A stretch of DNA of 64,000 nt, taken from assembly GCA_016184225.1 (NCBI GenBank), contig JACPDA010000004.1, positions 672,316 to 736,315 of the forward strand, written 5' to 3'. Made by a program: the position numbers and the translations under genes. This document shows, in pieces, positions 1 through 64,000 of this stretch (position 1 is the stretch's first letter; the number at the start of each line of letters is the position of its first letter). Source of the stretch: Candidatus Daviesbacteria bacterium. Its GTDB lineage: Bacteria > Patescibacteriota > Microgenomatia > Daviesbacterales > UBA10151. The notes below the pieces were generated by a model. That model ran no database searches. It worked only from the letters and a program-made list of their open reading frames with translations, and was not told the origin of the DNA.

Positions 1-1338
1 AGGGCTGTCAATAATATTGCCGATATTACCAATTTGGTCATGCTGGAATATGGCCAGCCTTCCCATGCTTTTGACGCCGCTACTATCAAGGATCAGGCTT
101 TAATCGTCCGGACTGCCAAAGAGGGGGAAAACCTAATTACTCTGGACGGTAAAACCAGAAAACTTCTTTCTTCGGATTTGCTGATTACTGATCCGGAAAA
201 GGCAGTAGGTTTGGCCGGAGTAATGGGAGGTAAAAACAGCGAAGTAACTGAGAAAACTGCCGAAATCCTTTTGGAAGTGGCCATTTTTGACCCTAAAACC
301 ATCAGAAAAACAGCCACCAGGCTTGGCTTACCCTCAGAAGCCGGCACCAGGTTCCAGCACGGTTTAACCGGAACAAGAGCCTTTCAGGCACTTAATGCAC
401 TGATCAGAACGTACCAACAATTGGGAGGAAAGCTGGAAGCCATTTCTATTGTGGACAACCTGGAAGAGAAAACAAAAACAGTCACCCTAACCCAGAAAAA
501 AGTAAATTCTCTTATTGGTATAGATATTCCACCAGCAGAAGTAGAATCATCACTTACCAAACTTGATTTTAAACTAGCTTCCCACTCGTCAACCCCGATT
601 AAATCGGGGTCAAGTGGGAACGTAGTTTGGGACGTAACAGTGCCATATTTCCGGCTGGATATTAATATTGAGGAAGATTTGATCGAAGAGGTAGCCAGGA
701 TGTATGGTTATGAAAAGATTCCCCCTCAGGAGCTTCAGGGCAAGCTGCCGGAAAAGATAGACCAATCCCTTTTTGATCTGATTTATAACCTAAGGCTTAA
801 GTTTGTGGAACTAGGGCTAACCGAAGTCCAAACTTATTCTTTCTATTCCACTCAAGTAATTAACGAATTACGAATGACGACTAACGATCTCATTAAAATT
901 GCCAACCCAATTTCCTCTGAGACAGAGTATTTAAGGGATGAAATTTGGCCCAACCTTTTGGAAAAAGCTGCTGAGAATTTAAAATACTTTAAGGAAGTAG
1001 CTATTTTTGAAGTAGGCAAGGCTTACCAGGCAAAACCGGAACTGAAAGAAGGATATCGATTATCCATACTTTTATCAGATGATTCCGGCGACCCCACTCC
1101 CGAGCTTTACCAAATTTTCCAGGAAACCATGTCACACCTTCCAGGTGAAAAATTGCAATTACACCTGGAAGGTGAAGCTGAGGAGCGGGAATTCTTTCAC
1201 CCAACCAGGTTTGCTGCTTTGGAAAAAGATGGAAAGGAGATTGGCTTTATAGCCGAAATCCATCCCCGGATTGCCAATAAATTCGGGATAGAAAAAAGGG
1301 TGGCTGTTTTAGAAATTAAAATACCGGATCGTCAATAG
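1..1338 (+). CDS. pheT: phenylalanine--tRNA ligase beta subunit, C-terminal portion (5' end lies outside window)
   Basis: ORF 34..1338 is open back to nt 1 in the same frame. It has a PheT-like B3/B4 region, a B5 region (EEDLIEEVARMYGYEKIP) and a C-terminal anticodon-binding-like region. Confidence 0.8.
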   Translation, partial: RAVNNIADITNLVMLEYGQPSHAFDAATIKDQALIVRTAKEGENLITLDGKTRKLLSSDLLITDPEKAVGLAGVMGGKNSEVTEKTAEILLEVAIFDPKTIRKTATRLGLPSEAGTRFQHGLTGTRAFQALNALIRTYQQLGGKLEAISIVDNLEEKTKTVTLTQKKVNSLIGIDIPPAEVESSLTKLDFKLASHSSTPIKSGSSGNVVWDVTVPYFRLDINIEEDLIEEVARMYGYEKIPPQELQGKLPEKIDQSLFDLIYNLRLKFVELGLTEVQTYSFYSTQVINELRMTTNDLIKIANPISSETEYLRDEIWPNLLEKAAENLKYFKEVAIFEVGKAYQAKPELKEGYRLSILLSDDSGDPTPELYQIFQETMSHLPGEKLQLHLEGEAEEREFFHPTRFAALEKDGKEIGFIAEIHPRIANKFGIEKRVAVLEIKIPDRQ

Positions 1339-1340
1339 CA

Positions 1341-1360
1341 TTCCGATCCCGGATCGGAGG
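1341..1360. repeat. REP-like palindrome, family A (TTCCGATCCCGGATCGGAGG)
   Basis: Perfect palindrome CCGATCC/GGATCGG between convergent pheT and the PBP gene. The same element recurs at 24763, 25526 and 28758. Confidence 0.7.
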
Positions 1361-1365
1361 TTTGC

Positions 1366-3921
1366 TTACAGCGCAACTGTTACCCCAATTGAAGAAGAAA
1401 ATATCCCGCCGCTGTTATCTTCCAAAGTGACTGTAATTGTATGGGACCCCTTATCACCTTGTGGAAATTCCACATGCAGGGCAAAAGGTTCGGCAGTTTG
1501 AGTTGATTTTTGATCCCCGTCTATCAACCAGGTGATTTTCTTAACTCCGGCAGGTGAATTGGCTCTGGCCAAGACATCAAATACCCTTGGCACATTAGCC
1601 CCATTACTAACGTTGACAATTTCAATCACCCCGCCTCCGCCGCTGGTAAACCCGGGTACTCCTGAACAGCCTCTGGTTGCTCCCACTAAACGGGCATCCG
1701 GAGCTGTTACCACCCACTCATCTATGCCTTTTTGCCACTTGTCCGCTCCGGTGGGATCATCCTCTTTCAAAACCACCACGTCTTTTTCTTCATTGTCCTC
1801 ATTATCATTAGCCAGCCTGTGAGGATTGCTCTTGCAAACTTTTTGCCGCTGGTAAGCGCTTGATTCACCCTTAGGCTCTGTCCCGGAAATGAAATATTCT
1901 TTTCTGGTGGGGGAGCCGCCATGCGGTTTTCCTGTCATTAAACCGTCCACCTCTACCTGGACGACATTGCTAGGTCTCTCAAATGGTTCATTTTGTTTAT
2001 CCTTTAAGCTAGCCTGCATAACCTTGTTCCAGATGGGAGAGGCGCCGGTGACACCGGAAGCCACCACCGGGCTCATTGCCGAATTGTCATTGTTTCCCAC
2101 CCAAACCCCTACCACTACCGAAGGGGTATACCCGACTGTCCAGTTATCCCTTTTTTCATCCGTGGTCCCGGTTTTTACTGCCACTACTTTACCGGGAATA
2201 TTTAAGACAGAGGTTGACCCGAAAGCGGCAGTTCTCGCCCCATTATCGGATAAGATATCGGAGATAATAAAAGCAATCCCGGAATCCAAAACTTTCCTGC
2301 CTTCCGCTTGATGAAACTCAAACAGAATTTTACCCTTGCTGTCGGTGACTTTCATAATAGATACAGGATCCAGCTGCCGGCCCTGGTTTGCCAGCACCGA
2401 ATAGGCCGAAGCCAAATCCAAAAGCCTGACCTCCCTCCCGCCCAAAACTAAGGACAGCCCCACTGAGTTAACATTCTCCTCCGACGGCTCCCAGGTTGTC
2501 AGTCCCATTCTATATCCCAGTTCCAACACATCCTTTACCCCCACCAAAGCTAAATTCTTCACAGCCGGAATATTGTAGGAATTACCCAAAGCATTCCTCA
2601 TCTGAACAGGTCCGCGGAATTGGCCGTCATAATTGACCGGGATATAGCTGGGCTTATCGCCTCCGGGGAACTCTGTCTTGACATCGATATAAACCTGGGC
2701 CGGCGTGTAACCTTCTTCCAAAGCTTTTGAATAGGCGATCGGTTTGGTGGCAGAACCTGGCTGCCTGGTTTGGATGGCCACATTAACATTCGGCTCAAAG
2801 GTGCAGGTTGCCCCTTCAGCGCACCCCTCTGGCAGGGAATCACCAAAATAATCCTTGCTTCCTACCATGGATAAGATCTGGCCGGTTTTGGGATCCAGGA
2901 CAACTGCAGCCCCGTTGCCTACTTTAGCCGAACCTAAATTTTCAACTTCTTTTTTGACTATTTCTTCTACCTGTTTTTGCAGCTTGTAATCCAGGGTGGT
3001 GGTAACACGAAGGCCGCCTCCCTCCACCATTTTATCCCCGAATTGCTCTATTAATTTTTCCTTTACATAAAGGACAAAATGCGGAGCCTTAAAGCCTTGT
3101 TCACTGCTGCCGGTTCGGTAAGTCAGCTGTTCCTGGGCGGCTGCTTTTGCCTGCTCTTTCGAAATATACCCATCTTCCACCATCCGGTTTAAAACTTCCT
3201 TCTGTCTGGTTCTGGCCAACTCAGGCCGGGTGCCATAAGGAGAATAAACAGAAGGCCGTTGCGGCAATCCTGCCAGTAAAGCAGCCTGCGCCAAATCTAA
3301 ATCCCTAGCAGATTTTCCAAAGTATAAGTTAGCGGCTGCTTCTATCCCATAAGCCGTACCGCCGTAAGGAATCTCATTTAGATACATCTCCAAAATCTCA
3401 TCCTTACTGTAAGAGCGCTCAACCTGGATGGCTAAAATAAACTCTTTAAGCTTACGGGTCAGAGTCCGCTCTCCCGAAAGCAGGGCATTTTTCACCAGCT
3501 GTTGGGTTAGAGTTGACCCCCCTTCAACCCGGCGGCGGACTACCAGGTCAAAAACAGCCCTGGATATGCCGGTAACTGAGAAACCTCCATGGGAATAAAA
3601 GTCCTTATCCTCAATAGCAATGGTTGACTCTTTGACATGCTCGGGAATATCCGGAAGCTTAATAGGAGTCCTGTTTTGATCCTGGTAGATATCATAAAGA
3701 AGTTCGTTGTCCCTGTCATAAATTTTGGTAGCCTGGGCAATTTGGCGGTTGGTAAGATCAGAAGGGTTGGGGATTTGGGTAGCAAAGAAAATCACTGCGG
3801 CAAAAAGGGCCAGCAGCGAACCTACCACAATCAGCAGCAAGCTGGTTGACAGGTGGGATAAAAACTTAAATTTCCAGATTCTTTTATTAACCTGCCTAAG
3901 CTTCCATGAGCCGGGAGTCAT
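1366..3921 (-). CDS. class A penicillin-binding protein (PBP1A-type transglycosylase/transpeptidase) with C-terminal extension
   Basis: N-terminal TM anchor, a GT51 transglycosylase region (GGSTLTQQLVKN, RKLKEFILAIQVE) and a transpeptidase region (SxxK-like GSATKP), followed by an about 200-aa C-terminal beta-rich domain. Confidence 0.8.
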   Translation of the reverse strand: MTPGSWKLRQVNKRIWKFKFLSHLSTSLLLIVVGSLLALFAAVIFFATQIPNPSDLTNRQIAQATKIYDRDNELLYDIYQDQNRTPIKLPDIPEHVKESTIAIEDKDFYSHGGFSVTGISRAVFDLVVRRRVEGGSTLTQQLVKNALLSGERTLTRKLKEFILAIQVERSYSKDEILEMYLNEIPYGGTAYGIEAAANLYFGKSARDLDLAQAALLAGLPQRPSVYSPYGTRPELARTRQKEVLNRMVEDGYISKEQAKAAAQEQLTYRTGSSEQGFKAPHFVLYVKEKLIEQFGDKMVEGGGLRVTTTLDYKLQKQVEEIVKKEVENLGSAKVGNGAAVVLDPKTGQILSMVGSKDYFGDSLPEGCAEGATCTFEPNVNVAIQTRQPGSATKPIAYSKALEEGYTPAQVYIDVKTEFPGGDKPSYIPVNYDGQFRGPVQMRNALGNSYNIPAVKNLALVGVKDVLELGYRMGLTTWEPSEENVNSVGLSLVLGGREVRLLDLASAYSVLANQGRQLDPVSIMKVTDSKGKILFEFHQAEGRKVLDSGIAFIISDILSDNGARTAAFGSTSVLNIPGKVVAVKTGTTDEKRDNWTVGYTPSVVVGVWVGNNDNSAMSPVVASGVTGASPIWNKVMQASLKDKQNEPFERPSNVVQVEVDGLMTGKPHGGSPTRKEYFISGTEPKGESSAYQRQKVCKSNPHRLANDNEDNEEKDVVVLKEDDPTGADKWQKGIDEWVVTAPDARLVGATRGCSGVPGFTSGGGGVIEIVNVSNGANVPRVFDVLARANSPAGVKKITWLIDGDQKSTQTAEPFALHVEFPQGDKGSHTITVTLEDNSGGIFSSSIGVTVAL

Positions 3922-3943
3922 AAAGAAATTATATCAATTTTCA

Positions 3944-4633
3944 TCAAAAGATGTTTGGGAGGGATTCTTCTTCTTTAGATAAAATGGTTTCTTTCTCCAA
4001 CCTTTCCATATTCGTAATAACCAAAAAAGGCCGCTTGTTGTTAATCAGGCCCCCGTTTTCAAACTCTTTCATCACCAAACTGGTCGTTTCCCTGGTCAAA
4101 CAAGCCAGGCTGGCAATAACCTGGTGGGTCAGAGGAAGCTCAATAGTCACTTGACCGGTTTCGCTTTTCCTGCCGAAACGCTTGGCAGCTACGACTAAAG
4201 CCGTGGCTACCTTATTGTAAGCATTGCCAAAAAGCAGCGATTCCATCACCCCTAACAACCCGTCCAAACCAATCAGGATCCGCCTGGTCAACTCATAAAG
4301 CACCTCAGGGTCGCGCCGGATAAATTCAAGCAGCTGGTCCTTGGGAGCCCGCCACAGCTCGATTTCTGTCAGCGCTTCAAAATAATGGCTGTTTTGGGCG
4401 CCGCCGATCGCCCACATCATGGAAAAGTAACACCCCGGTTTTAGGACATTGAAAGTTAATTCCTGGCCGCTGGGGGAAACCGTGTAAAGCCTGGCATGGC
4501 CGTCTTTGAGATAAAAAACTCCCGGAGGATCGTCGTCTGCACGAATGATCATTTCCTTCTTCTTATAGAAACGCTTAGTGGCAAACTGCGAGTAAAAGTT
4601 TTCCAGCTTTTCAATGGCTTTAGGTTCATCCAT
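3944..4633 (-). CDS. Crp/Fnr-family transcriptional regulator (cNMP-binding domain plus HTH)
   Basis: cNMP-binding beta-barrel signature (FYLKDGHARLYTVSPSGQELTFNVLKPG) and a C-terminal HTH region. The longer ORF 3944..4774 probably starts at the internal Met (MDEPKAIEKL) at 4633. Confidence 0.65.
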   Translation of the reverse strand: MDEPKAIEKLENFYSQFATKRFYKKKEMIIRADDDPPGVFYLKDGHARLYTVSPSGQELTFNVLKPGCYFSMMWAIGGAQNSHYFEALTEIELWRAPKDQLLEFIRRDPEVLYELTRRILIGLDGLLGVMESLLFGNAYNKVATALVVAAKRFGRKSETGQVTIELPLTHQVIASLACLTRETTSLVMKEFENGGLINNKRPFLVITNMERLEKETILSKEEESLPNIF

Positions 4634-4660
4634 CCGGGCTATTTTACTACATTTGACATT

Positions 4661-4676
4661 TGTAAGCAAAATCACA
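4661..4676. promoter_or_regulatory. CRP-like palindromic operator TGTAA-N6-TCACA
   Basis: TGTAAGCAAAATCACA matches TGTGA-N6-TCACA with one mismatch. It lies in the divergent intergenic region between the Crp/Fnr-like gene and the 903-aa surface protein gene, with a TTGACA hexamer immediately upstream at 4653-4658. Confidence 0.4.
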
Positions 4677-4761
4677 AATTTTTTGCAATCTGTCTGACGG
4701 AACTTTTTTACCCTTCGGGATATTCTGTGTTTGGTCAAAAAACCGGGAAGGAGGTGAAAAA

Positions 4762-7473
4762 ATGAAAAAAACAAATAATTTTTTTACAAAGTTTATATAT
4801 TTAGCAGCTGTCCAACTGATTTTAGTTTCCCAGCTTTTGGTCATCGCAGTTGCCATAACAGCTAACCCTATTTATGCGGAAAGCGGTTCCGGCTCAGACG
4901 GCCAAACAGTAATCGAGGAATCTAATAGTGGAAGCAGTTCATCAGAAGAGACGAACTCCGGCAGCGGAACATCCGGTGGAGATACGACACCTACTGATGA
5001 AAGCGCAGGAGCTTCTGAGCAGACAGCTGATACCACTGACCCCAATGCAGCAGACGGAAGTAATTCAGGCAGCGGCAGCAGCTCATCTAATGATGAGAAT
5101 ATCACAACAGAGGAGCCGACAACTGACGTATCAGATCCTAACTTAGCAGACGGAAGCAATTCTGGCTCAGGTAGCCAAGAAGAGCAAACCAGTAACTCCG
5201 GTTCAGGAAATACTGATAGTCAAGTTCAGGAAAATGAAGAGCCAGTTGCTGGCGAAGAGCCTATTGCTGGTGAGGAACCAGTTATCTCTCTACCAGTTAT
5301 TTCTAATGAAGAGCAGGCAGGCGGCACCCAGGATGCCCCGGGTGATACCATCCATGTAGCGCCTGAAGGCACTGCGCCTGAGGGAACACCAACAACAATC
5401 CTGGATCAAGTAACGGTTCCGGCAGCAGGTGAAATAGATCCTGCCACCGGTTTTCCGGCAGCTTACCAGGATGCAACAGGTATTGCAGTCGTTCCTTGTC
5501 TTGACGGCACGGATCCAAACTGTGTCTTACCAGGAGCGGGTGAGGAGCCAAATTTTGATCCTTCCCAACCCACGGTTTTAGACAGCAATTTCCCGTCCGA
5601 GTTTTTCTACTGGATCGCTGAATCAGATCTATTAGAAACTCCGAATGGAGGAAAAACCTTTATCAGAACAGCCGTTGAAGGGGCCTTCTTAAATGAAGAG
5701 CCTGTTGACGGTGACCAAATGGTCTTTGGCAGGATCAGGGTAACAGGTACAGGCTTAGAGCCTAACTCAGAATATACCGTCACCCATCCTTACGGTGTTG
5801 ATACTTACACAACGGATGAGGGGGGTATAATCAAAAGAGGTGAGGGCACACAGGACATTGGTTGTTTTGGGGCTCCCTGCAATTTTGCAGAGGCCTTAGG
5901 CAGCCCTGTCTTTGAAAACTTTCTGCGATGGGATTCCGGCGCACCGGCAGGCTACTTAGGCGATGCGGCTACTCCACACACAGTGGTAGGCAGCCCAACA
6001 GGCCAAAACTTCTTCCGGATTGAAGGTCCGGGACTACCTTTAGAGGGGTTATTTACTAACCTCTTTGCGGTAGCCGGGAAACTTTTATCCGGGGAATTTC
6101 TACCAGGAGTACCGCAAGCAGGCGGTGAAGCTCCGGCAGAGGTCGCACCAGGCGCAAGCGAAGCAGGAACTGTTGACGAAACAACCGGTTTTCCGGCTTC
6201 TTACCAGGATGCCTTGGGTACTTCGGTTGTCAGTTGCCTTGACGGCACTGATCCGAATTGTGTATTGCCAGCAGCAGGGGAGGAGGCGGGTTTTGACCCG
6301 ACCCAGCCAACTGAGCTGGGAACCAATTTCCCGTCCGAGTTTTTCTACTGGATCGCTGAATCAGATCTATTAGAAACTCCGAATGGAGGAAAAACTTTCT
6401 TCCGGATGGCAGTTGAAGGGGCCTTCCTAAACGAAGAGCCTCTAGCAGGTGACCAGATGGTCTTCGGCAGACTCAGATTAACAGGCACCGGACTTGAACC
6501 GAATTCGGTTTACACAGTGACCCATCCTTACGGGGTGGACACTTATGTGACTGATGAGTTGGGGATAGTCCGAAGAGGAGAAGGGACAGAAGATATCGGC
6601 TGTTTTGGTGCACCCTGCAACTTTGCAGCGGCACTTCAGAGCCGAGTCTTTGAAGGATTCCTGAGATGGGATTCCGGCGCACCGGCAGGCTACTTAGGCG
6701 ATGCGGTTACCCCGCATACCGTAACAGGCAGCCCAACCGGAAATAACTTCTTCCGGATTGAAGGACCGGGACTGGGAGAGGGAGGACTATTCACCAACCT
6801 TTTCACAGTAGCTGGTAAACTTGCCAGCACTATCGGTTCTACAATCAGCGGGATAGTTGATACTGTCCTGCCAGGAGTGGAACCGATCATTGATACGGAC
6901 CTACCGAGCGATATTGTAGCCGATGCTCCTGATACAGAAGTAATTCCTGTTCCCGACCCCGTAGCTGAAACTCCGACTACAGAAGCAGCGGAGAATGAAG
7001 TCACGGAATCTGTTGAGCAAGAAGCAGGAGTGGAGCTTACTGCAACTGAGGCATTAGCATCTGCGCAACCAACTGTGGATGCCACTGCGGACAATTCCGA
7101 CAGTAATGATACTAGCCAGCAGAGCAGTAACCAAGCTCAAACAGCTGCATCTGGCAGCTCTGATAACAACTCAGGCAGCGGATCATCCGACTCAAACAGC
7201 GGTACATCCGGCAGTTCTGAAGTTGAGCAGAGAGGCAGCGAAACAGAAGGCGAGGTAGCTAATAACGCTCTGGTTCTTGGCGCAGAGGCGCTGGCAGTTA
7301 CTGAAGAAGAATCTTCAGAAGAGGTTGCAGACGGCGAACAATCACAACAGGCAAACACCAATCCTTGGGAAACTTTCCCGGCTTTAGTCGTAATGGCTAG
7401 TGCCGTAGGATTCCTATTTTGGAAGACGATTGCCGGTCTAGGCTTAAATCCGAAAGGACTCCGGTTTAGATAA
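4762..7473 (+). CDS. large secreted/surface protein with signal peptide, Ser/Gly/Thr-rich linkers, two tandem ~250-aa repeats and a C-terminal TM anchor
   Basis: Strong RBS GGAAGGAGGTG at 4749-4758. N-terminal hydrophobic signal, internal duplicated domain (GFPAAYQDATG...FFRIEGPGL twice) and a C-terminal hydrophobic helix with basic tail (ALVVMASAVGFLFWKTIAGLGLNPKGLRFR). Confidence 0.75.
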   Translation: MKKTNNFFTKFIYLAAVQLILVSQLLVIAVAITANPIYAESGSGSDGQTVIEESNSGSSSSEETNSGSGTSGGDTTPTDESAGASEQTADTTDPNAADGSNSGSGSSSSNDENITTEEPTTDVSDPNLADGSNSGSGSQEEQTSNSGSGNTDSQVQENEEPVAGEEPIAGEEPVISLPVISNEEQAGGTQDAPGDTIHVAPEGTAPEGTPTTILDQVTVPAAGEIDPATGFPAAYQDATGIAVVPCLDGTDPNCVLPGAGEEPNFDPSQPTVLDSNFPSEFFYWIAESDLLETPNGGKTFIRTAVEGAFLNEEPVDGDQMVFGRIRVTGTGLEPNSEYTVTHPYGVDTYTTDEGGIIKRGEGTQDIGCFGAPCNFAEALGSPVFENFLRWDSGAPAGYLGDAATPHTVVGSPTGQNFFRIEGPGLPLEGLFTNLFAVAGKLLSGEFLPGVPQAGGEAPAEVAPGASEAGTVDETTGFPASYQDALGTSVVSCLDGTDPNCVLPAAGEEAGFDPTQPTELGTNFPSEFFYWIAESDLLETPNGGKTFFRMAVEGAFLNEEPLAGDQMVFGRLRLTGTGLEPNSVYTVTHPYGVDTYVTDELGIVRRGEGTEDIGCFGAPCNFAAALQSRVFEGFLRWDSGAPAGYLGDAVTPHTVTGSPTGNNFFRIEGPGLGEGGLFTNLFTVAGKLASTIGSTISGIVDTVLPGVEPIIDTDLPSDIVADAPDTEVIPVPDPVAETPTTEAAENEVTESVEQEAGVELTATEALASAQPTVDATADNSDSNDTSQQSSNQAQTAASGSSDNNSGSGSSDSNSGTSGSSEVEQRGSETEGEVANNALVLGAEALAVTEEESSEEVADGEQSQQANTNPWETFPALVVMASAVGFLFWKTIAGLGLNPKGLRFR

Positions 7474-7493
7474 TTTGCGGTTGTTAGAAAAAA

Positions 7494-7527
7494 ATGACTC
7501 TTCCTGAAAATGGAAGAGTCATTTTTG
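7494..7527 (+). terminator. rho-independent terminator (potentially bidirectional)
   Basis: 11-bp perfect stem ATGACTCTTCC/GGAAGAGTCAT with a 7-nt loop, followed by TTTTT and preceded by an A-run, directly after the surface protein stop. Confidence 0.8.
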
Positions 7528-7583
7528 TGGCTAGTAAATAACCCGTAGAAATAACGGGAGAAATTGGATATAATTGAGCTTAT

Positions 7584-7666
7584 CCGGAGGTGGCAGAGTG
7601 GCCAATCGCAACAGACTGTAAATCTGTCGGGTTTTCCCTACGAAGGTTCGAATCCTTCCCTCCGGA
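7584..7666 (+). tRNA. tRNA-Tyr (anticodon GTA), type II with long variable arm
   Basis: Acceptor stem CCGGAGG/CCTCCGG with discriminator A. Anticodon stem ACAGA/TCTGT with loop CTGTAAA (anticodon GTA). T-arm GAAGG-TTCGAAT-CCTTC. Strong similarity to bacterial tRNA-Tyr. CCA is not encoded. Confidence 0.9.
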
Positions 7667-7680
7667 CACAACCCTATAGT

Positions 7681-7709
7681 TTGACAACTACTTACAAATT
7701 AGATATAAT
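7681..7709 (+). promoter_or_regulatory. consensus sigma70-type promoter TTGACA-N17-TATAAT
   Basis: Perfect -35 (7681-7686) and -10 (7704-7709) hexamers with a 17-nt spacer. The ATG of the next gene is at 7719, which implies a leaderless or near-leaderless mRNA. Confidence 0.6.
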
Positions 7710-7718
7710 GCCTCAGTT

Positions 7719-8849
7719 ATGAGTCTTACACCTGACCGCGAGCGGTTATTTGAAGAGATATTAGCCCAATTACATTTTCAAGCTGAAGTCTACCCTTTAG
7801 AGGATAAATTTGATCGTATACCCCTCAGTCTTTCTAGAATTTTTGTGTTAGATGTTACTAAGGTTCCTGGTTGTCATTATGGTTTGAGAAATGTTTTTGT
7901 CCCAATAATTAAAAATCTTGAAGAAATTCGAAATAAAGGGAGGACTCGAGTTACTCCGGATAATGCAATTCTAGTTGAACCAAGTACAGGTAATGGCTGG
8001 GTAGCCTTTAGTGATGCTGCCGAAGCTTTAGGTTACGAACATTTAGTGGTAATGCCTGACGGTTTACCTGAGGCAAGATATAAACATCCCTCCGGTAGAC
8101 TTGTGAAGATCATTAAAACCTCTAAAGAACTTTATGCCAAAGGTATGCCACTTCAGCTTAAATCCATGCTAGATAGTAACCCTGACCGAATAAAGAATGG
8201 AGAAAAAATTTATGTTTCTCCGAATCATGCAGTGGCGGCGCACAATCTTGCTGCAAGTACCATGGCAGAGTTAGGTAAACAATTAGTTGACCAACTTAAG
8301 CCGAAGAGGCCTTTAACAGTGGTTGCCTCAATGGGAAATGGGGCTAGTATCTGTGCCTTAGGGGAATATGTCATGACTCATACCGCCCTAGCTAAAATTA
8401 TAGCCACAGAATCTTTTGCTTATGGGGGCGGCTATGATTGGTTTGCCAGACAACATCCTCCTTTTTGGAGAAGATATGCCGAGATTTTCGGTTTTGAGCC
8501 GGGAAATCCAGTATTATTAACGGGTTTTAAAACCTGGGGAACCAATGCACCTATCGGAATTAGGTTACCCTTACAGGCCCGGGCTATCGAAGGGTCATTA
8601 CTTAGCGATTATTCCTTATTTACTGATAATGATGTTCTTGCCGCGTATGATAAAGGTCCCACCACAGCTATGATATCTATGATGGAAGGAGTAGCACCAA
8701 GGTTATTACCAAACTATAGCAACTTACCATCCTGTCTAATAGATACCTATGGAAATTCTACTTTAGCCAATATTGCTGTTGCTGAACGAGCTCAAGAACC
8801 GGGCAGAATTACAGTTGCAATGGCATATGATTCCAGAAACAACTATTAA
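7719..8849 (+). CDS. divergent fold-type II PLP-dependent enzyme-like protein (cysteine synthase/Trp synthase beta superfamily), function unknown
   Basis: Motifs resemble PALP nucleotide/PLP-binding loops (ILVEPSTGNGWVAFSDAA, VVASMGNGASICALGEYV). The canonical Schiff-base lysine context is not obvious, so assignment is weak. Confidence 0.35.
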   Translation: MSLTPDRERLFEEILAQLHFQAEVYPLEDKFDRIPLSLSRIFVLDVTKVPGCHYGLRNVFVPIIKNLEEIRNKGRTRVTPDNAILVEPSTGNGWVAFSDAAEALGYEHLVVMPDGLPEARYKHPSGRLVKIIKTSKELYAKGMPLQLKSMLDSNPDRIKNGEKIYVSPNHAVAAHNLAASTMAELGKQLVDQLKPKRPLTVVASMGNGASICALGEYVMTHTALAKIIATESFAYGGGYDWFARQHPPFWRRYAEIFGFEPGNPVLLTGFKTWGTNAPIGIRLPLQARAIEGSLLSDYSLFTDNDVLAAYDKGPTTAMISMMEGVAPRLLPNYSNLPSCLIDTYGNSTLANIAVAERAQEPGRITVAMAYDSRNNY

Positions 8850-8905
8850 AGTAAGTTTTGTAAATTTGCATCTCCTCAAATGATAAGCTTAGGATAAGGG
8901 TTCGA

Positions 8906-9358
8906 CTAGCGGCCACCGAATTTGCCGGATCTTTTGACTAATTTGGCTACAAAGACAATCTCCCGCATCTCTCCGTCTTCTCCCTCAATCTGGTTAGAAC
9001 CTGATAGCCTTTGGTACTCACGGAGGTAATCTGATAAACCCTCTCTCAATTCTTTTTGTTCTGACTTTAAGGATTTTAATTTATTGGCAAAATCCGCCAC
9101 ATCAACCCTTTTCATGATTTCTTTTTTGGTATTAGACCTGATCCTGGCAGCTTCTTTGGCTAGCTTGTCATGCTCCTGATAAGTTTCATCCTGGGCAAAA
9201 ATATCATCCAGCATGTCCTTATGTTTGGTAATTTCCTCTTTTAACTCTGCAATCTGGGATAGATGGGTTTTAATCATCTCCTCGATCTTCGAAAGCAGAA
9301 CTGCATCATTGCTATCCATTGAGCCACCATCATAGCCAGAAAGTAGGCAAAAAAGCAA
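8906..9358 (-). CDS. hypothetical coiled-coil protein
   Basis: Highly charged heptad-like sequence (KEEITKHKDMLDDIFAQDETYQEHDKLAKEAARIR). An alternative start at the internal Met (MDSND) is at 9319. Confidence 0.4.
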   Translation of the reverse strand: MLFCLLSGYDGGSMDSNDAVLLSKIEEMIKTHLSQIAELKEEITKHKDMLDDIFAQDETYQEHDKLAKEAARIRSNTKKEIMKRVDVADFANKLKSLKSEQKELREGLSDYLREYQRLSGSNQIEGEDGEMREIVFVAKLVKRSGKFGGR

Positions 9359-9376
9359 GAGGCTGGAAAAAAGATA

Positions 9377-9940
9377 CTAAGATGCCTTTAAAAGGCGCAG
9401 TTCCTCTAAACCTACCCTTAAAGCTTCAACATACCTTTTGTCTGTTCTACCGATGGCAGCCTCAATCTTATCTGGCTTTATAGACCGCACCAAAAATAAA
9501 ACCCGTCCCGAATTTTGAGGATCACCCAAGAGCAAAATCTCCTTCTTCAAACTCGGTCTGCCGTACACTTCAGTAGCTGTCAAGAAACTAGTTCCGCTAA
9601 GCTGACTCGGATCTACCGGTTTAGAGGGTTTAGGGAAAGATTCTTTTATCCAGGAGGGATCGGTAGACAAAACAATGGTTCTTGAGCTACCGAGTCTAGC
9701 ACCAGGACATTTCTTCCTTCTAGCTTCTTTTTCAATTATCTCCTCCATTGTTATATTAAAAACACCCCTCCCAACATGGTGAAAAGGAATAATCACGGGA
9801 CATTCTTGTCCGCTTATCGCTCCTGCCATATGCCGGACAAAATCACCCATGCGCTTAAGCGGTCCTATATTTATTGCTGTTCCCGGCGTCAAGTCGTCTA
9901 TACTGACAATTTTGCAGTAATCACGAAACTCAATTCCCAT
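9377..9940 (-). CDS. hypothetical protein (187 aa)
   Basis: Clean ORF tightly spaced with the downstream coiled-coil ORF. No family recognised from sequence. Confidence 0.4.
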   Translation of the reverse strand: MGIEFRDYCKIVSIDDLTPGTAINIGPLKRMGDFVRHMAGAISGQECPVIIPFHHVGRGVFNITMEEIIEKEARRKKCPGARLGSSRTIVLSTDPSWIKESFPKPSKPVDPSQLSGTSFLTATEVYGRPSLKKEILLLGDPQNSGRVLFLVRSIKPDKIEAAIGRTDKRYVEALRVGLEELRLLKAS

Positions 9941-10007
9941 GATGTCGGATTATACTTCCTTTTTTACACAAAATCAAACCCGTATGAGACTTATTTAGTA
10001 GAAAAAC

Positions 10008-11948
10008 CTAGCGGAAAAGGTCTAAAAGCCTGTCCAAAATGCTCCTTACTGCGGCTATACCCTGAACTGCAGGAGCAGGCTCAGTGGCCGGGGGAGCTGG
10101 TGCCGGAGCAGCCGGAGCTGGTGCCGCCTCCTGTGGGGCAGGTTGGGGAGCGGCCTGCTGCTGCTGTTGTTGCTGCTCAGGCTGCGGTGCCGGAGCAGGA
10201 ACCGACCCACTGCCTCCGGAACCACCACCAGCTGGTGGGGTATAAGAGCCGGAAGAAGGAGCAGTGTAGCTGCCGGAACCACCCCCACTTCCAGCTGGCG
10301 GGGTATAGGATCCTGAACCGGAAGTACCTGAGCACTGACATCTGCTGCCGGTCCAAGTGCAACCTCCTCTGCCACAAGCTACCTCCGGTGACTCATACGT
10401 TCCACCATAACTGCCTGGGCCCGGAGAAGAGGCATAATTCGGATATCCTCCTTGTGAGGTACCTGTCGTTTCGCTTGCTCCAGTGCACTGGCAGGATGAA
10501 TTTATCCAAGAGCAACCCTGTCGTTTCCCGCAAGCAATTGCCGGGCTATCCTTAGAAACACTTGCGCAATCACAACTTGAACCAGTCCACCGGCAACCGC
10601 CAGAAGTACAAGATGATTCCGGGTTTTGTTCTGTGAACGCCGGGGGGGTGTAGGAACGGACAGTCGCAGCGCTACACTGGCAACTTGATCCATTCCAGGA
10701 ACACCCATACCTGCCGCACTCTGCTGCCGGATCCGGTCCGACACTGCTATTGTAATAACCACCGTATCGGCCATAAGATACTTGCGAGGCCTGCTCTGCC
10801 GGAGGCCTGCACTTGTCCGGATTTGCCTTACAGAAATCCTCAAATTCCTGGCGTTTTTCCGAATTTCCAAGAATCTCCGGCGGTCGTCCCTGAGGACACT
10901 GAGCTGGATTGGTGCGGCAGTAAGCTACGTATTCTTGAGACTTTTGGACAGTTTCTTTGGTTTCGCCATAATATCCGCATGAACAGGAATTGCCTGCCCA
11001 GGAACAGTTTGGCGTCCTGTTACACATCTCCACCGGATTGTAATAGCCGCCTCCGGGGGCAATTCCCTTACCCGGATCCTCACCTTTCTTGTAACCGCAA
11101 TCCGCCGGGTTTTGCTGACAATATTTAAGACAGCTCTCAGCCGAATTGCACCCCCCCGGACCGCTGAATGTACCTCCTGAAACTTCAGTAAAACCTTTAC
11201 AAACCTGGAAATTATTGGGGTCTGAGCAAAAAGTTTTGCAAGTGCCCTCTGATTGGCAACCGCCCGGCCCCACCTTGTGCTCCCCACCCCTAAGCCCCAC
11301 CTCCTCGGCAAAAGATTTACATTTACTGGTATTATCCTGCTGAAGGCAAAAAGCCTGGCAGGAATTGGCAGAATCACAACCTAAGACTTCCTTCGCTTTG
11401 TTGATAATTTCCGCTCTGCCCGGATCATTAACCACCCCTGCCGGTATTCCCTGGGATTTGGCAAAGGAGTTACACGTATCATAATTTGCCGGTATCTCGC
11501 AAAAATTTAAACATGCTTCATAAGAATTGCATCCCAATCTTCTTTGCGCCTCCCCTAAAATTTTATCTTTTTCCAAAACAACCGGATCATCTTTGTAAAA
11601 CCCCTTTGATTTGCCGTAATTTATGCAGGTTTTTCCGTTAACCGGATCCTCACAAAAACTTCGACACTCGTAATAAGTACCACAATTTCCCAAATCGGCA
11701 ATCGGAAACTCTACCCCGTAAATTTTGGCCCTGATTTGCGGATCAGCATAATCGCCAATCTTTTGCTCAAAATCATCAATCCCGTCTCTGTTATCATCAA
11801 TAAAAGGACGCCCCTGAGCCGTGGCAGACGGAGATGAGTCTTGTGCTAAAACAGATGAAAAGGAGAGAGTTGCCAGGATGGCTATTCCCAAAAGAAGAAG
11901 CCATTTTCTAACTATATATCCGATACTTAATTTATTTGCAATCATCAT
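10008..11948 (-). CDS. secreted cysteine-rich repeat protein with Gly/Ser-rich and Pro/Ala/Gln-rich C-terminal low-complexity tail
   Basis: Signal peptide (LLLLGIAILATLSFSSVLAQ). At least 4 repeats of GCxSxxxCxxFCxxxxNxxxCxxF and at least 4 repeats of CGxxGCxWxGSxCxC. Then a (SGSYTPPAG)n tract and PAPAPQPEQQQQQQQAAPQPAPQ. Confidence 0.7.
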   Translation of the reverse strand: MMIANKLSIGYIVRKWLLLLGIAILATLSFSSVLAQDSSPSATAQGRPFIDDNRDGIDDFEQKIGDYADPQIRAKIYGVEFPIADLGNCGTYYECRSFCEDPVNGKTCINYGKSKGFYKDDPVVLEKDKILGEAQRRLGCNSYEACLNFCEIPANYDTCNSFAKSQGIPAGVVNDPGRAEIINKAKEVLGCDSANSCQAFCLQQDNTSKCKSFAEEVGLRGGEHKVGPGGCQSEGTCKTFCSDPNNFQVCKGFTEVSGGTFSGPGGCNSAESCLKYCQQNPADCGYKKGEDPGKGIAPGGGYYNPVEMCNRTPNCSWAGNSCSCGYYGETKETVQKSQEYVAYCRTNPAQCPQGRPPEILGNSEKRQEFEDFCKANPDKCRPPAEQASQVSYGRYGGYYNSSVGPDPAAECGRYGCSWNGSSCQCSAATVRSYTPPAFTEQNPESSCTSGGCRWTGSSCDCASVSKDSPAIACGKRQGCSWINSSCQCTGASETTGTSQGGYPNYASSPGPGSYGGTYESPEVACGRGGCTWTGSRCQCSGTSGSGSYTPPAGSGGGSGSYTAPSSGSYTPPAGGGSGGSGSVPAPAPQPEQQQQQQQAAPQPAPQEAAPAPAAPAPAPPATEPAPAVQGIAAVRSILDRLLDLFR

Positions 11949-12187
11949 ATGCTGTCAAATGGATTTTTGTATCCTGAAAAAGGATTGACATATTGGGCAG
12001 ATTTATCAAAGGGGTTTTTATAGCCGGTCTGCAAAGATACTGTCGGCTCTTTTGAAAGGCCGGGTAATTTAATGGAGCTTAGCGGGCTTTTGATTAATCC
12101 TTTTGAAACGAGGAAAAAAACCACTGCCCCAACAATTAAAAGCAGGATTATCGGTGCAACTAACGCAATGGCCCCTTTTTGGTTCAT
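11945..12187 (-). CDS. small membrane protein with GYKNPF repeats
   Basis: Start taken at internal Met (MNQKGAIALVAPIILLLIVGAVVFFLV), overlapping the upstream DoxX-like stop by 4 nt. One TM helix and 3 GYKNPF-like repeats. Confidence 0.45.
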   Translation of the reverse strand: MNQKGAIALVAPIILLLIVGAVVFFLVSKGLIKSPLSSIKLPGLSKEPTVSLQTGYKNPFDKSAQYVNPFSGYKNPFDSI

Positions 12188-12633
12188 GCCTTTTTCAACC
12201 CTTTCAAAACATAAAATGCCCCAATAATTTGGATAACTGCCATGAGCAGATTTAGGCTGTCCGTCGAAGCGCTGGTGTAACCAAACCCCAGCCAAAAAGT
12301 GATATTCAAAAACGCCCCAATCACCAGTCCAGCGATTAAAGCTTTACTCATTAGTTTGTGAGGACGGGGGTTTAAAAGGAGTCCAAGCGCTCCAGTCGTA
12401 ATTAAAACAGCAGACAAAAATTCCCCGGTCAAAACCAGGGTAGCGAAAACCTGGGAGTTGGGGATTACTGTCGAAGTTAAAAAATCTCTAAACCAAGGAT
12501 GAGGGTTTTTAGGCGTTACTTTAGTGAGTGTCTCGCCCAGGTCTTGGACAAAGGTTCCGCCTGAAAGTTTTCCTAAACTGCTTCTTAACCAAATTAGGCC
12601 GACAGTTAAAAGTATTAACAAGAACGGTTTCAT
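12184..12633 (-). CDS. DoxX-family-like membrane protein (4 TM helices)
   Basis: 149 aa with four hydrophobic helices and DoxX-like topology and size. Not diagnostic. Confidence 0.45.
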   Translation of the reverse strand: MKPFLLILLTVGLIWLRSSLGKLSGGTFVQDLGETLTKVTPKNPHPWFRDFLTSTVIPNSQVFATLVLTGEFLSAVLITTGALGLLLNPRPHKLMSKALIAGLVIGAFLNITFWLGFGYTSASTDSLNLLMAVIQIIGAFYVLKGLKKA

Positions 12634-12670
12634 GGCAGTAATTTAAGCGTAGAATAAAAATAAACTCCTG

Positions 12671-14503
12671 TCAAGTGACCTTTTGCCAGCGGGATACCGG
12701 GGTTTTAACCAGGCCAAATTTCTGGCCCAAACGCAGTATTAAACTAAGCAATATGTAGTAGAACCTCCCGTGGTAATGCTTGGAAGCCTCTATTAAATGC
12801 TCATTGGCTTTTTCCTGGCCAATCTTTTTAGTGGATCCCCCATGGAAGTGAATGAATTTGGCAGAAGGGACAAAATAAATCGGCACCTTAAATCGTTTTA
12901 ATCTTCTGGCATATTCTATATCTTCAAAAAAGATAAATGTCCCTTCATCCAAAAGTCCTACTTTATTGATTATCCTTTTTGGAATTAATAAACAGGCCAT
13001 CACCAATCCTTCAACCCGCAACCACCTGGAAGGTGGGCTTTGACTCCTCCCAGGTGAAATCGGTTGAAACATAAAATACGCTCCTCGACGCGCCAAAAAG
13101 TATTCCTTAAACGCCCCGGTTAGAGTAGGCAAGTGAAACGCAGAATCCTGATTGCTTAAATCGGGAAACAGCAATTTCCCGCCCACAACAGCTTTACCCT
13201 GAAAATCTTCAGCCGTATCCAATAACTTTAAAATTCCTTTTTCTAAAACTTCTATATCTGAATTAAGCATCAGGTAATACTCACCCAGGGAGTACCTGAT
13301 AGTTTTGTTATATCCTTTGGAAAAACCTTCATTTTCACTATTCTGCAGGTATTTCAATTTAGGAAGAAACTCTTTGATCTTATCTCTGCAAGGATCAATC
13401 CGGCCGTTATCTAAAACTACAACCTCCATGTCATTCCGGCGAAAGCCGGAATCCATATCAAAAATGCTTTTTAAAAGTTTCCTGGTCAACTCCGGGGTAT
13501 TGTAATTAACAATGCCAATAGAAAGCTTAATCGGGTATTCAACATTGTGCTCACCTGGAAGGTGCAAACCTATCCCACCTTCCAGGTGGACTAGATTGAC
13601 ACCTCCTCTTATCCCTAAATAAAAATCCAACACCCCTCTTCGCTGGGCAGGCCTGCCGAAAATAAACAGTTTGATGGCTTCTCTAAGTAATGCAAACTTA
13701 GTGCGGATTCTACCATACTGAATTCCGAAGATCAGTCTATTCCGTGTGTGGTAGTAATCAGTAACAACGGAACCAATTCCGGTTGATTGGGAAACCTTAT
13801 GATAAAGGCTAACCTTACTATTGTAATAAATCTTAAATCCGGCCTCCGCAACCCTTTTTGCCAGATCACTATCTTCAAAATACAAAAAGTATTTCTCATC
13901 TAATCCTCCTAATTCCTCTAAGACCTCTTTTTTAATTAAAACGCAGGCCCCCGAGAAAATCCCGGCTTCTTCTCCGCCAGCTGGCGGATCATATTGCCCC
14001 TTATCTACCTCATCAATTCCCCGGTGTAATGAGCTGATATTATCCCAGTCAAACTTACCCCCGGCAAACCAAATCACTTTGCCCAAATCCTTACTTCCAT
14101 ACCTTTCTTTGTGAAATTCAAAACCAGGGGCAAAGTAAATCTTGGGGGAGACCAGACCAATTTTTGGATCGGATTTTAAAGTCTTTACAAGTTCTAAAAT
14201 CAAATCCGGATCTTTTATTAAACAATCATTATTTATCAGCAAAAAATAATCCGCCCCCCAGGCCTTTGCATAGTCCAAACCCCTGTTGAAACCGCCCGCA
14301 TACCCCAAATTTTCTCCGGTTTGTAAAACATCCACCTCAGGGAATGCCTTATGTACAGCAGAAACACTGCCATCCGTTGATGCATTGTCCACAACAATTA
14401 CCTGTAACCTGTAACCTGTAACCTGTAACCTCTTTAAAGACTCCAGAAAATCCAGTGTATCCTGCTTGCCGTTATAGTTAAGTGTAATAATTGCTACTTT
14501 CAT
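12671..14503 (-). CDS. tandem two-domain family 2 glycosyltransferase
   Basis: Two GT-A/GT2 modules (IITLNYNGKQDTLDFLESL...VVDNASTDGS and IGIVNYNTPELTRKLLKSI...VVLDNG), each with a DxD-like region. Confidence 0.8.
   Translation of the reverse strand: MKVAIITLNYNGKQDTLDFLESLKRLQVTGYRLQVIVVDNASTDGSVSAVHKAFPEVDVLQTGENLGYAGGFNRGLDYAKAWGADYFLLINNDCLIKDPDLILELVKTLKSDPKIGLVSPKIYFAPGFEFHKERYGSKDLGKVIWFAGGKFDWDNISSLHRGIDEVDKGQYDPPAGGEEAGIFSGACVLIKKEVLEELGGLDEKYFLYFEDSDLAKRVAEAGFKIYYNSKVSLYHKVSQSTGIGSVVTDYYHTRNRLIFGIQYGRIRTKFALLREAIKLFIFGRPAQRRGVLDFYLGIRGGVNLVHLEGGIGLHLPGEHNVEYPIKLSIGIVNYNTPELTRKLLKSIFDMDSGFRRNDMEVVVLDNGRIDPCRDKIKEFLPKLKYLQNSENEGFSKGYNKTIRYSLGEYYLMLNSDIEVLEKGILKLLDTAEDFQGKAVVGGKLLFPDLSNQDSAFHLPTLTGAFKEYFLARRGAYFMFQPISPGRSQSPPSRWLRVEGLVMACLLIPKRIINKVGLLDEGTFIFFEDIEYARRLKRFKVPIYFVPSAKFIHFHGGSTKKIGQEKANEHLIEASKHYHGRFYYILLSLILRLGQKFGLVKTPVSRWQKVT
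14399..14431. repeat. heptanucleotide tandem repeat (GGTTACA/CCTGTAA) x4 inside GT2 coding sequence
   Basis: acCTGTAACCTGTAACCTGTAACCTGTAACCtc encodes RLQVTGYRLQV in the N-terminal region of the GT2 gene. The same CTGTAACC motif recurs in the trmD insertion at 39510-39577. Confidence 0.85.
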
Positions 14504-14520
14504 ATATTTAATTTCCGTAC

Positions 14521-14572
14521 GTGTCTACTTATCCCACCCCTGGGGTGGGTTAGCTTCACACAGTAGATAAAC
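14521..14572. repeat. REP-like element, family C (GTGTCTACTTATCCCACCCCTGGGGTGGGTTAGCTTCACAC)
   Basis: Hairpin CCCACCCC/GGGGTGGG plus TAGCTT tail between two GT2 genes. Near-identical copy at 39241 and related copies at 40022, 40748 and 58696. Confidence 0.7.
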
Positions 14573-15473
14573 CGTCTATATAAACCCTGGCCCTCTTAGT
14601 TTTTCCCAAAAGAGAAAAGGCAACTACCCGAAGGATCAACCCCAGAATTAAAACCACCTTAAGCAGTAGATAAAATGACTTCATATGCTTCAAAATATAG
14701 TATCTAATTCCTCTCAGTTCATTTAGAAAACTTGGGGACAAGTCAAAGTTGGTAGAAGCGCCGTGCAAATGAACTACTTCAATAGTAGGTACATACCAAG
14801 CCTTAAACCCCTTATCGGCAATCCTTTTGCACCATTCCACCTCTTCCGTATGCATAAATAGATTTTCATCAAAACCGTTGGTACCAACAAAAACCTCTCT
14901 CTTTAGCATAAAAAAAGCTCCCATTACCCAGCCAACCGGGTGAGCCTTAGAAAAATATTTTTTATCAGTAGGGTGGAAAGCGGGAACAAGCTTATTTACA
15001 AGAGGAATCTTGCTTAAACCAAAAATCCAAAAAATTATATTTAAAAAGCTTGGTAAATTTCCGGCACTTGGCTGCAACCTACTGTTTGCATACTTTAACC
15101 TAGCTCCTAAAAGATCACAATTTAAATTAACTCGAAAATAAGCCAGGGCTTTATACAAACTTTCTTCCTCCAAATAAACATCGGAATTAAGCAGCAGGAT
15201 AAAGGGATCCTTAGACTGCCGCATGGCCAGGTTATTTCCTTTGGAAAATCCCAAGTTTTCCTTTGAAGCAATCAGCTTCACCCAGGGATAATCGGATTTA
15301 ATAAACTGCGCTGACCCGTCGGAAGAACCATTATCCAAAACAACTACCTCGATATTATTTCCCAGTCTTTTCTCGCAGTATTCCTTAGCTATTCTTACTT
15401 TATCCAAACACCTACCGGTGATATCTTTTGTGTTATAGCTTAAAATGACAACTGACAAATCTAAATTATTCAT
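14556..15473 (-). CDS. family 2 glycosyltransferase
   Basis: LSVVILSYNTKDITGRCLDKV...VVLDNGSSDGS GT2 signature. Confidence 0.8.
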   Translation of the reverse strand: MNNLDLSVVILSYNTKDITGRCLDKVRIAKEYCEKRLGNNIEVVVLDNGSSDGSAQFIKSDYPWVKLIASKENLGFSKGNNLAMRQSKDPFILLLNSDVYLEEESLYKALAYFRVNLNCDLLGARLKYANSRLQPSAGNLPSFLNIIFWIFGLSKIPLVNKLVPAFHPTDKKYFSKAHPVGWVMGAFFMLKREVFVGTNGFDENLFMHTEEVEWCKRIADKGFKAWYVPTIEVVHLHGASTNFDLSPSFLNELRGIRYYILKHMKSFYLLLKVVLILGLILRVVAFSLLGKTKRARVYIDGLSTV

Positions 15474-16407
15474 AACGGAGCCCTGCCATTATTTTAAACT
15501 TCCTGTAATGTTCTAAAAGTTTTATCCCCCAAAGCACAAAATCACGGAAAACTGGTGGGTATTTTTTGTAGTAGTGTTTTTTATAAAAAATCCTCATGGC
15601 TGAGACGGCATGGGTGGCTGCATTTAGCCTGGTTTCCTTTGCCACTTCCTTGGCCGATGTTTGCCGCAGGCCGGAAGAGGAACCCTTGAAATGGATAATC
15701 TTTACCTCAGGATAATAATAAATTTTCCAGCCTTTCTCCTTTAAGGAATAACAAAATTCAATATCTTCTCCGTTAAAAAAATAGTCCTCATCCCAAAATC
15801 CGATCTGCTGCCCGGCAATTTTCCGGACCATCAGGAAACTGCCGCTGACACAGTCTATTTCATGAGATTCATCAGGATTTAAGTATGAAGCACTGTAGCC
15901 GGCAAAAATAGGGGAGCGGGGAAAGAGTTTGCTCAGGCCACTAAAGTAAGCAAAAGAATTCCAGGGGGTAGGGAAACCCCGGTGGCAGGAATAATCTAAC
16001 CTGCCGTCAGGCAGTTCCACCTTGCAACTTAAAGCCCCAATATCCGGGTCAGATAATAAGACTTCCAGGGATTTCTGAATGGCATGGCCTTTGATAATAG
16101 TATCTGGATTTAAAAATAGAATCACCGGCGCCTTGACTTTTTTGACTCCCATGTTATTACCCGCCGCAAAACCTAGATTTGAGCGATTTTCGATCAAATC
16201 TACCCTGAGCGAAGTCGAAGGGCTACCATATCTTTCTTTTACTGCTTCCACTGACCCGTCACTTGAGCCGTTATCTACCACAATTACCTGCCAGCGGTTC
16301 AGCTTACCTTTGCTCTGGAAGATTGAAGCAAGACAGTTTAAAAGTAAGTCCTTAACATTGTAATTAAGGATAACAATAGATAACTCTGGAGTTCCTCTTT
16401 CTGCCAT
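15466..16407 (-). CDS. family 2 glycosyltransferase
   Basis: LSIVILNYNVKDLLLNCLASI...VVDNGSSDGS GT2 signature. Overlaps the downstream GT2 gene by 8 nt. Confidence 0.8.
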   Translation of the reverse strand: MAERGTPELSIVILNYNVKDLLLNCLASIFQSKGKLNRWQVIVVDNGSSDGSVEAVKERYGSPSTSLRVDLIENRSNLGFAAGNNMGVKKVKAPVILFLNPDTIIKGHAIQKSLEVLLSDPDIGALSCKVELPDGRLDYSCHRGFPTPWNSFAYFSGLSKLFPRSPIFAGYSASYLNPDESHEIDCVSGSFLMVRKIAGQQIGFWDEDYFFNGEDIEFCYSLKEKGWKIYYYPEVKIIHFKGSSSGLRQTSAKEVAKETRLNAATHAVSAMRIFYKKHYYKKYPPVFRDFVLWGIKLLEHYRKFKIMAGLRYE

Positions 16408-16604
16408 GTAATTACATTGTATAACAATCAGAACCTAACCTCAAAAACTGATAAAAAGCAGCGAAGTCACAGGTAAACAAAAAATGTTGAGGATTTTGTG
16501 CAATCAGTCTCAATGATTCGAGACTTAAGGTAAACACAGAATTCTCACAAGCGAGCAAGTACATACCGTGCGAGCGATTTTTTGTACTGTGACGAGCTGA
16601 TTAC

Positions 16605-17015
16605 CTACCTTACTCTGTGGCGGCGTTTAACCCTAAGCTGGGCCAGGGATTTTTCCAGGGCAGCCATAGTTTCGGCATATTCTTCATCAGATAAAGTTTG
16701 AGATAGAGCCTGTTCAGCTCTTTTTTTAGCCTCTTCCACAACCCGCTCATCTATATCTTCTGCCAAAGTGGCCAGGTCTGTCATTACGGTTAAAGTATTA
16801 TCAGAAACCTGTAAAAATCCGTCTCCGATGGCCATAGATTCTGCCTTGCCGTTTCTTTTAATAACCAGCTCCCCAGGCTCTAGTTTGGCCATTAAATTGG
16901 CATGGTGGGGTAGTATGCCAATCTCGCCTTGTTCGGTCGAGACATTAACCTGAGAAACTTCCTCATCTAGTATCAACTTTTCCGGGGTAACAATTTTTAA
17001 GTGTAACTGAGCCAT
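16605..17015 (-). CDS. atpC: F1 ATP synthase epsilon subunit
   Basis: Start at internal Met (MAQLHLKIVTPEKLILDEEVSQVNVSTEQGEIGILPHHANL) with beta-sandwich plus C-terminal helices. The longer ORF to 17216 is an unlikely N-extension. Confidence 0.8.
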   Translation of the reverse strand: MAQLHLKIVTPEKLILDEEVSQVNVSTEQGEIGILPHHANLMAKLEPGELVIKRNGKAESMAIGDGFLQVSDNTLTVMTDLATLAEDIDERVVEEAKKRAEQALSQTLSDEEYAETMAALEKSLAQLRVKRRHRVR

Positions 17016-17054
17016 TTTTATAATATAATCGTTATAGCAATTATAACCGATACC

Positions 17055-17444
17055 ATGATGAATGACCATACTTGCGAGGCAATAATTATCACCTGCATTG
17101 ATTTTAGGTTTCAGGAATACATAAATAAATGGATTGCAGAAAATTTCCGGCCTAAAACTTTTGATAGGATAGCATTTGCCGGAGGAGTGAAAAGCCTGGA
17201 TACCATCCTGGGACAAATAGAAATTGCCTACAGATTACACCATATTACGAAAGTTATTTTAATCAACCATGAAGACTGCGGGGCTTATGGGGATCCGCCG
17301 GCTGGCGGACCGGAAAAACACACAGAAGACCTAAAAAAAGCTGCTTCCCAGATAAAACAGCACTATCCTGACTTAGCAGTAGAAACTTACTATCTCCACC
17401 TGGACAGTACCTTTCAACCTATTTCAACCCCAGGGGTTGATTAG
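17055..17444 (+). CDS. short beta-carbonic-anhydrase-like protein (divergent)
   Basis: CIDFR and HEDCGA motifs resemble the beta-CA CxDxR and HxxC zinc ligand motifs. At 129 aa it is only about two-thirds of typical length. Confidence 0.3.
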   Translation: MMNDHTCEAIIITCIDFRFQEYINKWIAENFRPKTFDRIAFAGGVKSLDTILGQIEIAYRLHHITKVILINHEDCGAYGDPPAGGPEKHTEDLKKAASQIKQHYPDLAVETYYLHLDSTFQPISTPGVD

Positions 17445-18420
17445 CTTCCAACCTCTGGATTTAACCCTTGAAAAACCACTTTCATATTCTTAATATATAA
17501 AGATATGCCTTATAGAACAGTCATTCTTGCCGCAGGGGAAATTTACCACATCTTAAATAGGGGAGTAGCCGGCCTCCCCATATTTCATTCGCCCACCAAT
17601 TATTCTAGATTTATACAACTTATGGACTATTACCGATTTGCCGACACTCCTGTAAGTTTTTCTCATTTTATGAAGGTCCCTTTTGAAGAACGAAACTTAA
17701 TTTTGGATAAATTAAAGAAACAAAATAATCTGCAGGTTGAAATTTTGGTCTTTTGTCTAATGCCTAATCATTTCCATCTGCTACTAAAACAGATCACTGA
17801 AAAAGGCATCACTAATTTTATAAGCAATGTCCAAAATGGCTATGCGAAATACATCAATATTAAGGAAGACAGAGCAGGCCCCTTGTTTCAATCAGCATTT
17901 AAAGGAGTAAGGATAGAAACTGACGAACAACTACTTCATGTATCAAGATATATTCATTTGAACCCGTCGACAGGATATTTGGTGGGAATAGAAAAGTTAA
18001 TAGAATATCCTTGGTCTTCCTTACCGGATTACCTTGAAAGCGCCAATAAAAAGTTTGCTTTTGTAAGCCCCGACTTAATTCTTAGTTTCTTTGGAAGCAG
18101 AGGAAGTAGGGGGAAATATAAAGAATTTGTTTTAAATCAAGCTGAATACCAAAGAAAATTAGCTAATATAAAACATCTGGTTTTGGAATAGAAATTATAG
18201 GAATTACCAAGGGTTTGAAGCCATTCAACACCAGGGGTTGGAAGCTATGTTACTGGTTCAAATTAAAGCCAGTGATACATAAACATCAGTGAATCACATT
18301 TGTCCCACGGCCGTGGAATATTTGAAACAACTTTAGCTTGCAACCTTTCAGGTTGCCGCACACCGTGGGATATTTGAAAACTTTAGCTTTCCACACCGGG
18401 TGTGGAATCGTAAACACTGG
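17427..18420 (+). mobile_element. REPtron-like unit 1: RAYT gene with flanking family-D REPs plus a downstream REP hairpin cluster, inserted between atpC and atpD
   Basis: CAACCCCAGGGGTTGATTAGCTTCCAACC at 17427 and CACCAGGGGTTGGAAGCTAT at 18230 flank the RAYT ORF. Hairpins CCCACGGCCGTGG, GCAACCTTTCAGGTTGC and CCACACCGGGTGTGG (each preceded by TTTAGCTT) lie at 18281-18420. Confidence 0.65.
17505..18191 (+). CDS. REP-associated tyrosine transposase (RAYT)-like HUH Y1 transposase, copy 1
   Basis: HuH motif LMPNHFHLL and a downstream catalytic Tyr context (HVSRYIHLNP). Paralogous to the ORFs at 24822, 40078 and 49509. Confidence 0.75.
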   Translation: MPYRTVILAAGEIYHILNRGVAGLPIFHSPTNYSRFIQLMDYYRFADTPVSFSHFMKVPFEERNLILDKLKKQNNLQVEILVFCLMPNHFHLLLKQITEKGITNFISNVQNGYAKYINIKEDRAGPLFQSAFKGVRIETDEQLLHVSRYIHLNPSTGYLVGIEKLIEYPWSSLPDYLESANKKFAFVSPDLILSFFGSRGSRGKYKEFVLNQAEYQRKLANIKHLVLE

Positions 18421-18462
18421 TCGGTTTGAATAAACCAGTTACATCTGGTAAAATGCCAACCT

Positions 18463-18696
18463 ATGAGCAAAGAGAGTATAGTACATTGCTTGCTTGGAAA
18501 TGGGATTTGTCCAGAGGAATGTCCTCATCATGAAGTAGCTGCCAAAGTGTCAGAAAAATTAGGAGACTCATTTGAGCCTTTTTTGTCGAGGTTAGCTATT
18601 GTATTTGGAGATGGATTTATTAAAGATATAAACGTAACTCACGTAGCCGCTGCAATGGCAAGATGCGCTCTGGAGAAACCGTTAAAAGAAGGATAG
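18463..18696 (+). CDS. small hypothetical ORF (77 aa), possibly a gene remnant
   Basis: ORF only. It lies in the insertion-disrupted gap between atpC and atpD. Confidence 0.2.
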   Translation: MSKESIVHCLLGNGICPEECPHHEVAAKVSEKLGDSFEPFLSRLAIVFGDGFIKDINVTHVAAAMARCALEKPLKEG

Positions 18697-18701
18697 ATCA
18701 A

Positions 18702-21047
<2,346 letters not shown>

Positions 21048-21066
<19 letters not shown>

Positions 21067-21110
21067 GAGTCTAGTGAATTTCTAGATTCTAGACTCTAGC
21101 GACTAGACTC
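21048..21110. repeat. REP-like element, family E (AGTCAAGAGTCTAG...CTAGACTCTAGCGACTAG)
   Basis: Imperfect palindrome in the atpG-atpA intergenic space. Related copies at 23603, 35944 and 56525. Confidence 0.75.
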
Positions 21111-22732
21111 TATTTTTTGCCTCCCTTTGAAACCTTACTAAATATCCCTACAAACTCCTTTGTTACTTTCTCCAACTCTTTAGCCGTCTTTTCATCCAAT
21201 TCCTTTTTATCCGCTATCTCAGACAATAACTTCTTGTTGCGCAATTTTAGGTGGGCAATATATCTTTGTTCAAATTCACGCGCCTTTTCCACTTCGATCT
21301 CGTCTAAATACCCATTCGTGACTGCCCAAAGCGATACAACTTGTTCTTCAACCGGAACAGGGGAATAGGGAGGTTGCTTTAAAATCTCCGTGATTCTTTT
21401 GCCCCTTTCTATCTGTTGCTTGGTAGCCTGGTCCAAGTCAGAAGAAAATTGGGCAAAAGCTTGCAAAGCCCTAAATTGGGCCAAATCCAACCGGAGCCTA
21501 CCTGCTACCGTTTTCATGGCTTTTGTCTGGGCAGTACCACCAACCCGGGAAACCGATAAACCGACATTAACAGCCGGCCTAATTCCGGCAAAAAACAGGT
21601 CTCCCTCTAAATAAATTTGTCCGTCAGTAATGGAAATAACATTAGTCGGGATATAAGCAGAAACATCACCGGCCTGCGTCTCAATAATCGGCAAGGCAGT
21701 TAAAGACCCTCCCCCGAAGTCTTTGCTTAACTTGGCAGCCCGCTCCAAAAGCCTTGAGTGCAGGTAAAATACATCTCCCGGGTAAGCCTCCCTGCCGGAA
21801 GGCCGGCGCAGCAGCAAAGACATTTGTCGGTATGCCCAAGCATGTTTAGACAGATCATCATAAATTATCAGTGCATCTTTTCCCTGGTCCATGAAACACT
21901 CACCCATGGCACAACCGGCGTAAGGGGCCAGATACTGCATAGTAGCCGAATCCGAAGCAGAAGCTGAAACTATAATAGTGTGTTCCATTGCCCCAGCTTC
22001 TTCCAGTTTGGCCACCAACTGTGCCACTTTGGATATTTTCTGCCCGATTGCTACATAAATACAAATTACAGGAGAGCTTTCAGTCTTCAGACTCGCTTCG
22101 CTGTCAGCTTTCAGACTTTTTGAATCTGTCTGACGACTGACGACTGACGACTGACGACCTTGATTAATGATCGTATCTACCGCAATGGTGGTCTTACCGG
22201 TGTTTCTGTCACCGATAATCAGCTCCCTTTGCCCCCGGCCAATTGGGATCATGGCATCAATTGCTTTAATACCGGTCTGCAGGGGGGTATTGACACTTTG
22301 CCTGGTCACAACTCCGGGAGCAATCTTTTCCACAGGATAGCTTATCTTTGTCTTAACAGCACCTTTGCCGTCAATCGGATTACCCAGCGCATCAACTACC
22401 CGGCCAATCAAAGCTTCTCCTACAGGAACTTGTAAGATTTGACCGGTGGTTTTAACCTGATCACCTTCTTTAACTAAAGTAAAATCCCCAAAGATCACTG
22501 CTCCGACATTGTATTGTTCCAAGTTTAAGGCCAAGCCGAAAACTCCTTTCCCGAAGTCTAAAAGCTCCGAGTATTGGACATCTGATAGACCCTCAATCCT
22601 GGCCACACCATCACCAATCTCGGTCACGACACCAATGTTTTGCTTCTGAGCTTTTAATTTTAGTCCTTTAATTTGGTTCTCTATATCAGCAATAAGCGAA
22701 GCTTGCGAGCTACCGCTCTTTAAATTAGCCAC
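21110..22732 (-). CDS. atpA: F1 ATP synthase alpha subunit with ~27-aa in-frame insertion
   Basis: Walker A GDRNTGKT. The inserted segment [28 protein letters not shown] is encoded by a family-F REP at 22078-22160. Confidence 0.9.
22078..22160. repeat. REP-like element, family F (CAGTCTTCAGC...CTGACGACTGACGACTGACGAC) inside atpA
   Basis: Same architecture as the intergenic copies at 51110-51190 and 53003-53080. Here it is translated in-frame. Confidence 0.75.
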
Positions 22733-23117
22733 TGATGGCCTCCTTCACCTGCATAATCTTATCTTTAATTGACTCATCCCAAACCTCATCTCCTACCTTA
22801 AGTTTAAACCCACCCATAATCTCCGGGTTAATATTCACCAAGACTTTAGTAATTTTTTTCTCATTCTCTACAATCTTTTTCATCCTGTTGATTTGGGCAG
22901 GGGAGAGGGAAATTGTTGATTCAATATACAAAGTATGTTCCCGCTCTTTTCTTTTTAAACTTTTCAAATATTCTGATAAAGCCTGTATCGCCTCAGACTT
23001 TGACAGGGATTTCAAAATTTTAATAGACCTGATTACCTGGGTTTCCAAAATCCTGCCTTCTTTAAAGCTTAAATCCACCAGCTTTCTAACCGTTTTATGT
23101 AGCTGTTTTTTAATCAT
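22725..23117 (-). CDS. atpH: ATP synthase delta (OSCP) subunit, short form
   Basis: 130 aa. The position between atpF and atpA and the delta-like C-terminal region support the call. Confidence 0.6.
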
Positions 23118-23620
23118 GACAAGTTTTTTACCTCTTTTTCTATGATTTCTTTCTGATCTTTTTTATTTAAAACCTTGCCAGTCACTTTTTCCATGGCTGA
23201 GACCACCACTTCTGCTACTTTACTCATCACTTCTTGCTCCATCCTGACACTTTCAGCCTGGACAGCTTCTTGGCCCTTTTTAATGATTTCCTGAGCCATC
23301 TTATCGGCTTTCTCTTTTGTTTCCTCAAGATACAACACTCTTTCTTTCTTTGATTCATCTATGATTTTTTGCGCTTCATCTGAGGCTCTACTAATCATTA
23401 CTTCTATTTTCTCATTGGTTTCCGATAATCTTTTTTCAATCTCTTCCGTATTCCTTAGGCTTTCTTCAATCTTTTTCTTTCGTTCTTCTAAAACTTTCAA
23501 AATTGGTTTATATAAAAACCTCTTTAAAATAAAAAGAAGTAAGAAAAAATTGACTACCTGCGCAGCCAAAAGTAACGGATTGATGCCAAATTGGTTTAAA
23601 ATTTCCATAATTAGAGTCAA
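23114..23620 (-). CDS. atpF: ATP synthase Fo subunit b
   Basis: N-terminal TM helix followed by a long charged coiled coil, in atp operon context. Confidence 0.8.
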   Translation of the reverse strand: MTLIMEILNQFGINPLLLAAQVVNFFLLLFILKRFLYKPILKVLEERKKKIEESLRNTEEIEKRLSETNEKIEVMISRASDEAQKIIDESKKERVLYLEETKEKADKMAQEIIKKGQEAVQAESVRMEQEVMSKVAEVVVSAMEKVTGKVLNKKDQKEIIEKEVKNLS

Positions 23621-23684
23621 GAGTCTAGAATCTAGAGTCTAGGAGAAAAATAAATACTTGACTCTCGACTCTAGTGACTAGACT

Positions 23685-23685
<1 letters not shown>
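23603..23685. repeat. REP-like element, family E
   Basis: GAGTCAAGAGTCTAGAATCTAGAGTCTAGGAGAAAAATAAATACTTGACTCTCGACTCTAGTGACTAGACTC. Near-identical to the copy at 56525-56598. Confidence 0.8.
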
Positions 23686-23906
<221 letters not shown>

Positions 23907-24629
23907 TTAATGCTCCTCTGCATGCTTTTCTGAAAGTAACACCATAAATACCAGTGTCAGCATCATAAAAACAGCAGCCTGTACAAATCCTACAATAATT
24001 TCCAGAAAATAAAAAGGGAGCGGTACTATAAAGGCAAAGATTCCCGAAATCGTTGCCAGCACCACTTCCCCGGCGAATATATTACCAAAAAGCCGGAAAG
24101 AAAGCGATACTATTTTGGTAAATTCTCCGACTAATTCTAAAATTCCCACAAATAAAAATATCGGGTTTAGGGTAAACCACTTTTTTAAATATTCAAGCAA
24201 TCCTAAATAACGCAGGGCAAAAATATGGGTCAAAATAGCGGAGATCAAAGCCAGAGCCAAAGTCATGTTTAAATCGGAGTTCATGGAACGAAGCAATGGT
24301 TCACCATGAAACTTAATGGTGGCAAAACCTGGTAAAAGGCCAATCCAGTTTGAAAACAAAATAAACAGAAAAAAGGTCATTACAATCGGGAAAAATACCT
24401 TAGCCTTTTTGTCTCCTGCCAAATCAGAAACCGTAGTGTGTCCAAAATCAATGATCATTTCAAACAAGTTTTGCAAACCAGAAGGGACTAGCCGCACCTT
24501 CCAGGTGGCCAGGACAGAAATAATTATCAAAACTGCCATTGTTATCCAGCTGACCAGCAGGGTATTGGTAATGGGGAAATTCTTAAAATACCCCAATATT
24601 TCCGGCGGCAGTACTATTGCATTTTCCAT
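23907..24629 (-). CDS. atpB: ATP synthase Fo subunit a
   Basis: Five to six TM helices and a conserved Arg in the penultimate helix (FRLFGNIFAGE). Confidence 0.9.
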   Translation of the reverse strand: MENAIVLPPEILGYFKNFPITNTLLVSWITMAVLIIISVLATWKVRLVPSGLQNLFEMIIDFGHTTVSDLAGDKKAKVFFPIVMTFFLFILFSNWIGLLPGFATIKFHGEPLLRSMNSDLNMTLALALISAILTHIFALRYLGLLEYLKKWFTLNPIFLFVGILELVGEFTKIVSLSFRLFGNIFAGEVVLATISGIFAFIVPLPFYFLEIIVGFVQAAVFMMLTLVFMVLLSEKHAEEH

Positions 24630-24762
24630 AGCATATATTTTACGTTTTTCCGAAGGAAAAAGGCAAGGTTCTGATTTCTGAGTTATACAATATCATACTG
24701 CGAAGAAATCAGGTCCTTACAAGAAGCTAATAAGAGGCGTCAACCACTTGTATCATTTAATC

Positions 24763-24800
24763 TTCCGATCCCGGATCGGTTATCTATTGACGATCCGGTA
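24763..24800. repeat. REP-like element, family A (upstream flank of RAYT copy 2)
   Basis: TTCCGATCCCGGATCGGTTATCTATTGACGATCCGGTAAA. About 90% identical to the intragenic copy at 28758-28798. Confidence 0.8.
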
Positions 24801-24821
24801 AATTACCACTAAACTAAGATT

Positions 24822-25493
24822 ATGGCTCTAAGAAAAACTATCTTAGCTACTGACCAAATCTATCACATATATAACCGTGGTGTGGAAAAAAGGCCAATAT
24901 TTTTAAATAGAAGGGGCTACAATAGATTTCTTCAAGTAATCAATTACTATCGTTTTGCTAACTGTCCCGTAAAATTTTCCCAATTTAAAGCATTATCCCA
25001 AGATTCAAGAAACGATTTATTAAACAAGCTCGAAATCCAGTCAGATAAACATGTTGAAATCCTGGCTTTCTGTCTTATGCCAAATCACATTCACTTTCTC
25101 TGTAAGCAATTAAAGGAAAAAGGTATTTCTAAGTTTATGGGCAAGTTAAGTAGCGGCTATAGCCATTACTTTAATACCATTAATCAAAGAGTAGGACCTC
25201 TATTTCAAGGAAATTTTAAGGCAGTCAGAATTGAGACAGATGAACAATTAGTGCATACTTCTCGCTACATACATCTAAACCCGGTTTCATCTTATCTAAT
25301 AGAATTTGATTCCCTGGAAAGCTACGAGTATTCTTCTTATCCCGAATATACCGGACGAAAAACAGGATTCTGCAACACAGAACAAGTCCTTTCTTATTTT
25401 AAGAGTATTAAAGCATACAAGGATTTTGTTGGTGACCAAGTGGACTATGCAAGAGAACTAGAAAATATCAAACATCTAATTCTGGAAGATTAA
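24822..25493 (+). CDS. RAYT-like HUH Y1 transposase, copy 2
   Basis: LMPNHIHFL HuH motif and TSRYIHLNP Tyr motif. Flanked on both sides by family-A REPs. Confidence 0.75.
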   Translation: MALRKTILATDQIYHIYNRGVEKRPIFLNRRGYNRFLQVINYYRFANCPVKFSQFKALSQDSRNDLLNKLEIQSDKHVEILAFCLMPNHIHFLCKQLKEKGISKFMGKLSSGYSHYFNTINQRVGPLFQGNFKAVRIETDEQLVHTSRYIHLNPVSSYLIEFDSLESYEYSSYPEYTGRKTGFCNTEQVLSYFKSIKAYKDFVGDQVDYARELENIKHLILED

Positions 25494-25525
25494 ATTTCCG
25501 GAGAAGATAACCGAATCGCAAACCT

Positions 25526-25545
25526 ATTCCGATCCCGGATCGGAG
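25526..25545. repeat. REP-like element, family A (downstream flank of RAYT copy 2)
   Basis: ATTCCGATCCCGGATCGGAG. Confidence 0.8.
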
Positions 25546-25580
25546 TTATTGGAAATCACTCAAGATAACAATCTGCATCC

Positions 25581-25607
25581 GTATTCCCACTCGTCAAGTG
25601 GGAATAC
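25581..25607. repeat. REP-like hairpin, family G (TTCCCAC-N-GTGGGAA)
   Basis: GTATTCCCACTCGTCAAGTGGGAATAC. Related copies at 25931, 55936 and 58946. Confidence 0.7.
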
Positions 25608-25637
25608 AGTGGGACTGGTCCTGGTATAATAAAATAA

Positions 25638-25931
25638 GTGAAAACTTTTACAGCAAGTATCGCAGCAATACTATTAAGTTTATTTAGTGCCTTTTGCCTA
25701 TCTTTAGCATTAACTATGTTTCTTTCTGTTTTCTTTTTACTTCCTGGTCTCGGCAATCTAAATTATTTATTCCTTGGATTAATAATCCTTATTATTCTAT
25801 CTATTACATTAGGAATTATCTTCTATAAATGGATTACTAATGGCCTAAAAAGAGGTGTCTTTTATACTTGTTTTATATCTATTTGCTTCCTTCTTGTTAT
25901 TTGGATTCTTGTAGCAATAAGGCAAATTTAA
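25638..25931 (+). CDS. small hydrophobic membrane protein (97 aa, 3 predicted TM helices)
   Basis: ORF bracketed by family-G REP hairpins. No homology recognised. Confidence 0.35.
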   Translation: MKTFTASIAAILLSLFSAFCLSLALTMFLSVFFLLPGLGNLNYLFLGLIILIILSITLGIIFYKWITNGLKRGVFYTCFISICFLLVIWILVAIRQI

Positions 25932-25965
25932 TTTAGCTTCCCACATGGAATGTGGGAATGCGCTT
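25931..25965. repeat. REP-like hairpin, family G
   Basis: TTTAGCTTCCCACATGGAATGTGGGAATGCGCTTC. Confidence 0.7.
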
Positions 25966-26040
25966 CAACGGCACCTAGATTCATTACAGCGTATCCGGTA
26001 TAATTTATAACGCAAACGATTAAAGAGAGGTCTAAAAAAA

Positions 26041-26271
26041 ATGTTTAAAGAATTAGATATGGTAGTTTTGATTCATGATAAAAAAGAGCATGGGCTTAAA
26101 AAAGGTGATTTAGGAACAATCGTTCATTTATATAGTAATAAAAAAGCTATGGAGGTTGAGTTTGTTGCTGCCTCCGGAAAAACCGTTGCTGTACTGACAT
26201 TAACTCCCAAAGATATCCACCCAATGGCAAAGAATGAAATTCTTCATGTCCGGGGCTTTGCGACAGCCTAA
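26041..26271 (+). CDS. small DUF4926-like protein
   Basis: 76 aa. The VVLIHDKKEHGLKKGDLGTIVH pattern resembles the DUF4926 family. TATAAT box at about 26003 and RBS AGAGAGG upstream. Confidence 0.4.
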   Translation: MFKELDMVVLIHDKKEHGLKKGDLGTIVHLYSNKKAMEVEFVAASGKTVAVLTLTPKDIHPMAKNEILHVRGFATA

Positions 26272-26273
26272 TC

Positions 26274-27842
26274 TTAATCCAGCTTTTCGCGCTGGCTCCG
26301 CAGGAATGAAAACCATTGTTCAAAAAAGGCAAAAATGCCCTTAAACGGGGTCTCTATAATAAAATCAAATATATATAAGAAAATATTAATTTGGGTCATG
26401 GTCAGGGTTAACCTTCTGCCGATTTGGATCAGCGGCATAAAGAAAAAGTCAAAAACCAAAGAGCCTAAGTTTTCCTTTTTATCTTTTAAAATATACTTAT
26501 GGGCAGTCCGGTTGATCCGGTAACTGACAAAGGAAACTATTGCCAGGAAGAAGATAAACACCCCTTGGGAAAACGGATTAACTCCCAGCTTGGTTAAAAT
26601 AAATATTACCGCCCCGAAACTTAAAGCAGCGGTGGCCAGCCAGAGCAAAGCAAATACAAACCAGAGCAGAGGATCAATCTTGTTCGGCCTTTTTTTAACT
26701 ATTAAAGGAGTTCCCAACTGCGCAGGCTCGCCGTATAAAATTGTATTGATCTTCCTTAAAATCCGGTAGGAATTTTCCCTACTGGGTGAGGGCATCAAAA
26801 GTCCCACTATAATCATTAAGATAGGTGGAGTCATGATATTGACGATGATGGAAGCCCAATAAGTCCGCCCGTAAAAAAGCCTCTCAAATGCCCCTTCCAC
26901 AAACAAAGCAAAAATAGCCTTGGTGACAAATATAAATATGACGCTTCTGACAATCGCCCTTCTGACTTTTCCGGCAGTGGATTTATAACGGGCATTGCAC
27001 GCGGCCAGTACCTCCGAGCTTAAGTATTCCTCATTGGAAACCAGGCCATAAGCCTTACCGCGGTGTTTCCTTAACACATCATCCAGGATTAAAAAGGGGA
27101 TGGTCCGGTCTTTAATATAAGTATGGATTTTATCTTTGGCAGGGTATTTGAATTGCTGTTCAATTTGGCGATAAGCTGTCAGAAAATGCTCTGCTATCTT
27201 TTCCAATTTCTCTTCGCTTAAAACACCAAAATACTGGATAAATAGATGGTATCGTAAAAATGCCAGGTCATCACTGGCATAAGCCCGCCTCACGGCTATA
27301 AAAACCTGCAGATCCCGGACTTCTTCTGTATCATCGCTAATGCTCACAAGGTCCTTGAAAATCCTAAAGATGAAATTACTCATCACATCTTTGGGATCAT
27401 TAGGTTTTAAGAGATGCTCTATTTCGGAAGAAAGTAAATGCATCATCCATTCATTAATTACTCCTTTGTTTAAGGAATGAGCTTTGTGGATTTTCTCCTC
27501 CAATTTCAGATATAAATCGATTGCTTCCGCTACTTTAGTCACCTGCGATTCAGGAATAGAGGAGTCCGGAAAATAACGAGCCCAAACCAACTCCCTGATG
27601 AGTGGTGCTGCTACTGTTTTGCCGTTTCCACCTAAAATCAGCCTTCTTTTTAAGATTCGCTCAATAGTTGAGCGCAGGATGACTTCGTCCTCCCGGTAAT
27701 CCATGGCGGTGCGGAACTTTTCATACCAGGTAGCCAGTTCTGCCACCAAAGGGTTCACGGAAACAGTCCTATCGTAGTTGGGAGCAGCAGTCCGGTCATA
27801 TGCTGCAACGAGTGCAGTAGATAATTTATTTAATGTGGCCAT
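26274..27842 (-). CDS. hypothetical integral membrane protein (N-terminal soluble ~300 aa, C-terminal 5-6 TM helices)
   Basis: Hydrophobicity pattern only. It may belong to the membrane-embedded family annotated in Pfam as putative site-specific recombinase, which I cannot verify. Confidence 0.4.
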   Translation of the reverse strand: MATLNKLSTALVAAYDRTAAPNYDRTVSVNPLVAELATWYEKFRTAMDYREDEVILRSTIERILKRRLILGGNGKTVAAPLIRELVWARYFPDSSIPESQVTKVAEAIDLYLKLEEKIHKAHSLNKGVINEWMMHLLSSEIEHLLKPNDPKDVMSNFIFRIFKDLVSISDDTEEVRDLQVFIAVRRAYASDDLAFLRYHLFIQYFGVLSEEKLEKIAEHFLTAYRQIEQQFKYPAKDKIHTYIKDRTIPFLILDDVLRKHRGKAYGLVSNEEYLSSEVLAACNARYKSTAGKVRRAIVRSVIFIFVTKAIFALFVEGAFERLFYGRTYWASIIVNIMTPPILMIIVGLLMPSPSRENSYRILRKINTILYGEPAQLGTPLIVKKRPNKIDPLLWFVFALLWLATAALSFGAVIFILTKLGVNPFSQGVFIFFLAIVSFVSYRINRTAHKYILKDKKENLGSLVFDFFFMPLIQIGRRLTLTMTQINIFLYIFDFIIETPFKGIFAFFEQWFSFLRSQREKLD

Positions 27843-27883
27843 TTGGTGTATTATAGTAATATTACCATATCAGTGGAGGAATA

Positions 27884-29035
27884 ATGACTAACGAGGAAAA
27901 ATTTAATTTAATAACCAGGAATTTAGAGGAAACTTTAACTGCAGAGGAGTTAAAAACTCTCATTAATTCTGGTACTCCATTAAAACATTATATCGGCTTT
28001 GAGATTTCCGGAAAAGGTCACATGGGCTGGGTTTTTACAATGCAGAAAATTAAAGATCTGCAGGATGCCGGGGTAGAAATAAACATCCTGCTGGCAGATT
28101 GGCATACCTGGCTTAATAAAAAATTAGATGGAACCTTAGAAACAGCTAAAAAAATGGCCAGGGGATATTTTGAGGAGGCTCTCAAGGCTTGTGTTTTATC
28201 TGCCGGATCAGATCCGGAAAAGATTAATTTTGTCTTAGGCAGTGAACTTTATGAAAAACTTGGTAACGATTACTGGGCCAAAGTAATTAAAGTTGCCAAA
28301 GCTACAACCCTTGCCAGAATGATCAGGTCAACTACCATTATGGGCAGAAAAGAGTCTGAGCTCTCTGACACAGCTATGTTAATTTATCCTGCCATGCAGT
28401 CAGCAGATATTTTTGCCTTAGGAGTTAATATTGCACACGCGGGAACGGATCAGAGAAATGTCCATGTGGTAGCCAGGGAAGCTGCTGCCCAGTTAGGAGA
28501 ACAAAAGCCGATCGCAATCCATCATCATTTGCTGCAAGGCCTGATGCAGCCGGTTTTTACAGAAGACGAAAGAGGAAATAAAATCCTGGATTTGGAAGCG
28601 GCAAAAATGAGCAAATCAAAACCGGACAGCGCAGTGTTTATCCATGACAGCCCGGATGAAATTAAAAGAAAAGTGGGTAATGCCTTTTGCCCGGAAGGGG
28701 AAGTGGAATTTAACCCCATCTTGGACTGGATCAAACATTTAATTTTTTACAATACATCCTTCCGATCCGGGATCGGAATAGATTTGCGATCCGGTAAAGA
28801 TAATGCAATCTTCACCGTGAAGCGTAATCCAAAATGGGGAAGGGATCTGGTTTACAATTCTTATGAAGAATTAGAAAAAGATTATGCGGAGAAAAAATTG
28901 CATCCGATGGATTTAAAAGTAGCTGTAGCAGAATGGCTGATTAAAAAATTAGAACCGGCCAGAAAATACTTTGAAGATCCAAAAAGAAAAGCTGCTTTGG
29001 AAGAGATTGAGAGACTAACTACAAAATTGACCTAA
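27884..29035 (+). CDS. tyrS: tyrosine--tRNA ligase, archaeal/eukaryotic type, with in-frame REP insertion
   Basis: HIGH-region variant YIGFEISGKGHMGW...ILLADWHTWLN matches the archaeal TyrRS pattern (YIGFEPSGKIHLGH...ILLADLHAYLN), plus KMSKS. Extra segment SFRSGIGIDLRSGKD is encoded by the REP at 28758-28798. Confidence 0.75.
   Translation: MTNEEKFNLITRNLEETLTAEELKTLINSGTPLKHYIGFEISGKGHMGWVFTMQKIKDLQDAGVEINILLADWHTWLNKKLDGTLETAKKMARGYFEEALKACVLSAGSDPEKINFVLGSELYEKLGNDYWAKVIKVAKATTLARMIRSTTIMGRKESELSDTAMLIYPAMQSADIFALGVNIAHAGTDQRNVHVVAREAAAQLGEQKPIAIHHHLLQGLMQPVFTEDERGNKILDLEAAKMSKSKPDSAVFIHDSPDEIKRKVGNAFCPEGEVEFNPILDWIKHLIFYNTSFRSGIGIDLRSGKDNAIFTVKRNPKWGRDLVYNSYEELEKDYAEKKLHPMDLKVAVAEWLIKKLEPARKYFEDPKRKAALEEIERLTTKLT
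28758..28798. repeat. REP-like element, family A, inside tyrS coding sequence
   Basis: CCTTCCGATCCGGGATCGGAATAGATTTGCGATCCGGTAAAG is in-frame and collinear with the copy at 24763-24800. Confidence 0.8.
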
Positions 29036-29040
29036 TTAAC

Positions 29041-29479
29041 CTAATTTCTAATTGACCTAAAGAATGACTAATGACAAAATTACCAAAAAATTTGATCTGG
29101 AAGACAGAACTGCTAAATTTGGAGAAGGTGTGATTAAATTGTGTCAGAAGATACCGAGAGGACCTATTACTGATCCACTAATTACACAACTGGTGAAATG
29201 TGGTACCAGCGTAGGAGCTAATTACTCCGAGGCAGATGATGCGGAAAGCAGAATGGATTTTAAACATAAGATCGGGATCTGTAAGAAGGAAACTAGGGAA
29301 GCTAAACATTTTATCAGGATGATTGTGGTTGCTGTATCGGTTTTAAAAGAAGAAGCCAAACCGTTGTGGCAGGAAGCTAAAGAATTAAACTTGATATTTA
29401 ACTCTATTTATAAGAAAGTAAAGTAGGCGGATGATTTTAGACATTTGGTCATTGAGATTTGATTAGAAATTAAAAATTA
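29041..29479. repeat. perfect 13-bp inverted repeat pair (CTAATTTCTAATT ... AATTAGAAATTAG) bracketing the four-helix-bundle gene
   Basis: Left arm 29041-29054 and right arm 29467-29479. Additional CCTAATT/AATTAGAAATT direct iterations on both sides. Confidence 0.6.
29064..29426 (+). CDS. four-helix-bundle protein (23S rRNA intervening-sequence protein family, TIGR02436-like)
   Basis: Size and the characteristic pattern FGEGVIKLCQKIP...QLVKCGTSVGANYSEA...EAKHFIRM. Confidence 0.75.
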   Translation: MTNDKITKKFDLEDRTAKFGEGVIKLCQKIPRGPITDPLITQLVKCGTSVGANYSEADDAESRMDFKHKIGICKKETREAKHFIRMIVVAVSVLKEEAKPLWQEAKELNLIFNSIYKKVK

Positions 29480-29591
29480 GAAATTAGAAATTTATCGTAT
29501 TATGATGTACTCAAAGAAATTTAAAATTTTCTGGATAATTTTATCCGTAATTGCCGGGATAGCCATTATCCTTTTTTCTCTTTTGCCCCTC

Positions 29592-29933
29592 TTAACCAGT
29601 TTCTGAAAGTGATCCTGCTTGGGCTTTTTCTTTCTCGTACTCTGCCAAAAATCCGATGGCAAAATCATCCAGGAATTTTTGGGTTTCTTCAGCTGCGCTT
29701 CTGCCAGTTCTTAAATTATAAAGCATTTTAATTTTCTCATTGGCTGACTCCTGATCAGGGCAAGCTTCAATTGCCTGCATATCTTCTTCTGTAAAACTAG
29801 CCATACCAGCGGTATAAATTCTGGCAAAGGCAGATTTGGTGAGTTCTGTTAAAAATTGGCTAACCTGCTCGTCTGTCGAACCCTTCTCTTTCATAACATC
29901 CACCACTTTTTGCATTTTAGTTTTTTCGTCCAT
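29592..29933 (-). CDS. hypothetical acidic protein (113 aa)
   Basis: ORF co-directional and adjacent (5-nt gap) to the 645-aa ORF. No family recognised. Confidence 0.4.
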   Translation of the reverse strand: MDEKTKMQKVVDVMKEKGSTDEQVSQFLTELTKSAFARIYTAGMASFTEEDMQAIEACPDQESANEKIKMLYNLRTGRSAAEETQKFLDDFAIGFLAEYEKEKAQAGSLSETG

Positions 29934-29938
29934 AAGTT

Positions 29939-31876
29939 TTATCCCAAAGCTCCTAGGACAGCACTAATGCCTTCTTTGTTCAAAATCTTAAGTTTTTGAC
30001 CGGCAGGGATATAACGTAAAGCCGCCAGAAGTTTTCGCAAAGCTTCTTTATCTCCTGTTTGGGCTTTAGCCACTAAGTCATTTATCTCTGTAAGTCCCAC
30101 CGGAAACGGGCTTTCCGGGATATTATGATTAGCAGCCATCTGCTGCCACATATCTGTCAGCATATCATTATTAGCCGCAATATGTGCCCCCAGCATTGGA
30201 GCATCAGCACCGGTCCAGGTGACCTGATATCCTGCATCTTGGAGCATTTGGCCGACATTACTACCTTGGGCAATTGCCTGGTCGACAAATAAATCAGGTG
30301 CCGTCTCCAGAGCAGAAGAAACATTTTGTGTCAAGGCTTCTGTCACTTGAGTTTGTTCATTAATAGCTTGTTGAGCAACTTCAGTCAATTGCTGGTGGGT
30401 GGCATCTTGAGCCAGCCAGGATTCAAAGGCATTTTGGCCTGCTTCAGCCCCACCACTTACATCATAAACGGCATTTGCTTTCTCTTCCAAAGCATGCTGG
30501 ACCGCCTGATGTGCTCTATCTATGGCTGCCTGATCAATATCTGCCAGGGTGTGATTGCTTTGCTCTAAGGCTTTTTTGACAACTTCATCCTGCATTGAAG
30601 GCAAAACTTTACCTACCTCTGCTGCCTTATCCTCTAGTAGCAGATCAATAGCACCCGTTTCTGTCGGCAGGGGAGCGGCTGGAGACGACACTAAAGGAGC
30701 GGGCGGAGGTTGTACAATGTCCGGACTACCAGCTTGGGCAGGCGTTTCAGGACCAAACGGGGCAGCAGCCGGCGGTTGTGCCAAGGTAGGTGCGGGGGTG
30801 GGAAAAGCTGTAACGGGAGGGACTTCGGTTGGGGTAGCTAAAACTTCTAAATTACCACCCGGTAAACCACCCGGTCCTGCTGCAATAGTAGGTGTAGCAG
30901 TTGGGCTGGCTATTGTTTCAGTTGCTGGTCCTGGTGCTGCGGTGGCAGTAGGTATCTTAGGTGCTTCACCCCCCACCAAACCAGCTGGCATCTTGGGTGG
31001 AGGGGTCCCTGTTGCTGTTGCTGTAAATGCTTCTTTGCCTACTTCAGAAACAATACTACCCAAAGATAGGTACATTGCTCCGGCAGATAACCCTAAAGCA
31101 AAATCCTTAATTCTTTGGTGAGCCTTACCGTATTTTTCAGCAATCTTAGCCATCTCTTCATCCATACTTGCCGGATACAATTTGAGTAGTCTTTGCATTC
31201 GGGCCTCTTCACGGGCGCGGGGCAAATTCAGTACCAAATGTGTACCTTGGGTAATGGCTAAATTCAATCCGGCTTTAGCAAATCCTTTTAACGGGAGTGG
31301 TAAAGCTATAAAAGCCGCGCTTTCAGCAGCACCGACTCCAAACCCGATCCTCCATAACCAATCCTTTTGAACAAAATTTTTGGGATTTAAATTCTCAGCC
31401 CAATGTCTAAAGCCAATTCCAACAGCTTGTTTAAGTTCGCCACTGCTAATAACCTGACCAATCCCGCCTGCCTTTTCTCCAATCCCACCTCCAATCCTTC
31501 CTGCTGTATCACCAATGGTCCGACCGACCACCCCTGCAGCATCCCCAACTTTACCTAATCCTTTTTTGAAAAAACCTGGCCGCGCAGCTGATACACCTGA
31601 TAATTGTTCTTCTAAGGCGCCCTCTCGCAGTTCCCTTCTTTTTTCTTCAGGCGATCCAGCTCCACCGCTCTGATCGCCTGTGCCAGGATCAGGAAAGGTT
31701 TGCTCCATAAACTTATCAGCAGCTTGTTCAGCAGCACCTGGATTAACTGATGATGGTTCTCCATCAGGCATTGGTATTCTCCCTCTTTCCATAATAATGC
31801 AGGATATACCCCTCTTGTCAAATTTGCAAACAGTTCCTAAGAATAGGATAATAAAAAATATATGGAAATGGACCAA
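29939..31876 (-). CDS. large hypothetical protein with Gly-rich N-terminal region, central Pro/Ala/Thr-rich linker and helical C-terminal domain
   Basis: Long ORF. The internal Met at 31792 (MERGRIPM) is a possible true start. No family recognised. Confidence 0.45.
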   Translation of the reverse strand: MVHFHIFFIILFLGTVCKFDKRGISCIIMERGRIPMPDGEPSSVNPGAAEQAADKFMEQTFPDPGTGDQSGGAGSPEEKRRELREGALEEQLSGVSAARPGFFKKGLGKVGDAAGVVGRTIGDTAGRIGGGIGEKAGGIGQVISSGELKQAVGIGFRHWAENLNPKNFVQKDWLWRIGFGVGAAESAAFIALPLPLKGFAKAGLNLAITQGTHLVLNLPRAREEARMQRLLKLYPASMDEEMAKIAEKYGKAHQRIKDFALGLSAGAMYLSLGSIVSEVGKEAFTATATGTPPPKMPAGLVGGEAPKIPTATAAPGPATETIASPTATPTIAAGPGGLPGGNLEVLATPTEVPPVTAFPTPAPTLAQPPAAAPFGPETPAQAGSPDIVQPPPAPLVSSPAAPLPTETGAIDLLLEDKAAEVGKVLPSMQDEVVKKALEQSNHTLADIDQAAIDRAHQAVQHALEEKANAVYDVSGGAEAGQNAFESWLAQDATHQQLTEVAQQAINEQTQVTEALTQNVSSALETAPDLFVDQAIAQGSNVGQMLQDAGYQVTWTGADAPMLGAHIAANNDMLTDMWQQMAANHNIPESPFPVGLTEINDLVAKAQTGDKEALRKLLAALRYIPAGQKLKILNKEGISAVLGALG

Positions 31877-34381
31877 GAATCAGCTCCTGCGGCCCCTAGA
31901 AATCCAAGGGAAGTCTGGAACCAGTTAAAACAGGACCAGAGAGCGGGAAATATTCCTGCTGTTCTTCAAGGAATTTACACCCTTGACCAAATCTCTATCC
32001 CTTCTTCCCAAGACCCTAACCAGGAAATACCACTTACTCAAACTCCACAACTTGAGGCCTATCTTAAAACTGTGGTCGGCCCAACAAAACATGTCCAAGA
32101 AGCACTCCGATTGAATCTTCAAAAAGCAGATGAAGAAAAAGACTCACGGTATGCGGAAAAAACCCTTCGTCTGGCAGAGCTGCTGGGGATAGACCTGCCT
32201 TTAACAGCAGAGCCTCCACCCGCAGAAGCCCCTGCCCCAGATATCTTACCAAATCCATTCCTAGAGCCGAAAACAGCAGAACTAGTCACCCCAGCTGGAG
32301 CAGAACACGCCATACCAGAAACAGCACCAGCCCCAGGAACACTTCCAGGACAAACTCCTGTCTTGCGAGAAGTAGAAAAAATACCCCTGTCCCCAGAACG
32401 CCTAGTTGCGGAAGAGACAGCAATCCAACAGGTACAGGGTCTAGGCAACCAAATGACACGTTTTGGTCTGACTGAACAAGAACTTATTAACTTACAGGCA
32501 GAAATCAGTAAGATGTCTGATGCCGAACTCCAGCATTTTACCGAACGGATCATCCGGGAAAGGTATCGGGTTCAGACAGATAAACTTGGGGTCAGAATGC
32601 CCCAAGGGGATTTCTTGCCGGTTGACGGCCAAAAAATTACATCTTTTTGGGATGAAGAAGGTACTATTCAACCATCGCATGCAGATCCGGAGGAGGTAGA
32701 AAAAAGGCTTCCCAAAGTAGGTTTTTGGGGGGGCAATGATGGGGCTTTAACTTTTGTCGGACCCGACGGGAGGTATTGGGTGGGGTTTGGATCAGATGAA
32801 AATATCAAGGCTCTTGAGGCCGCCGGATACAAAAATTCTGGTCAACATGGTGTTGACGCAAATCGGGTAAATAATATCATGAATGCAGACTGCGCCTTTG
32901 CTGACCCGGATTTACAAACACAGTGGGAAACATACCTTAGTCCTACTGACTCCTTGATCCAGCCGGATAAAAGGGAAAATGAGGCACTCGAAGAAAAAGC
33001 AGAGAGATTATTGAGGAGTGTAACCAGGGCAGAGTTTGCTTCATTCCAAGAATATAGTTTAGTTTCAAACCGCTCTGGAAAAGGTTTTGTCAGCATGAGA
33101 CCGCAGCCCTATGTAGGCCGTGAATATCCACATAATTCATATCCGGAGAACTATCAAGACTCTGATCTAATAAATAGTGAATTTGGGAAGCGTTCCTGGT
33201 ATATTCCTATTTCAATAGCTCGCTTGATTGATCCGGCTCTTGTTACAGAAAGAATGGGGCAGCCTGATACTGAATGGGGAGAACTATATTGTGTAGTGGG
33301 GAGAAGGGAGGGAAGGGTAATTATTCAAGGAGGGGGTAAAATGCATCCGGATTTTGCTCATAGACCAAATTATAGTTCCTTCAAATTAGTATTTGATTCA
33401 GAAGATGCTGCAAATGAATACATCAGTTGGTTGGTAAAAGATCCTAAAGAGGCGTATGGTCCCGTACTTAGGCGGGCAATTGGAAACTATGATGAGCAGG
33501 GGAATTTCAGGCAGGCATTAATACCTCCAAAAGAATTTAATATGGGAAAAGAAAGATTTTCTGATCCATTTTCAGTTGTACCAAATAAAGTTTTAGTAAA
33601 AGACTTAAGAACATCCGATGTTACTTCAACCACAGCAATTCCTAACCAAAGACCCTTTGGAAGTGATGTAGTGTTGGAAGAAATTCCCCAACCTCAACCA
33701 GCCGACTCCGAGCAGATTACTTTAACTCCAGAAATCCGCACTCAACTTGAACCCCTCTTTAACCAGCTTCGCGAAGCCTATGCATCAAAACCAGAAGAAA
33801 CGAACGCTACTTATAGACAACATATAAATTATCTTGAAGAAAGAATAGAAAGACTTCTAGGACTGCAGGCAGATGCTAATAGTAACACCCGTAAGGCAGA
33901 GTCTAACAAACATGCATATGGCTACACTAGCGATAAACCTTTGTTTAGACTCCGCAGAATTATAGAAACTGCAGAAAGAAAACCTGGTACCCTCGAGAGA
34001 TTTTTTGATCAGTTTTCTCCAGATATGCAGGAAGCACTCAGACAATATTATGAAGCACAACAGGCAATTAGTAGGGGTGAAGATGGAAAATGGGGTGATT
34101 CTGATCAGGCTCAACGCACCCTTTTGGATTTGATATCACAACAAATAGGCACCAGTGAAGACCTAAGTATTAATTCTATCAAATTTGAAGAAAGGAAATC
34201 TGAATTTACTGCTCTTCTTGAAAAAGGCAGAATCATACCGATCGAAGACTTAGCCCAAGCCTTAGCTGCAAGAAACCGTGCTGAAATTGCCATGCTTCGA
34301 TCCTACTATGACATGTTTCTAAAAGAAGCGGATTTCTTCCTGGAAGCAGCTAAAAAAGCAAAGATTAACCTCGAAACCTGA
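31862..34381 (+). CDS. large hypothetical protein (839 aa) with Pro-rich N-terminal third
   Basis: Long ORF divergent from the 645-aa ORF. No family recognised. Confidence 0.45.
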   Translation: MEMDQESAPAAPRNPREVWNQLKQDQRAGNIPAVLQGIYTLDQISIPSSQDPNQEIPLTQTPQLEAYLKTVVGPTKHVQEALRLNLQKADEEKDSRYAEKTLRLAELLGIDLPLTAEPPPAEAPAPDILPNPFLEPKTAELVTPAGAEHAIPETAPAPGTLPGQTPVLREVEKIPLSPERLVAEETAIQQVQGLGNQMTRFGLTEQELINLQAEISKMSDAELQHFTERIIRERYRVQTDKLGVRMPQGDFLPVDGQKITSFWDEEGTIQPSHADPEEVEKRLPKVGFWGGNDGALTFVGPDGRYWVGFGSDENIKALEAAGYKNSGQHGVDANRVNNIMNADCAFADPDLQTQWETYLSPTDSLIQPDKRENEALEEKAERLLRSVTRAEFASFQEYSLVSNRSGKGFVSMRPQPYVGREYPHNSYPENYQDSDLINSEFGKRSWYIPISIARLIDPALVTERMGQPDTEWGELYCVVGRREGRVIIQGGGKMHPDFAHRPNYSSFKLVFDSEDAANEYISWLVKDPKEAYGPVLRRAIGNYDEQGNFRQALIPPKEFNMGKERFSDPFSVVPNKVLVKDLRTSDVTSTTAIPNQRPFGSDVVLEEIPQPQPADSEQITLTPEIRTQLEPLFNQLREAYASKPEETNATYRQHINYLEERIERLLGLQADANSNTRKAESNKHAYGYTSDKPLFRLRRIIETAERKPGTLERFFDQFSPDMQEALRQYYEAQQAISRGEDGKWGDSDQAQRTLLDLISQQIGTSEDLSINSIKFEERKSEFTALLEKGRIIPIEDLAQALAARNRAEIAMLRSYYDMFLKEADFFLEAAKKAKINLET

Positions 34382-34416
34382 ACTTCCAACACCGGAGAAA
34401 ATCCAGCCTGCAACTC

Positions 34417-34483
34417 ATTCGAGTCTGAGCCTGAGGGCTTCGGCCGTGAGCTCAGCCGAATCGGCTCATCCCTCAGAGTCGAA
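34417..34483. other. GC-rich structured region with nested imperfect inverted repeats (probable terminator or structured RNA)
   Basis: CGAGTCTGAGCCTGAGGG ... CCCTCAGAGTCG outer arms and an inner AGCCGAATCGGCT palindrome, directly 3' of the 839-aa ORF. Confidence 0.4.
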
Positions 34484-34570
34484 GACCTGAAAGGTTGAGG
34501 CAAAGGTTGACGCACGAAATTCTAACAAAAATAGCCTGTTTTTAAACTCAATTTGTGCTAAAATATAGTT

Positions 34571-34873
34571 GTGAAAAAATTACCGGCCTTCTTAAAAAAA
34601 TACTTCTGGGAGATTGACTTTGATGGACTAAATCCGAAGAAATATCCTTACTACATTATCAAAAGAATTCTAAATTATGGAGATGAACGTGCGACCGGAT
34701 GGCTCTTCAGAAATTTTGATAAAGAAGCCATGATATATTCCCTTCAAAATCACCGTGACTACACGAAACGGGCAGCAATATACTGGGGCAAATTTTTCAA
34801 AATGCCGAAAAGAAATATCATGTACTTTAAAAAAGGCTTCCCCAATCCACCCGTACGGCTCTGGCCATATTAG
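34571..34873 (+). CDS. hypothetical basic protein (100 aa)
   Basis: ORF immediately upstream of recG. No family recognised. Confidence 0.35.
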   Translation: MKKLPAFLKKYFWEIDFDGLNPKKYPYYIIKRILNYGDERATGWLFRNFDKEAMIYSLQNHRDYTKRAAIYWGKFFKMPKRNIMYFKKGFPNPPVRLWPY

Positions 34874-34890
34874 GTTGTATAATTAAGCCC

Positions 34891-36975
34891 ATGGAACTTA
34901 AAACCCCGCTTTCTGCTCTTACCGGCATTGGATCCGGGCTTTTATATAAGCTGAAAAGGCTTAACTTAAATACTGTAGAGGATTTGATTTATCATTTTCC
35001 CTTTAGGTATGATGATTTTTCCAATGCCACCTCTGCCCTGGATGCCAAAATAGGGGAGAATGTAACCCTGCAGGGGGAGATTTGGTCCATCCAAAATATC
35101 TATACCAGGTCCAGGAAAATCATTACCAAAGCTATCTTTAATGACGGCACCTCGCCCATAGAGCTCACCTGGTTTAACTCTTCCTGGCTGATCAAGCAGA
35201 TCCAGACAGGTGACAGGCTACAGGTTTCAGGCAAAATCAGTAAATACAAATCCAAATTATCAATTATTGCCCCGCGCTGGGAAAAACTGAATAGCTTTCA
35301 GTCATCAGCTATCAGTCATCAGACTTTGCACACAGGAAGGTTAGTTCCTGTTTATCCTGAAACAGATGGCTTAAGTTCTAAATGGCTTAGGACCAAAATA
35401 GACAAGCTGCTGCCGGAAGTAATAGATCAAATTAGTGATCCTCTACCTGATCAAATCCGGGATAACATGATGCCGCTTAATGATTCCATACAACAAGTAC
35501 ATTTCCCGAAAACTCTAGAACAGGCAGAAAAAGCCCGGGAAAGGTTAGGCTTTGATGAGCTGTTTTATGTCTCTTTGGCCACCCAAAAAGCCAGGGCAGA
35601 GTGGAAGAAAAAACCAATTGTTGAACCATTAAAAATTAATCCTGCAGATATCAGAGATTTTGTGGGTAAACTTCCCTTTAAATTGACCGGCGCCCAAGAA
35701 AAAGTCTTAACGGAAATTCTGGATGACCTGAAGAAAAAACAACCCATGAACAGGTTAGTCCAGGGAGAAGTAGGCTCCGGGAAAACAGTGGTAGCCGCCA
35801 TTATTGCCTATTTGGTCCATAAAAATAACCTGCGTACCTTGTTTATGGCCCCCACGGAAATTCTGGCCTTCCAACACTTTGAAACTCTTTCCAAACTCCT
35901 CGAACCATTCGGGGTCAAAGTGGGAATATACACAGGAAGTAAGAAGAGTCTAGAGTCAAGAGTCAAGAGTCAAGGGAAGAAACAATCTAGACTCTCGACT
36001 CTAGCGACTAGCCACTATCCCGATATAATCATCGGCACCCATGCCCTTTTGTCCCAAAAACTTTCCACCGACAATGTCGGACTAATCATCATTGACGAGC
36101 AACAGCGTTTTGGGGTCGAGCAAAGAACACTTTTGCGGGGAAAAGCCAAAATTCCGCATTTCCTGACCATGACAGCCACCCCCATCCCCAGGACAGTAGC
36201 CCTAACCTTGTACGGTGATCTGGATATGTCAGTCATTGATGAGATGCCGGTGGGAAGACAAAGGGTCAAAACCTATGTAGTACCCGAAAAAAAGCGGCTT
36301 GATTCATATAAATTTATTGCCAAAAGGGTAGCTGAAGGAGACCAGATTTATATCATCACCCCCTTAATAGAAGCATCCGAGACCCTAGTCAGCGTCAAAG
36401 CAGCCAAAGTAGAGTTTGAGAAACTAAAGAAGGTTTTTCCTTCTCTTAATCTGGACCTGCTTCATGGCAGAATGAAAGGAGTTGATAAAGATCAGATAGT
36501 CAAGGATTTTCGCTCCGGCAAAACCCAGATTCTGGTTTCCACCTCTGTGGTAGAAGTGGGCATGGATAACCCTAATGCCACCATTATTGTCATTGAAGGC
36601 GCAGAACGATTCGGCCTGGCCCAGCTTCACCAACTTCGAGGAAGAGTTGGCAGAGGAGAAAAGCAGTCTTATTGCCTGCTTTATACATCAAATTATTCAA
36701 GCGATGAAAGAAGAAGATTGAAATACCTGGAAACTACTTTTGATGGTTTGAAACTGGCTGAGCTGGATTTAAAGATCCGGGGCAGCGGGCAAATTTTTGG
36801 GACTTTGCAGTCAGGCAGATTTGAGTTCAAGATAGCGAGCTTCCATAATATCACACTCCTGGAGAAAACCAAGCAGGCAGCCAAAGATCTGTTGGACTCT
36901 GATCCCGCTCTTGACAAACACCCGCTGCTCAAGGCAAAATTACAGGATATCTCATCAGCAGTGATGCCTGACTGA
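34891..36975 (+). CDS. recG: ATP-dependent DNA helicase RecG with in-frame REP insertion
   Basis: Wedge-domain N-terminus, helicase motifs (GEVGSGKT, DEQQRFG, TATPIPRT, QLRGRVGRG). Extra segment SKKSLESRVKSQGKKQSRLSTLATS is encoded by the family-E REP at 35944-36012. Confidence 0.9.
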   Translation: MELKTPLSALTGIGSGLLYKLKRLNLNTVEDLIYHFPFRYDDFSNATSALDAKIGENVTLQGEIWSIQNIYTRSRKIITKAIFNDGTSPIELTWFNSSWLIKQIQTGDRLQVSGKISKYKSKLSIIAPRWEKLNSFQSSAISHQTLHTGRLVPVYPETDGLSSKWLRTKIDKLLPEVIDQISDPLPDQIRDNMMPLNDSIQQVHFPKTLEQAEKARERLGFDELFYVSLATQKARAEWKKKPIVEPLKINPADIRDFVGKLPFKLTGAQEKVLTEILDDLKKKQPMNRLVQGEVGSGKTVVAAIIAYLVHKNNLRTLFMAPTEILAFQHFETLSKLLEPFGVKVGIYTGSKKSLESRVKSQGKKQSRLSTLATSHYPDIIIGTHALLSQKLSTDNVGLIIIDEQQRFGVEQRTLLRGKAKIPHFLTMTATPIPRTVALTLYGDLDMSVIDEMPVGRQRVKTYVVPEKKRLDSYKFIAKRVAEGDQIYIITPLIEASETLVSVKAAKVEFEKLKKVFPSLNLDLLHGRMKGVDKDQIVKDFRSGKTQILVSTSVVEVGMDNPNATIIVIEGAERFGLAQLHQLRGRVGRGEKQSYCLLYTSNYSSDERRRLKYLETTFDGLKLAELDLKIRGSGQIFGTLQSGRFEFKIASFHNITLLEKTKQAAKDLLDSDPALDKHPLLKAKLQDISSAVMPD
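35944..36012. repeat. REP-like element, family E, inside recG
   Basis: AGAGTCTAGAGTCAAGAGTCAAGAGTCAAGGGAAGAAACAATCTAGACTCTCGACTCTAGCGACTAG. Confidence 0.8.
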
Positions 36976-36984
36976 TACCTAACT

Positions 36985-37179
36985 ATGGCTGGTGAACCAA
37001 AACGAAGACATTCCAAAGCACGAAAAAGAACACGCAGGGCTGCAATTAAATTAGCAGTTAACTTGGTCAATTGTAAAAACTGCGGCAAGCTGACTTTGCC
37101 CCACATTGTTTGTAAAGAGTGTGGATTTTACGGCGGCAAGGCTGTTGCAAAAGAAAAAGTCCAGGTTGTTAAAGCATGA
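36985..37179 (+). CDS. rpmF: 50S ribosomal protein L32 (zinc-ribbon type)
   Basis: N-terminal PKRRHSKARKRTRRA and a CxxC...CxxC zinc ribbon. Confidence 0.8.
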   Translation: MAGEPKRRHSKARKRTRRAAIKLAVNLVNCKNCGKLTLPHIVCKECGFYGGKAVAKEKVQVVKA

Positions 37180-37541
37180 AGAGAAAATCTGACCCAAGGC
37201 ACCTAAAAAGAGTTGCTATCATGCAGGATCTGTTCTCCTGGCAATTTAAGAAAACCCAAAAGGTTACTCTTAAGATTCGCCCGATCGTTGCCAGACTTCC
37301 CAAAATCGACAAACTGATCAAGAAATCTGCCCCTGACCGGCCTATCTCTGAAATCAACAGAATTGATTTAGCTATCTTGCGTCTGGCAGTTTTTGAGATT
37401 ATATTAAATAAAGGGGTTCCCCCGAAGGTCGCCATTGATGAAGCAATAGAGTTAGGTAAAGAGTATGGCTCAGACTCATCTGCAAGTTTTATTAATGGGG
37501 CTTTGGGAAAACTCTTAGAAATGGAAGATATTCAAACATGA
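37176..37541 (+). CDS. nusB: transcription antitermination factor NusB-like
   Basis: The C-terminal region AIDEAIELGKEYGSDSSASFINGALGKL matches the NusB signature. Confidence 0.65.
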   Translation: MKRKSDPRHLKRVAIMQDLFSWQFKKTQKVTLKIRPIVARLPKIDKLIKKSAPDRPISEINRIDLAILRLAVFEIILNKGVPPKVAIDEAIELGKEYGSDSSASFINGALGKLLEMEDIQT

Positions 37542-37774
37542 ATCAGGAAGGAGAAATTCTCCAGGCTATAGCGGATCATTTGGGTCTTTCTGTGGAAGAC
37601 TTGGACCGCAATAGCTTGTTGAAAGAAGAACTGAATTTAGGTCTCATTGAACTAAATGACTTACTTTCCGATTTATCGCAGAAGTTTGACGTTAGCTTAA
37701 GTCCGGAAGAAATAGAAGATTTAAAAAAAGTAAACGATATAATTGTTCTTATCGAAGATAATTTATTAGACTAA
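37538..37774 (+). CDS. acyl-carrier-protein-like small acidic protein lacking the conserved phosphopantetheine Ser
   Basis: ACP-like size and helical pattern (LSVEDLDRNSLLKEELNLGLIELNDLL). The DSL serine is replaced. Confidence 0.35.
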   Translation: MNQEGEILQAIADHLGLSVEDLDRNSLLKEELNLGLIELNDLLSDLSQKFDVSLSPEEIEDLKKVNDIIVLIEDNLLD

Positions 37775-38463
37775 TGCCAAACAATGATTTTACACAGCTT
37801 CTCAGTTTACTTGATATAAGATTTAAAAAACCAAAACTTTTGCAACAAGCTTTTTTACACAGATCCTACTTAAATGAAGTTAAAATAGACACTCCATCAA
37901 ACGAGCGTTTGGAATTCCTGGGTGATTCGGTCCTTTCTCTGGTAATCTCTTATTACCTCTACACTTTAAGACCGACGGATTCCGAGGGTGAGTTAACCAA
38001 CCTCAGGGCTCATCTGGTAAAGACAAAATCTTTGGCAGAAGCTGCAGGCAACCTAAAGTTAGGAAACTACTTGAAACTCTCAAGAGGAGAAGAAATTTCC
38101 GGAGGAAGGAACAATCCGCAACTTCTGGCAAATACCTATGAAGCTTTACTAGGAGCTGCTTTTTTAGACCAAGGACTGGAGGCGGCCAAAAAGGTTATAG
38201 ACAAAACACTGTTGCCTCTTTTTGAAAAAGAGCTAAAGTTAGGACCGCCAAAAGATGCAAAATCTAATCTGCAGGAGGTGGTTCAACAAAGATTAAAACA
38301 GTCTCCTCGTTACAGAATTTTAGCAACCACCGGGCCGGATCATGCCAAACAATTTAGCGTAGCAGTATTCGTAGGCGGAAAAGAAATGGGGCGAGGCTTG
38401 GGAGCCAGCAAACAAATTGCCGAAGAGGAAGCAGCCAGACAGGCTCTTTCGCAGTTGACTTAA
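37774..38463 (+). CDS. rnc: ribonuclease III
   Basis: ERLEFLGDSVL signature and a C-terminal dsRBD. Confidence 0.9.
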   Translation: MPNNDFTQLLSLLDIRFKKPKLLQQAFLHRSYLNEVKIDTPSNERLEFLGDSVLSLVISYYLYTLRPTDSEGELTNLRAHLVKTKSLAEAAGNLKLGNYLKLSRGEEISGGRNNPQLLANTYEALLGAAFLDQGLEAAKKVIDKTLLPLFEKELKLGPPKDAKSNLQEVVQQRLKQSPRYRILATTGPDHAKQFSVAVFVGGKEMGRGLGASKQIAEEEAARQALSQLT

Positions 38464-38491
38464 AACTACTCCATCCTCTATACTTATCTCC

Positions 38492-39019
38492 ATGCTAAAA
38501 ATCCGTTTAATGCGAATAGGAGCAAAAAAGAAACCATTCTACCGGGTGGTAGTTTTAGATGAAAGGGCAAAAAGAACCGGTGCTTATATTGAACTGCTGG
38601 GTACTTATAATCCTTTAACAGAGCCCAAGGATATTAAACTAGTCCAAGACAGGATTGATCATTGGATAAAACAGGGAGCACAGCTTTCCACCGGATTTTT
38701 ACGGATCATTGGCAAAGCCCCCCAAAGACCACCCAGAAAGCCTAAGAAAGAGAAAAAGACTGAAGAGCCATCAGCTGTCAGCGATCAGACTTCAGAAAAA
38801 AAAGCTCAAGAAGAGGAGCCAGTAGAGGAAGTAGTCGGAGAAGAGACGAAGTCTAAGTTAGAAAGGCCGGAAGAAGCGAAGTCTGAAGAGCAAAAAGCGG
38901 AAGAAGATGTCATTCTGGGGAGTGAAGCGACTCCAGAATCTAAAGATGATGCTGGACAAGCCAGCATGACAGAAAATAAACCTGAAGAAAGCGAGAAAAA
39001 AGATGAAGGATCTGCTTAA
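38492..39019 (+). CDS. rpsP: 30S ribosomal protein S16 with Lys/Glu-rich C-terminal extension
   Basis: MLKIRLMRIGAKKKPFYRVVV...GTYNPL. Confidence 0.9.
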   Translation: MLKIRLMRIGAKKKPFYRVVVLDERAKRTGAYIELLGTYNPLTEPKDIKLVQDRIDHWIKQGAQLSTGFLRIIGKAPQRPPRKPKKEKKTEEPSAVSDQTSEKKAQEEEPVEEVVGEETKSKLERPEEAKSEEQKAEEDVILGSEATPESKDDAGQASMTENKPEESEKKDEGSA

Positions 39020-39251
39020 TTTTATTGTCACCAGTTTGGTCACCAAACCGGAAGCTGTTATAGTGGATGAACAAAGGGAAGAGGGCAATATTAACCTCAA
39101 CCTGACAGTTGACCCGACCGATATGGGACTCGTGATTGGTAAAGGTGGGCAAACAATAAGGGCAATCCGCAAACTCTTAACTGTCCGTGCTATAGCGGAA
39201 AATGTTAGAGTAAATCTTCAATTAACCGAACCATTAACTGTGTCTACCTAA
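39003..39251 (+). CDS. KH-domain RNA-binding protein (KhpA-like)
   Basis: GxxG loop VIGKGGQTIRAIR. Conserved position between rpsP and trmD. Confidence 0.8.
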   Translation: MKDLLNFIVTSLVTKPEAVIVDEQREEGNINLNLTVDPTDMGLVIGKGGQTIRAIRKLLTVRAIAENVRVNLQLTEPLTVST

Positions 39252-39281
39252 CCCACCCCTGGGGTGTACTAGGTTCACACC
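39241..39281. repeat. REP-like element, family C
   Basis: GTGTCTACCTAACCCACCCCTGGGGTGTACTAGGTTCACAC overlaps the KH gene stop. Near-identical to the copy at 14521. Confidence 0.75.
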
Positions 39282-39293
39282 TAAGGACTTTTT

Positions 39294-40001
39294 ATGAAAT
39301 TTTCCATCATTACTTTATTCCCGGAAGTCTTTGAACCTATACTGAATTCCTCAATCCTGAAACGGGCCCAAAAAAAGGGGCTAGTAGAATTTGAGCTGAT
39401 TAACCTGCGCGGTTTTGGTAAAGGCAGACACCAGGTAGTTGACGGCAGGCCCTATGGCGGTGGAGCAGGAATGGTTTTACGGACAGACATACTGGCCAAA
39501 GCAGTCAGGAAGGTTACAGGGAACAGTAGACAGGTTACAGATCAGAAACTAAAACCTGTAACCTGTAACCTGAAAACTATCCTTATGTCTGCTTCCGGGA
39601 CACCTTACAAACAGGCAAAGGCACATGAGTTTTCCAAGTTAAAACACCTAATCATTGTTTGCGGACATTATGAAGGAGTAGACCAACGGTTTATCGACAA
39701 ATATGTAGATGGCGAGATTTCCATTGGGGATTATGTCCTGACAGGAGGAGAGATCCCGGCCATGGTAATTGTCGATTCTATCACCAGGCTGATTCCGGGA
39801 GTCCTGGAAAAACCGGAAGCTACTATCAATGAGTCCTTCTCCGAGGGCCTGCTTGAGCATCCTCAATATACCAGGCCGGCAGGCTTTGAGGGAAAAAAAG
39901 TGCCTGAAGTCTTGTTGTCCGGAAATCATGCCGAAATAAAAAAATGGCGTTTAAAAAAATCCCTGGAAAAAACCAAAAAAATCAGGCCTGACCTGTTATA
40001 A
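39294..40001 (+). CDS. trmD: tRNA (guanine37-N1)-methyltransferase TrmD with ~22-aa in-frame hairpin insertion
   Basis: SPOUT/TrmD motifs (GRPYGGGAGMVL, LIIVCGHYEGVDQRF, YVLTGGEIPAMV). Extra segment KVTGNSRQVTDQKLKPVTCNLK at 39510-39577. Confidence 0.9.
   Translation: MKFSIITLFPEVFEPILNSSILKRAQKKGLVEFELINLRGFGKGRHQVVDGRPYGGGAGMVLRTDILAKAVRKVTGNSRQVTDQKLKPVTCNLKTILMSASGTPYKQAKAHEFSKLKHLIIVCGHYEGVDQRFIDKYVDGEISIGDYVLTGGEIPAMVIVDSITRLIPGVLEKPEATINESFSEGLLEHPQYTRPAGFEGKKVPEVLLSGNHAEIKKWRLKKSLEKTKKIRPDLL
39510..39577. repeat. inverted-repeat element (AGGTTACAG x2 ... CTGTAACCT x2) inside trmD
   Basis: AAGGTTACAGGGAACAGTAGACAGGTTACAGATCAGAAACTAAAACCTGTAACCTGTAACCTG. Shares the GGTTACAG unit with the heptamer tract at 14399-14431. 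Confidence 0.75.
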
Positions 40002-40021
40002 TACCAAGCTGTCTATCTACC

Positions 40022-40059
40022 ACACTTCCAGGGTGAATTAGATTGACACCCCGGTAAAG
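40022..40059. repeat. REP-like element, family C variant (upstream flank of RAYT copy 3)
   Basis: TACCAAGCTGTCTATCTACCACACTTCCAGGGTGAATT. Confidence 0.75.
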
Positions 40060-40077
40060 AGAAACTATTATGGTGTT

Positions 40078-40746
40078 ATGGCCTTCAGAAAAACTCTTAT
40101 TGTAACCAATGAGATATATCATGTCTTCAACAGAAGCGTAGGACAACAACCCATCTTTTTATCGAGCAAAGATTATGAACGCGCTGTAGAGGTGTTGAGA
40201 TTTTACCAATATGGGAAACTCCCTCTTAGATTTTCCTTTTTTAATCGCCTTGCAAAAGATCAAAAAGAAACATTCCTCCTAGATATTGAGGAATCTTTAA
40301 AACCTGTTGTGAAGATTATTTGTTTCTGCTTAATGCCAAATCATATCCATTTCTTGTTGAAAAACTTAACCGAAAATGGAATCACGCAGTTTATGGGTAA
40401 CCTACAAAATAGTTATGCGCGATACTTTAATATCAAAAATGGGCGAACCGGAACACTTTTTCAACAAAACTTCAAAGCAGTCAGGATTGAAACAGACGAG
40501 CAATTAGTGCATGTTTCCCGTTATATCCATTTAAACCCAGTTACTGCATACCTCATCAAACCAGAGGAACTTAAGCAATATGAGTGGTCTTCATATAAGG
40601 ATTACTTAAATACCAATCTCTCTTATCTTAAAAAGAAAGTAATTCTAGATTTTTTTAAATCTCCTAAAGAATATGTGAATTTTGTCCTAAATCAAGTTGA
40701 TTATCAAAGAGAATTAGATAGGATTAAGCATTTAATTTTGGAGTAG
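40078..40746 (+). CDS. RAYT-like HUH Y1 transposase, copy 3
   Basis: LMPNHIHFLL and HVSRYIHLNP motifs. Flanked by direct copies of the family-C-variant REP. Confidence 0.75.
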   Translation: MAFRKTLIVTNEIYHVFNRSVGQQPIFLSSKDYERAVEVLRFYQYGKLPLRFSFFNRLAKDQKETFLLDIEESLKPVVKIICFCLMPNHIHFLLKNLTENGITQFMGNLQNSYARYFNIKNGRTGTLFQQNFKAVRIETDEQLVHVSRYIHLNPVTAYLIKPEELKQYEWSSYKDYLNTNLSYLKKKVILDFFKSPKEYVNFVLNQVDYQRELDRIKHLILE

Positions 40747-40747
40747 A

Positions 40748-40786
40748 TTACCAAGGTGTCTACCTACCACACTTCCATGGTGAATT
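40748..40786. repeat. REP-like element, family C variant (downstream flank of RAYT copy 3)
   Basis: TTACCAAGGTGTCTACCTACCACACTTCCATGGTGAATT. Confidence 0.75.
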
Positions 40787-40797
40787 GTTAACATAAA

Positions 40798-41496
40798 CTA
40801 TTCAAAAGGATTGGATTTGCCTTTAGGTGATGAGGGGATAAATAAAGTGCCGGGAATTATTGTCCCTTCATTTATAAGTCTTGCAATCAGTTCTTCATCT
40901 TTCTGACTAAGCTCAGGCACGGGAGAATCAGGGCTGCCAAAGTTTTTAGGCAGGGGTGAATATAAAACTTCAACTGCCAAAGCTATATCAAGAGCTTGAC
41001 TGGCTTGGTTAGATGAAACATTAATACTTTTTACCCTAATCAATCTGGGTGAATTTTCCAAATTACTTAACAGAGTTTGCAAACCAGCCCGGGGGCCTTT
41101 AATGTCCAGCTTAACTTCGAAGCTCTCCGAGTTTCCTGACTTTCCCGCACCACTGCCAAAAGAGATCGAACCGATGTTAAATCCGGACTCAATCGTCAGT
41201 TTTTGCAAGCTACCCAGGACAATTCCGAAATCTTTTTCCCCGGGAAGTGTAACCAAAGCATACTCCAGTTTGCGTAACAAATCCTCACTGTCATAACTTT
41301 CCAGCGCATTAACCTTATTTTCCAAAAAATCAGACTTATTAATCAGGTCTCCAATTGCCTGCTGGTTATCTATCAATTTATTCACCTGGGGATAAATTAC
41401 AAACAGACTTAAGAAAATACTAGAAATCGCCACTACTGCCGGAAAAATATAGAGCTTGTATTTGGAATAAAATTTAATCAGGTCTTCTTTTTTCAT
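40798..41496 (-). CDS. pilO: type IV pilus assembly protein PilO-like
   Basis: Single N-terminal TM helix and coiled coil, followed by a periplasmic domain. Sits directly downstream of pilN. Confidence 0.6.
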   Translation of the reverse strand: MKKEDLIKFYSKYKLYIFPAVVAISSIFLSLFVIYPQVNKLIDNQQAIGDLINKSDFLENKVNALESYDSEDLLRKLEYALVTLPGEKDFGIVLGSLQKLTIESGFNIGSISFGSGAGKSGNSESFEVKLDIKGPRAGLQTLLSNLENSPRLIRVKSINVSSNQASQALDIALAVEVLYSPLPKNFGSPDSPVPELSQKDEELIARLINEGTIIPGTLFIPSSPKGKSNPFE

Positions 41497-42038
41497 TTTG
41501 ATTTTATCTTAAAACTGATCCTGTAGAATCCATCCTTGCCTCTGTTCAGGCTTTCCACTGAAACTTGGGCTATGCGCCCGTCGTTACTTTCTTTATCCGT
41601 CAAATTGCTGACTAGTCTGTCCAAACTCCCGGCATCCGGTACCAAAGCCAGTAGAACTACCTCATCCGCTTTATCAATAGTAATGGCATTTATTGCAACT
41701 GTCGAAGGTATCAACTTATCAATTAGTTCATATACAGCGGATTGTTTTGACGGTACACCCAGGTATTTATCAATTACCGCTAATCTATTTTTTAAAAGCA
41801 GTAGTGATGCTTGAGTACTTTTTAGATCCGAAACCTTCTGCTCTGTTTGGGAGAGCTTGGCTTGGACTTCTGAGATATTACGGCTTTGTAAAATCCGCAG
41901 GGCTACAGTTAAAGAAGCCAAAAAGACTAAAACTAAAATTACCGCTACCCCGGCAAACTGGATCTTATAAAATTTAGTCTTTTTTATCTCCAGGGCAATA
42001 ATTTCCGGTGGAAGCAAGTTAATAGAGATTTTAGCCAT
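41493..42038 (-). CDS. pilN: type IV pilus assembly protein PilN
   Basis: INLLPPE N-terminal motif and a TM helix. Confidence 0.7.
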   Translation of the reverse strand: MAKISINLLPPEIIALEIKKTKFYKIQFAGVAVILVLVFLASLTVALRILQSRNISEVQAKLSQTEQKVSDLKSTQASLLLLKNRLAVIDKYLGVPSKQSAVYELIDKLIPSTVAINAITIDKADEVVLLALVPDAGSLDRLVSNLTDKESNDGRIAQVSVESLNRGKDGFYRISFKIKSK

Positions 42039-42041
42039 CTG

Positions 42042-43079
42042 TTAATCCTCTCTTAATGCCAACCCTACTGCGACCGAGTAGGAAGGAGCATCCTGGGCGA
42101 GCTTTGAAATTGATTCTTTTTCCCGAATAATAGAATACCAAGGGTCAGCTTCCTGAACCTCCAACCCCAAAATATTTGCCAGATAAACTACCAGTCCGGG
42201 CATTTTTGCACCACCTCCCGAAACCACTATTCTCTTGATGGGATCAGCCGGGTATTTTGTTTCAAAAGCCTGGATCACTCTTTTAGCTTCACCTGCCAGA
42301 ATATCTACCACCGGCTTTAGCGCCTCAAAAACTTTACCTTCTAATTGGTCTTCCATTAACCCATAAATCCTCTTGTACTGCTCGGCTTGACTGACCTCAA
42401 AATTGAAATGTTGGGCTAAGGAGCGGGTTAGCGCCATTCCGCCGGTAGAAATCGAGCGGGTCAGCCATATTAATCCCTTGGAAACAGTTGCAAAATCCGT
42501 CGTTGTGGCACCAAGTTGCATAATTAAAGTACAAGGGGAGTAAATATTACTGCCAACCAGAGATCTTGTAACTGCTATTATCTCCGTTTCTAAAACCCTC
42601 GGCCTAAGCCCTGCCATATCCAGCACTTTCAGATACTTTGAAACCACATTTTTGGGGGAAGCAATTACCAAAACTACTGTTTTAGTGTTCTTACCCTTTC
42701 CGTCCGACCTGACTAAAACCTGCCAATTCAAATTAACATCTGCTAAAGACATCGGAATAAACTCTTCCGCGGCATAACGGATAGCCGAAGTAAGCTCAGC
42801 ATCGGTCAAATACGGCAAATCATCAATAACCCTGGTAAAAACCCGGGATTCGGGAAGCGCGACATTAATTTGCTTTTCGGAAATCTTAGCTGCTGCAAAA
42901 AGTTGCTTTACGGCGTTTGCCAATGTCTCAAGGTCTGTATCAATATCGGATACAATCCCGGGTTGGGGAGAGGCAATTGTGCCGAGAGACTCGAGTTTAA
43001 ATTGTTCCTTGTTTTTTGACAGCGCCACTACTTTGATGGAAGAAAAACCAATATCTAAACCAACGGTAATTTTGGGCAT
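42042..43079 (-). CDS. pilM: type IV pilus assembly ATPase-fold protein PilM
   Basis: Actin-like fold N-terminus (ITVGLDIGFSSIKVVAL) with FtsA/PilM architecture. Confidence 0.8.
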   Translation of the reverse strand: MPKITVGLDIGFSSIKVVALSKNKEQFKLESLGTIASPQPGIVSDIDTDLETLANAVKQLFAAAKISEKQINVALPESRVFTRVIDDLPYLTDAELTSAIRYAAEEFIPMSLADVNLNWQVLVRSDGKGKNTKTVVLVIASPKNVVSKYLKVLDMAGLRPRVLETEIIAVTRSLVGSNIYSPCTLIMQLGATTTDFATVSKGLIWLTRSISTGGMALTRSLAQHFNFEVSQAEQYKRIYGLMEDQLEGKVFEALKPVVDILAGEAKRVIQAFETKYPADPIKRIVVSGGGAKMPGLVVYLANILGLEVQEADPWYSIIREKESISKLAQDAPSYSVAVGLALRED

Positions 43080-43127
43080 TAAAATTATTTTAGAACAAAC
43101 TATACCCTAAACGCTATACCCTAAACC

Positions 43128-44939
43128 CTACTTAACTTGGTAAGTTCCTTTCACCAGTGAATATGATCCTGAAGGGCCGGAAGTAAACATGGTGCTGGTC
43201 AAGCCGGTTTCATAATCTATCACCGAGTTATTAATTAGCTTGATCTTCCAAGCTGTTAATTCTTTAAAGGAGTTGCCCGTACCGGGCTGGATAATACCAG
43301 TACTGGCATAATAAACTCCCGTGTTGCCATTACTATTTACCTCTATTGCCGACTCATCATTAGTTCTTGAATCAAAAGTAGTTAAAACCATCAACAAGCT
43401 GCTGCCTGTCCCCGTACCATTCAGATGGTTATTGCTATTTAACTCAACCTTCCCGTCCACTATAATTACTCCTGATGTTGCTCCGTAGCTTGTATCAAGT
43501 GTTAATCTGTTATTACTATTTAGTATCAGATCACCGGTTATCCAAATAGGGGTCTTTATACTCACCCGGCACCCGCTATTAAAAGTGACATTGCCGATAA
43601 TTTTTTGGGAATTGAGGCTGCTGACACAACTGCTTATATTGCCTGTACTCTGACCATTTTCCTCTGCAATTTGCTTCCAACTGGCGACGTTGGCATCGGA
43701 AATTGGGAAAACTTTCGGTGGCGGATCGGCAGAACCCGGGTAAGAGGTCCCTCCTACGGTTGAACTGATGATTGTTTGGTAGTAGGCATCTTGACCAATA
43801 ATTAAATTTTCAATTATATTGGCATGGATTTCTCCTCCCACAGTCATTTTATTGCTGCCGGCTCTCACTGACGTAGGCGATCCGCCCAGAAAGGACTTAA
43901 AACTTAAGTCTCCCGGAGGGTTAAGTAAATTCCAGGTGGGGTTTCCGGTTGACCAATTGGGAGACCACCTGGGCAGCCCCCTGGAGTAACTTTGGGCCAA
44001 ATCAGATTGCCAGGACCAGTAATTGGTATTATCAGAGGGGGTATCAATCATTAGCCAGTAAGTGGTATTTGCTTGTATCTGAGGGGAGGAATTAAAGGCG
44101 ACATCAATCCACCCATAAGAAGAAGTCACTAAACTGCTGTAAAGCGTGCCTTGCGCCAAAACACCGTTTTTATCAGGCGCGCCGTCTTTATCTTGCATGA
44201 TTCTCACTGTAGCATCCGGTGGATTGCCTATCTTTTTTATCTTGATGGAAGCCTTATTTAATAAGCCATCTGCGGCAGGTTTTAGGCTTTGGGCAACGTC
44301 AAACCGATCCTCACCGCTCACTGTTTTACCAAAAGTAAAGTCCTGGCAGTTGCTATCCGTGCAGTCTGTTTCCTGGTCAGACTCCGGTTCCGGCCCGCCG
44401 GCTACCCAAACATCCCCGGTGATTTGGTTACTGTTTTCGGCAGTGATGTTGCCATTTGAATAAATGGACCCTTCCACTATATTACTATTGCCCAATTCCA
44501 GGCCGCCGTCTCCTACTTGCAGTCCGTATACAAAGGCTACGCCCACCCCCGCTGTTGACTTGATACTGATTGTTCTTTTGGCCCTGGCTGCTGTTTTATT
44601 GGGGATATAGCCGGTTGATTGGATAACCTTGACTCCGGCATCCTGGGAAATAATGGTAACAGAATAAGATCCCTCACCAAAAGTGGTTTCCGTTTCTCCT
44701 GTGTAGCCTCCGCCCGTCCTGTTTAGGGAATTTAGCGCCTTATCCACCCCGGCTTCAGCTAAGGCTGTGGCGGCTTCTGCCTCAGCTGCATACTGGGCAT
44801 TTTGATAATAAATTTGCGCCCCGGCAATCACCGATAAAACGGTAAACAACACCACGCCCAAGGCAACAATAACCACTACCACAATCTGTCCCTTTTCCTC
44901 TAATTTAATCATTGCGTAAATTTGCCTCCGAAGTAGCAA
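43128..44939 (-). CDS. large pilus-associated protein (N-terminal hydrophobic helix, beta-rich Asn/Gly/Ser/Thr C-terminal domain), possible tip adhesin
   Basis: Position at the head of the pseudopilin block. N-terminal TM segment and repetitive beta-helix-like NSNN/TGxG stretches. No family recognised. Confidence 0.35.
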   Translation of the reverse strand: MLLRRQIYAMIKLEEKGQIVVVVIVALGVVLFTVLSVIAGAQIYYQNAQYAAEAEAATALAEAGVDKALNSLNRTGGGYTGETETTFGEGSYSVTIISQDAGVKVIQSTGYIPNKTAARAKRTISIKSTAGVGVAFVYGLQVGDGGLELGNSNIVEGSIYSNGNITAENSNQITGDVWVAGGPEPESDQETDCTDSNCQDFTFGKTVSGEDRFDVAQSLKPAADGLLNKASIKIKKIGNPPDATVRIMQDKDGAPDKNGVLAQGTLYSSLVTSSYGWIDVAFNSSPQIQANTTYWLMIDTPSDNTNYWSWQSDLAQSYSRGLPRWSPNWSTGNPTWNLLNPPGDLSFKSFLGGSPTSVRAGSNKMTVGGEIHANIIENLIIGQDAYYQTIISSTVGGTSYPGSADPPPKVFPISDANVASWKQIAEENGQSTGNISSCVSSLNSQKIIGNVTFNSGCRVSIKTPIWITGDLILNSNNRLTLDTSYGATSGVIIVDGKVELNSNNHLNGTGTGSSLLMVLTTFDSRTNDESAIEVNSNGNTGVYYASTGIIQPGTGNSFKELTAWKIKLINNSVIDYETGLTSTMFTSGPSGSYSLVKGTYQVK

Positions 44940-45450
44940 TATTTGTTTGGTTTAAAGTTAAACTGATACGGACTTTGGTAGCAGCTGCGGGGGTCACTTC
45001 CAGGGGCGGGGATGCGGAATTGAAATATTGAAAAGCCAGGCTATCCACACCGATAGAGAGTACCGTATCCAGGGGTTGCCGGGAGCTTGCGGGATCGGGA
45101 AAAGTTTTAAACCTTAAATAAGTTTGGTCCTTTAAAAAAACAAAATAATCAAACGTATCGACTAATAAATTTCCTGAAGCATCAACTGATGCCACTTTTA
45201 AAACAAGCTGGTTACCACCGGTTGTGTAAAGCGTTTCGCCGGAATCATAAGACTCAGCCACCGAGCCGGCGTCTTTAATGCTTCTTCTGACTTGTGATAG
45301 CGCATCGTTGATATTTAAACCCTCCTGCACTTTTGACGATTGCTCGGTAAACATCCCGGCGCTGTTAACTAAAATAACCACCAGCAAAGCCCCTACTACT
45401 GCCGCTATCCCCATTGCCACTAAAACCTCAATTAAAGTCAGACCTTTCAT
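44905..45450 (-). CDS. type IV pilin-like (pseudopilin) protein
   Basis: Prepilin leader plus N-methylation motif MKG/LTLIEVLVAMGI. Confidence 0.75.
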   Translation of the reverse strand: MKGLTLIEVLVAMGIAAVVGALLVVILVNSAGMFTEQSSKVQEGLNINDALSQVRRSIKDAGSVAESYDSGETLYTTGGNQLVLKVASVDASGNLLVDTFDYFVFLKDQTYLRFKTFPDPASSRQPLDTVLSIGVDSLAFQYFNSASPPLEVTPAAATKVRISLTLNQTNIATSEANLRND

Positions 45451-45848
45451 TGATTTATCCCTCCTTCTCCGATCATGGTTTTTATAGTAATCGTTTGGGG
45501 CTTGTTGTTATCCTGCCAGTTCACTGTTGCTCTCACCTGTTTAACATTTTCTCCGTTAGTGCAAATTAAAGGGTCGCAATCGACCACTTCCACTGTTCCG
45601 CTGCCGCCGGGCAACAAACCTAAACGGTTGTCACTAATCGGGGAATTGTCCAAAACTAAATTGCTGTAGCTTATTGCCCTTTTATCTTCAATTTGCTTGA
45701 GTGCTATTTCCCTTGCCAAGCTCATGTGCTTACTTTTGCCGATTAGCATCAGGGCATTAGGCAAGCTTGCCAGCAGGAAAACAACCGACCCCAAAACTGC
45801 AATAACCAATAATGATTCAATAAGGGAAACGCCGCCTTCATTTTTCAT
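45447..45848 (-). CDS. type IV pilin-like (pseudopilin) protein
   Basis: GVSLIESLLVIAVLG N-terminal helix. Confidence 0.7.
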   Translation of the reverse strand: MKNEGGVSLIESLLVIAVLGSVVFLLASLPNALMLIGKSKHMSLAREIALKQIEDKRAISYSNLVLDNSPISDNRLGLLPGGSGTVEVVDCDPLICTNGENVKQVRATVNWQDNNKPQTITIKTMIGEGGINQ

Positions 45849-45851
45849 TAC

Positions 45852-46712
45852 TTACTTATTTATATCTCCGGCCGAGAAGATGGCATAATCGAAATAAGGG
45901 GGAACAACCTTATCCAGCCTGAACACCTGGACTTTCCGCTGGGTTTGTCCTGATACGCCGGTAGAGGTAAAAAGTCTGGCTTGCGGAGGCAGAGAACCAG
46001 ATGTGGGCATGACTGCAAAAGGTTGTGAAATACTGCTGTATAAAATCCTTGCTCTTAAAAGCATTAAAGTAGGAACCAATCCTGGTAGGGTGGTTTTACA
46101 AAAGAAGGTTCTATTACTGCCTAAACTGGTATCTATAACAGGGTTGGTACAACCCGCGGAAACATCTTGAAAATTATTTGAACCAGTCCTGGGTGAGTCA
46201 GAATCTAGAAAGAATTTTTTAGATTGATAATCTCCACTTAGGTAAACGATTATCACTTCTATCGCAGGTTTGTCACTAGTAGTGTTTGGCACACCCCAAT
46301 AAATATCTAGATTAGATTCATTGTAACAGATTTTACCGACATCACAATTTGGAAAAGTTGAACTAGTAGGATCAGCCAGCCAGACCTGTGCCAATTCTTC
46401 CTTGGCCAGCGGTGGATACTCTAAAGCTTGATTAGGGGCAGGAAGCAAGTCTGTTTGTACATCAAATATACTTGAATCATTACCTAAAGGAATAGGGGAG
46501 GTAATAGAACCACCGCTTTGGATGGCTTTTTCTATCCCGGCCTCTGCCGCGGAATATGCCCTGGAGGACTGCTCCACTTTTGTGGAAGTGGATAAATCGG
46601 AAAGAGAGCGCTGGATCACCGATATCCCGATAGCCAGTGCCACGGTCATCACTAAAATTAAGATTAAAACAGTCTGACCCCTTTGGTTTCTCATATAATT
46701 AATATACATCAT
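45852..46712 (-). CDS. PilX-like minor pilin/pilus assembly protein
   Basis: N-terminal hydrophobic helix (RGQTVLILILVMTVALAIGISV) with a PilX-N-like pattern. Confidence 0.45.
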   Translation of the reverse strand: MMYINYMRNQRGQTVLILILVMTVALAIGISVIQRSLSDLSTSTKVEQSSRAYSAAEAGIEKAIQSGGSITSPIPLGNDSSIFDVQTDLLPAPNQALEYPPLAKEELAQVWLADPTSSTFPNCDVGKICYNESNLDIYWGVPNTTSDKPAIEVIIVYLSGDYQSKKFFLDSDSPRTGSNNFQDVSAGCTNPVIDTSLGSNRTFFCKTTLPGLVPTLMLLRARILYSSISQPFAVMPTSGSLPPQARLFTSTGVSGQTQRKVQVFRLDKVVPPYFDYAIFSAGDINK

Positions 46713-47347
46713 CTAAGCTGAACAGTTGTCTGAAAAACTACACTGTCAATCTGATCCGCTACTGCGGGTGGAACTGCGCTTCCCGGACCAAGTTCAAAAG
46801 AGACCGTCACGTTGTCTTTAAAACCCGCCTGTTGGCTTCTGCTAAAAAAACCGCTCTTTACGGAAACTCCCGACTGGGGGTTAGTATCGGTAAGGGTAAT
46901 CGTACCTGCTAAAGCTGGATATGTACAAACAGTATTCAAAAATGAATTAATATCACTTCCCGGAGCAGGGGAATCCTGCTGGATAGAGCCGTTATCCGTA
47001 GGATGCGGTACAAATCTAAATCTTGTATAACGGCCGTTTTTTACAATGACTAAAGTATTTGGCTCAGGGTTGACCAGTTTCGGGCATACCACCTCGTCCG
47101 CATCCCGGATAGTTTTGTCCATATGGTCTAAAACAGCCTGGCCGTTTTGCTTAATAGCGGCCAGTATTTGCGATTTATTGCTGCCCCGCAGGGTATTGCT
47201 AAAAATAGCTACCATGATCGTTCCCACAATAGCAGTGATGGCAATAACCACCAAAATCTCAACTAAAGTAAAACCACTGTTTAGCTTTACACCTCGAAGG
47301 TGTAGCTGCACTTTTTTCACCTTCGAGGTGGATTGTAGCTCTCTCAT
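46709..47347 (-). CDS. type IV pilin-like protein with long leader that contains a REP-like element
   Basis: GFTLVEILVVIAITAIVG motif. The 25-aa leader is encoded partly by palindromes at 47283-47340. Confidence 0.65.
   Translation of the reverse strand: MRELQSTSKVKKVQLHLRGVKLNSGFTLVEILVVIAITAIVGTIMVAIFSNTLRGSNKSQILAAIKQNGQAVLDHMDKTIRDADEVVCPKLVNPEPNTLVIVKNGRYTRFRFVPHPTDNGSIQQDSPAPGSDINSFLNTVCTYPALAGTITLTDTNPQSGVSVKSGFFSRSQQAGFKDNVTVSFELGPGSAVPPAVADQIDSVVFQTTVQLR
47283..47340. repeat. REP-like double hairpin (ACACCTCGAAGGTGT / CACCTTCGAGGTG)
   Basis: TAGCTTTACACCTCGAAGGTGTAGCTGCACTTTTTTCACCTTCGAGGTGGATTGTAGCT sits within the 5' end of the pilin ORF. Confidence 0.7.
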
Positions 47348-47847
47348 AGCTTTCTTAGTATTGTTGTCAACCTTGATTCATGTGCCCCCGAAAAATCCGT
47401 CCAGGTAACAAGGACTGTAATCTTTTTTTGTTCGGTTGGAGGGCTATCATCCTCAATCTGAACTTGTCTTTTAAACGGAGAGTTTGGGATCTCTTCAAAA
47501 TTAGTGCCGGTTCCACCGGTTAAAACATCTGAAGAACTCAAGTAGAAATAGCAATTATTATTAGCAGGAGGGCATGCAAAACTAATATCCCATAATTGGC
47601 TAAACTCCGTTCGTTGATCCCCCTGATTAACAGAATATGATACCTTGCCATCTTGATCCCGGTCCCGAATACTCCTTACTTTCTCTATCCCTTCCTGGGC
47701 TAACTTGGTAGCCTGGGCAGAAGTTTTAGCAAAACTGGCATTTCTAAGGGAAAAAATAGTAGCAAAAGTCAAAGCCGAAACCACTAAAATCCCCACAGTG
47801 GCAGCCACAATCACCTCCAATAAGCTCTGCCCACCTTCATTGCTCAT
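47344..47847 (-). CDS. type IV pilin-like (pseudopilin) protein
   Basis: GQSLLEVIVAATVGILVV. Start set at the internal Met (MSNEGG). The ORF extends to 47868. Confidence 0.65.
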   Translation of the reverse strand: MSNEGGQSLLEVIVAATVGILVVSALTFATIFSLRNASFAKTSAQATKLAQEGIEKVRSIRDRDQDGKVSYSVNQGDQRTEFSQLWDISFACPPANNNCYFYLSSSDVLTGGTGTNFEEIPNSPFKRQVQIEDDSPPTEQKKITVLVTWTDFSGAHESRLTTILRKL

Positions 47848-48346
47848 AAATCCTGCCTCCTTGTTCAATAACTAAAGACTTAACAGCACCTTTATTATTT
47901 TTTATGATAATGGTAACTGATGCACAATTTGCATTTCCCAAATCTGCCTGTCTTTTTAAGGAAGCGAATGCTATTTGGAAGGGTAAACCAGAAGGACAGT
48001 TAGATCCTGTACCTGTTATGCTTTGTATTTCAATGTTTGAACCTAAACTTGAGCTTTTCTTTAAAGTTGCGGAAGCTTGAGGTTCTGTACACTTCAAATT
48101 GATATTTGTTGTGCTGCTAAATTCAACCGTCCAGGTGGCACCGTATTGAGTATCGCATTTTACGTTAGCAGTGGCATTTGTCTGGGCGGTTCTAAGAATG
48201 CTTTGGACATCCAGTAAGGCATTTTTAAGATTCTGGTCTTCCCCAAAAGACCTGTAATTAGCCAGGGTAAAAGCCCCTACAAGGCCCATAATGGCAATCA
48301 CTACCAGCAGTTCGATAAGGGTAAATCCGCGTTGGGCAGACAACAT
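47837..48346 (-). CDS. type IV pilin-like (pseudopilin) protein
   Basis: RGFTLIELLVVIAIMGLVGA. Confidence 0.75.
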   Translation of the reverse strand: MLSAQRGFTLIELLVVIAIMGLVGAFTLANYRSFGEDQNLKNALLDVQSILRTAQTNATANVKCDTQYGATWTVEFSSTTNINLKCTEPQASATLKKSSSLGSNIEIQSITGTGSNCPSGLPFQIAFASLKRQADLGNANCASVTIIIKNNKGAVKSLVIEQGGRIYEQ

Positions 48347-48350
48347 GATT

Positions 48351-48392
48351 TAATTGTACATTGTAAATTTTACATTGTACATTCCCTATGGC
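48351..48392. promoter_or_regulatory. AT-rich near-palindrome (TGTACAATGTAAAATTTACAATGTACA) immediately upstream of a pilin start codon; candidate operator/promoter element
   Basis: TACATTGTA units in inverted arrangement begin 5 nt upstream of the ATG at 48346. Confidence 0.35.
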
Positions 48393-48871
48393 GGAAAAAC
48401 AGCAAAATTGTATCTGTTATTAAAGATACTTGTAATTATACTCGAACAATTACCGAGCCCCGGATTAGTATTTTCTAAATGAGCAGCAAGACAATAGAGC
48501 GTGCATTTAGTCGTTAAATTATCACATGAAGTTGGGCTTGAAAATGAGCCTGCAAAAGACGTATAGAAGTATTCCGGTTTCCCTGTAGGATCAGTCGGGA
48601 CAGCATTAAGGTACGTCTTTCCACCTGCAGAGATAGAGCCGGAGCCACCGAGTGACGGCAACACTTGCACAGGATAACTAAAATTATCGGCATAATATTG
48701 CTCCAGGGCAGACTGGATAGACCGAAGATCTGACTGTCTTTTACTATCCCGTCCCTGTTTCATCACTGAAGAATAAACAACCAATCCTACTGCAGAAAGA
48801 ATGGAAATAATACTGATAGTAATCAAAAGTTCAACCAGGGTAAAACCGCGTGATTTGGGCATTAGATCCAT
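48386..48871 (-). CDS. type IV pilin-like (pseudopilin) protein
   Basis: SRGFTLVELLITISIISILSAV. Start chosen at the internal MDLMPKSRG (alternative at 48862). The ORF extends to 48937. Confidence 0.65.
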   Translation of the reverse strand: MDLMPKSRGFTLVELLITISIISILSAVGLVVYSSVMKQGRDSKRQSDLRSIQSALEQYYADNFSYPVQVLPSLGGSGSISAGGKTYLNAVPTDPTGKPEYFYTSFAGSFSSPTSCDNLTTKCTLYCLAAHLENTNPGLGNCSSIITSIFNNRYNFAVFPP

Positions 48872-48875
48872 AGAC

Positions 48876-49289
48876 CTACTGTTGATTGGATTTACAGTAA
48901 CAGGTAGCGCTGGTTGCGCTACAAGCAGCCGCTGCATCGCCTAGGGTTGCACAAACATTGTACGTATCTGCACCTATCGATTCGTTTGCTCCTGATGCAT
49001 AATTATAAGAGTTACCGGTACTTGGATCTTTAGGAATAGTTCCACTTGAAAACCAAGTCGGTAAAAGTTTAAGGTAGTAAGGGGAGACCTTAACTATATT
49101 CGCTTCCCATGCACTACTGATACTATCAATATCTGCCCTTCTTCTTGCATCCCGGGCGTTTTTTTGTACTCCTGTAAAAATGGTTATCCCAATAACCGAT
49201 AAGACGGCAATAATGGCTACTACCACCAGCAGCTCAACCAGGGTAAAACCAGAAGGATTGCGAACTAATGCGGGCAGCAGTTTTTTCAT
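48876..49289 (-). CDS. type IV pilin-like protein
   Basis: SGFTLVELLVVVAIIAVLSVIG. Confidence 0.75.
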   Translation of the reverse strand: MKKLLPALVRNPSGFTLVELLVVVAIIAVLSVIGITIFTGVQKNARDARRRADIDSISSAWEANIVKVSPYYLKLLPTWFSSGTIPKDPSTGNSYNYASGANESIGADTYNVCATLGDAAAACSATSATCYCKSNQQ

Positions 49290-49445
49290 CTAAAAATATC
49301 TCTAACCCATTATTGGTACAAAAAGGCTTAATTGTCAATACTTCGATTTCACTTAAAGAAATTGATACTGAGCGTAGTCGAATGTATCAAGTCCCGAGGC
49401 GCAGATACCAATCAATAATTTCCTGGCCCCAAAAAACCATAATAA

Positions 49446-49475
49446 GATTACACCCCAAGGGTGTAATCGGAGGTT
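49446..49475. repeat. REP-like element, family B (GATTACACCCCAAGGGTGTAATCGGAGGTT), upstream flank of RAYT copy 4
   Basis: Perfect 30/30 identity with the copy at 50174-50203. Hairpin ACACCC-CAAG-GGTGT. Confidence 0.9.
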
Positions 49476-49508
49476 TACATTTAAACCAGGATATGGTCTA
49501 CTAAATCT

Positions 49509-50159
49509 ATGCCTTCAAGAATTGATCCCTTGGTTAATGGGGAATATTACCATATTCTCAATAGAGGTGTGGACAAAATGAATATCTTTAAGAACTCATA
49601 CAATTTTCAAAGATTTTTAAAAACAATGCTCTATTACGAAGTACTCGGACCAAAACCCAGATTCTCCCTATTTACACCTACTAATAATTTATTGGACACC
49701 AGTAAACAGATCGTCGAGATTGTTTGTTACTGTTTAATGCCAAACCATTTCCATTTCCTGGTTAAACAATTAATTGATGGTGGTATAACTGAATTTATCA
49801 GCAAGTTAAGCAATAGTTATACCAAGTATTTCAACATTAAATATAGAAGAGTAGGACCCCTGCTACAGGGAGAGTTCAAATCAGTATTGGTAGAAAGCAA
49901 TGAGCAATTATTACACCTTAGCCGCTACATCCACCTTAACCCCTTAGTTTCAGGCTTAGTTAAAGATTTAAAAGATTATCCCTGGTCATCTTATCCGGAA
50001 TATATCGGGCTAAGCGCTCAAAAAATCTGTGCCAAAGAAATTATCTTAAACCAATTCAAATCATCAAAAGATTACCAAAGATTCGTTTTGGATCAGGCAG
50101 ATTATGGCAGGGAACTGGAAATTATTAAGCACCAGCTGATAGAGGAGGAATATAACTAG
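49509..50159 (+). CDS. RAYT-like HUH Y1 transposase, copy 4
   Basis: LMPNHFHFLV and HLSRYIHLNP motifs. Flanked by identical 30-nt REPs. Inserted within the type IV pilus locus. Confidence 0.75.
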   Translation: MPSRIDPLVNGEYYHILNRGVDKMNIFKNSYNFQRFLKTMLYYEVLGPKPRFSLFTPTNNLLDTSKQIVEIVCYCLMPNHFHFLVKQLIDGGITEFISKLSNSYTKYFNIKYRRVGPLLQGEFKSVLVESNEQLLHLSRYIHLNPLVSGLVKDLKDYPWSSYPEYIGLSAQKICAKEIILNQFKSSKDYQRFVLDQADYGRELEIIKHQLIEEEYN

Positions 50160-50173
50160 GTCGGAATTATCAG

Positions 50174-50203
50174 GATTACACCCCAAGGGTGTAATCGGAG
50201 GTT
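50174..50203. repeat. REP-like element, family B, downstream flank of RAYT copy 4
   Basis: Identical to 49446-49475. Confidence 0.9.
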
Positions 50204-50207
50204 ATAG

Positions 50208-51110
50208 TTAAGATCCTAATTTTAAATACCAATCAACAATTTGATTTCCCCAGTAAAGCATAATTAAACTTCCTAAAACCAGAAACGGGCCAAAGGGGAT
50301 AGTTTGGCCGAAGTGCTTTTTACCGAAAATAATCAACCCGATTGAAAATACAGCGCCTGTTAAAAATGCAAGGATCAGGGCAAAAAGGGCTTGCGGAAAT
50401 CCCAGCATAAGTCCGATAAATGCCCCCAGCTTAACATCCCCGCCGCCCATTCCTTTTCCCCGGGTAATAATGATTAAACCATAGAAAAACCCTCCGATTA
50501 AAATGCCCATAAAAATTCCCCACATTAGAGGCTGGGCTGCCGCTATGGCATGCCTTTGGAAGTAATCACTGTGAGGGGGGAGCAGCAATCTACCCACCAT
50601 GCTTTGGGAAAGGGAGTAATACAGGTAACTGACTTTATATATGGTTACAACAATCAGGGAAACTAAGGCAATTACTATGGCCGGCTTGATGACCCGGTCG
50701 GGAATCAGCATTTTCTTAAGGTCTGTCAGGAAAAGAACGGCCAGAATTGTTATAAAGAAGGTTTTAGATAGCAAATCCACTAAAAGAATTGAGGATTGAA
50801 AAACAGATTGCCACGTCGCTTCGCTCCTCGCAATGACGAATGGGGTTTGCCAAAACAGAAACCCCACCAATATCCCCATTCCTATTTCAACCAGTAAATA
50901 CTCGATCCCTATCTTTTTATGGCAATACCTACACTTCCCACGGAGCAGTATATAAGAGGCAATAGGAAACAGGTCGTACCAGGCCAGTTTGTGATGACAA
51001 CTCAAACAGTACGACCTTCCCCAAAATGATTTCTTGCCTAAACTTCTATCAGCCAGGGCTTTAACAAAACTTCCCAAAATTGTACCTAAGATAAAACCTA
51101 TTACGATCAT
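50208..51110 (-). CDS. pilD: prepilin peptidase (A24 family)
   Basis: N-terminal tetracysteine region (CLSCHHKL...CRYCHKKI) and multiple TM helices with a conserved Asp context (GGGDVKLGA). Confidence 0.85.
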   Translation of the reverse strand: MIVIGFILGTILGSFVKALADRSLGKKSFWGRSYCLSCHHKLAWYDLFPIASYILLRGKCRYCHKKIGIEYLLVEIGMGILVGFLFWQTPFVIARSEATWQSVFQSSILLVDLLSKTFFITILAVLFLTDLKKMLIPDRVIKPAIVIALVSLIVVTIYKVSYLYYSLSQSMVGRLLLPPHSDYFQRHAIAAAQPLMWGIFMGILIGGFFYGLIIITRGKGMGGGDVKLGAFIGLMLGFPQALFALILAFLTGAVFSIGLIIFGKKHFGQTIPFGPFLVLGSLIMLYWGNQIVDWYLKLGS

Positions 51111-51190
51111 AGCTTTCAGTCTTCAGCTTTCAGCTATCAGACTTTTAATTACAACAATCTGACGACTGATGACTGACTGCTGATGGCTAC
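51110..51190. repeat. REP-like element, family F (intergenic pilA-pilD)
   Basis: AGCTTTCAGTCTTCAGCTTTCAGCTATCAGACTTTTAATTACAACAATCTGACGACTGATGACTGACTGCTGATGG. Confidence 0.8.
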
Positions 51191-51732
51191 TAATAAGTAC
51201 AACTTCCTCCCGATTCGGCGATCAATGCTAGATTGGAACCAACCTCGTAGAGAGCACTATCATTACCCCCATCTCCTCCTGCCTTACCTGATTCCTTCTG
51301 GGACTCCAAAGCGGTATTAATTTCCCAACCATTACCATCAGAACAATATGTGTAGTGAGTGGCTGTATTATTGGTCGGATCAATAGGCAGGGTTGGAACT
51401 GAAACACTGTTTTGGATGGATAAATTCACTTTTACCCAACCTGTTCCATCCGAAGCCCTGGTACCTGTATTACTTGACCCGTTACAGGGTGCTGTTGTCC
51501 CCTCGCACAAAATAGCAGCCGAGGAAGAAGTTGCTTCCTGGACCGCCACATTTATTGCTCCTTGCAGACTGGCAAGGTCGCTTAACCTAGCCGCATCGCG
51601 GCCCCGGCGGGTGATTTCTAACGGATTAATAATTAAAACAACAACCGCAGCCAAAATGGCAATAATAGCTATAACAACCAAAAGTTCAACCAGGGTAAAA
51701 CCCCTGTGTAGAACCTGAGCAGATTTTTTCAA
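51190..51732 (-). CDS. pilA: type IV major pilin candidate
   Basis: RGFTLVELLVVIAIIAILAAVVV. Strong RBS AAGGGGGTGAG. Possible sigma70-like promoter (TTGACT-N19-TACAAT) at 51755-51785 on the minus strand. Confidence 0.7.
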   Translation of the reverse strand: MKKSAQVLHRGFTLVELLVVIAIIAILAAVVVLIINPLEITRRGRDAARLSDLASLQGAINVAVQEATSSSAAILCEGTTAPCNGSSNTGTRASDGTGWVKVNLSIQNSVSVPTLPIDPTNNTATHYTYCSDGNGWEINTALESQKESGKAGGDGGNDSALYEVGSNLALIAESGGSCTY

Positions 51733-51798
51733 ATTTTCTCACCCCCTTACTTCCATTGTAGACACAAACGTTAATGTCCAGTCAAGAGATCAAATATG

Positions 51799-52998
51799 TT
51801 AAAAAGATGTAGTCAGCTGGTATATCGGCAAAATAATCGAGATGACCAAAAATGCCACCCCGATCCCCAGTATAATCAAAACAATCGGCTCGATCGCTAC
51901 CGTTAAATTCTTCACCATATGGTCTGACTCCGACTCAAAATATTCGGCCAGTTTAAAAAATATCTCATCAACCTTACCCGTCTCTTCGCCCACTTTAATC
52001 ATCTGGCTGACAATTTTGGGGAAAACAGCGCCAGCAAGCAAAGACGAAAAGGGCAACCCTTTTTCAACACCCTTATAAGCATCTCTTAGGGCATTTTTAA
52101 AAACCGGATTCTCTGTTAAATCGGAAACTATACCTATTGATTCAAGCAAAGGGATGCCGGCAGAAGTCAACAGGCCAAAAGTACGGTTGAAATTGGTTAA
52201 AGTGACACTGGTAACAATTTTTCCCACAATCGGCGTCTTTAAAATTAGCCTGCCAAAGAAAAGATTTCCTTTAGGGGTTTTCTTCCATCTGTTAATACCT
52301 ATAAAGCCGCCAATCAGAATAATCACCCCCACCCACCAAAAGTTTACAAATAGGTTTGATGTACCGATCAATATCCGGGTCGGCAGGGGAAGCGTCATTG
52401 TAGATTGAGTGTAGAGGTTCATCAGTTTCGGGACGACAAAAACCATCATTATGATGACCACCACCACCATCATAGATAGAACAACAACCGGATAAATCAT
52501 TGCCCCTTTAATCCTGGCTTGAAATTCCCTGTCTTTTTCCAATCCGTCGGCCATCTGGAGGAGTACCGAATCAAGCTTGCCCGAGGCTTCACCGGATTTA
52601 ACTAAGTTAATGTAAAGATGGGGAAAAATATGCGGGTATTTGCTCAAAGCCTGAGCCAGGGTTAAACCGCCCTTAATATTCTGAGAAATTTCTACCAAAG
52701 CCTTCTTTAGAGTCTTATTTGTTTGCTGTTCTTCCAGAATATCTATCGCTTCGGATAAAACCAACCCGCTGCTGACCATTGTTGCCAACTGCCTTGTCAC
52801 AATAACCAGCTCTGTAAAACTTACCCTGTTAAAAAAACGGTCTAAAAGTTGGTTTGCAGGAGCATTTTTAGGGCTAAGAGAAACAACAATTAAACCTTTC
52901 TTGTGTATAGTAGCGGCAGCAGAGTGAATATCCGGAGCCTGGACGCTACCAACATGATCATTTCCTTGTAAATCTTTGGCTTTATAATTAAATTCCAT
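51799..52998 (-). CDS. pilC: type IV pilus inner-membrane platform protein PilC (GspF family)
   Basis: Two GspF-type repeats. Three TM segments. Confidence 0.85.
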   Translation of the reverse strand: MEFNYKAKDLQGNDHVGSVQAPDIHSAAATIHKKGLIVVSLSPKNAPANQLLDRFFNRVSFTELVIVTRQLATMVSSGLVLSEAIDILEEQQTNKTLKKALVEISQNIKGGLTLAQALSKYPHIFPHLYINLVKSGEASGKLDSVLLQMADGLEKDREFQARIKGAMIYPVVVLSMMVVVVIIMMVFVVPKLMNLYTQSTMTLPLPTRILIGTSNLFVNFWWVGVIILIGGFIGINRWKKTPKGNLFFGRLILKTPIVGKIVTSVTLTNFNRTFGLLTSAGIPLLESIGIVSDLTENPVFKNALRDAYKGVEKGLPFSSLLAGAVFPKIVSQMIKVGEETGKVDEIFFKLAEYFESESDHMVKNLTVAIEPIVLIILGIGVAFLVISIILPIYQLTTSF

Positions 52999-53002
52999 AG
53001 TA

Positions 53003-53080
53003 ATAGTCGTCAGTCTTCAGCTATCAGCTGTCAGACTTTCTTGTGATTATCTGACGACTGACGTCTGATGACTGATAGCT
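53003..53080. repeat. REP-like element, family F (intergenic pilT-pilC)
   Basis: TCGTCAGTCTTCAGCTATCAGCTGTCAGACTTTCTTGTGATTATCTGACGACTGACGTCTGATGACTGATAGC. Confidence 0.8.
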
Positions 53081-54131
53081 ACTTTAGTAACTTAAGTAGT
53101 AATTCCGGCCGGAGCGCATAGCGCATTGCCACCTCCTGAGAGATTTTTCCTGCCTTTACCAAACCGGCAAGGGAACGCTCAAGAGGCTGCATCCCCAGTT
53201 CTGCCGAAGTTTCAATAGTATTATCTATTAAATAAGACTTGCCTTCCCGGATAATATTGCTGACAGCAGGCGTGGCAAACAAAATTTCCGAAGCCAAAAT
53301 CCTTCCCGGTGCAATTGTGGGGATTAAACGAAGTGATAAAATCGCTTCTAAAGTTGCGGCCAGTTGAAGCCGTATTTGGGATTGCTGTATTTCCGGAAAA
53401 ACATCAATAATCCTATCTACTGACTGCGCGGCCGAATTTGTATGCAGGGTTGCAAAAACCAAGTGGCCGGTTTCTGCAATAGTCATAGCCGATGCAATAG
53501 TCTCTAAGTCTCTCATTTCACCGATTAGTACCACATCCGGATCTTCCCGGAGACTGGCGCGCAGAGCATTTCCCCAGGATTTGGTATCAGCATACATCTC
53601 TCTTTGTTCGATTAATGATTTGCCCGGCGGATATACGTATTCTATGGGGTCCTCAACAGTGATAACATGGGCTGCCCGAGTTTGATTAATCTTGTTTATA
53701 AACGACGCCAAAGTGGTAGATTTGCCATGACCGGTTGGCCCTGTCACTAGAATAAAACCTTGCTTTAGTCCTATTATCTTATTTATCACAGGGGGGAGAC
53801 CTAATTCTTCAATAAGTGGTATACGGTAAGGAATAAGCCGCAAAGCTGCGCCGGGGTGGCCCTTTTGTCTGTATAAATTTACTCTAAACCTGGCTCTCCC
53901 TTCAAATTCAAAAGAGAAATCAAGTTCAAAGGTTTCCTTAAAAATATTCGCCTGCAAATCCGTCAGCAGGGGTTTAATCAAGCTTTCAATTTGCTCCGGT
54001 GTAGTAGATGGTTCACCCGGCACGGGAATAAGTTCTCCGTGAACTCTAAGGGTGGGAGGAAAACCCACAGAAAGGTGGAGGTCGGAAGCATTCCTGCGAA
54101 TGGTAAGATCTAATAGCTGCTGTATGTTCAT
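53079..54131 (-). CDS. pilT: type IV pilus retraction ATPase PilT
   Basis: Walker A GPTGHGKSTT plus Asp and His boxes. About 350 aa, PilT/PilU size. Confidence 0.85.
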   Translation of the reverse strand: MNIQQLLDLTIRRNASDLHLSVGFPPTLRVHGELIPVPGEPSTTPEQIESLIKPLLTDLQANIFKETFELDFSFEFEGRARFRVNLYRQKGHPGAALRLIPYRIPLIEELGLPPVINKIIGLKQGFILVTGPTGHGKSTTLASFINKINQTRAAHVITVEDPIEYVYPPGKSLIEQREMYADTKSWGNALRASLREDPDVVLIGEMRDLETIASAMTIAETGHLVFATLHTNSAAQSVDRIIDVFPEIQQSQIRLQLAATLEAILSLRLIPTIAPGRILASEILFATPAVSNIIREGKSYLIDNTIETSAELGMQPLERSLAGLVKAGKISQEVAMRYALRPELLLKLLK

Positions 54132-54134
54132 CTT

Positions 54135-55847
54135 CTAGTCCTGGGCTACTCTCAGCACCTCCTCCATAGTAGTTATCCCTTCCAAAACCTTTAAATACCC
54201 GTCCTGTTTCATGGTAATCATGCCTGCTGCCACAGCAGCTTGTTCAATGCTGCCGGATGAAGCATGCTCCAGCACCAATTTGGAAATTTCTTCCGTAATG
54301 GAAAGTATCTCAAATATCCCAACCCTGCCAACGTAGCCTGTATTGCCACAAAATGGACAGCCTTTGCCTTTAAAAAGCTTCAGAGTAGTGCTGCCGGAGG
54401 GGAGAATTTTACCCAAAACCGCCTTTATGTTTTCAACTACCTCCGGTGGTGCACTAAACTCTATCCTGCAGCGCTGGCAAATCTTCCTGACTACCCGCTG
54501 CCCCACCACGGCATTCAAAGCTGAAACCAGTAAAAATGGCTCCACTCCCATATCCAACAGCCTGGGCGGAGCGCCGGAGGAGGAATTAGTATGAACGGTA
54601 GAAAAAACCTGATGCCCGGTTAAGGCTGCCTGGATAGCCAAATCTGCAGTCTCAGTATCTCTGATCTCACCGACCATGATTATGTTAGGGTCTTGCCTGA
54701 GAAAGCTGCGAAGGGCCGAGGCAAAAGTTAAACCAACCTGGGTATTGACTTGCACTTGATTGACTCCGGGGATTTGATACTCAACAGGATCTTCAATTGT
54801 CACTATGTTTACCTTTGTAGTAGAAATCTTCGTCAGGATGGAATAAAGGGTGGTAGTTTTTCCGCTGCCGGTCGGGCCGCAGATCAGGATAATTCCATGA
54901 GGCCTGAGGAGTTGGGTTTCCAGACTTTTTAAAGAATTCCCCCGTAGTCCGAGTTCCAAAAGGGACGGCGCCCCTGTTGATTTAGGCAATAACCTCATTA
55001 CCACCTTTTCCCCGAAAACAGTAGGCACAGTGGAAATACGAAGGTCTACCACATTTTGTCCGAAGGTAAAAGTAAACCTGCCGTCTTGAGGTAATCTTTT
55101 CTCGTCAATTTTCAAAACGGAAAGGATCTTAATCCGGGAAACCAGGGCGTCGTGTACGCCTTTTGGGAGCAGGATTTTTTCCTGTAAAATACCGTCAATC
55201 CTGTAGCGTACCCTGGTCCGATCCTCCTGGGGCTCAATATGGATATCAGAGGCTCGGCTCTTGATGGCGTATTCCAAAAGCTGGTCTATGATGTTGGAAA
55301 CAGGTGCCTCGCGTAGAATTTCCGGACCGGTTTGTATTTGTTCTTCCGGCCTGACAGCTGCCACTTCCTTTAAGGCTGATGTTACCTCCGAAGTTAAGTT
55401 TTGGGAATATTGGTCGGAAATGGTTTTAAGGACATCTTCGGCCAGGGCTAAAAAGGGTTTGACGCGCAGGCCGGCCCGCTTTTCCACAAACTCGGTAATT
55501 TGAATATCCAAAGGGTCGGCCATCGCCACCCAAAGTTCATCATTTTTTTTATCGAAGGGGATGATTACATAGCGACGGGCTGCCGCTTCTGGCACTAAGT
55601 TTAAGATATCTGCAGCAATGGCTTTACCTTCAAGCTTAATATAAGGAACGTTCAGGATCTGGGCTTTTGCCTCCGTAATTTTATCAGTAGGTATTTGATA
55701 CTGCGCAAGAATTTTCTCAATAGGCTGGCCGGAGTTAATACTTTCCAGCTTAATCGCAGCCAACTGGTCGGCATTTATCAATTTCTCCCTGAATAAGATC
55801 TCTTCCAGGGAAGAATCAGGCGCACTTTGGGCAGGTATATTGGGCAT
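54135..55847 (-). CDS. pilB: type IV pilus assembly ATPase PilB (GspE family)
   Basis: GspE N-terminal domain, Walker A GPTGSGKTTT and tetracysteine CxxC...CPFCGNTGY. Confidence 0.9.
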   Translation of the reverse strand: MPNIPAQSAPDSSLEEILFREKLINADQLAAIKLESINSGQPIEKILAQYQIPTDKITEAKAQILNVPYIKLEGKAIAADILNLVPEAAARRYVIIPFDKKNDELWVAMADPLDIQITEFVEKRAGLRVKPFLALAEDVLKTISDQYSQNLTSEVTSALKEVAAVRPEEQIQTGPEILREAPVSNIIDQLLEYAIKSRASDIHIEPQEDRTRVRYRIDGILQEKILLPKGVHDALVSRIKILSVLKIDEKRLPQDGRFTFTFGQNVVDLRISTVPTVFGEKVVMRLLPKSTGAPSLLELGLRGNSLKSLETQLLRPHGIILICGPTGSGKTTTLYSILTKISTTKVNIVTIEDPVEYQIPGVNQVQVNTQVGLTFASALRSFLRQDPNIIMVGEIRDTETADLAIQAALTGHQVFSTVHTNSSSGAPPRLLDMGVEPFLLVSALNAVVGQRVVRKICQRCRIEFSAPPEVVENIKAVLGKILPSGSTTLKLFKGKGCPFCGNTGYVGRVGIFEILSITEEISKLVLEHASSGSIEQAAVAAGMITMKQDGYLKVLEGITTMEEVLRVAQD

Positions 55848-55872
55848 ATACTCATTATGTTAAAATCTCCTT

Positions 55873-56524
55873 GTGATTGCAAGGCTTTTAATTTCACCCA
55901 GTATTGAAAGAAGGGTAGATGAGATAAAAAAGATACTAGCTTCCCACATCACACGTGGGCTAATCGCCCAAGGAAGTGGGAATACAAATCATCCGGATTT
56001 GCTATACATTAAAGCAGGAGAAAAACTGGGAATTGCCCAGGCCAGAAAGATTAAAGAACACTTTTCCTTAAAGCCATACTCTGCCAAAGGCGCAGTTGTA
56101 GTGTTAGAAGATGCATCAGTCATGACAGACGAAGCGCAGAATGCCCTGTTAAAAACCCTTGAAGAACCACCAAAAGAAGCTATTTTAATTTTGGGGGCCA
56201 ACTCCGATACCAACTTTTTGCCTACCATACTATCAAGGTGTAAAATAATAACTCTGGAAACCAGAAGTGATGATAGACTAGTGTATCATAGTAGATTCAT
56301 TCCAGACCTCGAGAAATTATTAAGTTATTCCATAGAGGAACGTTTTGCATTTATTGAAAAGCTCAAAAACAAGGAAGAATTTTTAAAGGCATTAATATTA
56401 TATTTTCATCAGGATGTAACTAAAAACAAGGACTTTCTAATGAAACTCTTGCAGACAGAGGCGTGGGCCAAACAGAATGTCAATATCAGGGCAATTTTGG
56501 AATATCTAATGCTGGTAATGCCGA

Positions 56525-56550
<26 letters not shown>
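55873..56550 (+). CDS. DNA polymerase III delta'-like clamp-loader subunit, short form lacking P-loop, with in-frame REP insertion
   Basis: LLKTLEEPP and TILSRCK boxes. Extra segment LASHITRGLIAQGSGNT is encoded by the family-G REP at 55936-55990. Confidence 0.6.
55936..55990. repeat. REP-like element, family G, inside holB-like gene
   Basis: CTAGCTTCCCACATCACACGTGGGCTAATCGCCCAAGGAAGTGGGAATACAAATC. Confidence 0.75.
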
Positions 56551-58689
<2,139 letters not shown>

Positions 58690-58695
58690 TTTTTT

Positions 58696-58725
58696 CCACC
58701 TGGAGGGTGGACTAGCTTGGCACCT
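58696..58725. repeat. REP-like element, family C relative (CCACCTGGAGGGTGGACTAGCTTGGCACC)
   Basis: Hairpin CCACC-TGGAG-GGTGG plus TAGCTT tail directly after the gyrB stop. Confidence 0.7.
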
Positions 58726-58775
58726 GTCCTTTTCTCGCATTAACAGGTTAAAAATCATATAATGTAGCTTAAGTT

Positions 58776-60170
58776 ATGGCTACAAAAGTTCATTTTTTAG
58801 GAATAGGGGGGAGTGGGGCATCGGGAGCTTCGGCGATTGCGGAAGCCCAGGGTTTTGAAGTTACCGGATGTGACCTAGAACCTCACAACGAATTCACCAC
58901 CATCTTTAAACCCAACCAACTCTTTACCGGCCACAACCCCAAACATTTAGCTTCCCACATCGGAAGTGGGAACGTAGATATCCTAGCAGTTACTCCCGCC
59001 ATTTTTTCTTTAGACCCAAACAATCCAGAACTTGTGGAAGCTAAGGAAAAAGGCATTCCGGTTATCACATGGCAACAATTTGTGGGAGAGTATCTGACCA
59101 AAAACAAGTTTGTCATTGCCATCTGCGGCACCCACGGCAAAACCACCACCACCGCTATGATTGCCAAACTATTGGAAGATGCCGGACTAGATCCCACAGT
59201 TTTACTCGGAGCAACTATTCCCAAATGGGGAACAAATTTCCGCTTGCCAAAACAAAAACATGACGGCCGTCAGTATTTTGTGGTAGAGGCAGATGAATTT
59301 AATGATAATTTTTTACCAACCAAGCCGGATATTGCAGTTGTTACCAATATAGAAATGGATCACCCGGAATATTTTAAAGACCTGGAGGCAGTTAAAGACA
59401 GCTTTAAAAAGTTTTTAATCCAAACTAAAAAGACTGTAGTCGCCAATTTAACCGATCCCGGAGCTGCCGAAGTAGTAAAGGTTGTCATGAAGGAACCAAA
59501 ATCACAAACGTCCTCCGATCGTGGGACAAATGTACAATACTTAGATTATACCAGAAATGAATTGGGTATGAACTTACAAATCCCAGGAGAGTTTAACAGA
59601 CTAAACGCTAAAGCTGCCATGCAGGTGGGGCTTTTATTGGGGATAGAACCAGCAACCATCAAAAGAAGTTTAGAAAACTACACCGGAGCCAGCAAAAGGT
59701 TTGAGTATATTGGACAGTATAAAGACGCCCAAGTTTATTCTGATTTCGGCCACCACCCGACAGAAATAGAAAAAACCATGGAGGCTGCCCGGGAAAAATT
59801 TCCGGACCAGCGGATATTGTTAATTTATCAACCACACATGTTTTCCCGGACTAAAGTTTTGTTTAACGATTTTGTAAAAGTTTTTCAAAAAGTACCCGTG
59901 GATAGAACCTTTGTTATGGACATTTATCCATCAAGAGAGGTAGATACCGGTTTAATTACCAGCAAACAACTAGTTGAAGCAATCCAGAAAGGAGTGGTAC
60001 CAAAATTTCGCAATAGCGAAAAAATGGTACCTTTAGTTTTATATATAGGAGAGACAAAGCAAGTATTGGAAAAATTAAAACCGGAAATTAAGCCGGGTGA
60101 TATTGTCTTTTTTATGAGTGCCGGAGATACTGATAAATTGGCAAAAGAACTAGTCGGCGGGCTTAAATGA
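58776..60170 (+). CDS. murC: UDP-N-acetylmuramate--L-alanine ligase with short in-frame REP insertion
   Basis: VHFLGIGGSGASG N-terminus and Mur ligase central and C-terminal domains. LASHIGSGNVD is encoded by the family-G REP at 58946-58975. Confidence 0.85.
   Translation: MATKVHFLGIGGSGASGASAIAEAQGFEVTGCDLEPHNEFTTIFKPNQLFTGHNPKHLASHIGSGNVDILAVTPAIFSLDPNNPELVEAKEKGIPVITWQQFVGEYLTKNKFVIAICGTHGKTTTTAMIAKLLEDAGLDPTVLLGATIPKWGTNFRLPKQKHDGRQYFVVEADEFNDNFLPTKPDIAVVTNIEMDHPEYFKDLEAVKDSFKKFLIQTKKTVVANLTDPGAAEVVKVVMKEPKSQTSSDRGTNVQYLDYTRNELGMNLQIPGEFNRLNAKAAMQVGLLLGIEPATIKRSLENYTGASKRFEYIGQYKDAQVYSDFGHHPTEIEKTMEAAREKFPDQRILLIYQPHMFSRTKVLFNDFVKVFQKVPVDRTFVMDIYPSREVDTGLITSKQLVEAIQKGVVPKFRNSEKMVPLVLYIGETKQVLEKLKPEIKPGDIVFFMSAGDTDKLAKELVGGLK
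58946..58975. repeat. REP-like element, family G, inside murC
   Basis: TAGCTTCCCACATCGGAAGTGGGAACGTAG is translated in the same frame (LASHI...) as the copy inside the holB-like gene. Confidence 0.75.
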
Positions 60171-62657
60171 AGTCACAAAATCTTTAAACTGATTACCTCT
60201 ATCTTCATAATCCTTAAATAAATTAAAGCTGGTTGAAGCAGGGGAGAGGAGAACTATTTTGCCTGGAGTAGTATGTTTAAATGCAATTTCTACTGCATCC
60301 TGCATGCTGTCAGTATCGAATTTCCGAATTTTCAATTTTAAATTTTTAATTTTCAAACTCACAGCTTTCCAGATTTTTGTACCAGTATCCGGAAACAGAA
60401 TTAGGTTTTTTATCTTTGACTTGGCAATTGCCTTACCCAAAATAGAATAATCTATACCTCTGTCATACCCACCGGCAATTAAAGTTTCAACATTTCTTCC
60501 CAGGGCAGCCAGTGCCTCAACTGTAGATTGTGGAATGGTCGACAGCGAATCATTATAGAATCTGATTCCGGAAATTTCAGCCACAAATTCCAGCCGATGA
60601 GGAAGGGGCTTGAAATTGATGATTGCCTCTTCAATTTTCTCATCCGGAATTTTAAATAATCTTCCTATAATAATGGCTGGCACAATATTTAGGAGATTAA
60701 ATTCTCCCAAAAGAGGGATCGTATCTTTGTGTACTACATCCGAAACCATCTGTTTATCTTTCTTGGAAAAGGCAATTTTTTTGGCATGACTTTGTTCCGC
60801 AATATATTTAAACTCCGCAATATCTTGATTATAGATTAGATAATCCTGACTTGTTTGGAACTTGGTGATATTATTTTTTGCCCTGACATAAAGAGGGAAA
60901 TCTCCGTGACGATCTAAATGTTCCGGATAGATATTGGTCATCACGCCTATATGAGGACTTTTATCCAGATCTTCCAGCTGAAAAGAGGAAAGTTCATAAA
61001 CCACTACCGAATTTTCGTTTAAATTGTCTAATAAATCCAGAGCAGGTTTGCCGATATTACCTACCAAATGTGCATCCATTCCGCCCTTTTTTAACACTTC
61101 ATATATTAACGAGGCAGTGGTACTCTTGCCCTTGGTGCCGGTTATTCCAATAATTTTCCCTTTAAAGTTATTGAAAAAAAATTGAGTAGCTGATGTAATA
61201 ACTTTTCCTTGTTTCTTTGCTTCTTTTATTTCCGGAAGATAGGGGATACCCGGAGATTTTATTATTACATCATAATCCTTTAACTTTTCTAAATAATTTT
61301 CTCCATCACTTTGATCTGCAATGCCAATTTTCCTATTGGGGTAGTGTTTTTTAAAATAATCCAGAGTAGCTCTTCCTTCTCTGCCAAATCCTAGAATCAA
61401 AGTTTTCTGATCCTCAAAACTCTGTAAGAGCTTAGGAATTTCCTGACCATCTGTCTTTACCCTTTTAATACTTAAAGAAATTGCAGTTTTTATCTCATCA
61501 ACAGTTGCCACGCACTCAAATGGCTTAACCTCGCCGTTTTCACGGAGCAAGCCGCGAACTACAGGTATCAGATTTTCATCTTCCAATAAATTTTTGCCGA
61601 AAATTTTTTCAGTTTTGCTTCCCAGAAAAGGGTAGAGTAAAAGATAGGTAGATACGCATTTTGGACATTTACCACACCATATGCCTTTTTTAAAACCCTT
61701 GTTACAACTTCTAAACAGTTTGTGATACTTGTCCATCTTAGAAAAAATCTCGGCTATTTGAAGTTCACCCAAGTTCCTTAAGAAGCTAAAATAATTTGTA
61801 ATGGTAGATAAATACTTTTTGGAATAATCCCTAAAATCATGTTCAAATTCAGTAGTTTTGGAGTACTGATGGTTTATTTCCTGACCCAGCCATTTCAGAT
61901 TACTTTCATTAGAACTGGCTTCATTGGAAACAACCAGATTTTTATAGTCATATAAGACTCCGACCAGAGTAGAAAGGAATGCCAAATAAGCAGAAAAGGG
62001 GGTATGGCCATTCAAATATCCTTGCCCATTAAGCTCCAGAAGCTTTGGGTCTATTGTTCTTCTAATAATTATCGGATTTTTACATCCGCCAACTTCTGCA
62101 ATTTTTATTGCCGCATCAGTTGGGTTTAAGATTAGGCAGTTAAACTCTCCTCCCTTCTTACTAATAGACTCCAGTGTCACGGCGGAATCCTTTCCTCCGC
62201 CAACTAAAACCAAATCCCGATCCTGTAAATGCCCAGCATATTTAGCTTGCAACCTTTCAGGTTGACGCACAAATTTAACCAGATCCTTTTGGGTAAAATC
62301 AATCTGGTTCTTATAAAAAAATTCCCCCAGGCCTTTGATTAGGAGATTCTGCCAAAAAGCAATTTGCTCCTCATTTAAGAAACCGGCTTTGATAATAATT
62401 TGCGGGGAACAGGTTGCTTTCCAGTAACTTAGCAGCTCAACCATCCCTAAATTAAATACCAAATTCTGCAATGCTTCCGGGCCAATTTCATCCAGTCTTG
62501 CCTTTGAAACATTCAACAAAATAACTTCCGGGTTAAATTTAATATCAGGATCAAGAAGAAAATCAAAAGCTATTTTTAAATTTCCCTGCTCAAGCACTGT
62601 CTGGTAGCCTTTATAAATAAACTGACTATGTCTTTTCCTGAGTGTATTAAAATTCAT
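60150..62657 (-). CDS. murD: fusion ORF: N-terminal ~400-aa PP-loop ATP-pyrophosphatase-like domain with Cys cluster, plus C-terminal UDP-N-acetylmuramoylalanine--D-glutamate ligase (MurD)
   Basis: C-terminal half has the MurD pattern (ILGFGREGRATLDYF...GTKGKSTTASLI...). N-terminal half has a PP-loop-like LVGGGKDSAVTL and a CGKCPKC zinc-ribbon-like cluster. No in-frame stop or ATG separates the halves. It also contains the REP GCAACCTTTCAGGTTGAC at 62236-62265. Confidence 0.6.
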   Translation of the reverse strand: MNFNTLRKRHSQFIYKGYQTVLEQGNLKIAFDFLLDPDIKFNPEVILLNVSKARLDEIGPEALQNLVFNLGMVELLSYWKATCSPQIIIKAGFLNEEQIAFWQNLLIKGLGEFFYKNQIDFTQKDLVKFVRQPERLQAKYAGHLQDRDLVLVGGGKDSAVTLESISKKGGEFNCLILNPTDAAIKIAEVGGCKNPIIIRRTIDPKLLELNGQGYLNGHTPFSAYLAFLSTLVGVLYDYKNLVVSNEASSNESNLKWLGQEINHQYSKTTEFEHDFRDYSKKYLSTITNYFSFLRNLGELQIAEIFSKMDKYHKLFRSCNKGFKKGIWCGKCPKCVSTYLLLYPFLGSKTEKIFGKNLLEDENLIPVVRGLLRENGEVKPFECVATVDEIKTAISLSIKRVKTDGQEIPKLLQSFEDQKTLILGFGREGRATLDYFKKHYPNRKIGIADQSDGENYLEKLKDYDVIIKSPGIPYLPEIKEAKKQGKVITSATQFFFNNFKGKIIGITGTKGKSTTASLIYEVLKKGGMDAHLVGNIGKPALDLLDNLNENSVVVYELSSFQLEDLDKSPHIGVMTNIYPEHLDRHGDFPLYVRAKNNITKFQTSQDYLIYNQDIAEFKYIAEQSHAKKIAFSKKDKQMVSDVVHKDTIPLLGEFNLLNIVPAIIIGRLFKIPDEKIEEAIINFKPLPHRLEFVAEISGIRFYNDSLSTIPQSTVEALAALGRNVETLIAGGYDRGIDYSILGKAIAKSKIKNLILFPDTGTKIWKAVSLKIKNLKLKIRKFDTDSMQDAVEIAFKHTTPGKIVLLSPASTSFNLFKDYEDRGNQFKDFVTSFKPAD
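62236..62265. repeat. REP-like hairpin (TAGCTTGCAACCTTTCAGGTTGAC) inside the murD fusion ORF
   Basis: Same hairpin as in the REP cluster at 18320-18355 (TTTAGCTTGCAACCTTTCAGGTTGC). Confidence 0.7.
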
Positions 62658-62733
62658 TTGTGCTCTAAATTATACCTTCTAATCAATTTAGATGCTATTA
62701 GCCTCCTTTTGAGGTATAATCTAGCTTCAGAAT

Positions 62734-63357
62734 ATGACTCAAGTTAATAATAACTATTGCACGCTTTACCTGATTCGGCATGGCCAAACAGATTGGAATG
62801 CTAAAGGACTGACTCAAGGCCAAACAGATATCCCCTTAAATTCTGAAGGCATTAAACAAGCACAAACTTTAGGCGAAAGTTTAAAAAATATAAAATTCAA
62901 TGCAATGTTTTCTTCTGATTTAATTAGAGCCAAAAGGACTGCCGAAATTATCGCCCTGGAACGAAAGCTGGCTATCAAAACAACAGAAGCTTTAAGAGAA
63001 CGGTGGTATGGAGAACAAGAAGGCAAGAATGAACAATTACTTCAAAAATATTATAAAGCCTGGGCCACTTTGAGCAGGAAAGAAAGAGCCGCTTTTAAAC
63101 CATTTCCCGACTATGAAACCAATGAAGAGCTAATCAGCAGACTTATTATTTTCTTAAGAGAAATTGCAGTCGCATATCCGGGAAAGACAATATTAATTGT
63201 CAGCCATGGAGGAATTATACGGGCATTTCTAAATCACTTATCTGAAGAAATCTACTTAGACGGAGCTATTAGTAACATGGCATATATTAAACTGGAATCT
63301 GATGGTGTGGATTTTTTTATCAAAGAAATGAAGGGTGTTAAAAAATCCAATGCTTAA
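62734..63357 (+). CDS. histidine phosphatase family protein (phosphoglycerate mutase-like)
   Basis: LIRHGQTDWN catalytic His motif and a C-terminal SHGG motif. Confidence 0.8.
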   Translation: MTQVNNNYCTLYLIRHGQTDWNAKGLTQGQTDIPLNSEGIKQAQTLGESLKNIKFNAMFSSDLIRAKRTAEIIALERKLAIKTTEALRERWYGEQEGKNEQLLQKYYKAWATLSRKERAAFKPFPDYETNEELISRLIIFLREIAVAYPGKTILIVSHGGIIRAFLNHLSEEIYLDGAISNMAYIKLESDGVDFFIKEMKGVKKSNA

Positions 63358-64000
63358 ATTCTTAAATTTTTTTGGAAACAAATATGAAGCTCTAAATCAA
63401 ATAGAGATCTCACGCGATAGCCTACTACACAATTACCGTTATCTGTCTTCCCTTAACAAAAAGGTTAAAATTGCGCCGGTTGTCAAAAGTAACGGCTACG
63501 GGCATGGCATCACAAATGTCGCCAGAATCTTAGATTCCCAAGGAATACCATTTTTCTGTGTTGACAGCCTGTTTGAAGCATATCAGCTGCAAAAGGCTAA
63601 CATTCAAACTAAAATCTTAATCATGGGTTATACAAATCCGGAAAATTTTAAAGTTAAAAAATTACCCTTTGAATTTGCAATTTACGATATTGAGACAGCC
63701 AGAATTCTAAATAAATTCCAGCCAAATTCCAATGTGCATATTTTTGTAGATACCGGCATGCACAGGGAAGGCATAGTTATTGAAGAATTACCCAACTTTT
63801 TAAACCAGATCAAGGAATTATCCAACATTAAAGTCGAAGGATTAATGTCGCATCTTGCATCTTCGGACAACCAAAGTGATTCGCTTTTCCTTGCTCAAAT
63901 TAAGCAGTTTGAAAAAGCAAAAGAAATCTGTAAGAAAATGAAGATCACTCCTAAGTGGTTCCATATCGGCGCAACCGGCAGCATCATCAATCCCGAGACC
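63350..64000 (+). CDS. alr: alanine racemase, N-terminal part (3' end outside window)
   Basis: ATG at 63350 overlaps the upstream stop. Translation gives the PLP-binding motif PVVKSNGYGHG and TIM-barrel N-terminal domain features. It is open to the window end. Confidence 0.8.
   Translation, partial: MLKFLNFFGNKYEALNQIEISRDSLLHNYRYLSSLNKKVKIAPVVKSNGYGHGITNVARILDSQGIPFFCVDSLFEAYQLQKANIQTKILIMGYTNPENFKVKKLPFEFAIYDIETARILNKFQPNSNVHIFVDTGMHREGIVIEELPNFLNQIKELSNIKVEGLMSHLASSDNQSDSLFLAQIKQFEKAKEICKKMKITPKWFHIGATGSIINPET

Follow-up and report, generated by a model that had tools for sequence, protein, structure and literature searches.

The CPR/Patescibacteria are a very large branch of the bacteria, for the most part without cultured members; little is understood of their envelopes and of their contacts with hosts, and most of their lineage-specific proteins are unannotated. 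Among them, the Peregrinibacteria are reported to encode large Cys-rich proteins (mean 1655 aa) that are proposed to be extracellular and described as weakly similar to Myxococcus Cys-rich repeats (PMC4736985), and a "secreted cysteine-rich protein" has been reported in Roizmanbacteria (PMC6509639). With the family analyzed here, these proteins share the CPR origin, a signal peptide, a high Cys content, a proposed extracellular location and a suggested role in attachment (PMC4736985; PMC6509639). The Peregrinibacteria proteins are, however, much larger, and no module definition, partner gene or tail is described for them.

The protein considered here is encoded in a 64,000-nt window (the whole stretch of Candidatus Daviesbacteria DNA that was analyzed) and contains a tandem array of Cys-containing repeats, denoted A modules. 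Exported tandem arrays of disulfide-stapled helix-turn-helix units are also typified by Helicobacter HcpA/B/C and the related Sel1-like (SLR)/TPR solenoids, and helical-repeat arrays of this kind often bind peptides. The Hcp/SLR proteins have one disulfide per repeat, however, whereas each A module contains four Cys (C-x5-C-x3-C-x8-C). Helix-loop-helix units with four Cys, presumably forming two disulfides, are found in plant alpha-hairpinins and in CHCH CX3C/CX9C domains, but there symmetric CX3C or CX9C pairs bridge the helices, whereas the Cys residues of the A modules are placed asymmetrically (1 + 2 + 1); moreover, the A modules occur in at least five tandem copies within a large bacterial exported protein and have no Pfam match. 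The comparison made here covered Pfam and the PDB.

Two further systems resemble other parts of the locus. In the EH-domain/NPF system of eukaryotic endocytosis, as in the gene pair described below, tandem NPF motifs lie in an unstructured tail and a helix-loop-helix domain is encoded alongside. It is a plausible model of how the tail of the partner might be read, but an analogy only; the A modules have no EF-hand/EH Pfam match and belong to a bacterial, Cys-stapled protein that is probably extracellular. In Escherichia coli PBP5 and PBP6, which are exported as well, the last ~15–20 residues form a strongly amphipathic helix like that at the end of the Cys-rich protein, and a C-terminal helix of this type can lie in the outer face of the cytoplasmic membrane. 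The two are unrelated in sequence, however; the tail described here carries a conserved prefix of its own, V-Q-G-x-[ST], and may bind the membrane.

Architecture of the Cys-rich protein

From end to end, the 646-aa product matches NCBI HYU45_03845 (hypothetical protein, Candidatus Daviesbacteria) with 100% identity, and the ORF that an initial annotation of this DNA had delimited at 10008–11948 is real. The features of the gene are as follows.

10008..11948, minus strand: gene for the putatively exported Cys-rich repeat protein (646-aa ORF, ATG start; stop codon at 10008–10010)
11844..11948, minus strand: putative Sec signal peptide, residues 1–35, assigned from sequence features (K/R n-region, Leu-rich h-region, cleavage-type site between VLA and QD)
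11718..11843, minus strand: N-terminal part of the mature chain, variable, containing the motif DxNxDGxxD (PFIDDNRDGIDDFEQ), which resembles a calcium loop
11097..11717, minus strand: A domain, the conserved core of the family, with five A modules (first Cys at 89, 140, 191, 231 and 267)
10674..11042, minus strand: block of modules B1, C1, C2 and B2, residues 303–425, conserved in Microgenomates-type homologues
10332..10610, minus strand: modules B3–B5, located by regular expression and sequence (first Cys at 447, 473 and 525)
10068..10331, minus strand: spacer of low complexity, with (G/S)n-GSYT(P/A)P repeats and then a Pro/Ala/Gln tract that includes Q7
10011..10067, minus strand: conserved C-terminal tail VQGIAAVRSILDRLLDLFR, a V-Q-G motif and amphipathic helix of 19 aa (VQG...LLDLFR)

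The protein contains 44 Cys residues, not the approximately 60 initially estimated, and these make up 6.8% of its residues compared to 0.88% in the long ORFs of the window. Most belong to two kinds of modules that were already recognized in the initial annotation, with at least four copies each; in fact, both kinds are present in five copies, four that fit the pattern given there and one variant (A1, NCGTYYECRSFC...C, and B1, CNRTPNCSWAGNSCSC). The A module, ~40–50 aa long with conserved GPGGC/LGC and FAK motifs, has the spacing C-x5-C-x3-C-x8-C (x6 in the fifth copy), and the B module is C-x4/5-C-x-W-x4-C-x-C. When the same protein was shuffled 2000 times, chance matches averaged 0.04 for A and 0.02 for B, with a maximum of 2 each, so that the observed numbers are far above the chance expectation. 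Two C-x6-C modules (C[RK]xNPxxC; Cys344/351 and Cys373/380), here denoted C modules, add to the initial list. The other elements noted there are also found in the sequence, namely a putative signal peptide (MMIANKLSIGYIVRKWLLLLGIAILATLSFSSVLA, with the cleavage-type site before QD), a GSYT(P/A)P tract, a PAPAPQPEQQQQQQQ... tract and a short amphipathic C-terminus.

The individual regions differ in their conservation. Homologues retain an equivalent cleavage site ([VF]xA followed by Q[ED]). The DxNxDGxxD motif is present in 21 of the 120 homologues, a Daviesbacteria-like subclade, and is not conserved family-wide. The spacers vary widely in length and composition; the 900-aa forms, for instance, have repeats of YYTPP or SYSYPTP. 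In nearly all close homologues, the tail lies at the extreme C-terminus, with 17–27 aa from VQG to the end. Its helical hydrophobic moment (muH 0.63; mean hydrophobicity 0.06) exceeds that of any other stretch of the protein, and it is too short and too polar to be a transmembrane helix. Across all ORFs of ~0.8 Mb of CPR loci and of the window, the tail pattern was not found outside the family; an apparent exception (L047, 512–1834) is a fragmentary paralogue with A-like modules. The tail is not a C-terminal sorting signal of the LPXTG, PEP-CTERM or GlyGly-CTERM type either: such signals combine a signature motif, a hydrophobic transmembrane helix of ~20 aa and a basic cluster and occur in several proteins per genome, whereas here only ~16 residues, including D and R, follow VQG, their mean hydrophobicity is 0.06, and no NCBIfam sorting-domain model matches the Cys-rich protein.

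In the AlphaFold model, the A modules are helix-loop-helix units (mean pLDDT 86.7) with one Cys before helix 1, two on helix 1 and one on helix 2; the B modules are modeled as a short helix plus a beta-hairpin and the C modules as helices (pLDDT ~60–85). In Pfam and NCBIfam (E ≤ 10), the Cys-rich protein matched nothing beyond low-complexity noise (DUF6264, PRK14952), a profile search of the PDB sequences produced a single spurious low-complexity match, and Foldseek produced matches at noise level only, all to TPR proteins, with no solved structural relative. The earlier impression that no characterized family is involved thus holds for all four resources. The EGF-, granulin- or knottin-like folds that were suggested for checking are not predicted, the A modules being helical and the B modules a four-Cys helix plus hairpin. 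EGF-like domains are ~40 aa long, with six Cys (paired 1–3, 2–4 and 5–6) and a two-stranded beta-sheet, and are covered by Pfam EGF models; the modules described here have four Cys, are helical in the case of A, and show no Pfam EGF-family match at E ≤ 10 and no PDB fold match. Granulins are 12-Cys modules of stacked beta-hairpins with CC pairs; no match to the Pfam Granulin model and no CC doublets were found, and, again, the modules have four Cys each and the A modules are predicted to be helical. The six Cys and knotted three-disulfide core within ~30 aa that define the knottins (inhibitor cystine knots) are likewise not seen. Membership in the Sel1-like/TPR group, including the Helicobacter Hcp proteins, implies antiparallel helix pairs of 34–44 aa that form a superhelix superposable on SLR/TPR structures, together with a profile match; no Sel1 or TPR Pfam match was obtained even at E ≤ 10.

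The NPF partner and the extent of the family

Immediately upstream of the Cys-rich gene lies a small gene (NCBI HYU45_03850), the only truly conserved neighbor, which had been overlooked initially.

11945..12187, minus strand: partner gene, encoding an 80-aa predicted single-pass membrane protein
12101..12172, minus strand: hydrophobic segment (AIALVAPIILLLIVGAVVFFLVSK), predicted to be transmembrane
11948..12028, minus strand: triple NPF tail (TGYKNPFDKSAQYVNPFSGYKNPFDSI), with Y-x-NPF three times

The TGA stop of the partner overlaps the ATG of the Cys-rich gene (ATGA, 4 nt), an arrangement that marks the Cys-rich gene as translationally coupled to the partner. Scans for promoters and terminators around the operon yielded nothing informative. 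The partner is encoded directly upstream in 69 of the 75 loci, mostly with the same 4-nt overlap, and, when degenerate motifs are counted, in all 72 loci that include upstream sequence. Only two gene families, the Cys-rich protein and the NPF partner, are conserved across the 75 loci. At least 177 partner homologues of ~80 aa were found, without a Pfam match. A hydrophobic segment is present in 73/73 partner ORFs, with a median uncharged span of 28 residues after an N-terminus of ~4 residues, and is followed by a tail with the consensus Y.NPFdk..QYVNPFs.YKNPFd.lk; 51 of the 73 partners have three NPF-type motifs and 20 have four. There is no simple stoichiometry between NPF motifs (2–5) and A modules (5–13), and none of the 120 homologues is a natural fusion of the two proteins.

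For the 646-aa protein, at least 198 homologues were retrieved, and the family comprises 1750 clusters at 50% identity; wherever the organism name of a match is informative, it is a member of the Patescibacteria/CPR. Defined by a signal peptide, at least five A modules (tandem C-x5-C-x3-C-x6-8-C) and an upstream single-pass gene with at least two NPF motifs, the family includes the gene of the window. Each of the 120 homologues listed has exactly five A modules, with 20/20 Cys invariant along with Gly and Pro columns, and the number of B modules ranges from 0 to 8. Relatives at 24–34% identity, from Parcubacteria, Uhrbacteria and Saccharibacteria, have 5–13 A modules and an NPF partner in which the NPF repeats persist; they are without B modules, and most of them are missing the tail. 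At this distance, the A domain is the only region of the Cys-rich protein that is retained. The A modules and the NPF partner are the only features kept throughout the family. Identity to Daviesbacteria CP066688 is 46% for the Cys-rich protein, 53% for PheT, 62% for a TyrS-like protein and 73% for PBP1a; by this comparison, the Cys-rich protein diverges at an ordinary rate.

Two homologues, P0261 and P0311, have an Ig-like Big_13 domain and a true C-terminal transmembrane helix in place of the tail, which puts the C-terminal end at the membrane and the protein on the outside of the cell. P0261 retains an overlapping NPF partner, and none was found within 3 kb of P0311. Among the long or atypical members, Big_13 in these two proteins is the only known domain fused to the family. 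A word-index search for other architectures with a profile of 60 single A modules yielded only one 67-aa fragment, and a literature search on the motifs and on CPR Cys-rich proteins retrieved no account of the A-module/NPF family.

A candidate envelope module and its alternatives

The partner is almost always encoded right before the Cys-rich gene, so that the two probably form a surface module. We put the chances at about even that the Cys-rich protein is the large subunit of a Patescibacteria/CPR-specific two-gene envelope or cell-surface module. On this reading, two local disulfides would form per four-Cys module once the protein is exported, probably C1–C2 and C3–C4, because the two-Cys C modules, which share CxxNPxxC with C3–C4 of A5, have no option but internal pairing. 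MdbA-like oxidoreductases, which are enriched in the CPR, and VKOR are common in CPR genomes (bioRxiv 10.1101/335083), and these enzymes could form the module disulfides. The Pro/Gly/Ser-rich spacer would hold a rigid head off the membrane, and the amphipathic helix would keep the C-terminal end at the membrane, with a true transmembrane helix substituting for it in some homologues. By analogy with short-peptide binding by helical-repeat or EH-type domains, the A-module array might bind the extended NPF tail of a partner inserted N-in/C-out, the outcome being a membrane-tethered two-protein complex. Most likely, such a complex would have a conserved scaffold or binding role in the envelope (wall organization or attachment) rather than that of a fast-evolving adhesin or toxin. 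Against this model stand the absence of a simple ratio between NPF motifs and A modules, the lack of a partner within 3 kb of P0311 and the ambiguous topology of the partner (see below); moreover, neither homology nor fold points to a function. More tentatively, and in our estimate with a good deal less probability than the module itself, the A array could be a new disulfide-stapled helical-repeat fold that reads the tandem NPF motifs of the partner, a bacterial, extracellular counterpart of EH/NPF recognition, within a conserved CPR envelope structure possibly involved in wall organization or host contact.

The strict gene pairing points to a specific protein-peptide interaction. If this is NPF-peptide recognition by a disulfide-stapled repeat, it would amount to a binding module of a new kind and offer a way into the surface biology of the CPR; if it is not, the Cys-rich family still merits Pfam/NCBIfam domain models. 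In either case, one "hypothetical protein" becomes a defined, testable unit with clear module definitions and a confident helical model, and two new sequence families are added, one with ~1750 clusters (50% identity) and the other with 177 or more small partners.

Other readings of the locus have to be weighed against the envelope module. The initial annotation placed the protein in a surface/glycosylation cluster, as a surface glycoprotein whose Ser/Thr-rich spacer would be O-glycosylated by the adjacent enzymes. The three GT2 genes reported there are real (GT2 domains in 12671–16407), S, T and Y are abundant in the spacer, a PMT_2 (GT-C type) gene adjoins one homologue, and in the source genome ATGA overlaps link the DoxX-like ORF to the NPF gene and the latter to the Cys-rich gene. 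GT2 enzymes, however, work on the cytoplasmic side of the membrane, and direct glycosylation of an exported protein by them is not expected. GT2 neighbors occur in 17 of the 75 loci, and DoxX-like genes are not among the recurrent neighbors; other loci have SecA, PBP1a, tRNA synthetases etc. instead, and most are without GT2 and DoxX-like genes. The assignment of ORF 12184..12633, a small multi-pass membrane protein, as DoxX-like is itself possible but unproven, the Pfam DoxX match (E 0.085, 13.9 bits) being below the gathering threshold of 23.6 bits. Since the neighbor genes are not conserved with the Cys-rich gene, the glycosylation-cluster reading is not supported, and we regard the glycoprotein model as very unlikely. 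An even lower probability, such that it can hardly be expected to be correct, is attached to the reading in which the Cys-rich protein is a secreted effector, toxin or bacteriocin-like protein and the small membrane protein provides immunity to it or assists in its export. Such a reading would fit a two-gene cassette of this composition, and secreted Cys-rich proteins are often toxins or antimicrobials. Yet the large size of the protein, its spacer and its membrane-seeking tail or transmembrane anchor speak against it, no catalytic or toxin domain was detected with Pfam or NCBIfam, an upstream, translationally coupled partner is an unusual arrangement for an immunity gene, and the protein is conserved in several CPR lineages, where it diverges at a rate like that of housekeeping proteins and, in Daviesbacteria, keeps its synteny.

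The remaining two alternatives concern the Cys residues and the topology of the partner. With four invariant Cys per ~25 residues in every module, and with two C-x6-C modules that could together make one site, the Cys might instead form Cys4 sites for Zn, Fe or Cu; in that case, the protein could store metal outside the cell, act as a sensor, or handle electrons or sulfide in an anaerobe. Anoxic groundwater is the habitat of many CPR bacteria, and disulfides are less favored under such conditions. Against this, Sec export proceeds as an unfolded chain, no His or Asp replaces Cys at any position in 119 aligned sequences, the CxxC knuckles typical of Zn sites are absent, the module spacing is typical of small disulfide-stapled repeats, and the disulfide-forming MdbA-like/VKOR enzymes are common in CPR genomes (10.1101/335083). 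We therefore consider metal binding quite unlikely. Somewhat less improbable, although still unlikely, is a transmembrane adaptor, in which the partner would be inserted N-out/C-in, with cytoplasmic NPF motifs that recruit a cytoplasmic factor and a transmembrane helix that pairs with the amphipathic tail, linking the surface to the cell interior. The tail is indeed amphipathic and membrane-seeking, and Daviesbacteria-type partners carry, on average, 1.6 K/R on the N-side of the transmembrane segment and 3.1 on the C-side. By the positive-inside rule, the topology of the partner is therefore ambiguous, and the NPF tail could be cytoplasmic. However, within the very short N-terminus, K/R always adjoin the hydrophobic stretch, as they do in a signal-anchor n-region, and partners with a longer N-terminus have strongly basic N-flanks (e.g., KKPRIAR in L003). 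In addition, most distant relatives have lost the tail but retain both the A modules and the NPF partner, an argument for the exported A domain, and not the tail, as the counterpart of NPF.

The N-terminus of the partner, MNQKG followed by the hydrophobic stretch, resembles a prepilin leader. Type IV pilins are characterized by a class III signal peptide with G at −1, a hydrophobic residue at +1, Glu at +5 and a Pfam N_methyl match. The partner has no N_methyl match and no Glu at +5, and K-G is missing in distant partners, so it is not considered pilin-like; the genuine pilins encoded in the window do match Pfam N_methyl.

Architecture and predicted fold of the Cys-rich protein

The Cys-rich gene (10008..11948, minus strand; HYU45_03845) is a real ORF with an ATG start, and its 646 aa product is identical to a database entry from Candidatus Daviesbacteria bacterium that is listed as a "hypothetical protein", which places the window in a CPR/Patescibacteria (Microgenomates) genome. 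The initial annotation described the general architecture correctly in kind and was mostly accurate in its observations, but the protein contains 44 Cys rather than the claimed 60 or so, the two kinds of modules credited with at least four copies each (here, A and B) both occur five times, and two C-x6-C modules had been left unlisted. The following features are encoded on the minus strand:

Residues 1-35: Sec-type signal peptide, ending ...SSVLA, followed by QD
Residues 36-77 (11718-11843), directly after the signal peptide and before the A modules: variable acidic segment with a DxNxDGxxD calcium-loop-like motif, PF[IV]D[DE]NGDGIDDFE
First Cys 89, 140, 191, 231 and 267: five A modules, C-x5-C-x3-C-x8-C (x6 in the fifth)
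Cys309: first B module, between the A modules and the C-x6-C pair
Cys344/351 and Cys373/380: two C-x6-C modules, motif C[RK]xNPxxC
First Cys 411, 447, 473 and 525: four further B modules, C-x4/5-C-x6-C-x-C, with a conserved Trp
Spacer: Gly/Ser-rich with GSYT(P/A)P repeats, then a Pro/Ala/Gln tract
C-terminal tail: VQGIAAVRSILDRLLDLFR

The module pattern is far above chance, with five A and five B matches observed compared to means of 0.04 and 0.02 (maximum 2) in 2000 shuffles of the same protein. Cys makes up 6.8% of the sequence versus 0.88% in the long ORFs of the window. The raised GC content of this region (50.5% over 10001-12000 versus about 40-42% in the flanks) is due to the Gly/Pro/Ala/Cys-rich coding; the same composition gives rise to long spurious ORFs on the opposite strand and in other frames, e.g., 9776-10555 (plus strand, 259 aa).

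Pfam and NCBIfam scans of the protein yielded nothing meaningful even at E<=10, and searching all PDB sequences with a profile returned a single low-complexity artefact. In an AlphaFold2 model of residues 66-430, built from a 119-sequence alignment (mean pLDDT 77.9; 86.7 for the A domain alone, 66-292), each A module is predicted to form a helix-loop-helix in which the first Cys immediately precedes helix 1, the second and third lie on helix 1 separated by one turn, and the fourth is on helix 2; the B module is modeled as a short helix followed by a beta-hairpin. A Foldseek comparison of the model to PDB found no match (best E 1.8, to TPR proteins, with a TM of about 0.1). Given these profile, PDB and structure results, and the predicted helical A modules, the EGF, granulin and knottin folds that had been put forward as candidates are unsupported. 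The Hcp proteins of Helicobacter, which consist of disulfide-bridged Sel1-like repeats, were the closest idea; this candidate was rejected, as neither the profile comparison nor the structure comparison bore it out. The earlier impression that no characterized family is involved is borne out, in that no sequence or structural relative is detectable among described families. The protein would belong to a known general type, that of exported, membrane-tethered surface proteins with Cys-stapled repeats, built here from undescribed domains.

A two-gene module with an NPF-motif partner

The gene is one half of a strictly conserved, CPR-restricted two-gene module, the other half being a membrane protein with NPF motifs:

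11945..12187, minus strand: partner gene HYU45_03850, 80 aa, single-pass membrane protein with three Y-x-NPF motifs at its end
12184-12633, minus strand: DoxX-like ORF, 149 aa, multi-pass membrane protein, overlapping the NPF gene by ATGA

The partner gene is chained to both neighbors by ATGA overlaps: its TGA stop shares this tetranucleotide with the ATG of the Cys-rich gene, and its ATG does so with the stop of the DoxX-like ORF. The partner protein (MNQKGAIALVAPIILLLIVGAVVFFLVSKGLIKSPLSSIKLPGLSKEPTVSLQTGYKNPFDKSAQYVNPFSGYKNPFDSI) matched no Pfam or NCBIfam family. Scanning one genome per GTDB species yielded 75 loci, and clustering of all their ORFs showed that only two families recur throughout, the Cys-rich protein (75) and the small upstream protein (67). 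By motif search, a partner-type gene lies directly upstream in 69 of the 75 loci and in most of them shows the 4-nt overlap seen here. The pairing, with translational coupling, is family-wide. Three of the six loci without a motif match have no upstream sequence; degenerate motifs are found in L050 (DPF/NPF/SPF) and L076 (NPL/NPF), and the partner is probably present in L072, where an upstream frame extending past the inspected region shows one transmembrane stretch and one NPF. Each of the 73 partner ORFs combines one hydrophobic segment with a C-terminal tail whose median length is about 55 residues and whose end has the consensus Y.NPFdk..QYVNPFs.YKNPFd.lk. A search for natural fusions between the two proteins turned up none among 120 homologues.

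A word-indexed search identified at least 198 homologues, all "hypothetical" and none with a Pfam domain; the named ones come from Daviesbacteria, Roizmanbacteria, Gottesmanbacteria, Microgenomates and "Patescibacteria group". Exactly five A modules are present in all 120 homologues listed (120/120), with 0 to 8 B modules, and the DxNxDGxxD motif is limited to 21 of these 120, within a Daviesbacteria-like subclade. In the 119-sequence alignment, all 20 A-module Cys are invariant, along with some Gly, Pro, Leu, Asp and Ala positions. An exhaustive HMMER search of 1.84 billion representatives gave 1750 clusters (50% identity) at E<=1e-3, of which 963 reach E<=1e-30. Informative titles among the 75 loci are Patescibacteria without exception, the Microgenomates lineages including Davies-, Roizman-, Gottesman-, Woese-, Levy-, Curtiss- and Blackburnbacteria.

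Distant relatives (24-34% identity) from Parcubacteria, Uhrbacteria and Saccharibacteria contain 5-13 A modules of the form GPGGCxSxxxCxxYCxDPxNxxxCxxFAxxxGL, lack B modules and, in most cases, the tail; at 25% identity, the partner is kept, with 2-4 NPF motifs. Since both are retained even in these relatives, the A modules and the NPF partner make up the stable evolutionary unit.

Three MAGs carry two paralogues each. Copies within one genome were noted for L008/L078, L009/L081 and L013/L073, and also for L047 (512-1834 and 4821-7082), where the second copy lies about 3 kb upstream and is apparently 5'-truncated or frameshifted; it shares the tail and contains A-like modules as well as a long YYTPP repeat. 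One atypical member, P0344 (1555 aa), contains about 12 A modules and 140 Cys in total, and its second region is a long stretch of CP-rich repeats. Many "binchicken" MAGs (L008-L010, L015 and others) are titled "uncultured Gammaproteobacteria bacterium" yet carry the gene pair; given identity of up to 84% and synteny with the Daviesbacteria locus, we take this title as a placeholder or wrong taxonomy. Identities to Daviesbacteria CP066688 are 46% for the Cys-rich protein, 59% for the partner, 53% for PheT, 62% for the TyrS-like protein and 73% for PBP1a.

Proposed membrane anchoring and mechanism, with alternatives

The tail consists of [VT][QH]G[VIA][ST]x3-5 and a subsequent amphipathic stretch (LLQxILDFL, for example), with 17-27 residues from VQG to the stop. 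It closes almost every member of the Microgenomates type and also at least one, P0351, whose modules are of the Parcubacteria type. It is the segment of highest helical hydrophobic moment in the window protein (muH 0.63, mean hydrophobicity 0.06), which is typical of an in-plane membrane helix rather than a transmembrane span. A classical sorting signal was rejected because the tail lacks a hydrophobic helix with a basic cluster after it, matches none of the NCBIfam sorting models and, in a pattern search covering the window and about 0.8 Mb of CPR loci, does not occur outside the family. Two variants, P0261 (L083 1346-4087) and P0311 (L084 3001-5367), carry a further set of A modules and a Big_13 Ig-like domain, after which they end in a true transmembrane helix that places their C-terminus at the membrane; this supports an extracellular protein with a membrane-proximal C-terminus as the likely arrangement. 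P0261 retains the overlapping NPF partner; P0311 has none within 3 kb.

The reading of the protein as secreted and disulfide-rich stands, with the export signal present and the disulfides predicted to form after Sec export. Disulfides are made plausible by the enrichment, in CPR genomes, of an MdbA-like oxidoreductase that often adjoins VKOR (bioRxiv 10.1101/335083). The pairing would likely be C1-C2 and C3-C4, given that the two-Cys C-x6-C modules, which can only pair internally, share the CxxNPxxC of the last two Cys of the fifth A module. The alternative that the four Cys form Cys4 metal sites appears improbable. The spacer could serve as a stalk, and the amphipathic tail might keep the C-terminus on the membrane.

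The weakest step is that the partner would be a type II protein (N-in/C-out) with its NPF tail bound by the A-module array. The positive-inside rule is ambiguous for the partner topology, the mean K/R being 3.1 in the C-side flank versus 1.6 on the N side. That the NPF tail instead lies in the cytoplasm, with the partner working as a transmembrane adaptor, seems rather unlikely. A new peptide-motif recognition module is a possibility that we hold to be less likely than not. Of the surface/glycosylation cluster in the initial annotation, the three GT2 genes are real, but the DoxX-like ORF scores below the cut-off (13.9 bits versus 23.6; E 0.085) and is not a conserved neighbor in other loci, and GT2 is present in 17 of 75 loci. 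The glycosylation context is not upheld, and a glycoprotein belonging to such a GT2 cluster is quite improbable. We regard an effector with its immunity protein as very improbable. The rate of divergence does not look like that of an arms-race adhesin or toxin and, for this reason, a conserved envelope, scaffold or binding function is favored. Cys-rich extracellular proteins with a proposed role in attachment have been reported in other CPR genomes (PMC4736985; PMC6509639); the searchable literature yielded no description of the A-module family, its modules or the partner.

Genomic neighborhood

Across the 75 loci, the next most frequent neighbors are GT2 (17), an unknown 383-aa protein (17) and PBP1a (15), a recurrence that reflects local synteny. 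The 383-aa protein (L010 3342-4493 and equivalents), which matches no Pfam family and has a transmembrane segment at its N-terminus, is encoded just upstream of the gene pair, often in two copies, and is absent from the window. Other features of the window are:

4762-7473 (plus), 26274-27842 (minus), 29939-31876 (minus), 31862-34381 (plus): large ORFs of 903, 522, 645 and 839 aa without a Pfam match at the thresholds used
About 40800-55850: type IV pilus cluster with PilO-like, PilM, several N_methyl pilins and prepilin peptidase PilD (50208-51110)
17505-18191, 40078-40746, 49509-50159 (all plus): IS200-like Y1 transposase ORFs, 216-228 aa

The pilus cluster also includes large unannotated ORFs (e.g., 43128-44939, 603 aa, without a Pfam match). 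The three Y1 transposase ORFs, scattered over the window, represent an unusual density for a small CPR genome.

Follow-up and report, generated by a model that had tools for sequence, protein, structure and literature searches.

A perfect heptanucleotide tract inside a tandem GT2 glycosyltransferase gene of Candidatus Daviesbacteria is probably an old microsatellite that has remained in place, prone to slippage and conversion, and one of a class of 7-nt arrays found throughout the Daviesbacteria lineage, rather than a programmed switch or what is left of a hairpin element. The same spot and the same length are kept in dozens of species while the unit changes, which makes the tract appear to be a by-product, prone to slippage, of a repeat process at work across the lineage. 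Arrays are also present in the essential genes pheT, atpA, trmD, and gyrB and between genes, which argues that the tract reflects a repeat process acting genome-wide and not a dedicated surface-glycan switch. Coordinates are those of the window, by which we mean the whole 64,000-nt stretch of DNA that was analyzed.

The tract and its place in the GT2 fold

12671-14503, minus strand: host gene, an ORF for a tandem GT2 glycosyltransferase of 610 aa
14400-14431, minus strand: the tract, (GGTTACA)x4.57, a perfect solo array

The tract is a period-7 run of 32 nt without a mismatch (TRF: 4.6 copies, 100% matches, score 64), which we also inspected directly, and it reads A(GGTTACA)x4GGT on the coding, minus strand. 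Codons R25 to V35, which spell RLQVTGYRLQV, occupy exactly 14399-14431, with base 14399 lying outside the perfect repeat; TRF and the direct reading of the codons confirm the perfect four-unit heptamer that a preliminary description of this DNA had placed there. No inverted partner arm is found within 200 nt of the tract, and no RNA structure is predicted for it (fold z = +0.83).

The 610-aa protein is 100% identical to a Candidatus Daviesbacteria protein at NCBI, and its gene comes third in a run of three GT2 genes, the other two lying at 14556-15473 and 15466-16407. Paralogous GT2 genes also bear arrays at the same linker. The residues encoded by the tract form the loop after helix alpha1 and the first half of strand beta2 in the N-terminal GT2 domain. 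Residues 3-50 align without a gap to a solved GT2 structure (6yv7), the AlphaFold model of the protein places a helix at 13-23, a loop at 24-31, and a strand at 32-39 (pLDDT 91-94), and repeat-free outgroup orthologs, which are 50% identical, have an alpha1-beta2 linker that is equal in length within one residue and shows no periodicity. The earlier claim that the canonical GT2 fold lacks this segment is therefore wrong, and the 6yv7 alignment and the AlphaFold model led us to reject the tract as an extra segment inserted into the fold. The encoded peptide would seem to be tolerated filler for the loop and the start of the strand.

The orthologous site across species

In most of about 90 distinct orthologous contigs, the corresponding 33 nt in the GT2 alpha1-beta2 linker are likewise occupied by an array; the canonical 33-nt array or spacing is kept in 52 orthologs, which hold 41 distinct arrays. 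The unit varies by species (GGTTACA, AGTTACA, AACTACA, CTATACC, ATTGACA), is near-identical within each, and mostly follows NNN[CT]TAC in frame, and the sharing of this frame by orthologous arrays of other units points to common descent in situ. Within species, s[i] = s[i+7] averages 0.72 at the array, while other periods and the flanks give about 0.3; between species, identity drops to 0.51 at the array from 0.66-0.74 in the flanks. Such comparisons indicate that the GT2 array is evolving in concert at fixed length. Arrays that are nearly perfect are retained in lineages with only 59-75% protein identity, and in many orthologs the array has decayed without any change in gene structure. The encoded peptides differ widely (RLQVTGY, KLYPIPY, KLTIDNG, KIQDTRY). 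Selection at the protein level was rejected as the source of the periodicity because the peptides are diverse and are not kept in species with decayed arrays.

No in-frame pure allele of ±3 units occurs among the 52 canonical-length orthologs, and a single ortholog is out of frame (L081; one of about 90 distinct contigs and one of 120 protein clusters). Neither of two other candidates held up: the 530-aa P0092, considered as a second truncated allele, ends at a contig edge, and the split of the neighboring paralog in L133 is an artefact of a run of N.

L081 comes from a related species and is 99.6% identical to L005 over 3846 nt; the sole indel between them is one 7-nt unit, which leaves L081 out of frame, and two of the eight SNPs fall within the array. 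Because these two SNPs break the repeat, the OFF allele looks like decay and not like a reversible state. Eleven other contigs of this species retain the four-unit allele, the L081 allele belongs to the same ERZ49030xx-49031xx accession series as samples with the in-frame allele, alleles of four units and of three units having both been assembled in the ENA assemblies ERZ4903055, ERZ4903072, and ERZ4903125, and repeat number is unchanged in four other multi-member clusters. A further strain pair, L131 and L097, differs by 35 mismatches, all of them confined to ∼100 nt that surround the array and most of them at synonymous sites, and one perfect array has been exchanged for another within this patch. 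No donor of the L131 patch was found among all fetched loci, where the best match reached 78-82%.

We propose that slipped-strand or template-switch events, together with short-patch recombination, would keep homogenizing the units and so give concerted evolution, while purifying selection on the protein would remove products with altered length, a shifted frame, or a stop codon. The GT2 tract would then act as a local mutational hot spot that may occasionally give frameshifted null alleles of the glycosyltransferase. Slippage is expected to be rare in an array of only 4.6 units, and the persistence of near-perfect arrays counts against this explanation.

Period-7 arrays and heptamer hairpins in the window and the lineage

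The window holds six near-perfect period-7 arrays, where 20 dinucleotide-preserving shuffles give an expectation of 0.0, and among the remaining periods between 4 and 21 only period 14 is represented, by one array. The 737 kb of related Daviesbacteria loci contain 35 period-7 arrays, whereas none of the other periods between 4 and 13 is seen more than once. No tandem period but 7 is enriched, either in the window or in this related DNA. Ten of the 21 arrays in the window are intergenic, intergenic DNA making up 9% of its length. Intergenic arrays are often paired as hairpins, and in-frame arrays occur in atpA, atpD, recG, trmD, gyrB, and pheT:

858-887, plus strand: in-place heptamer array of AATTACG-like units in the essential gene pheT
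19956-20036, minus strand: in-frame insertion of ∼23 aa in atpD with a degenerate heptamer array (AGTGCTG-like units)
29462-29492: solo intergenic array (ATTAGAA)x4.4, with a unit that also occurs in L037 and L039
35293-35322: a further solo array
43100-43130: solo intergenic array of CTATACC/CTAAACC units, the first of which also makes up the GT2 array in L012
48353-48383: solo intergenic array (ATTGTAC)x4.4
58350-58475, plus strand: degenerate heptamer arrays that could form hairpins, lying in frame in gyrB (C-terminal part)
60327-60356, minus strand: solo array of AATTTTC-like units in an 835-aa ORF with Mur ligase domains

The 88 arrays comprise more than 40 different units and have no sequence in common. 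Within one genome, unrelated loci share units in 13 pairs against 5.0 ± 2.2 in permuted data, a value reached in one of 500 permutations; this excess hints at ectopic templating or a genome-specific preference and is not predicted by plain local slippage.

The pheT array marks a second orthologous site of fixed length. Its 16-aa linker is found in 15 of the 18 relatives in which the site was recovered, and the arrays of the relatives differ in unit within this fixed linker. Homogenization at constant length in an essential gene, with no viable intermediates of ±1 unit, means that simple slippage can be no more than one component of the mechanism. A more far-reaching reading, which we regard as improbable, is that an active process writes or rewrites 7-nt arrays in place across the lineage, at fixed length in coding linkers that include those of essential genes, swaps ∼100-nt patches, and shares units between loci; the arrays would then be upheld by an undescribed templated or enzyme-driven maintenance, with the GT2 arrays serving as sites of diversification or contingency. 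Such a maintenance mechanism might perhaps involve the RAYT-like Y1 proteins, which are abundant, or some property of the replicase. The two sites amount to a natural experiment, in which the same coding site is seen in dozens of species with differing units and fixed length, one unit loss and one patch replacement have been caught, and an essential gene supplies a parallel site. Read-level and phylogenetic data from the GT2 and pheT sites can therefore separate slippage, template switching, ectopic conversion, and selection for mutability.

The hairpins of the window are as follows:

21051-21112: intercistronic TAGAGTC/GACTCTA heptamer hairpin between atpA and atpG
22064-22159, minus strand: heptamer-array hairpin in atpA, (TCGTCAG)x4 plus a complementary arm
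23612-23687: intercistronic TAGAGTC/GACTCTA heptamer hairpin upstream of atpF
35944-36015, plus strand: AAGAGTC/GACTCTN heptamer hairpin, in frame in recG
39510-39577, plus strand: heptamer-array hairpin, in frame in trmD, with a left arm beginning GGTTACAG and a right arm (AACCTGT)x2.9
51111-51185: intercistronic heptamer hairpin with a TCAG/CTGA core in the type IV pilus cluster
53005-53080: intercistronic heptamer hairpin with a TCAG/CTGA core (−33.7 kcal/mol, z = −6.4)
56527-56599: TAGAGTC/GACTCTA heptamer hairpin upstream of gyrB

Paired arms able to form a hairpin are present in the trmD, atpA, and recG copies. The preliminary description had reported that an 8-mer of the GT2 tract also forms the arms of the trmD hairpin, and both the sequence and the RNA fold show this hairpin to be real (arms GGTTACAG/CTGTAACC, −25.8 kcal/mol, z = −4.5). 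It is a net 13-aa insertion relative to a solved TrmD, and its antisense arm ends just short of making an in-frame TAA. Homologous GGTTACA-type hairpins lie at non-orthologous places in two related loci (L013, 2628-2700; L029, around 18174-18211). The atpA hairpin adds 28 aa in frame between IINQ and CIYVAIGQK and is missing in 19 of 24 relatives; the heptamer hairpins of atpA and atpD are lineage-specific insertions. In the stem of the hairpin at 53005-53080, mismatches occur at regular spacing, about one per unit. No full-length consensus element common to the hairpin copies was found, and a search of Rfam at gathering thresholds returned tRNA only, with no family for the arrays or hairpins.

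Alternative explanations

The tract had been put forward as a candidate site of slipped-strand phase variation, and part of the case stands. It is a coding heptanucleotide SSR with a unit not divisible by 3, simulated variants of ±1 and ±2 units terminate after 32-53 residues, and the frameshift claimed for a gain or loss of one unit is borne out both by these truncations and by the natural −1-unit allele L081. What is not supported is frequent variation, given a fixed length and one out-of-frame ortholog in about 90. In a true contingency locus, second-order selection would keep the tract perfect, and gain or loss of units would toggle a surface-glycan glycosyltransferase, for instance in escape from phage or host recognition, as in neuO; we judge this unlikely here. 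Long-lasting perfect arrays in a glycan gene, along with the arrays in its paralogs, fit selection for mutability of the glycan gene, which is possible, and neuO provides a precedent for a coding heptanucleotide switch (PMC13001214). Yet L081 is the single OFF allele in ∼90 contigs and 120 clusters and carries repeat-breaking SNPs, whereas neuO is OFF in 65.6% of genomes; copy number stays fixed at ∼4.6, with no in-frame ±3-unit alleles seen, against 3-53 copies in neuO (PMC13001214); arrays are equally well kept in essential pheT; and the tract codes for part of the fold, not for a dispensable extension. The window's species is represented by consensus assemblies in two records, and the Logan contig L001 (SRR12113419) is 100% identical to the window. 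A metagenome scan with the flanks of this species and a variable gap (GGAGTCTTTAAAGA N{12,42} ATTGTTGTGGACAA) gave 0 matches. The 573-aa product predicted for every variant of ±1 or ±2 units has no exact record, a weak result in that one SNP defeats the look-up and the species has two records. Judged from sequence, high-frequency phase variation of the GT2 gene is not supported; the tract may yield null alleles and is not demonstrably a programmed switch of high frequency. The narrow lesson is that a short coding SSR alone is not enough to call phase variation.

Two other readings assign the repeat to a recognized motif or to a mobile element. A protein or RNA might recognize the periodic DNA or mRNA, three units being 21 bp or two helical turns, and the array might serve as a regulatory or processing site comparable to the TAACTGA repeats of Beggiatoaceae. 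This agrees with a periodicity conserved in the DNA and not in the peptide, with the position of intergenic arrays and hairpins between cistrons, and with the post-transcriptional regulator proposed for heptamer repeats (MacGregor 2015, PMC4679880). We consider it distinctly unlikely in view of the diversity of units among the 88 arrays, which lack a common sequence, a position in the gene that varies from codon 25 in GT2 to mid-gene in pheT, the decay of the array in many orthologs with gene structure unchanged, and the lack of an Rfam family match. The preliminary description had also suggested that the tract may derive from a mobile repeat, in which case one GGTTACA-type arm of a heptamer-hairpin element would have been inserted into the GT2 gene and the other arm lost. 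The family context of this suggestion holds, since the trmD hairpin uses the GT2-tract unit, its homologs in L013 and L029 lie at non-orthologous places, the atpA and atpD hairpins are lineage-specific insertions, and units are shared within genomes above expectation. The GT2 copy itself, however, lacks a second arm and predicted structure, has gained no length over GT2 homologs or repeat-free outgroup orthologs, and is orthologous in dozens of species to arrays of other units in the NNN[CT]TAC frame, which implies descent in situ. Because the array length is fixed, a hairpin remnant is already largely refuted, and we hold it to be very unlikely. As to a possible enzyme, four Y1_Tnp ORFs score 48-56 bits against the RAYT model NF047646, below its cutoff of 80, and no heptamer hairpins flank these four genes; on both counts a RAYT link was set aside as a lead, and the RAYT-like Y1 proteins are at most candidates for a role in the arrays.

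Comparison with known repeat systems

The neuO repeat encodes an N-terminal extension. The gene, which specifies the capsule O-acetyltransferase of E. coli K1 and is carried by the CUS-3 prophage, resembles the GT2 gene in that an enzyme that modifies a surface glycan has a heptanucleotide tandem repeat in the 5′ part of its coding sequence and a one-unit change shifts the frame; all three reading frames of the neuO repeat give a heptad peptide, and switching can be measured in cultures (PMC13001214). The GT2 tract differs in being fixed at 4.57 units, with about 1% of orthologs OFF, and in encoding a canonical alpha1-beta2 element.

The classic STRR units are CCCCAGT/TTGGTCA/CAACAGT. Neither these nor TAACTGA, GGGAATC, or GGGGAYT are among the 40 commonest canonical units of the 88 arrays. 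Cyanobacteria have long been known to contain heptanucleotide repeats, which were later described in Xanthomonas and Beggiatoaceae as well, and the origin and function of these repeats are not agreed upon (PMC4692102; PMC4679880). An excess of heptamers among bacterial SSRs was reported in reference 33 of PMC4692102; in several bacteria heptamers are the over-represented class of long SSR, and polymerase slippage has been proposed as their cause (PMC4692102). The heptameric long SSRs of cyanobacteria and Xanthomonas (STRR; units GGGAATC and GGGGAYT) share with the Daviesbacteria arrays a genome-wide excess of period 7, a mostly intergenic position, frequent pairing as inverted stem-loops, and variability between close relatives (PMC4692102). 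The Daviesbacteria arrays, in contrast, belong to CPR/Microgenomates, have many AT-rich units instead of one G-rich unit, are frequent in essential genes, and include fixed-length in-place arrays at orthologous coding sites. TAACTGA direct repeats occur in Beggiatoaceae, Cyanobacteria, and Bacteroidetes in 2-6 copies; most lie directly ahead of start codons, and a few fall within ORFs close to the ends of the proteins (MacGregor 2015, PMC4679880). Both are heptamer direct repeats, and the Daviesbacteria units with a TCAG/CTGA core resemble TAACTGA; one unit dominates there, whereas Daviesbacteria has dozens, with frequent hairpin pairing and coding copies within conserved domains.

The units of in-ORF Borg tandem repeats are, as far as is known, multiples of 3. 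According to Schoelmerich et al. 2023, Borg repeats are likewise fast-evolving perfect repeats that arise in ORFs and are tolerated in proteins, but they arise independently and create new disordered regions (PMC9879509). The GT2 tract, by contrast, has a 7-nt unit, a fixed length, a peptide within the fold, and a site that is orthologous across species. Literature searches on heptamer repeats or tandem repeats that covered CPR, Patescibacteria, and Daviesbacteria gave nothing specific.

Rickettsia palindromic elements (RPE) and other small palindromic repeats insert in frame. The hairpin copies in atpA, atpD, trmD, recG, and gyrB are similar in that they are small palindromic elements adding in-frame residues to housekeeping proteins; their arms differ in being made of 7-nt units, and the GT2 tract is neither palindromic nor an insertion. 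The CPR housekeeping proteins AtpA, AtpD, TrmD, RecG, and GyrB tolerate in-frame repeat hairpins, which bear on the annotation of CPR genomes and on the reading of "insertions" in CPR proteins.

In L013, the intergenic spacer after the ATP synthase c-subunit gene contains a GGTTACA-type hairpin instead of the TAGAGTC/GACTCTA hairpin that lies upstream of atpF in the window.

The Heptamer Tract and Its Host Protein

As the preliminary description stated, the heptamer tract lies within a glycosyltransferase gene. It is a perfect 32-nt period-7 run (TRF: 4.6 copies, 100% matches, score 64) that reads A(GGTTACA)x4GGT on the minus strand. The 610-aa host protein contains two GT2 domains and matches, at 100% identity, a Candidatus Daviesbacteria (CPR/Microgenomates) glycosyltransferase at NCBI that is encoded on a 769,731-bp contig. 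Two GC-rich mini-hairpins lie nearby in this AT-rich genome.

12671-14503 (-), host ORF
14400-14431, period-7 run
14399-14431 (-), codons R25-V35 (RLQVTGYRLQV)
14533-14549, mini-hairpin CCCACCCCTGGGGTGGG, just upstream of the GT2 start codon
13952-14002, mini-hairpin CCGCCAGCTGGCGG, encoding DPPAGGE in the GT2 protein

The repeat-encoded peptide had been taken for a segment absent from the GT2 fold, a reading that does not hold. Residues 3-50 align without gaps to the solved GT2 structure 6yv7, with KRLQVTGYRLQV facing YEQDYPRDKLEV, and the AlphaFold2 model (mean pLDDT 82) gives a helix at 13-23, a loop at 24-31 and a strand at 32-39 at pLDDT 91-94. The linker is about equally long in two neighboring paralogs and in 50%-identical outgroup orthologs, where it reads LRGLxWDGExK without periodicity. 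The array thus overlies the canonical loop and strand start. No partner arm or predicted structure was found for the tract.

Arrays at the Orthologous Site

We scanned one genome per GTDB species (40 Daviesbacteria loci) and metagenomes (44 further loci), and exact look-ups added more contigs. The Daviesbacteria loci hold 35 period-7 arrays in 737 kb, and at most one at every other period from 4 to 13. The control loci (L042-L080, Bacteroidota and others) are not repeat-free: their 494 kb hold 8 arrays of period 7 and 11 of period 8, which agrees with the heptamer repeats reported for Bacteroidetes. In most Daviesbacteria species the orthologous GT2 site is occupied by a heptamer array, its unit differing between species and near-perfect within each. 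Canonical anchor-to-anchor spacing is kept in 52 orthologs, among them 41 distinct arrays.

GT2-site arrays by locus, unit and copies
Window, GGTTACA, about 4.6
L030, GGTTACA, about 4.3
L015, AGTTACA, 4.7, perfect
L002, AACTACA, about 4
L131, AACTACG, about 4.5, near-perfect
L018 and L123, AACTACC, about 4
L097, AAATTAC, 4
L012, CTATACC, 4
L027, AGATACA, 4
L104, CGATTTA, 4
L011, ATTGACA, interrupted
L020, CTGAAGA, interrupted

Within-species periodicity at the array averages 0.72, against about 0.3 at other periods and in the flanks, and between-species identity averages 0.51, against 0.66-0.74 in the flanks. The in-frame unit pattern is NNN[CT]TAC in most, which points to a probable single ancestral array whose units were altered in concert. 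On a tree of the remaining protein (array excluded), unit types have a patchy distribution. The ATTGACA and CTGAAGA arrays, whose units would give an in-frame TGA, are interrupted at exactly that codon.

In several lineages GC-rich mini-hairpins are inserted mid-array, where they may simply be tolerated; such short stem-loops (+4 to +12 aa) occur in at least 10 species. In some loci, paralogous GT2 genes of the same cluster also have an array at their alpha1-beta2 linker. Two such genes of L027, 2.2 kb apart, share an identical AGATACA unit, which suggests conversion between paralogs; deletions or fusions could be mediated by direct repeats of this kind.

Stem-loops and paralogous arrays (locus coordinates)
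GT2 arrays with a GC-rich stem-loop: L008, L009, L010, L013, L019, L021, L026, L028, L094, L096, L101, L106, at ~10950-11120 in those with a complete flank
Paralogous linker arrays: L027 988-1026 and 3224-3263; L101 1911; L092 2528; L108 6727

Unit Loss and Allele Replacement

The tract had been proposed as a slipped-strand phase-variation site. Every ortholog examined is in frame but one, contig L081 (ENA ERZ4903125), which is 99.6% identical to L005 over 3846 nt. The two differ by a single indel, in which L081 has lost precisely one 7-nt unit (26 nt instead of 33), and by 8 SNPs, 2 of them within the array; the annotated product of L081 (P0043) begins MVDNGS. The 4-unit allele is kept in 11 other contigs of this species, two of them from assemblies ERZ4903055 and ERZ4903072. 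Between the near-identical L131 and L097, all 35 mismatches are confined to a patch of ~100 nt with the array at its centre. There (AACTACG)x4.5 gives way to (AAATTAC)x4 and most flank changes are synonymous, which indicates that a diverged allele was imported; a search for the donor found none. As read from these alignments, the site has naturally lost a unit at least once and had a patch replaced at least once. No array change was seen in four other multi-member clusters. The window's own species is represented by one Logan contig, identical to the window, and by zero matches in the metagenome scan; no record of a simulated out-of-frame (OFF) product of its gene was found. In neuO, an established coding heptanucleotide switch of E. 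coli K1, 65.6% of 64 genomes are OFF and arrays span 3-53 units (PMC13001214), whereas about 1% of orthologs are OFF at the GT2 site and copy number is fixed. The phase-variation proposal is supported in part: the tract can slip, as it did in one relative, but a dedicated or high-frequency switch is not supported.

A Lineage-Wide Repeat Class

Six near-perfect period-7 arrays occur in the window versus 0.0 in shuffles, so the GT2 tract is not a chance occurrence; other periods from 4 to 21 gave zero arrays, except one match at period 14. TRF reports ~21 period-7 arrays of many different units, 11 within genes and 10 in the intergenic DNA that makes up 9% of the window. Many are paired as array, loop and complementary array, giving long hairpins in whose stems mismatches recur at regular intervals, roughly once per unit.

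Intercistronic hairpins: atpA/atpG; upstream of atpF; pilus cluster; upstream of gyrB
In-frame hairpins inside genes: atpA, atpD, recG, gyrB, trmD
22064-22159, atpA hairpin, +28 aa between IINQ and CIYVAIGQK
19956-20036, atpD insert

Insertion of the atpA and atpD hairpins is lineage-specific, other species having other small inserts at these sites or none. The AtpA loop after the P-loop helix and the AtpD N-terminal barrel are hot spots for small in-frame inserts, occupied by heptamer hairpins, GC-rich hairpins or neither, depending on species. The trmD copy (net +13 aa vs S. aureus TrmD) has the same GGTTACA unit as the GT2 tract, as had been noticed; its antisense arm, read directly from the sequence, stops at the very point at which adding a third CCTGTAA unit would put a TAA in frame. 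A degenerate GGTGACAGGCTACAGGTTTCA stretch in recG (35209-35229), encoding GDRLQVS, could have arisen by decay of a GGTTACA-type array or by chance. By eye, from ORF translations only, a large cluster at 40798-55847 (-) with several prepilin-like N-termini contains probable pilus-assembly genes; heptamer arrays or hairpins occupy several spacers between its cistrons (43100, 48353, 51111, 53005).

In pheT, an essential gene, a fixed 16-aa linker (858-887) is occupied in several species by arrays whose units differ and is array-free in the remaining ones; as far as the loci compare, pheT behaves like the GT2 site. The pheT array of L028 has a GC-rich stem-loop inserted mid-array, as at the GT2 site. 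A GC-rich mini-hairpin, ACCCCGATTAAATCGGGGT, lies within pheT (592-610) of this AT-rich genome; the atpA insertion of L011, another species, also contains its first 18 nt.

Origin and Maintenance

Judged from the aligned loci, the comparison shows the GT2 tract to be an ancient, orthologous, fixed-length heptamer array evolving in concert and part of a lineage-wide period-7 repeat class. Its units would be homogenised by slipped-strand or template-switch events plus short-patch recombination, with selection on the protein presumably removing length-changing, frame-shifting or stop-creating products. A mobile-repeat origin, the other early suggestion, holds for the family context but not for the GT2 copy itself. 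The slippage and recombination account leaves unexplained the persistence of near-perfect arrays across deep divergence with only 4.6 units, constant-length homogenisation in an essential gene, and the excess of unit sharing between loci of one genome (13 pairs vs 5.0 +/- 2.2 in permutations, reached by 1/500). Given these features, a more unusual templated mechanism may lie behind the arrays, and selection for mutability may act at the glycan genes. Among long SSRs, heptamers are the class over-represented in several bacteria, for which a polymerase footprint has been offered as the explanation (PMC4692102), and TAACTGA heptamers have been described in other phyla (PMC4679880); our literature search found nothing on such heptamer or tandem repeats in CPR. 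The GT2 tract is best filed within this known heptanucleotide-SSR phenomenon, the unusual part being how, in a CPR lineage, arrays behave at orthologous coding sites.

Other Dispersed Elements

Four diverged Y1_Tnp (IS200-like) ORFs occur in the 64 kb. They score 48-56 bits against the REP-associated tyrosine transposase model, below its cutoff of 80, and none is flanked by heptamer hairpins; their proteins are possible mobilisers of small palindromes. A second dispersed repeat, CACCTTCCAGGTG, has 9 matches (<=1 mismatch) versus 0.07 expected, mostly as inverted pairs within genes (the pheT ORF, the GT2 gene at two sites, a probable pilin).

Y1_Tnp ORFs: 17505-18191, 24822-25493, 40078-40746, 49509-50159
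CACCTTCCAGGTG repeat: 1135-1174, 13023-13035, 13552-13588, 24495-24507, 47290-47330, 58697-58709

In the GT2 protein this repeat encodes HLEGGIGLHLPGEH, in the model's low-confidence region, and SPGRSQSPPSRW, which is missing from many orthologs.

Follow-up and report, generated by a model that had tools for sequence, protein, structure and literature searches.

The small gene that follows tyrS in the 64-kb window (the whole stretch of DNA that was analysed) is carried by a 475-bp selfish cassette that is related to the intervening sequences (IVSs) of 23S rRNA and is found, together with gene-less miniature copies, across many phyla. The cassette is an IVS-type mobile element outside rRNA, and it consists of a left repeat array, a PF05635 gene, a spacer of about 35 nt, an inverted array and an 8-nt A/T-rich tail (29494-29501), in that order (Table 1). 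A mobile cassette with repeat arrays as its ends is very likely. As an explanation of the whole, a selfish IVS-type cassette of ~475 bp outside rRNA, with the arrays as ends, is the best one and is probably correct, and the mechanism in which the encoded protein and the arrays would form an RNP and a hairpin is put forward tentatively, by analogy.

The cassette gene and its terminal arrays

The sole open reading frame of the full-length cassette encodes a PF05635 protein of 120 aa, and no transposase is present. An earlier note on this DNA had assigned the gene to the rRNA intervening-sequence family, and this assignment is confirmed by profile matches above the curated cut-offs (PF05635, 42.5 bits with a cut-off of 33.8; TIGR02436, 62.3 bits with a cut-off of 24). 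In addition, residues 12-119 match the solved chain 2rld of the PDB (E 9e-12), an entry with five chains, and the fold and the pentameric assembly of the protein are putative, by homology to this chain. The helix-2 motif of the family, published as GxxRxxxSxxxNxxE (PMC3936711), is present as K45xxxS49xxxN53xxE56, which fits [RK]xxxSxxxNxxE. Q42 and E79 do not vary in alignment A1, and S49, N53 and E56 hardly vary. No known catalytic motif was found in the protein; R63-x4-H68 resembles the Rx4-6H motif of HEPN-like RNases, a candidate that was rejected because divergent members of the family do not retain H68. Purifying selection on the ORF is strong in all copies, with dN/dS values of 0.03-0.1, while dS is at or near saturation (at least 1 in all relatives except one, with 0.99), and the cores of the repeats are conserved despite these saturated synonymous sites. 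With an intact ORF and such dN/dS values, the earlier suggestion of a remnant is not supported. No Shine-Dalgarno sequence precedes the gene, and consensus scans of the element revealed no terminator and no promoter of its own (six promoter-like sites versus 5.4 expected, which is at chance level). A second PF05635 gene was not detected in the window by tblastn.

The left array reads TTGACCTAA TTAACCTAA TTTCTAA TTGACCTAA, with three to four tandem CTAATT units separated by 1 or 3 nt, and it ends 3 nt before the ATG of the PF05635 gene; this organization is conserved in about 80 related loci. The right array (ATTAGAA ATTAAAA ATTAGAA ATTAGAA ATTT) is its inverted counterpart and is also conserved in the family. 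The spacer between the gene and the right array could form a stem with codons 2-8 of the ORF. The arrays contain a perfect 13-bp inverted repeat, formed by CTAATTTCTAATT and its exact reverse complement AATTAGAAATTAG. This pair had been noticed before, but with its right arm at 29467-29479, which is 8 nt away from the true position, 29475-29487; the further repeat iterations reported on both sides are real and correspond to the two arrays.

A coincidental pairing within an A/T-rich, low-complexity intergenic region is already refuted and has a negligible probability. In the 64-kb window, the exact 13-mer occurs in the two arms and nowhere else; when up to two mismatches are allowed, eight matches are found versus 4.4 expected, five of them inside the element. 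When a 363-bp "gene" was placed at random in the window, a flanking inverted repeat of at least 13 bp arose in 0 of 3000 trials (maximum 12 bp), and of the 76 ORFs with 100 aa or more the PF05635 gene alone has such a repeat. The retention of the arrays in about 80 loci also speaks against coincidence. The 13-bp repeat is present because both arrays are built from the same conserved unit, and the selected feature is not the 13-bp pairing as such.

Table 1. Positions of the cassette, its parts and the two adjoining host genes in the window.
Feature	Position	Strand	Description
Host gene tyrS (TyrRS, 383 aa)	27884..29035	+	PF00579, 143.8 bits
Left terminal array	29025..29060	+	Four units, core CTAA(TT), spaced 9, 9, 7, 9 nt
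Whole inserted cassette, 475 bp	29027..29501	+	Delimited against empty sites; boundary +/- 1-2 nt
Left arm of perfect 13-bp inverted repeat	29041..29053	+	Repeat search
PF05635 / TIGR02436 four-helix-bundle gene, 120 aa	29064..29426	+	Profile matches, 363-bp ORF
Conserved 3' spacer, ~35 nt	29427..29461	+	..TTTAGACATTTGGTCATTGAGATTTG; kept in gene-less derivatives
Right terminal array	29462..29493	+	Four to five AATTAG/AATTAA units, 7-nt spacing, AATTT end
Right arm of perfect 13-bp inverted repeat	29475..29487	+	Repeat search
Host small membrane protein, 34 aa	29502..29606	+	MMYSKKFKIFWIILSV...; ORF conserved after tyrS or element

Empty, filled and gene-less junctions

Multiple relatives have the tyrS junction without the cassette. 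In these empty sites, tyrS ends with ...ACA AAA TGA and its TGA overlaps the ATG of the next gene (ATGA). Because the stop codon of tyrS overlaps the start of the small gene in this way, the bounds of the insert can be set at 29027-29501. The comparison shows that the cassette went precisely into the junction at which the stop and start codons overlap, and the ATGA overlap looks like the ancestral state. In the window, the last codons of tyrS, TTG ACC TAA (29027-29035), come from the first repeat unit of the cassette. Empty tyrS/small-ORF junctions ("ACAAAATGATGTAYTC") are found in L086, L096, L105, L111, L127 and L131/L140, and the small membrane-protein ORF follows tyrS directly in the first five of these and in L131; in L011, L014 and L087 it follows the element. 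Filled tyrS junctions are found at five distinct loci (the window, L014, L011=L129, L017/L106 and L126), and one relative carries a gene-less version of ~105 bp at this junction. The filled states are scattered over the TyrRS tree beside empty sisters: L129 is placed with L086, L106 with L105, and L126 among the empty L127 and L131. The eight closest relatives of the cassette (81-88% aa identity) are not adjacent to tyrS.

Homologous genes with the same inverted arrays were found at about 80 loci, drawn from species-representative genomes of many phyla. They share 65-88% aa identity, are located in unrelated gene contexts, and their hosts belong to Patescibacteria, Ignavibacteria, Bacteroidota and Caldithrix. 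The arrays of the family contain three units and one partial unit per side, with a spacing of 7 or 9 nt, and in the family alignment the information content is ~0 immediately outside AAATT...AATTT. Other sites of the cassette are the rpmI/rplT and pheS/pheT junctions, secretion-like operons, and cas and cmr operons. The cassette is almost always sense-oriented and sits tight against the upstream stop codon in operon junctions. The upstream neighbour is co-directional with the gene in 66 of 72 cases, and in 47 of 69 the upstream stop falls between -13 and +5 nt relative to the first unit; the downstream neighbour is co-directional in 52 of 69, and in 29 of these 52 the first start codon of the downstream ORF is 0-27 nt past the array. 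A search of IMG/VR with peptide patterns of the 120-aa protein, aimed at phage carriage, resulted in no relatives. Since the cassette recurs in many unrelated contexts and across phyla, it has evidently been mobile on an evolutionary time scale. The earlier description as a "mobile or invertible cassette" is thus borne out for its first part by the presence and absence at an orthologous site and by the many contexts and phyla.

Gene-less copies of ~100-140 bp were identified in L010, L038, L039, L058 (three), L059, L073 (two) and L087. Such copies are common; they retain the arrays and the spacer only, sit in operon junctions and form hairpins in which the arrays pair unit by unit (z -2.3 to -6.2). 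Copies within one genome share 71-84% nt identity and therefore show no sign of recent transposition. This age, together with the saturated dS, would also fit a stationary, vertically inherited host gene that became patchy by repeated loss and whose arrays are operator or translation-control sites, as would the left array abutting the start codon, which would suit autoregulation. This explanation is improbable and for the most part already refuted by the comparison of empty with filled junctions: the host genes overlap by ATGA in the empty sites, a sharp-ended cassette with 65-88% aa identity is present in unrelated junctions and several phyla, the closest relatives have different contexts, and the gene-less derivatives are dispersed.

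The inverted repeat around the gene could also be read as the crossover sites of an invertible switch, which was the second part of the earlier proposal, and nothing other than the repeat itself speaks for this. The element has the same orientation in two independent assemblies of identical sequence, and all five tyrS-linked filled loci are co-oriented with tyrS, in line with the co-directional upstream neighbours of the family. In addition, each arm is a 13-bp stretch of A/T-rich repeat, and profile scans of the genes around the cassette revealed no site-specific recombinase. Inversion is therefore very improbable and that part of the proposal is not upheld.

Predicted array pairing and comparison with known elements

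A panhandle is predicted for the transcript by the MFE fold as well as by the centroid fold. It includes the 13-bp repeat and the pairing of further units, spans the stop codon of tyrS and stops 9 nt short of the downstream ATG; the whole-element fold is weakly better than shuffles (z -1.7). Left and right arrays of the same locus do not pair better than non-self combinations (longest run 13.3 versus 13.4, permutation p 0.68; duplex energy -23.7 versus -25.4 kcal/mol), and the inner stem between the 5' part of the ORF and the 3' spacer shows no excess of covariation either (p 0.43). Pairing is therefore not demonstrably selected, and a selected RNA helix is not claimed here. A target-site duplication of 2-5 nt was searched for at any boundary offset in 67 elements and none stands out, with the best case at 16 of 67 versus 6.6 expected among 900 tests. 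The cassette would thus move without target duplication and therefore probably not by classical DDE transposition.

IVSs with an S23p ORF are present in the 23S rRNA of Leptospira as well as in that of other bacteria, are located in helix 25 or 45 and are co-transcribed with the rRNA. In Coxiella burnetii, the IVS has heptamers (GACAGAT) upstream of the ORF and a 28-bp stem, and is cut by RNase III (PMC4990558). The 23S IVS of the Azospirillum lipoferum plasmid AZO_p2 (L168), a true rRNA IVS with inverted heptamer arrays of its own, has GACAGAG/GACGGAT heptamers upstream of the ATG. The cassette shares with these IVSs the protein family, the element size of ~430-480 nt, stem-capable terminal inverted repeats that bracket the ORF, tandem heptamers directly before the ATG, the sense orientation in the host transcript and a ribosome-binding site that is weak or missing; both the terminal complementary stem sequences and the tandem-heptamer-preceded S23p ORF that characterize an IVS are thus present. 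The cassette differs in being located between protein genes instead of in an rRNA helix, in its "beaded" stem with 6-bp cores compared with a near-perfect 28-bp helix, and in an ORF under strong purifying selection, whereas the ORF of Coxiella is decaying. The window contains no rRNA, and the element lies between tyrS and the small ORF and not in a 23S helix. An rRNA motif scan of the 80 loci of this subfamily resulted in no rRNA-hosted copy (its only match, in L015, is not rRNA), and Rfam gave nothing on five loci.

Avd, the accessory protein of diversity-generating retroelements, is a pentameric four-helix bundle that binds a specific stem-loop encoded beside its own gene (PMC10053308), and all five protomers contact the imperfect RNA stem-loop, with flipped-out bases between protomers (10.1101/2023.10.23.563531). 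The cassette protein is a homologous four-helix-bundle protein, and the similarity of the window copy to Avd is at the family level only. No reverse transcriptase was detected near the cassette when the genes between 18.7 and 38.5 kb were scanned with Pfam, and for a template/variable repeat pair around the gene only short direct repeats at chance level were found. By analogy with Avd, a pentamer of the cassette protein may sit on the "beaded" stem, in which 6-bp helices alternate with unpaired spacer bases, and the arrays would be both the cis-acting ends of the cassette and the cognate binding sites of its own protein. In the transcript, the two arrays may pair and thereby rejoin the stop codon and the downstream start codon of the host genes; RNase III may, in addition, cleave the array stem, as it does in rRNA IVSs. 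The pairing or the cutting could each explain why the insertion is tolerated inside operons. A gene for RNase III is present in the window (37774-38463).

Several families of dispersed repeats also resemble the cassette. REPIN-RAYT systems consist of a small gene flanked by cognate repeats, with a separate repeat family for each gene subfamily, and of many gene-less hairpin doublets just past stop codons; they lack target duplications and persist for a long time without recent bursts, and they have an HUH/Y1 transposase and single palindromes of ~20-35 nt. The combination of a gene with cognate repeats, the gene-less hairpin copies and the absence of target duplication are shared with the cassette. 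The cassette differs in that its flanked gene encodes a four-helix-bundle protein (PF05635) and not an HUH/Y1 tyrosine transposase, in that its ends are arrays of 7-9-nt units, and in that the gene-bearing unit is found in many contexts and phyla. The window also contains a RAYT-like gene (24822-25493), which has its own REPs, CCGATCCCGGATCGG. Correia/nemis elements, which are RNase III substrates, and ERIC elements are bacterial MITEs within transcripts, with ~100-150-bp hairpin copies that have terminal inverted repeats (TIRs) and lie near stop codons. They resemble the gene-less copies in size, TIRs, hairpins in mRNA and location in operon junctions, but the cassette has no TA or other target duplication, no transposase in the full-length partner and arrays as ends. 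Characteristics of TIR/MITE elements that were observed are the terminal inverted repeats, the presence/absence polymorphism and miniature derivatives with internal deletions.

Subfamily-specific units and heptamer arrays

Each PF05635 subfamily has its own repeat unit, which follows the subfamily and not the host genome. L066, L070 and L072 each contain two or three subfamilies, every one with its own unit (GAATCTT is one of those in L066), and the same unit accompanies the same subfamily across phyla. Proteins that are at least 72% identical share units, such as GGGAA[AC]A in L164/L172, CTTCTGC in L166/L169/L176/L177 and CAGGAGT in L174/L175. Divergent PF05635 genes also have heptamer arrays of their own, as was observed for most of 15 cyanobacterial plasmid genes examined. 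The flanking arrays are direct and not inverted in Pseudanabaena (L165) and Gemmatirosa (L167), and relative L163 has no arrays at all. Besides the cassette, the window contains about 20 further heptamer arrays without any PF05635 gene, among them arrays of TAGAGTC, CTGACGA and ACAGGTT units, so that the arrays may be part of a system that is wider than the PF05635 cassette.

These additional arrays would also fit an enzyme of the host or of another element that acts in trans on the arrays as ends (a single-strand HUH/Y1 transposase, a recombinase or an Avd-partner reverse transcriptase), with the four-helix-bundle gene as cargo unrelated to the repeats. The absence of target-site duplication combined with hairpin-forming ends, as in IS200/IS605 and REPIN elements, points in the same direction, as do the gene-less copies that locally outnumber the gene-bearing ones, the lack of a catalytic motif in the protein and the RAYT-like Y1 transposase gene at a distance of 3.5 kb. 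However, the repeat unit tracks the PF05635 subfamily and not the host, and purifying selection acts strongly on the ORF in every copy; both speak against this reading. On both sides of the RAYT-like gene lies a cognate palindrome of its own, which is different from and unrelated to the heptamer arrays; the gene was therefore rejected as the mobiliser and is kept solely as a rival of low probability. A trans-acting enzyme in general is considered unlikely, though well short of implausible, and the arrays are preferably read as ends that belong to the cassette and its own protein.

Heptamer repeats without an explanation have been described in other bacteria: TAACTGA intergenic repeats in Beggiatoaceae, cyanobacteria and Bacteroidetes (PMC4679880), and GGGAATC and GGGGA(C/T)T repeats in Xanthomonas and Nostoc (PMC4692102). 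Like the arrays studied here, these are intergenic arrays of 2-16 tandem 7-nt units, often just upstream of start codons without a Shine-Dalgarno sequence, with a patchy phylogenetic distribution. The terms "S23", "four helix", "intervening" and "23S" are absent from both papers, and a connection of the repeats with PF05635 genes, or with inverted arrays that are paired and have defined ends, is therefore made in neither. A search of a literature library with few subscription journals found no link between PF05635 and heptamer arrays beyond the Coxiella IVS, and earlier reports are possible. As a speculative extension, which has a modest chance of being correct, PF05635 pentamers would be sequence-specific partners of tandem heptamer arrays, and the gene and arrays together would be an unrecognised class of transposase-less autonomous mobile elements, in the form of protein-bound hairpins, with MITE-like gene-less copies.

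How rRNA IVSs arose and spread, and what their conserved ORF does, has been debated without an answer since about 1990. The PF05635 "four helix bundle protein" genes, which are repeatedly noted in cas, restriction and other operons, rank with the most common small genes of bacteria that lack an explanation. This locus and its relatives supply a precise anatomy, exact empty and filled sites, gene-less derivatives and the rule that the unit follows the subfamily. Questions that are now testable are the binding of the pentamer to the repeats, the translational coupling restored by the stem or the recruitment of RNase III, and what moves the element. The cassette changes the C-termini of housekeeping proteins (here TyrRS gains Leu-Thr) and splits overlapping gene pairs, and such cassettes could explain many "simple repeats" in the genomes of Patescibacteria and cyanobacteria. 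If the extended proposal is true, one class would unite rRNA IVSs with the "four helix bundle protein" genes that are lodged in CRISPR, restriction and housekeeping operons and with the intergenic heptamer repeats, long unexplained, of cyanobacteria, Xanthomonas, Beggiatoaceae and Patescibacteria.

Anatomy and conservation of the cassette

A perfect 13-bp inverted repeat had been reported around the 363-bp four-helix-bundle gene, and it is real: when a gap of the gene's size was placed at random 3000 times in the window, not once did an inverted repeat of at least 13 bp flank it, and the gene is the only one of 76 window ORFs of at least 100 aa with a repeat of such length. The right arm had been positioned 8 nt off in the earlier note. 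The exact 13-mer, CTAATTTCTAATT, has no copy in the 64-kb window beyond the two arms, so the concern that it might be common genome-wide does not hold inside the window. The additional repeat iterations on both sides were also found, each arm being a piece of a tandem array (core CTAATT on the left, AATTAG on the right). The predicted protein matches PF05635 (23S_rRNA_IVP, 42.5 bits) and TIGR02436 ('four helix bundle protein', 62.3 bits), both profiles identifying it as a family member, and the solved chain 2rld is a homolog (E 9e-12). An identical protein is recorded in NCBI under Candidatus Daviesbacteria (Patescibacteria, Microgenomates), the source of the window.

Positions of features, in window coordinates unless a locus (L-number) is given
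Feature	Position	Details
Insert	29027-29501
Left array	29025-29060	TTGACCTAA TTAACCTAA TTTCTAA TTGACCTAA
Left arm	29041-29053	CTAATTTCTAATT
PF05635 ORF	29064-29426	363 bp
Right array	29462-29493	ATTAGAA ATTAAAA ATTAGAA ATTAGAA ATTT
Right arm	29475-29487	exact reverse complement of left arm
Membrane-protein gene	29502-29606	downstream of insert
RNase III gene	37774-38463 (+)	PF14622, PF00636, dsrm
nusB	37176-37541	adjoins RNase III gene
RAYT-like Y1 (IS200-like) transposase gene	24822-25493 (+)	PF01797 E 1e-10
TyrRS in-frame insertion	28751-28795	15 aa, NTSFRSGIGIDLRSG
Other copies of its palindrome	24765-24779, 25529-25543, 1343-1357	CCGATCC(G/C)GGATCGG
[AT]AGAGTC ... GACTCT[ACT] elements	21052-21120, 23612-23690, 35944-36020, 56540-56600	inverted arrays, no PF05635 gene
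TCAG...CTGA arrays	22100-22158, 51111-51185, 53020-53075, 35293-35322	e.g. CTGACGA, four perfect copies
More period-7 arrays	14400-14431, 39520-39572, 43100-43130, 48353-48383, 58417-58475, 60327-60356	units ACCTGTA (4.6 perfect copies), inverted pair ACAGGTT/AACCTGT, CTAAACC, ATTGTAC, CAACAGA, AATTTTC
Array at divergent PF05635 gene	L066:4330	GAATCTT/GTATCTT, mirrored over ~37 bp
Array at divergent PF05635 gene	L066:5515	AATTATCAATT, perfect 31-bp repeat
Arrays at divergent PF05635 genes	L070:5280, L135:900, L052:2522, L072:1258	own unit each
Very divergent PF05635 gene	L039 4420-4773	25% identity, no arrays of its own

One genome per species was scanned, which gave 270 stretches encoding relatives; the best 80 of these (65-88% aa identity) were compared. 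They come from Daviesbacteria and other Microgenomates (Levy-, Curtiss-, Gottesman- and Roizmanbacteria), from Uhr-, Berkel-, Moran- and Staskawiczbacteria, and from Ignavibacterium, Melioribacteraceae, Caldithrix, Bacteroidota and Eisenbacteria. Window-type flanks are present in virtually all of the 80. The shared upstream flank reads (A)AATT[AG]ACCTAATT..TCTAATT..CCTAAAnA-ATG; downstream, a conserved spacer (..TTAGACATTGG..TTGGGATTTG) is followed by AATTAG units ending in AGAAATT(T). Each side typically holds three full units and one partial unit, spaced 7 or 9 nt. Conservation falls to background directly outside AAATT...AATTT, indicating that the element has sharp ends.

The 13-bp arm match of the window is the median of the cassette family. 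The longest Watson-Crick run between own left and right arrays was 13.3, compared with 13.4 for arrays of different elements (permutation p 0.68), and own pairs gave no better RNA duplex energy than non-self pairs (-23.7 vs -25.4 kcal/mol). Since own arrays match no better than foreign ones, the inverted repeat is a by-product of one conserved unit building both arrays in opposite orientation.

The dN/dS of the cassette gene is 0.03-0.1, and selection maintains the protein. Even against the closest of the best 80 of 270 relatives, dS is at or near 1, and copies sharing a genome have 71-84% nucleotide identity, which together indicate that the cassettes are old. The non-coding CTAATT cores are conserved far above neutral expectation, which points to sequence-specific recognition rather than mere pairing.

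Insertion, placement and derivatives

Orthologous junctions were gathered by a metagenome scan with TyrRS. In the empty junctions (L086, L096, L105, L111, L127 and L131/L140), the stop codon of tyrS and the start codon of a conserved gene for a 34-aa membrane protein overlap (...ACA AAA TGA / ATG ATG TAY TC...). In the filled junctions (the window, L014, L011=L129, L017/L106 and L126), the cassette sits precisely between the two genes, and tyrS runs into the first unit and terminates on its TAA, by which Leu-Thr is added to the window TyrRS. The bounds of the insert follow from this comparison. A gene-less version of ~105 bp, with arrays and spacer only, occupies the junction in L087. No target-site duplication of 2-5 nt is detectable at the cassette boundaries, which argues against DDE transposition. 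Filled sites are scattered on the TyrRS tree with empty sisters (L129 with L086, L106 with L105, and L126 among L127 and L131), indicating that the cassette was gained or lost at least four times at this one junction. None of the eight closest relatives of the window cassette (81-88% aa; among the best 80 of 270) lies beside tyrS.

Cassette placement is strongly non-random. The upstream neighbour is co-directional with the cassette gene in 66 of 72 loci; its stop codon is TAA in 49/69 and falls within -13..+5 nt of the first unit in 47/69. The downstream neighbour is co-directional in 52/69, and in 29 of these 52 cases its ORF has the first start codon 0-27 nt past the array. Full copies separate pheS-like from pheT-like genes and occupy consecutive junctions in a secretion-like operon, and the rpmI / rplT junction has a gene-less copy. 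This agrees with a published PF05635-type gene between cmr3 and cmr2 (PMC3936711) and with the plasmid placements found: cas6|cas4 (twice), cmr2|cmr3 and nrdB|nrdA (antisense). The cas6-cas4 genes are those of Pseudanabaena galeata plasmid pPg_01 (L165) and Anabaena sp. 90 pANA02 (L171); in Nostoc edaphicum plasmid pNe_5 (L162), ribonucleotide reductase beta and alpha genes flank the cassette, which is on the opposite strand.

The fetched loci contain 11 elements of ~100-140 bp without the gene, three of them with one full copy inside 8 kb in L058. They retain the two arrays, a few codons from the start of the gene and the 3' spacer, resembling MITEs derived by internal deletion, and their folds are 'beaded' hairpins that pair unit by unit (z -2.3 to -6.2). 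By eye, going by where the TTGGGATTT spacer lies, all 11 have the orientation of full-length copies. The cassettes in L003, L004, L005, L023, L035, L054, L056 and L061 are compound: an array and the gene are followed by a second left array, the spacer and the right array. In L039, the very divergent PF05635 gene has the right array of one CTAATT-type cassette on one side and a gene-less CTAATT element on the other.

Arrays across PF05635 genes and elsewhere in the window

Divergent PF05635 genes in the fetched loci bear arrays of their own. In L066, three subfamilies lie side by side with three different units, so the repeat unit follows the gene and not the host. Among 15 PF05635 genes of cyanobacterial plasmids, 13 have heptamer arrays on both sides, one has an array downstream only (L177) and one has none on either side (L163). 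Their units include TAGGGAG, GGGTGTA, GGGAACA, GGAGATA, CAGGAGT and CTTCTGC, and are common to proteins at least 72% identical and different in more distant ones. The arrays are inverted in most of these, but direct in Pseudanabaena L165. Gemmatirosa L167 likewise has direct arrays. L165 has at least 14 AAAGCTA copies upstream and 10 AAAGCCA downstream, and L162 about nine TAGGGAG/TGGGGAG heptamers upstream and five CTCCCTA downstream. The plasmids of Nostoc sp. ATCC 53789 (L174) and N. punctiforme (L175) encode proteins 97.5% identical in the same context, with about 5 and 8 copies, respectively, in the upstream CAGGAGT/CAGAAGT array, indicating that slippage changes array length on short time scales.

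A true 23S rRNA IVS is present in Azospirillum lipoferum (L168), where the Rfam LSU match spans the gene. Its inverted heptamers, GACAGAG/GACGGAT, are close to GACAGAT of the Coxiella IVS, in which such repeats lie upstream of the S23p ORF and a 28-bp terminal stem is cut by RNase III (PMC4990558). PF05635 ORFs are also held by rRNA insertions of Patescibacteria (10.1101/2024.02.27.582315).

The window also has about 20 further period-7 arrays with no PF05635 gene; several form inverted pairs at operon junctions within the ATP-synthase cluster. These may represent gene-less forms of other families; just as plausibly, heptamer arrays may belong to a wider system, with ends recognised by a trans-acting enzyme and four-helix-bundle genes as passengers. 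The nearby RAYT-like transposase has a different palindrome of its own on both sides, which makes it an unlikely mobiliser. Among tandem repeats in ~0.96 Mb of fetched loci, mostly Patescibacteria, period 7 predominates by a wide margin (297 arrays, vs 44 with period 6 and 71 with period 8).

Two of the [AT]AGAGTC elements lie in ATP-synthase junctions (atpG|atpA and upstream of atpF) and one forms an in-frame readthrough inside recG; relative to flanking genes, the copy at 23612 is oriented oppositely to the one at 56540. The TCAG...CTGA arrays, a third family, occur where genes meet and also, apparently in frame, within atpA and recG. The RAYT-like gene scores 55.8 bits against NF047646 ('REP-associated tyrosine transposase'), under the cut-off of 80, and has identical 17-nt copies of TTCCGATCCCGGATCGG on both sides. 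None of the 12 homologs that the alignment displays has the TyrRS insertion, whose coding sequence is the palindrome that also flanks the RAYT-like gene, indicating an in-frame REP element insertion.

Proposed mechanism and relation to known systems

The arrays would be the cis-acting ends of the cassette and, by analogy, may be cognate sites of its own pentameric protein. In the complex of diversity-generating retroelements (DGRs), all five protomers of the homologous four-helix-bundle protein Avd contact one imperfect RNA stem-loop, with flipped-out bases in crevices between protomers (10.1101/2023.10.23.563531). A stem of 6-bp CUAAUU/AAUUAG helices with 1-3 unpaired spacer bases, in ~4-5 units, would similarly present the same motif to each protomer. 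In the modelled transcript, this stem would bring the tyrS stop, inside the outermost helix, within ~9 nt of the downstream ATG, mimicking the original ATGA overlap. Alternatively, RNase III may remove the stem, as in rRNA IVSs; with either route, the insertion would be tolerated. The window holds an RNase III gene, so the enzyme required by IVS-like processing is encoded in the host genome. The cassette ORF has no ribosome-binding site and lies 28 nt past the host stop codon, and is thus probably translated by coupling to the upstream gene. Several results speak against this model: no covariation was found between left and right arrays (own vs foreign pairs) or in the inner stem, the whole-element fold is only marginal (z -1.7), a few relatives have direct arrays, the cassette protein has no catalytic motif, and the window has the ~20 arrays without a PF05635 gene.

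The cassette would work like an rRNA IVS but lacks the defining location in rRNA; it is like a MITE with its parent transposon but has neither transposase nor target duplication, and like REPIN-RAYT but without an HUH enzyme. A DGR was rejected, as no reverse transcriptase is among the genes scanned between 18.7 and 38.5 kb. The two papers that describe heptamer repeats of intergenic regions (PMC4679880, PMC4692102) say nothing of PF05635 genes, and no description of the cassette was found in the searchable literature; much subscription literature lies outside this search, and novelty is provisional. The cassette is, on this provisional footing, a new IVS-type selfish element outside rRNA, with arrays as its ends and with miniature derivatives.
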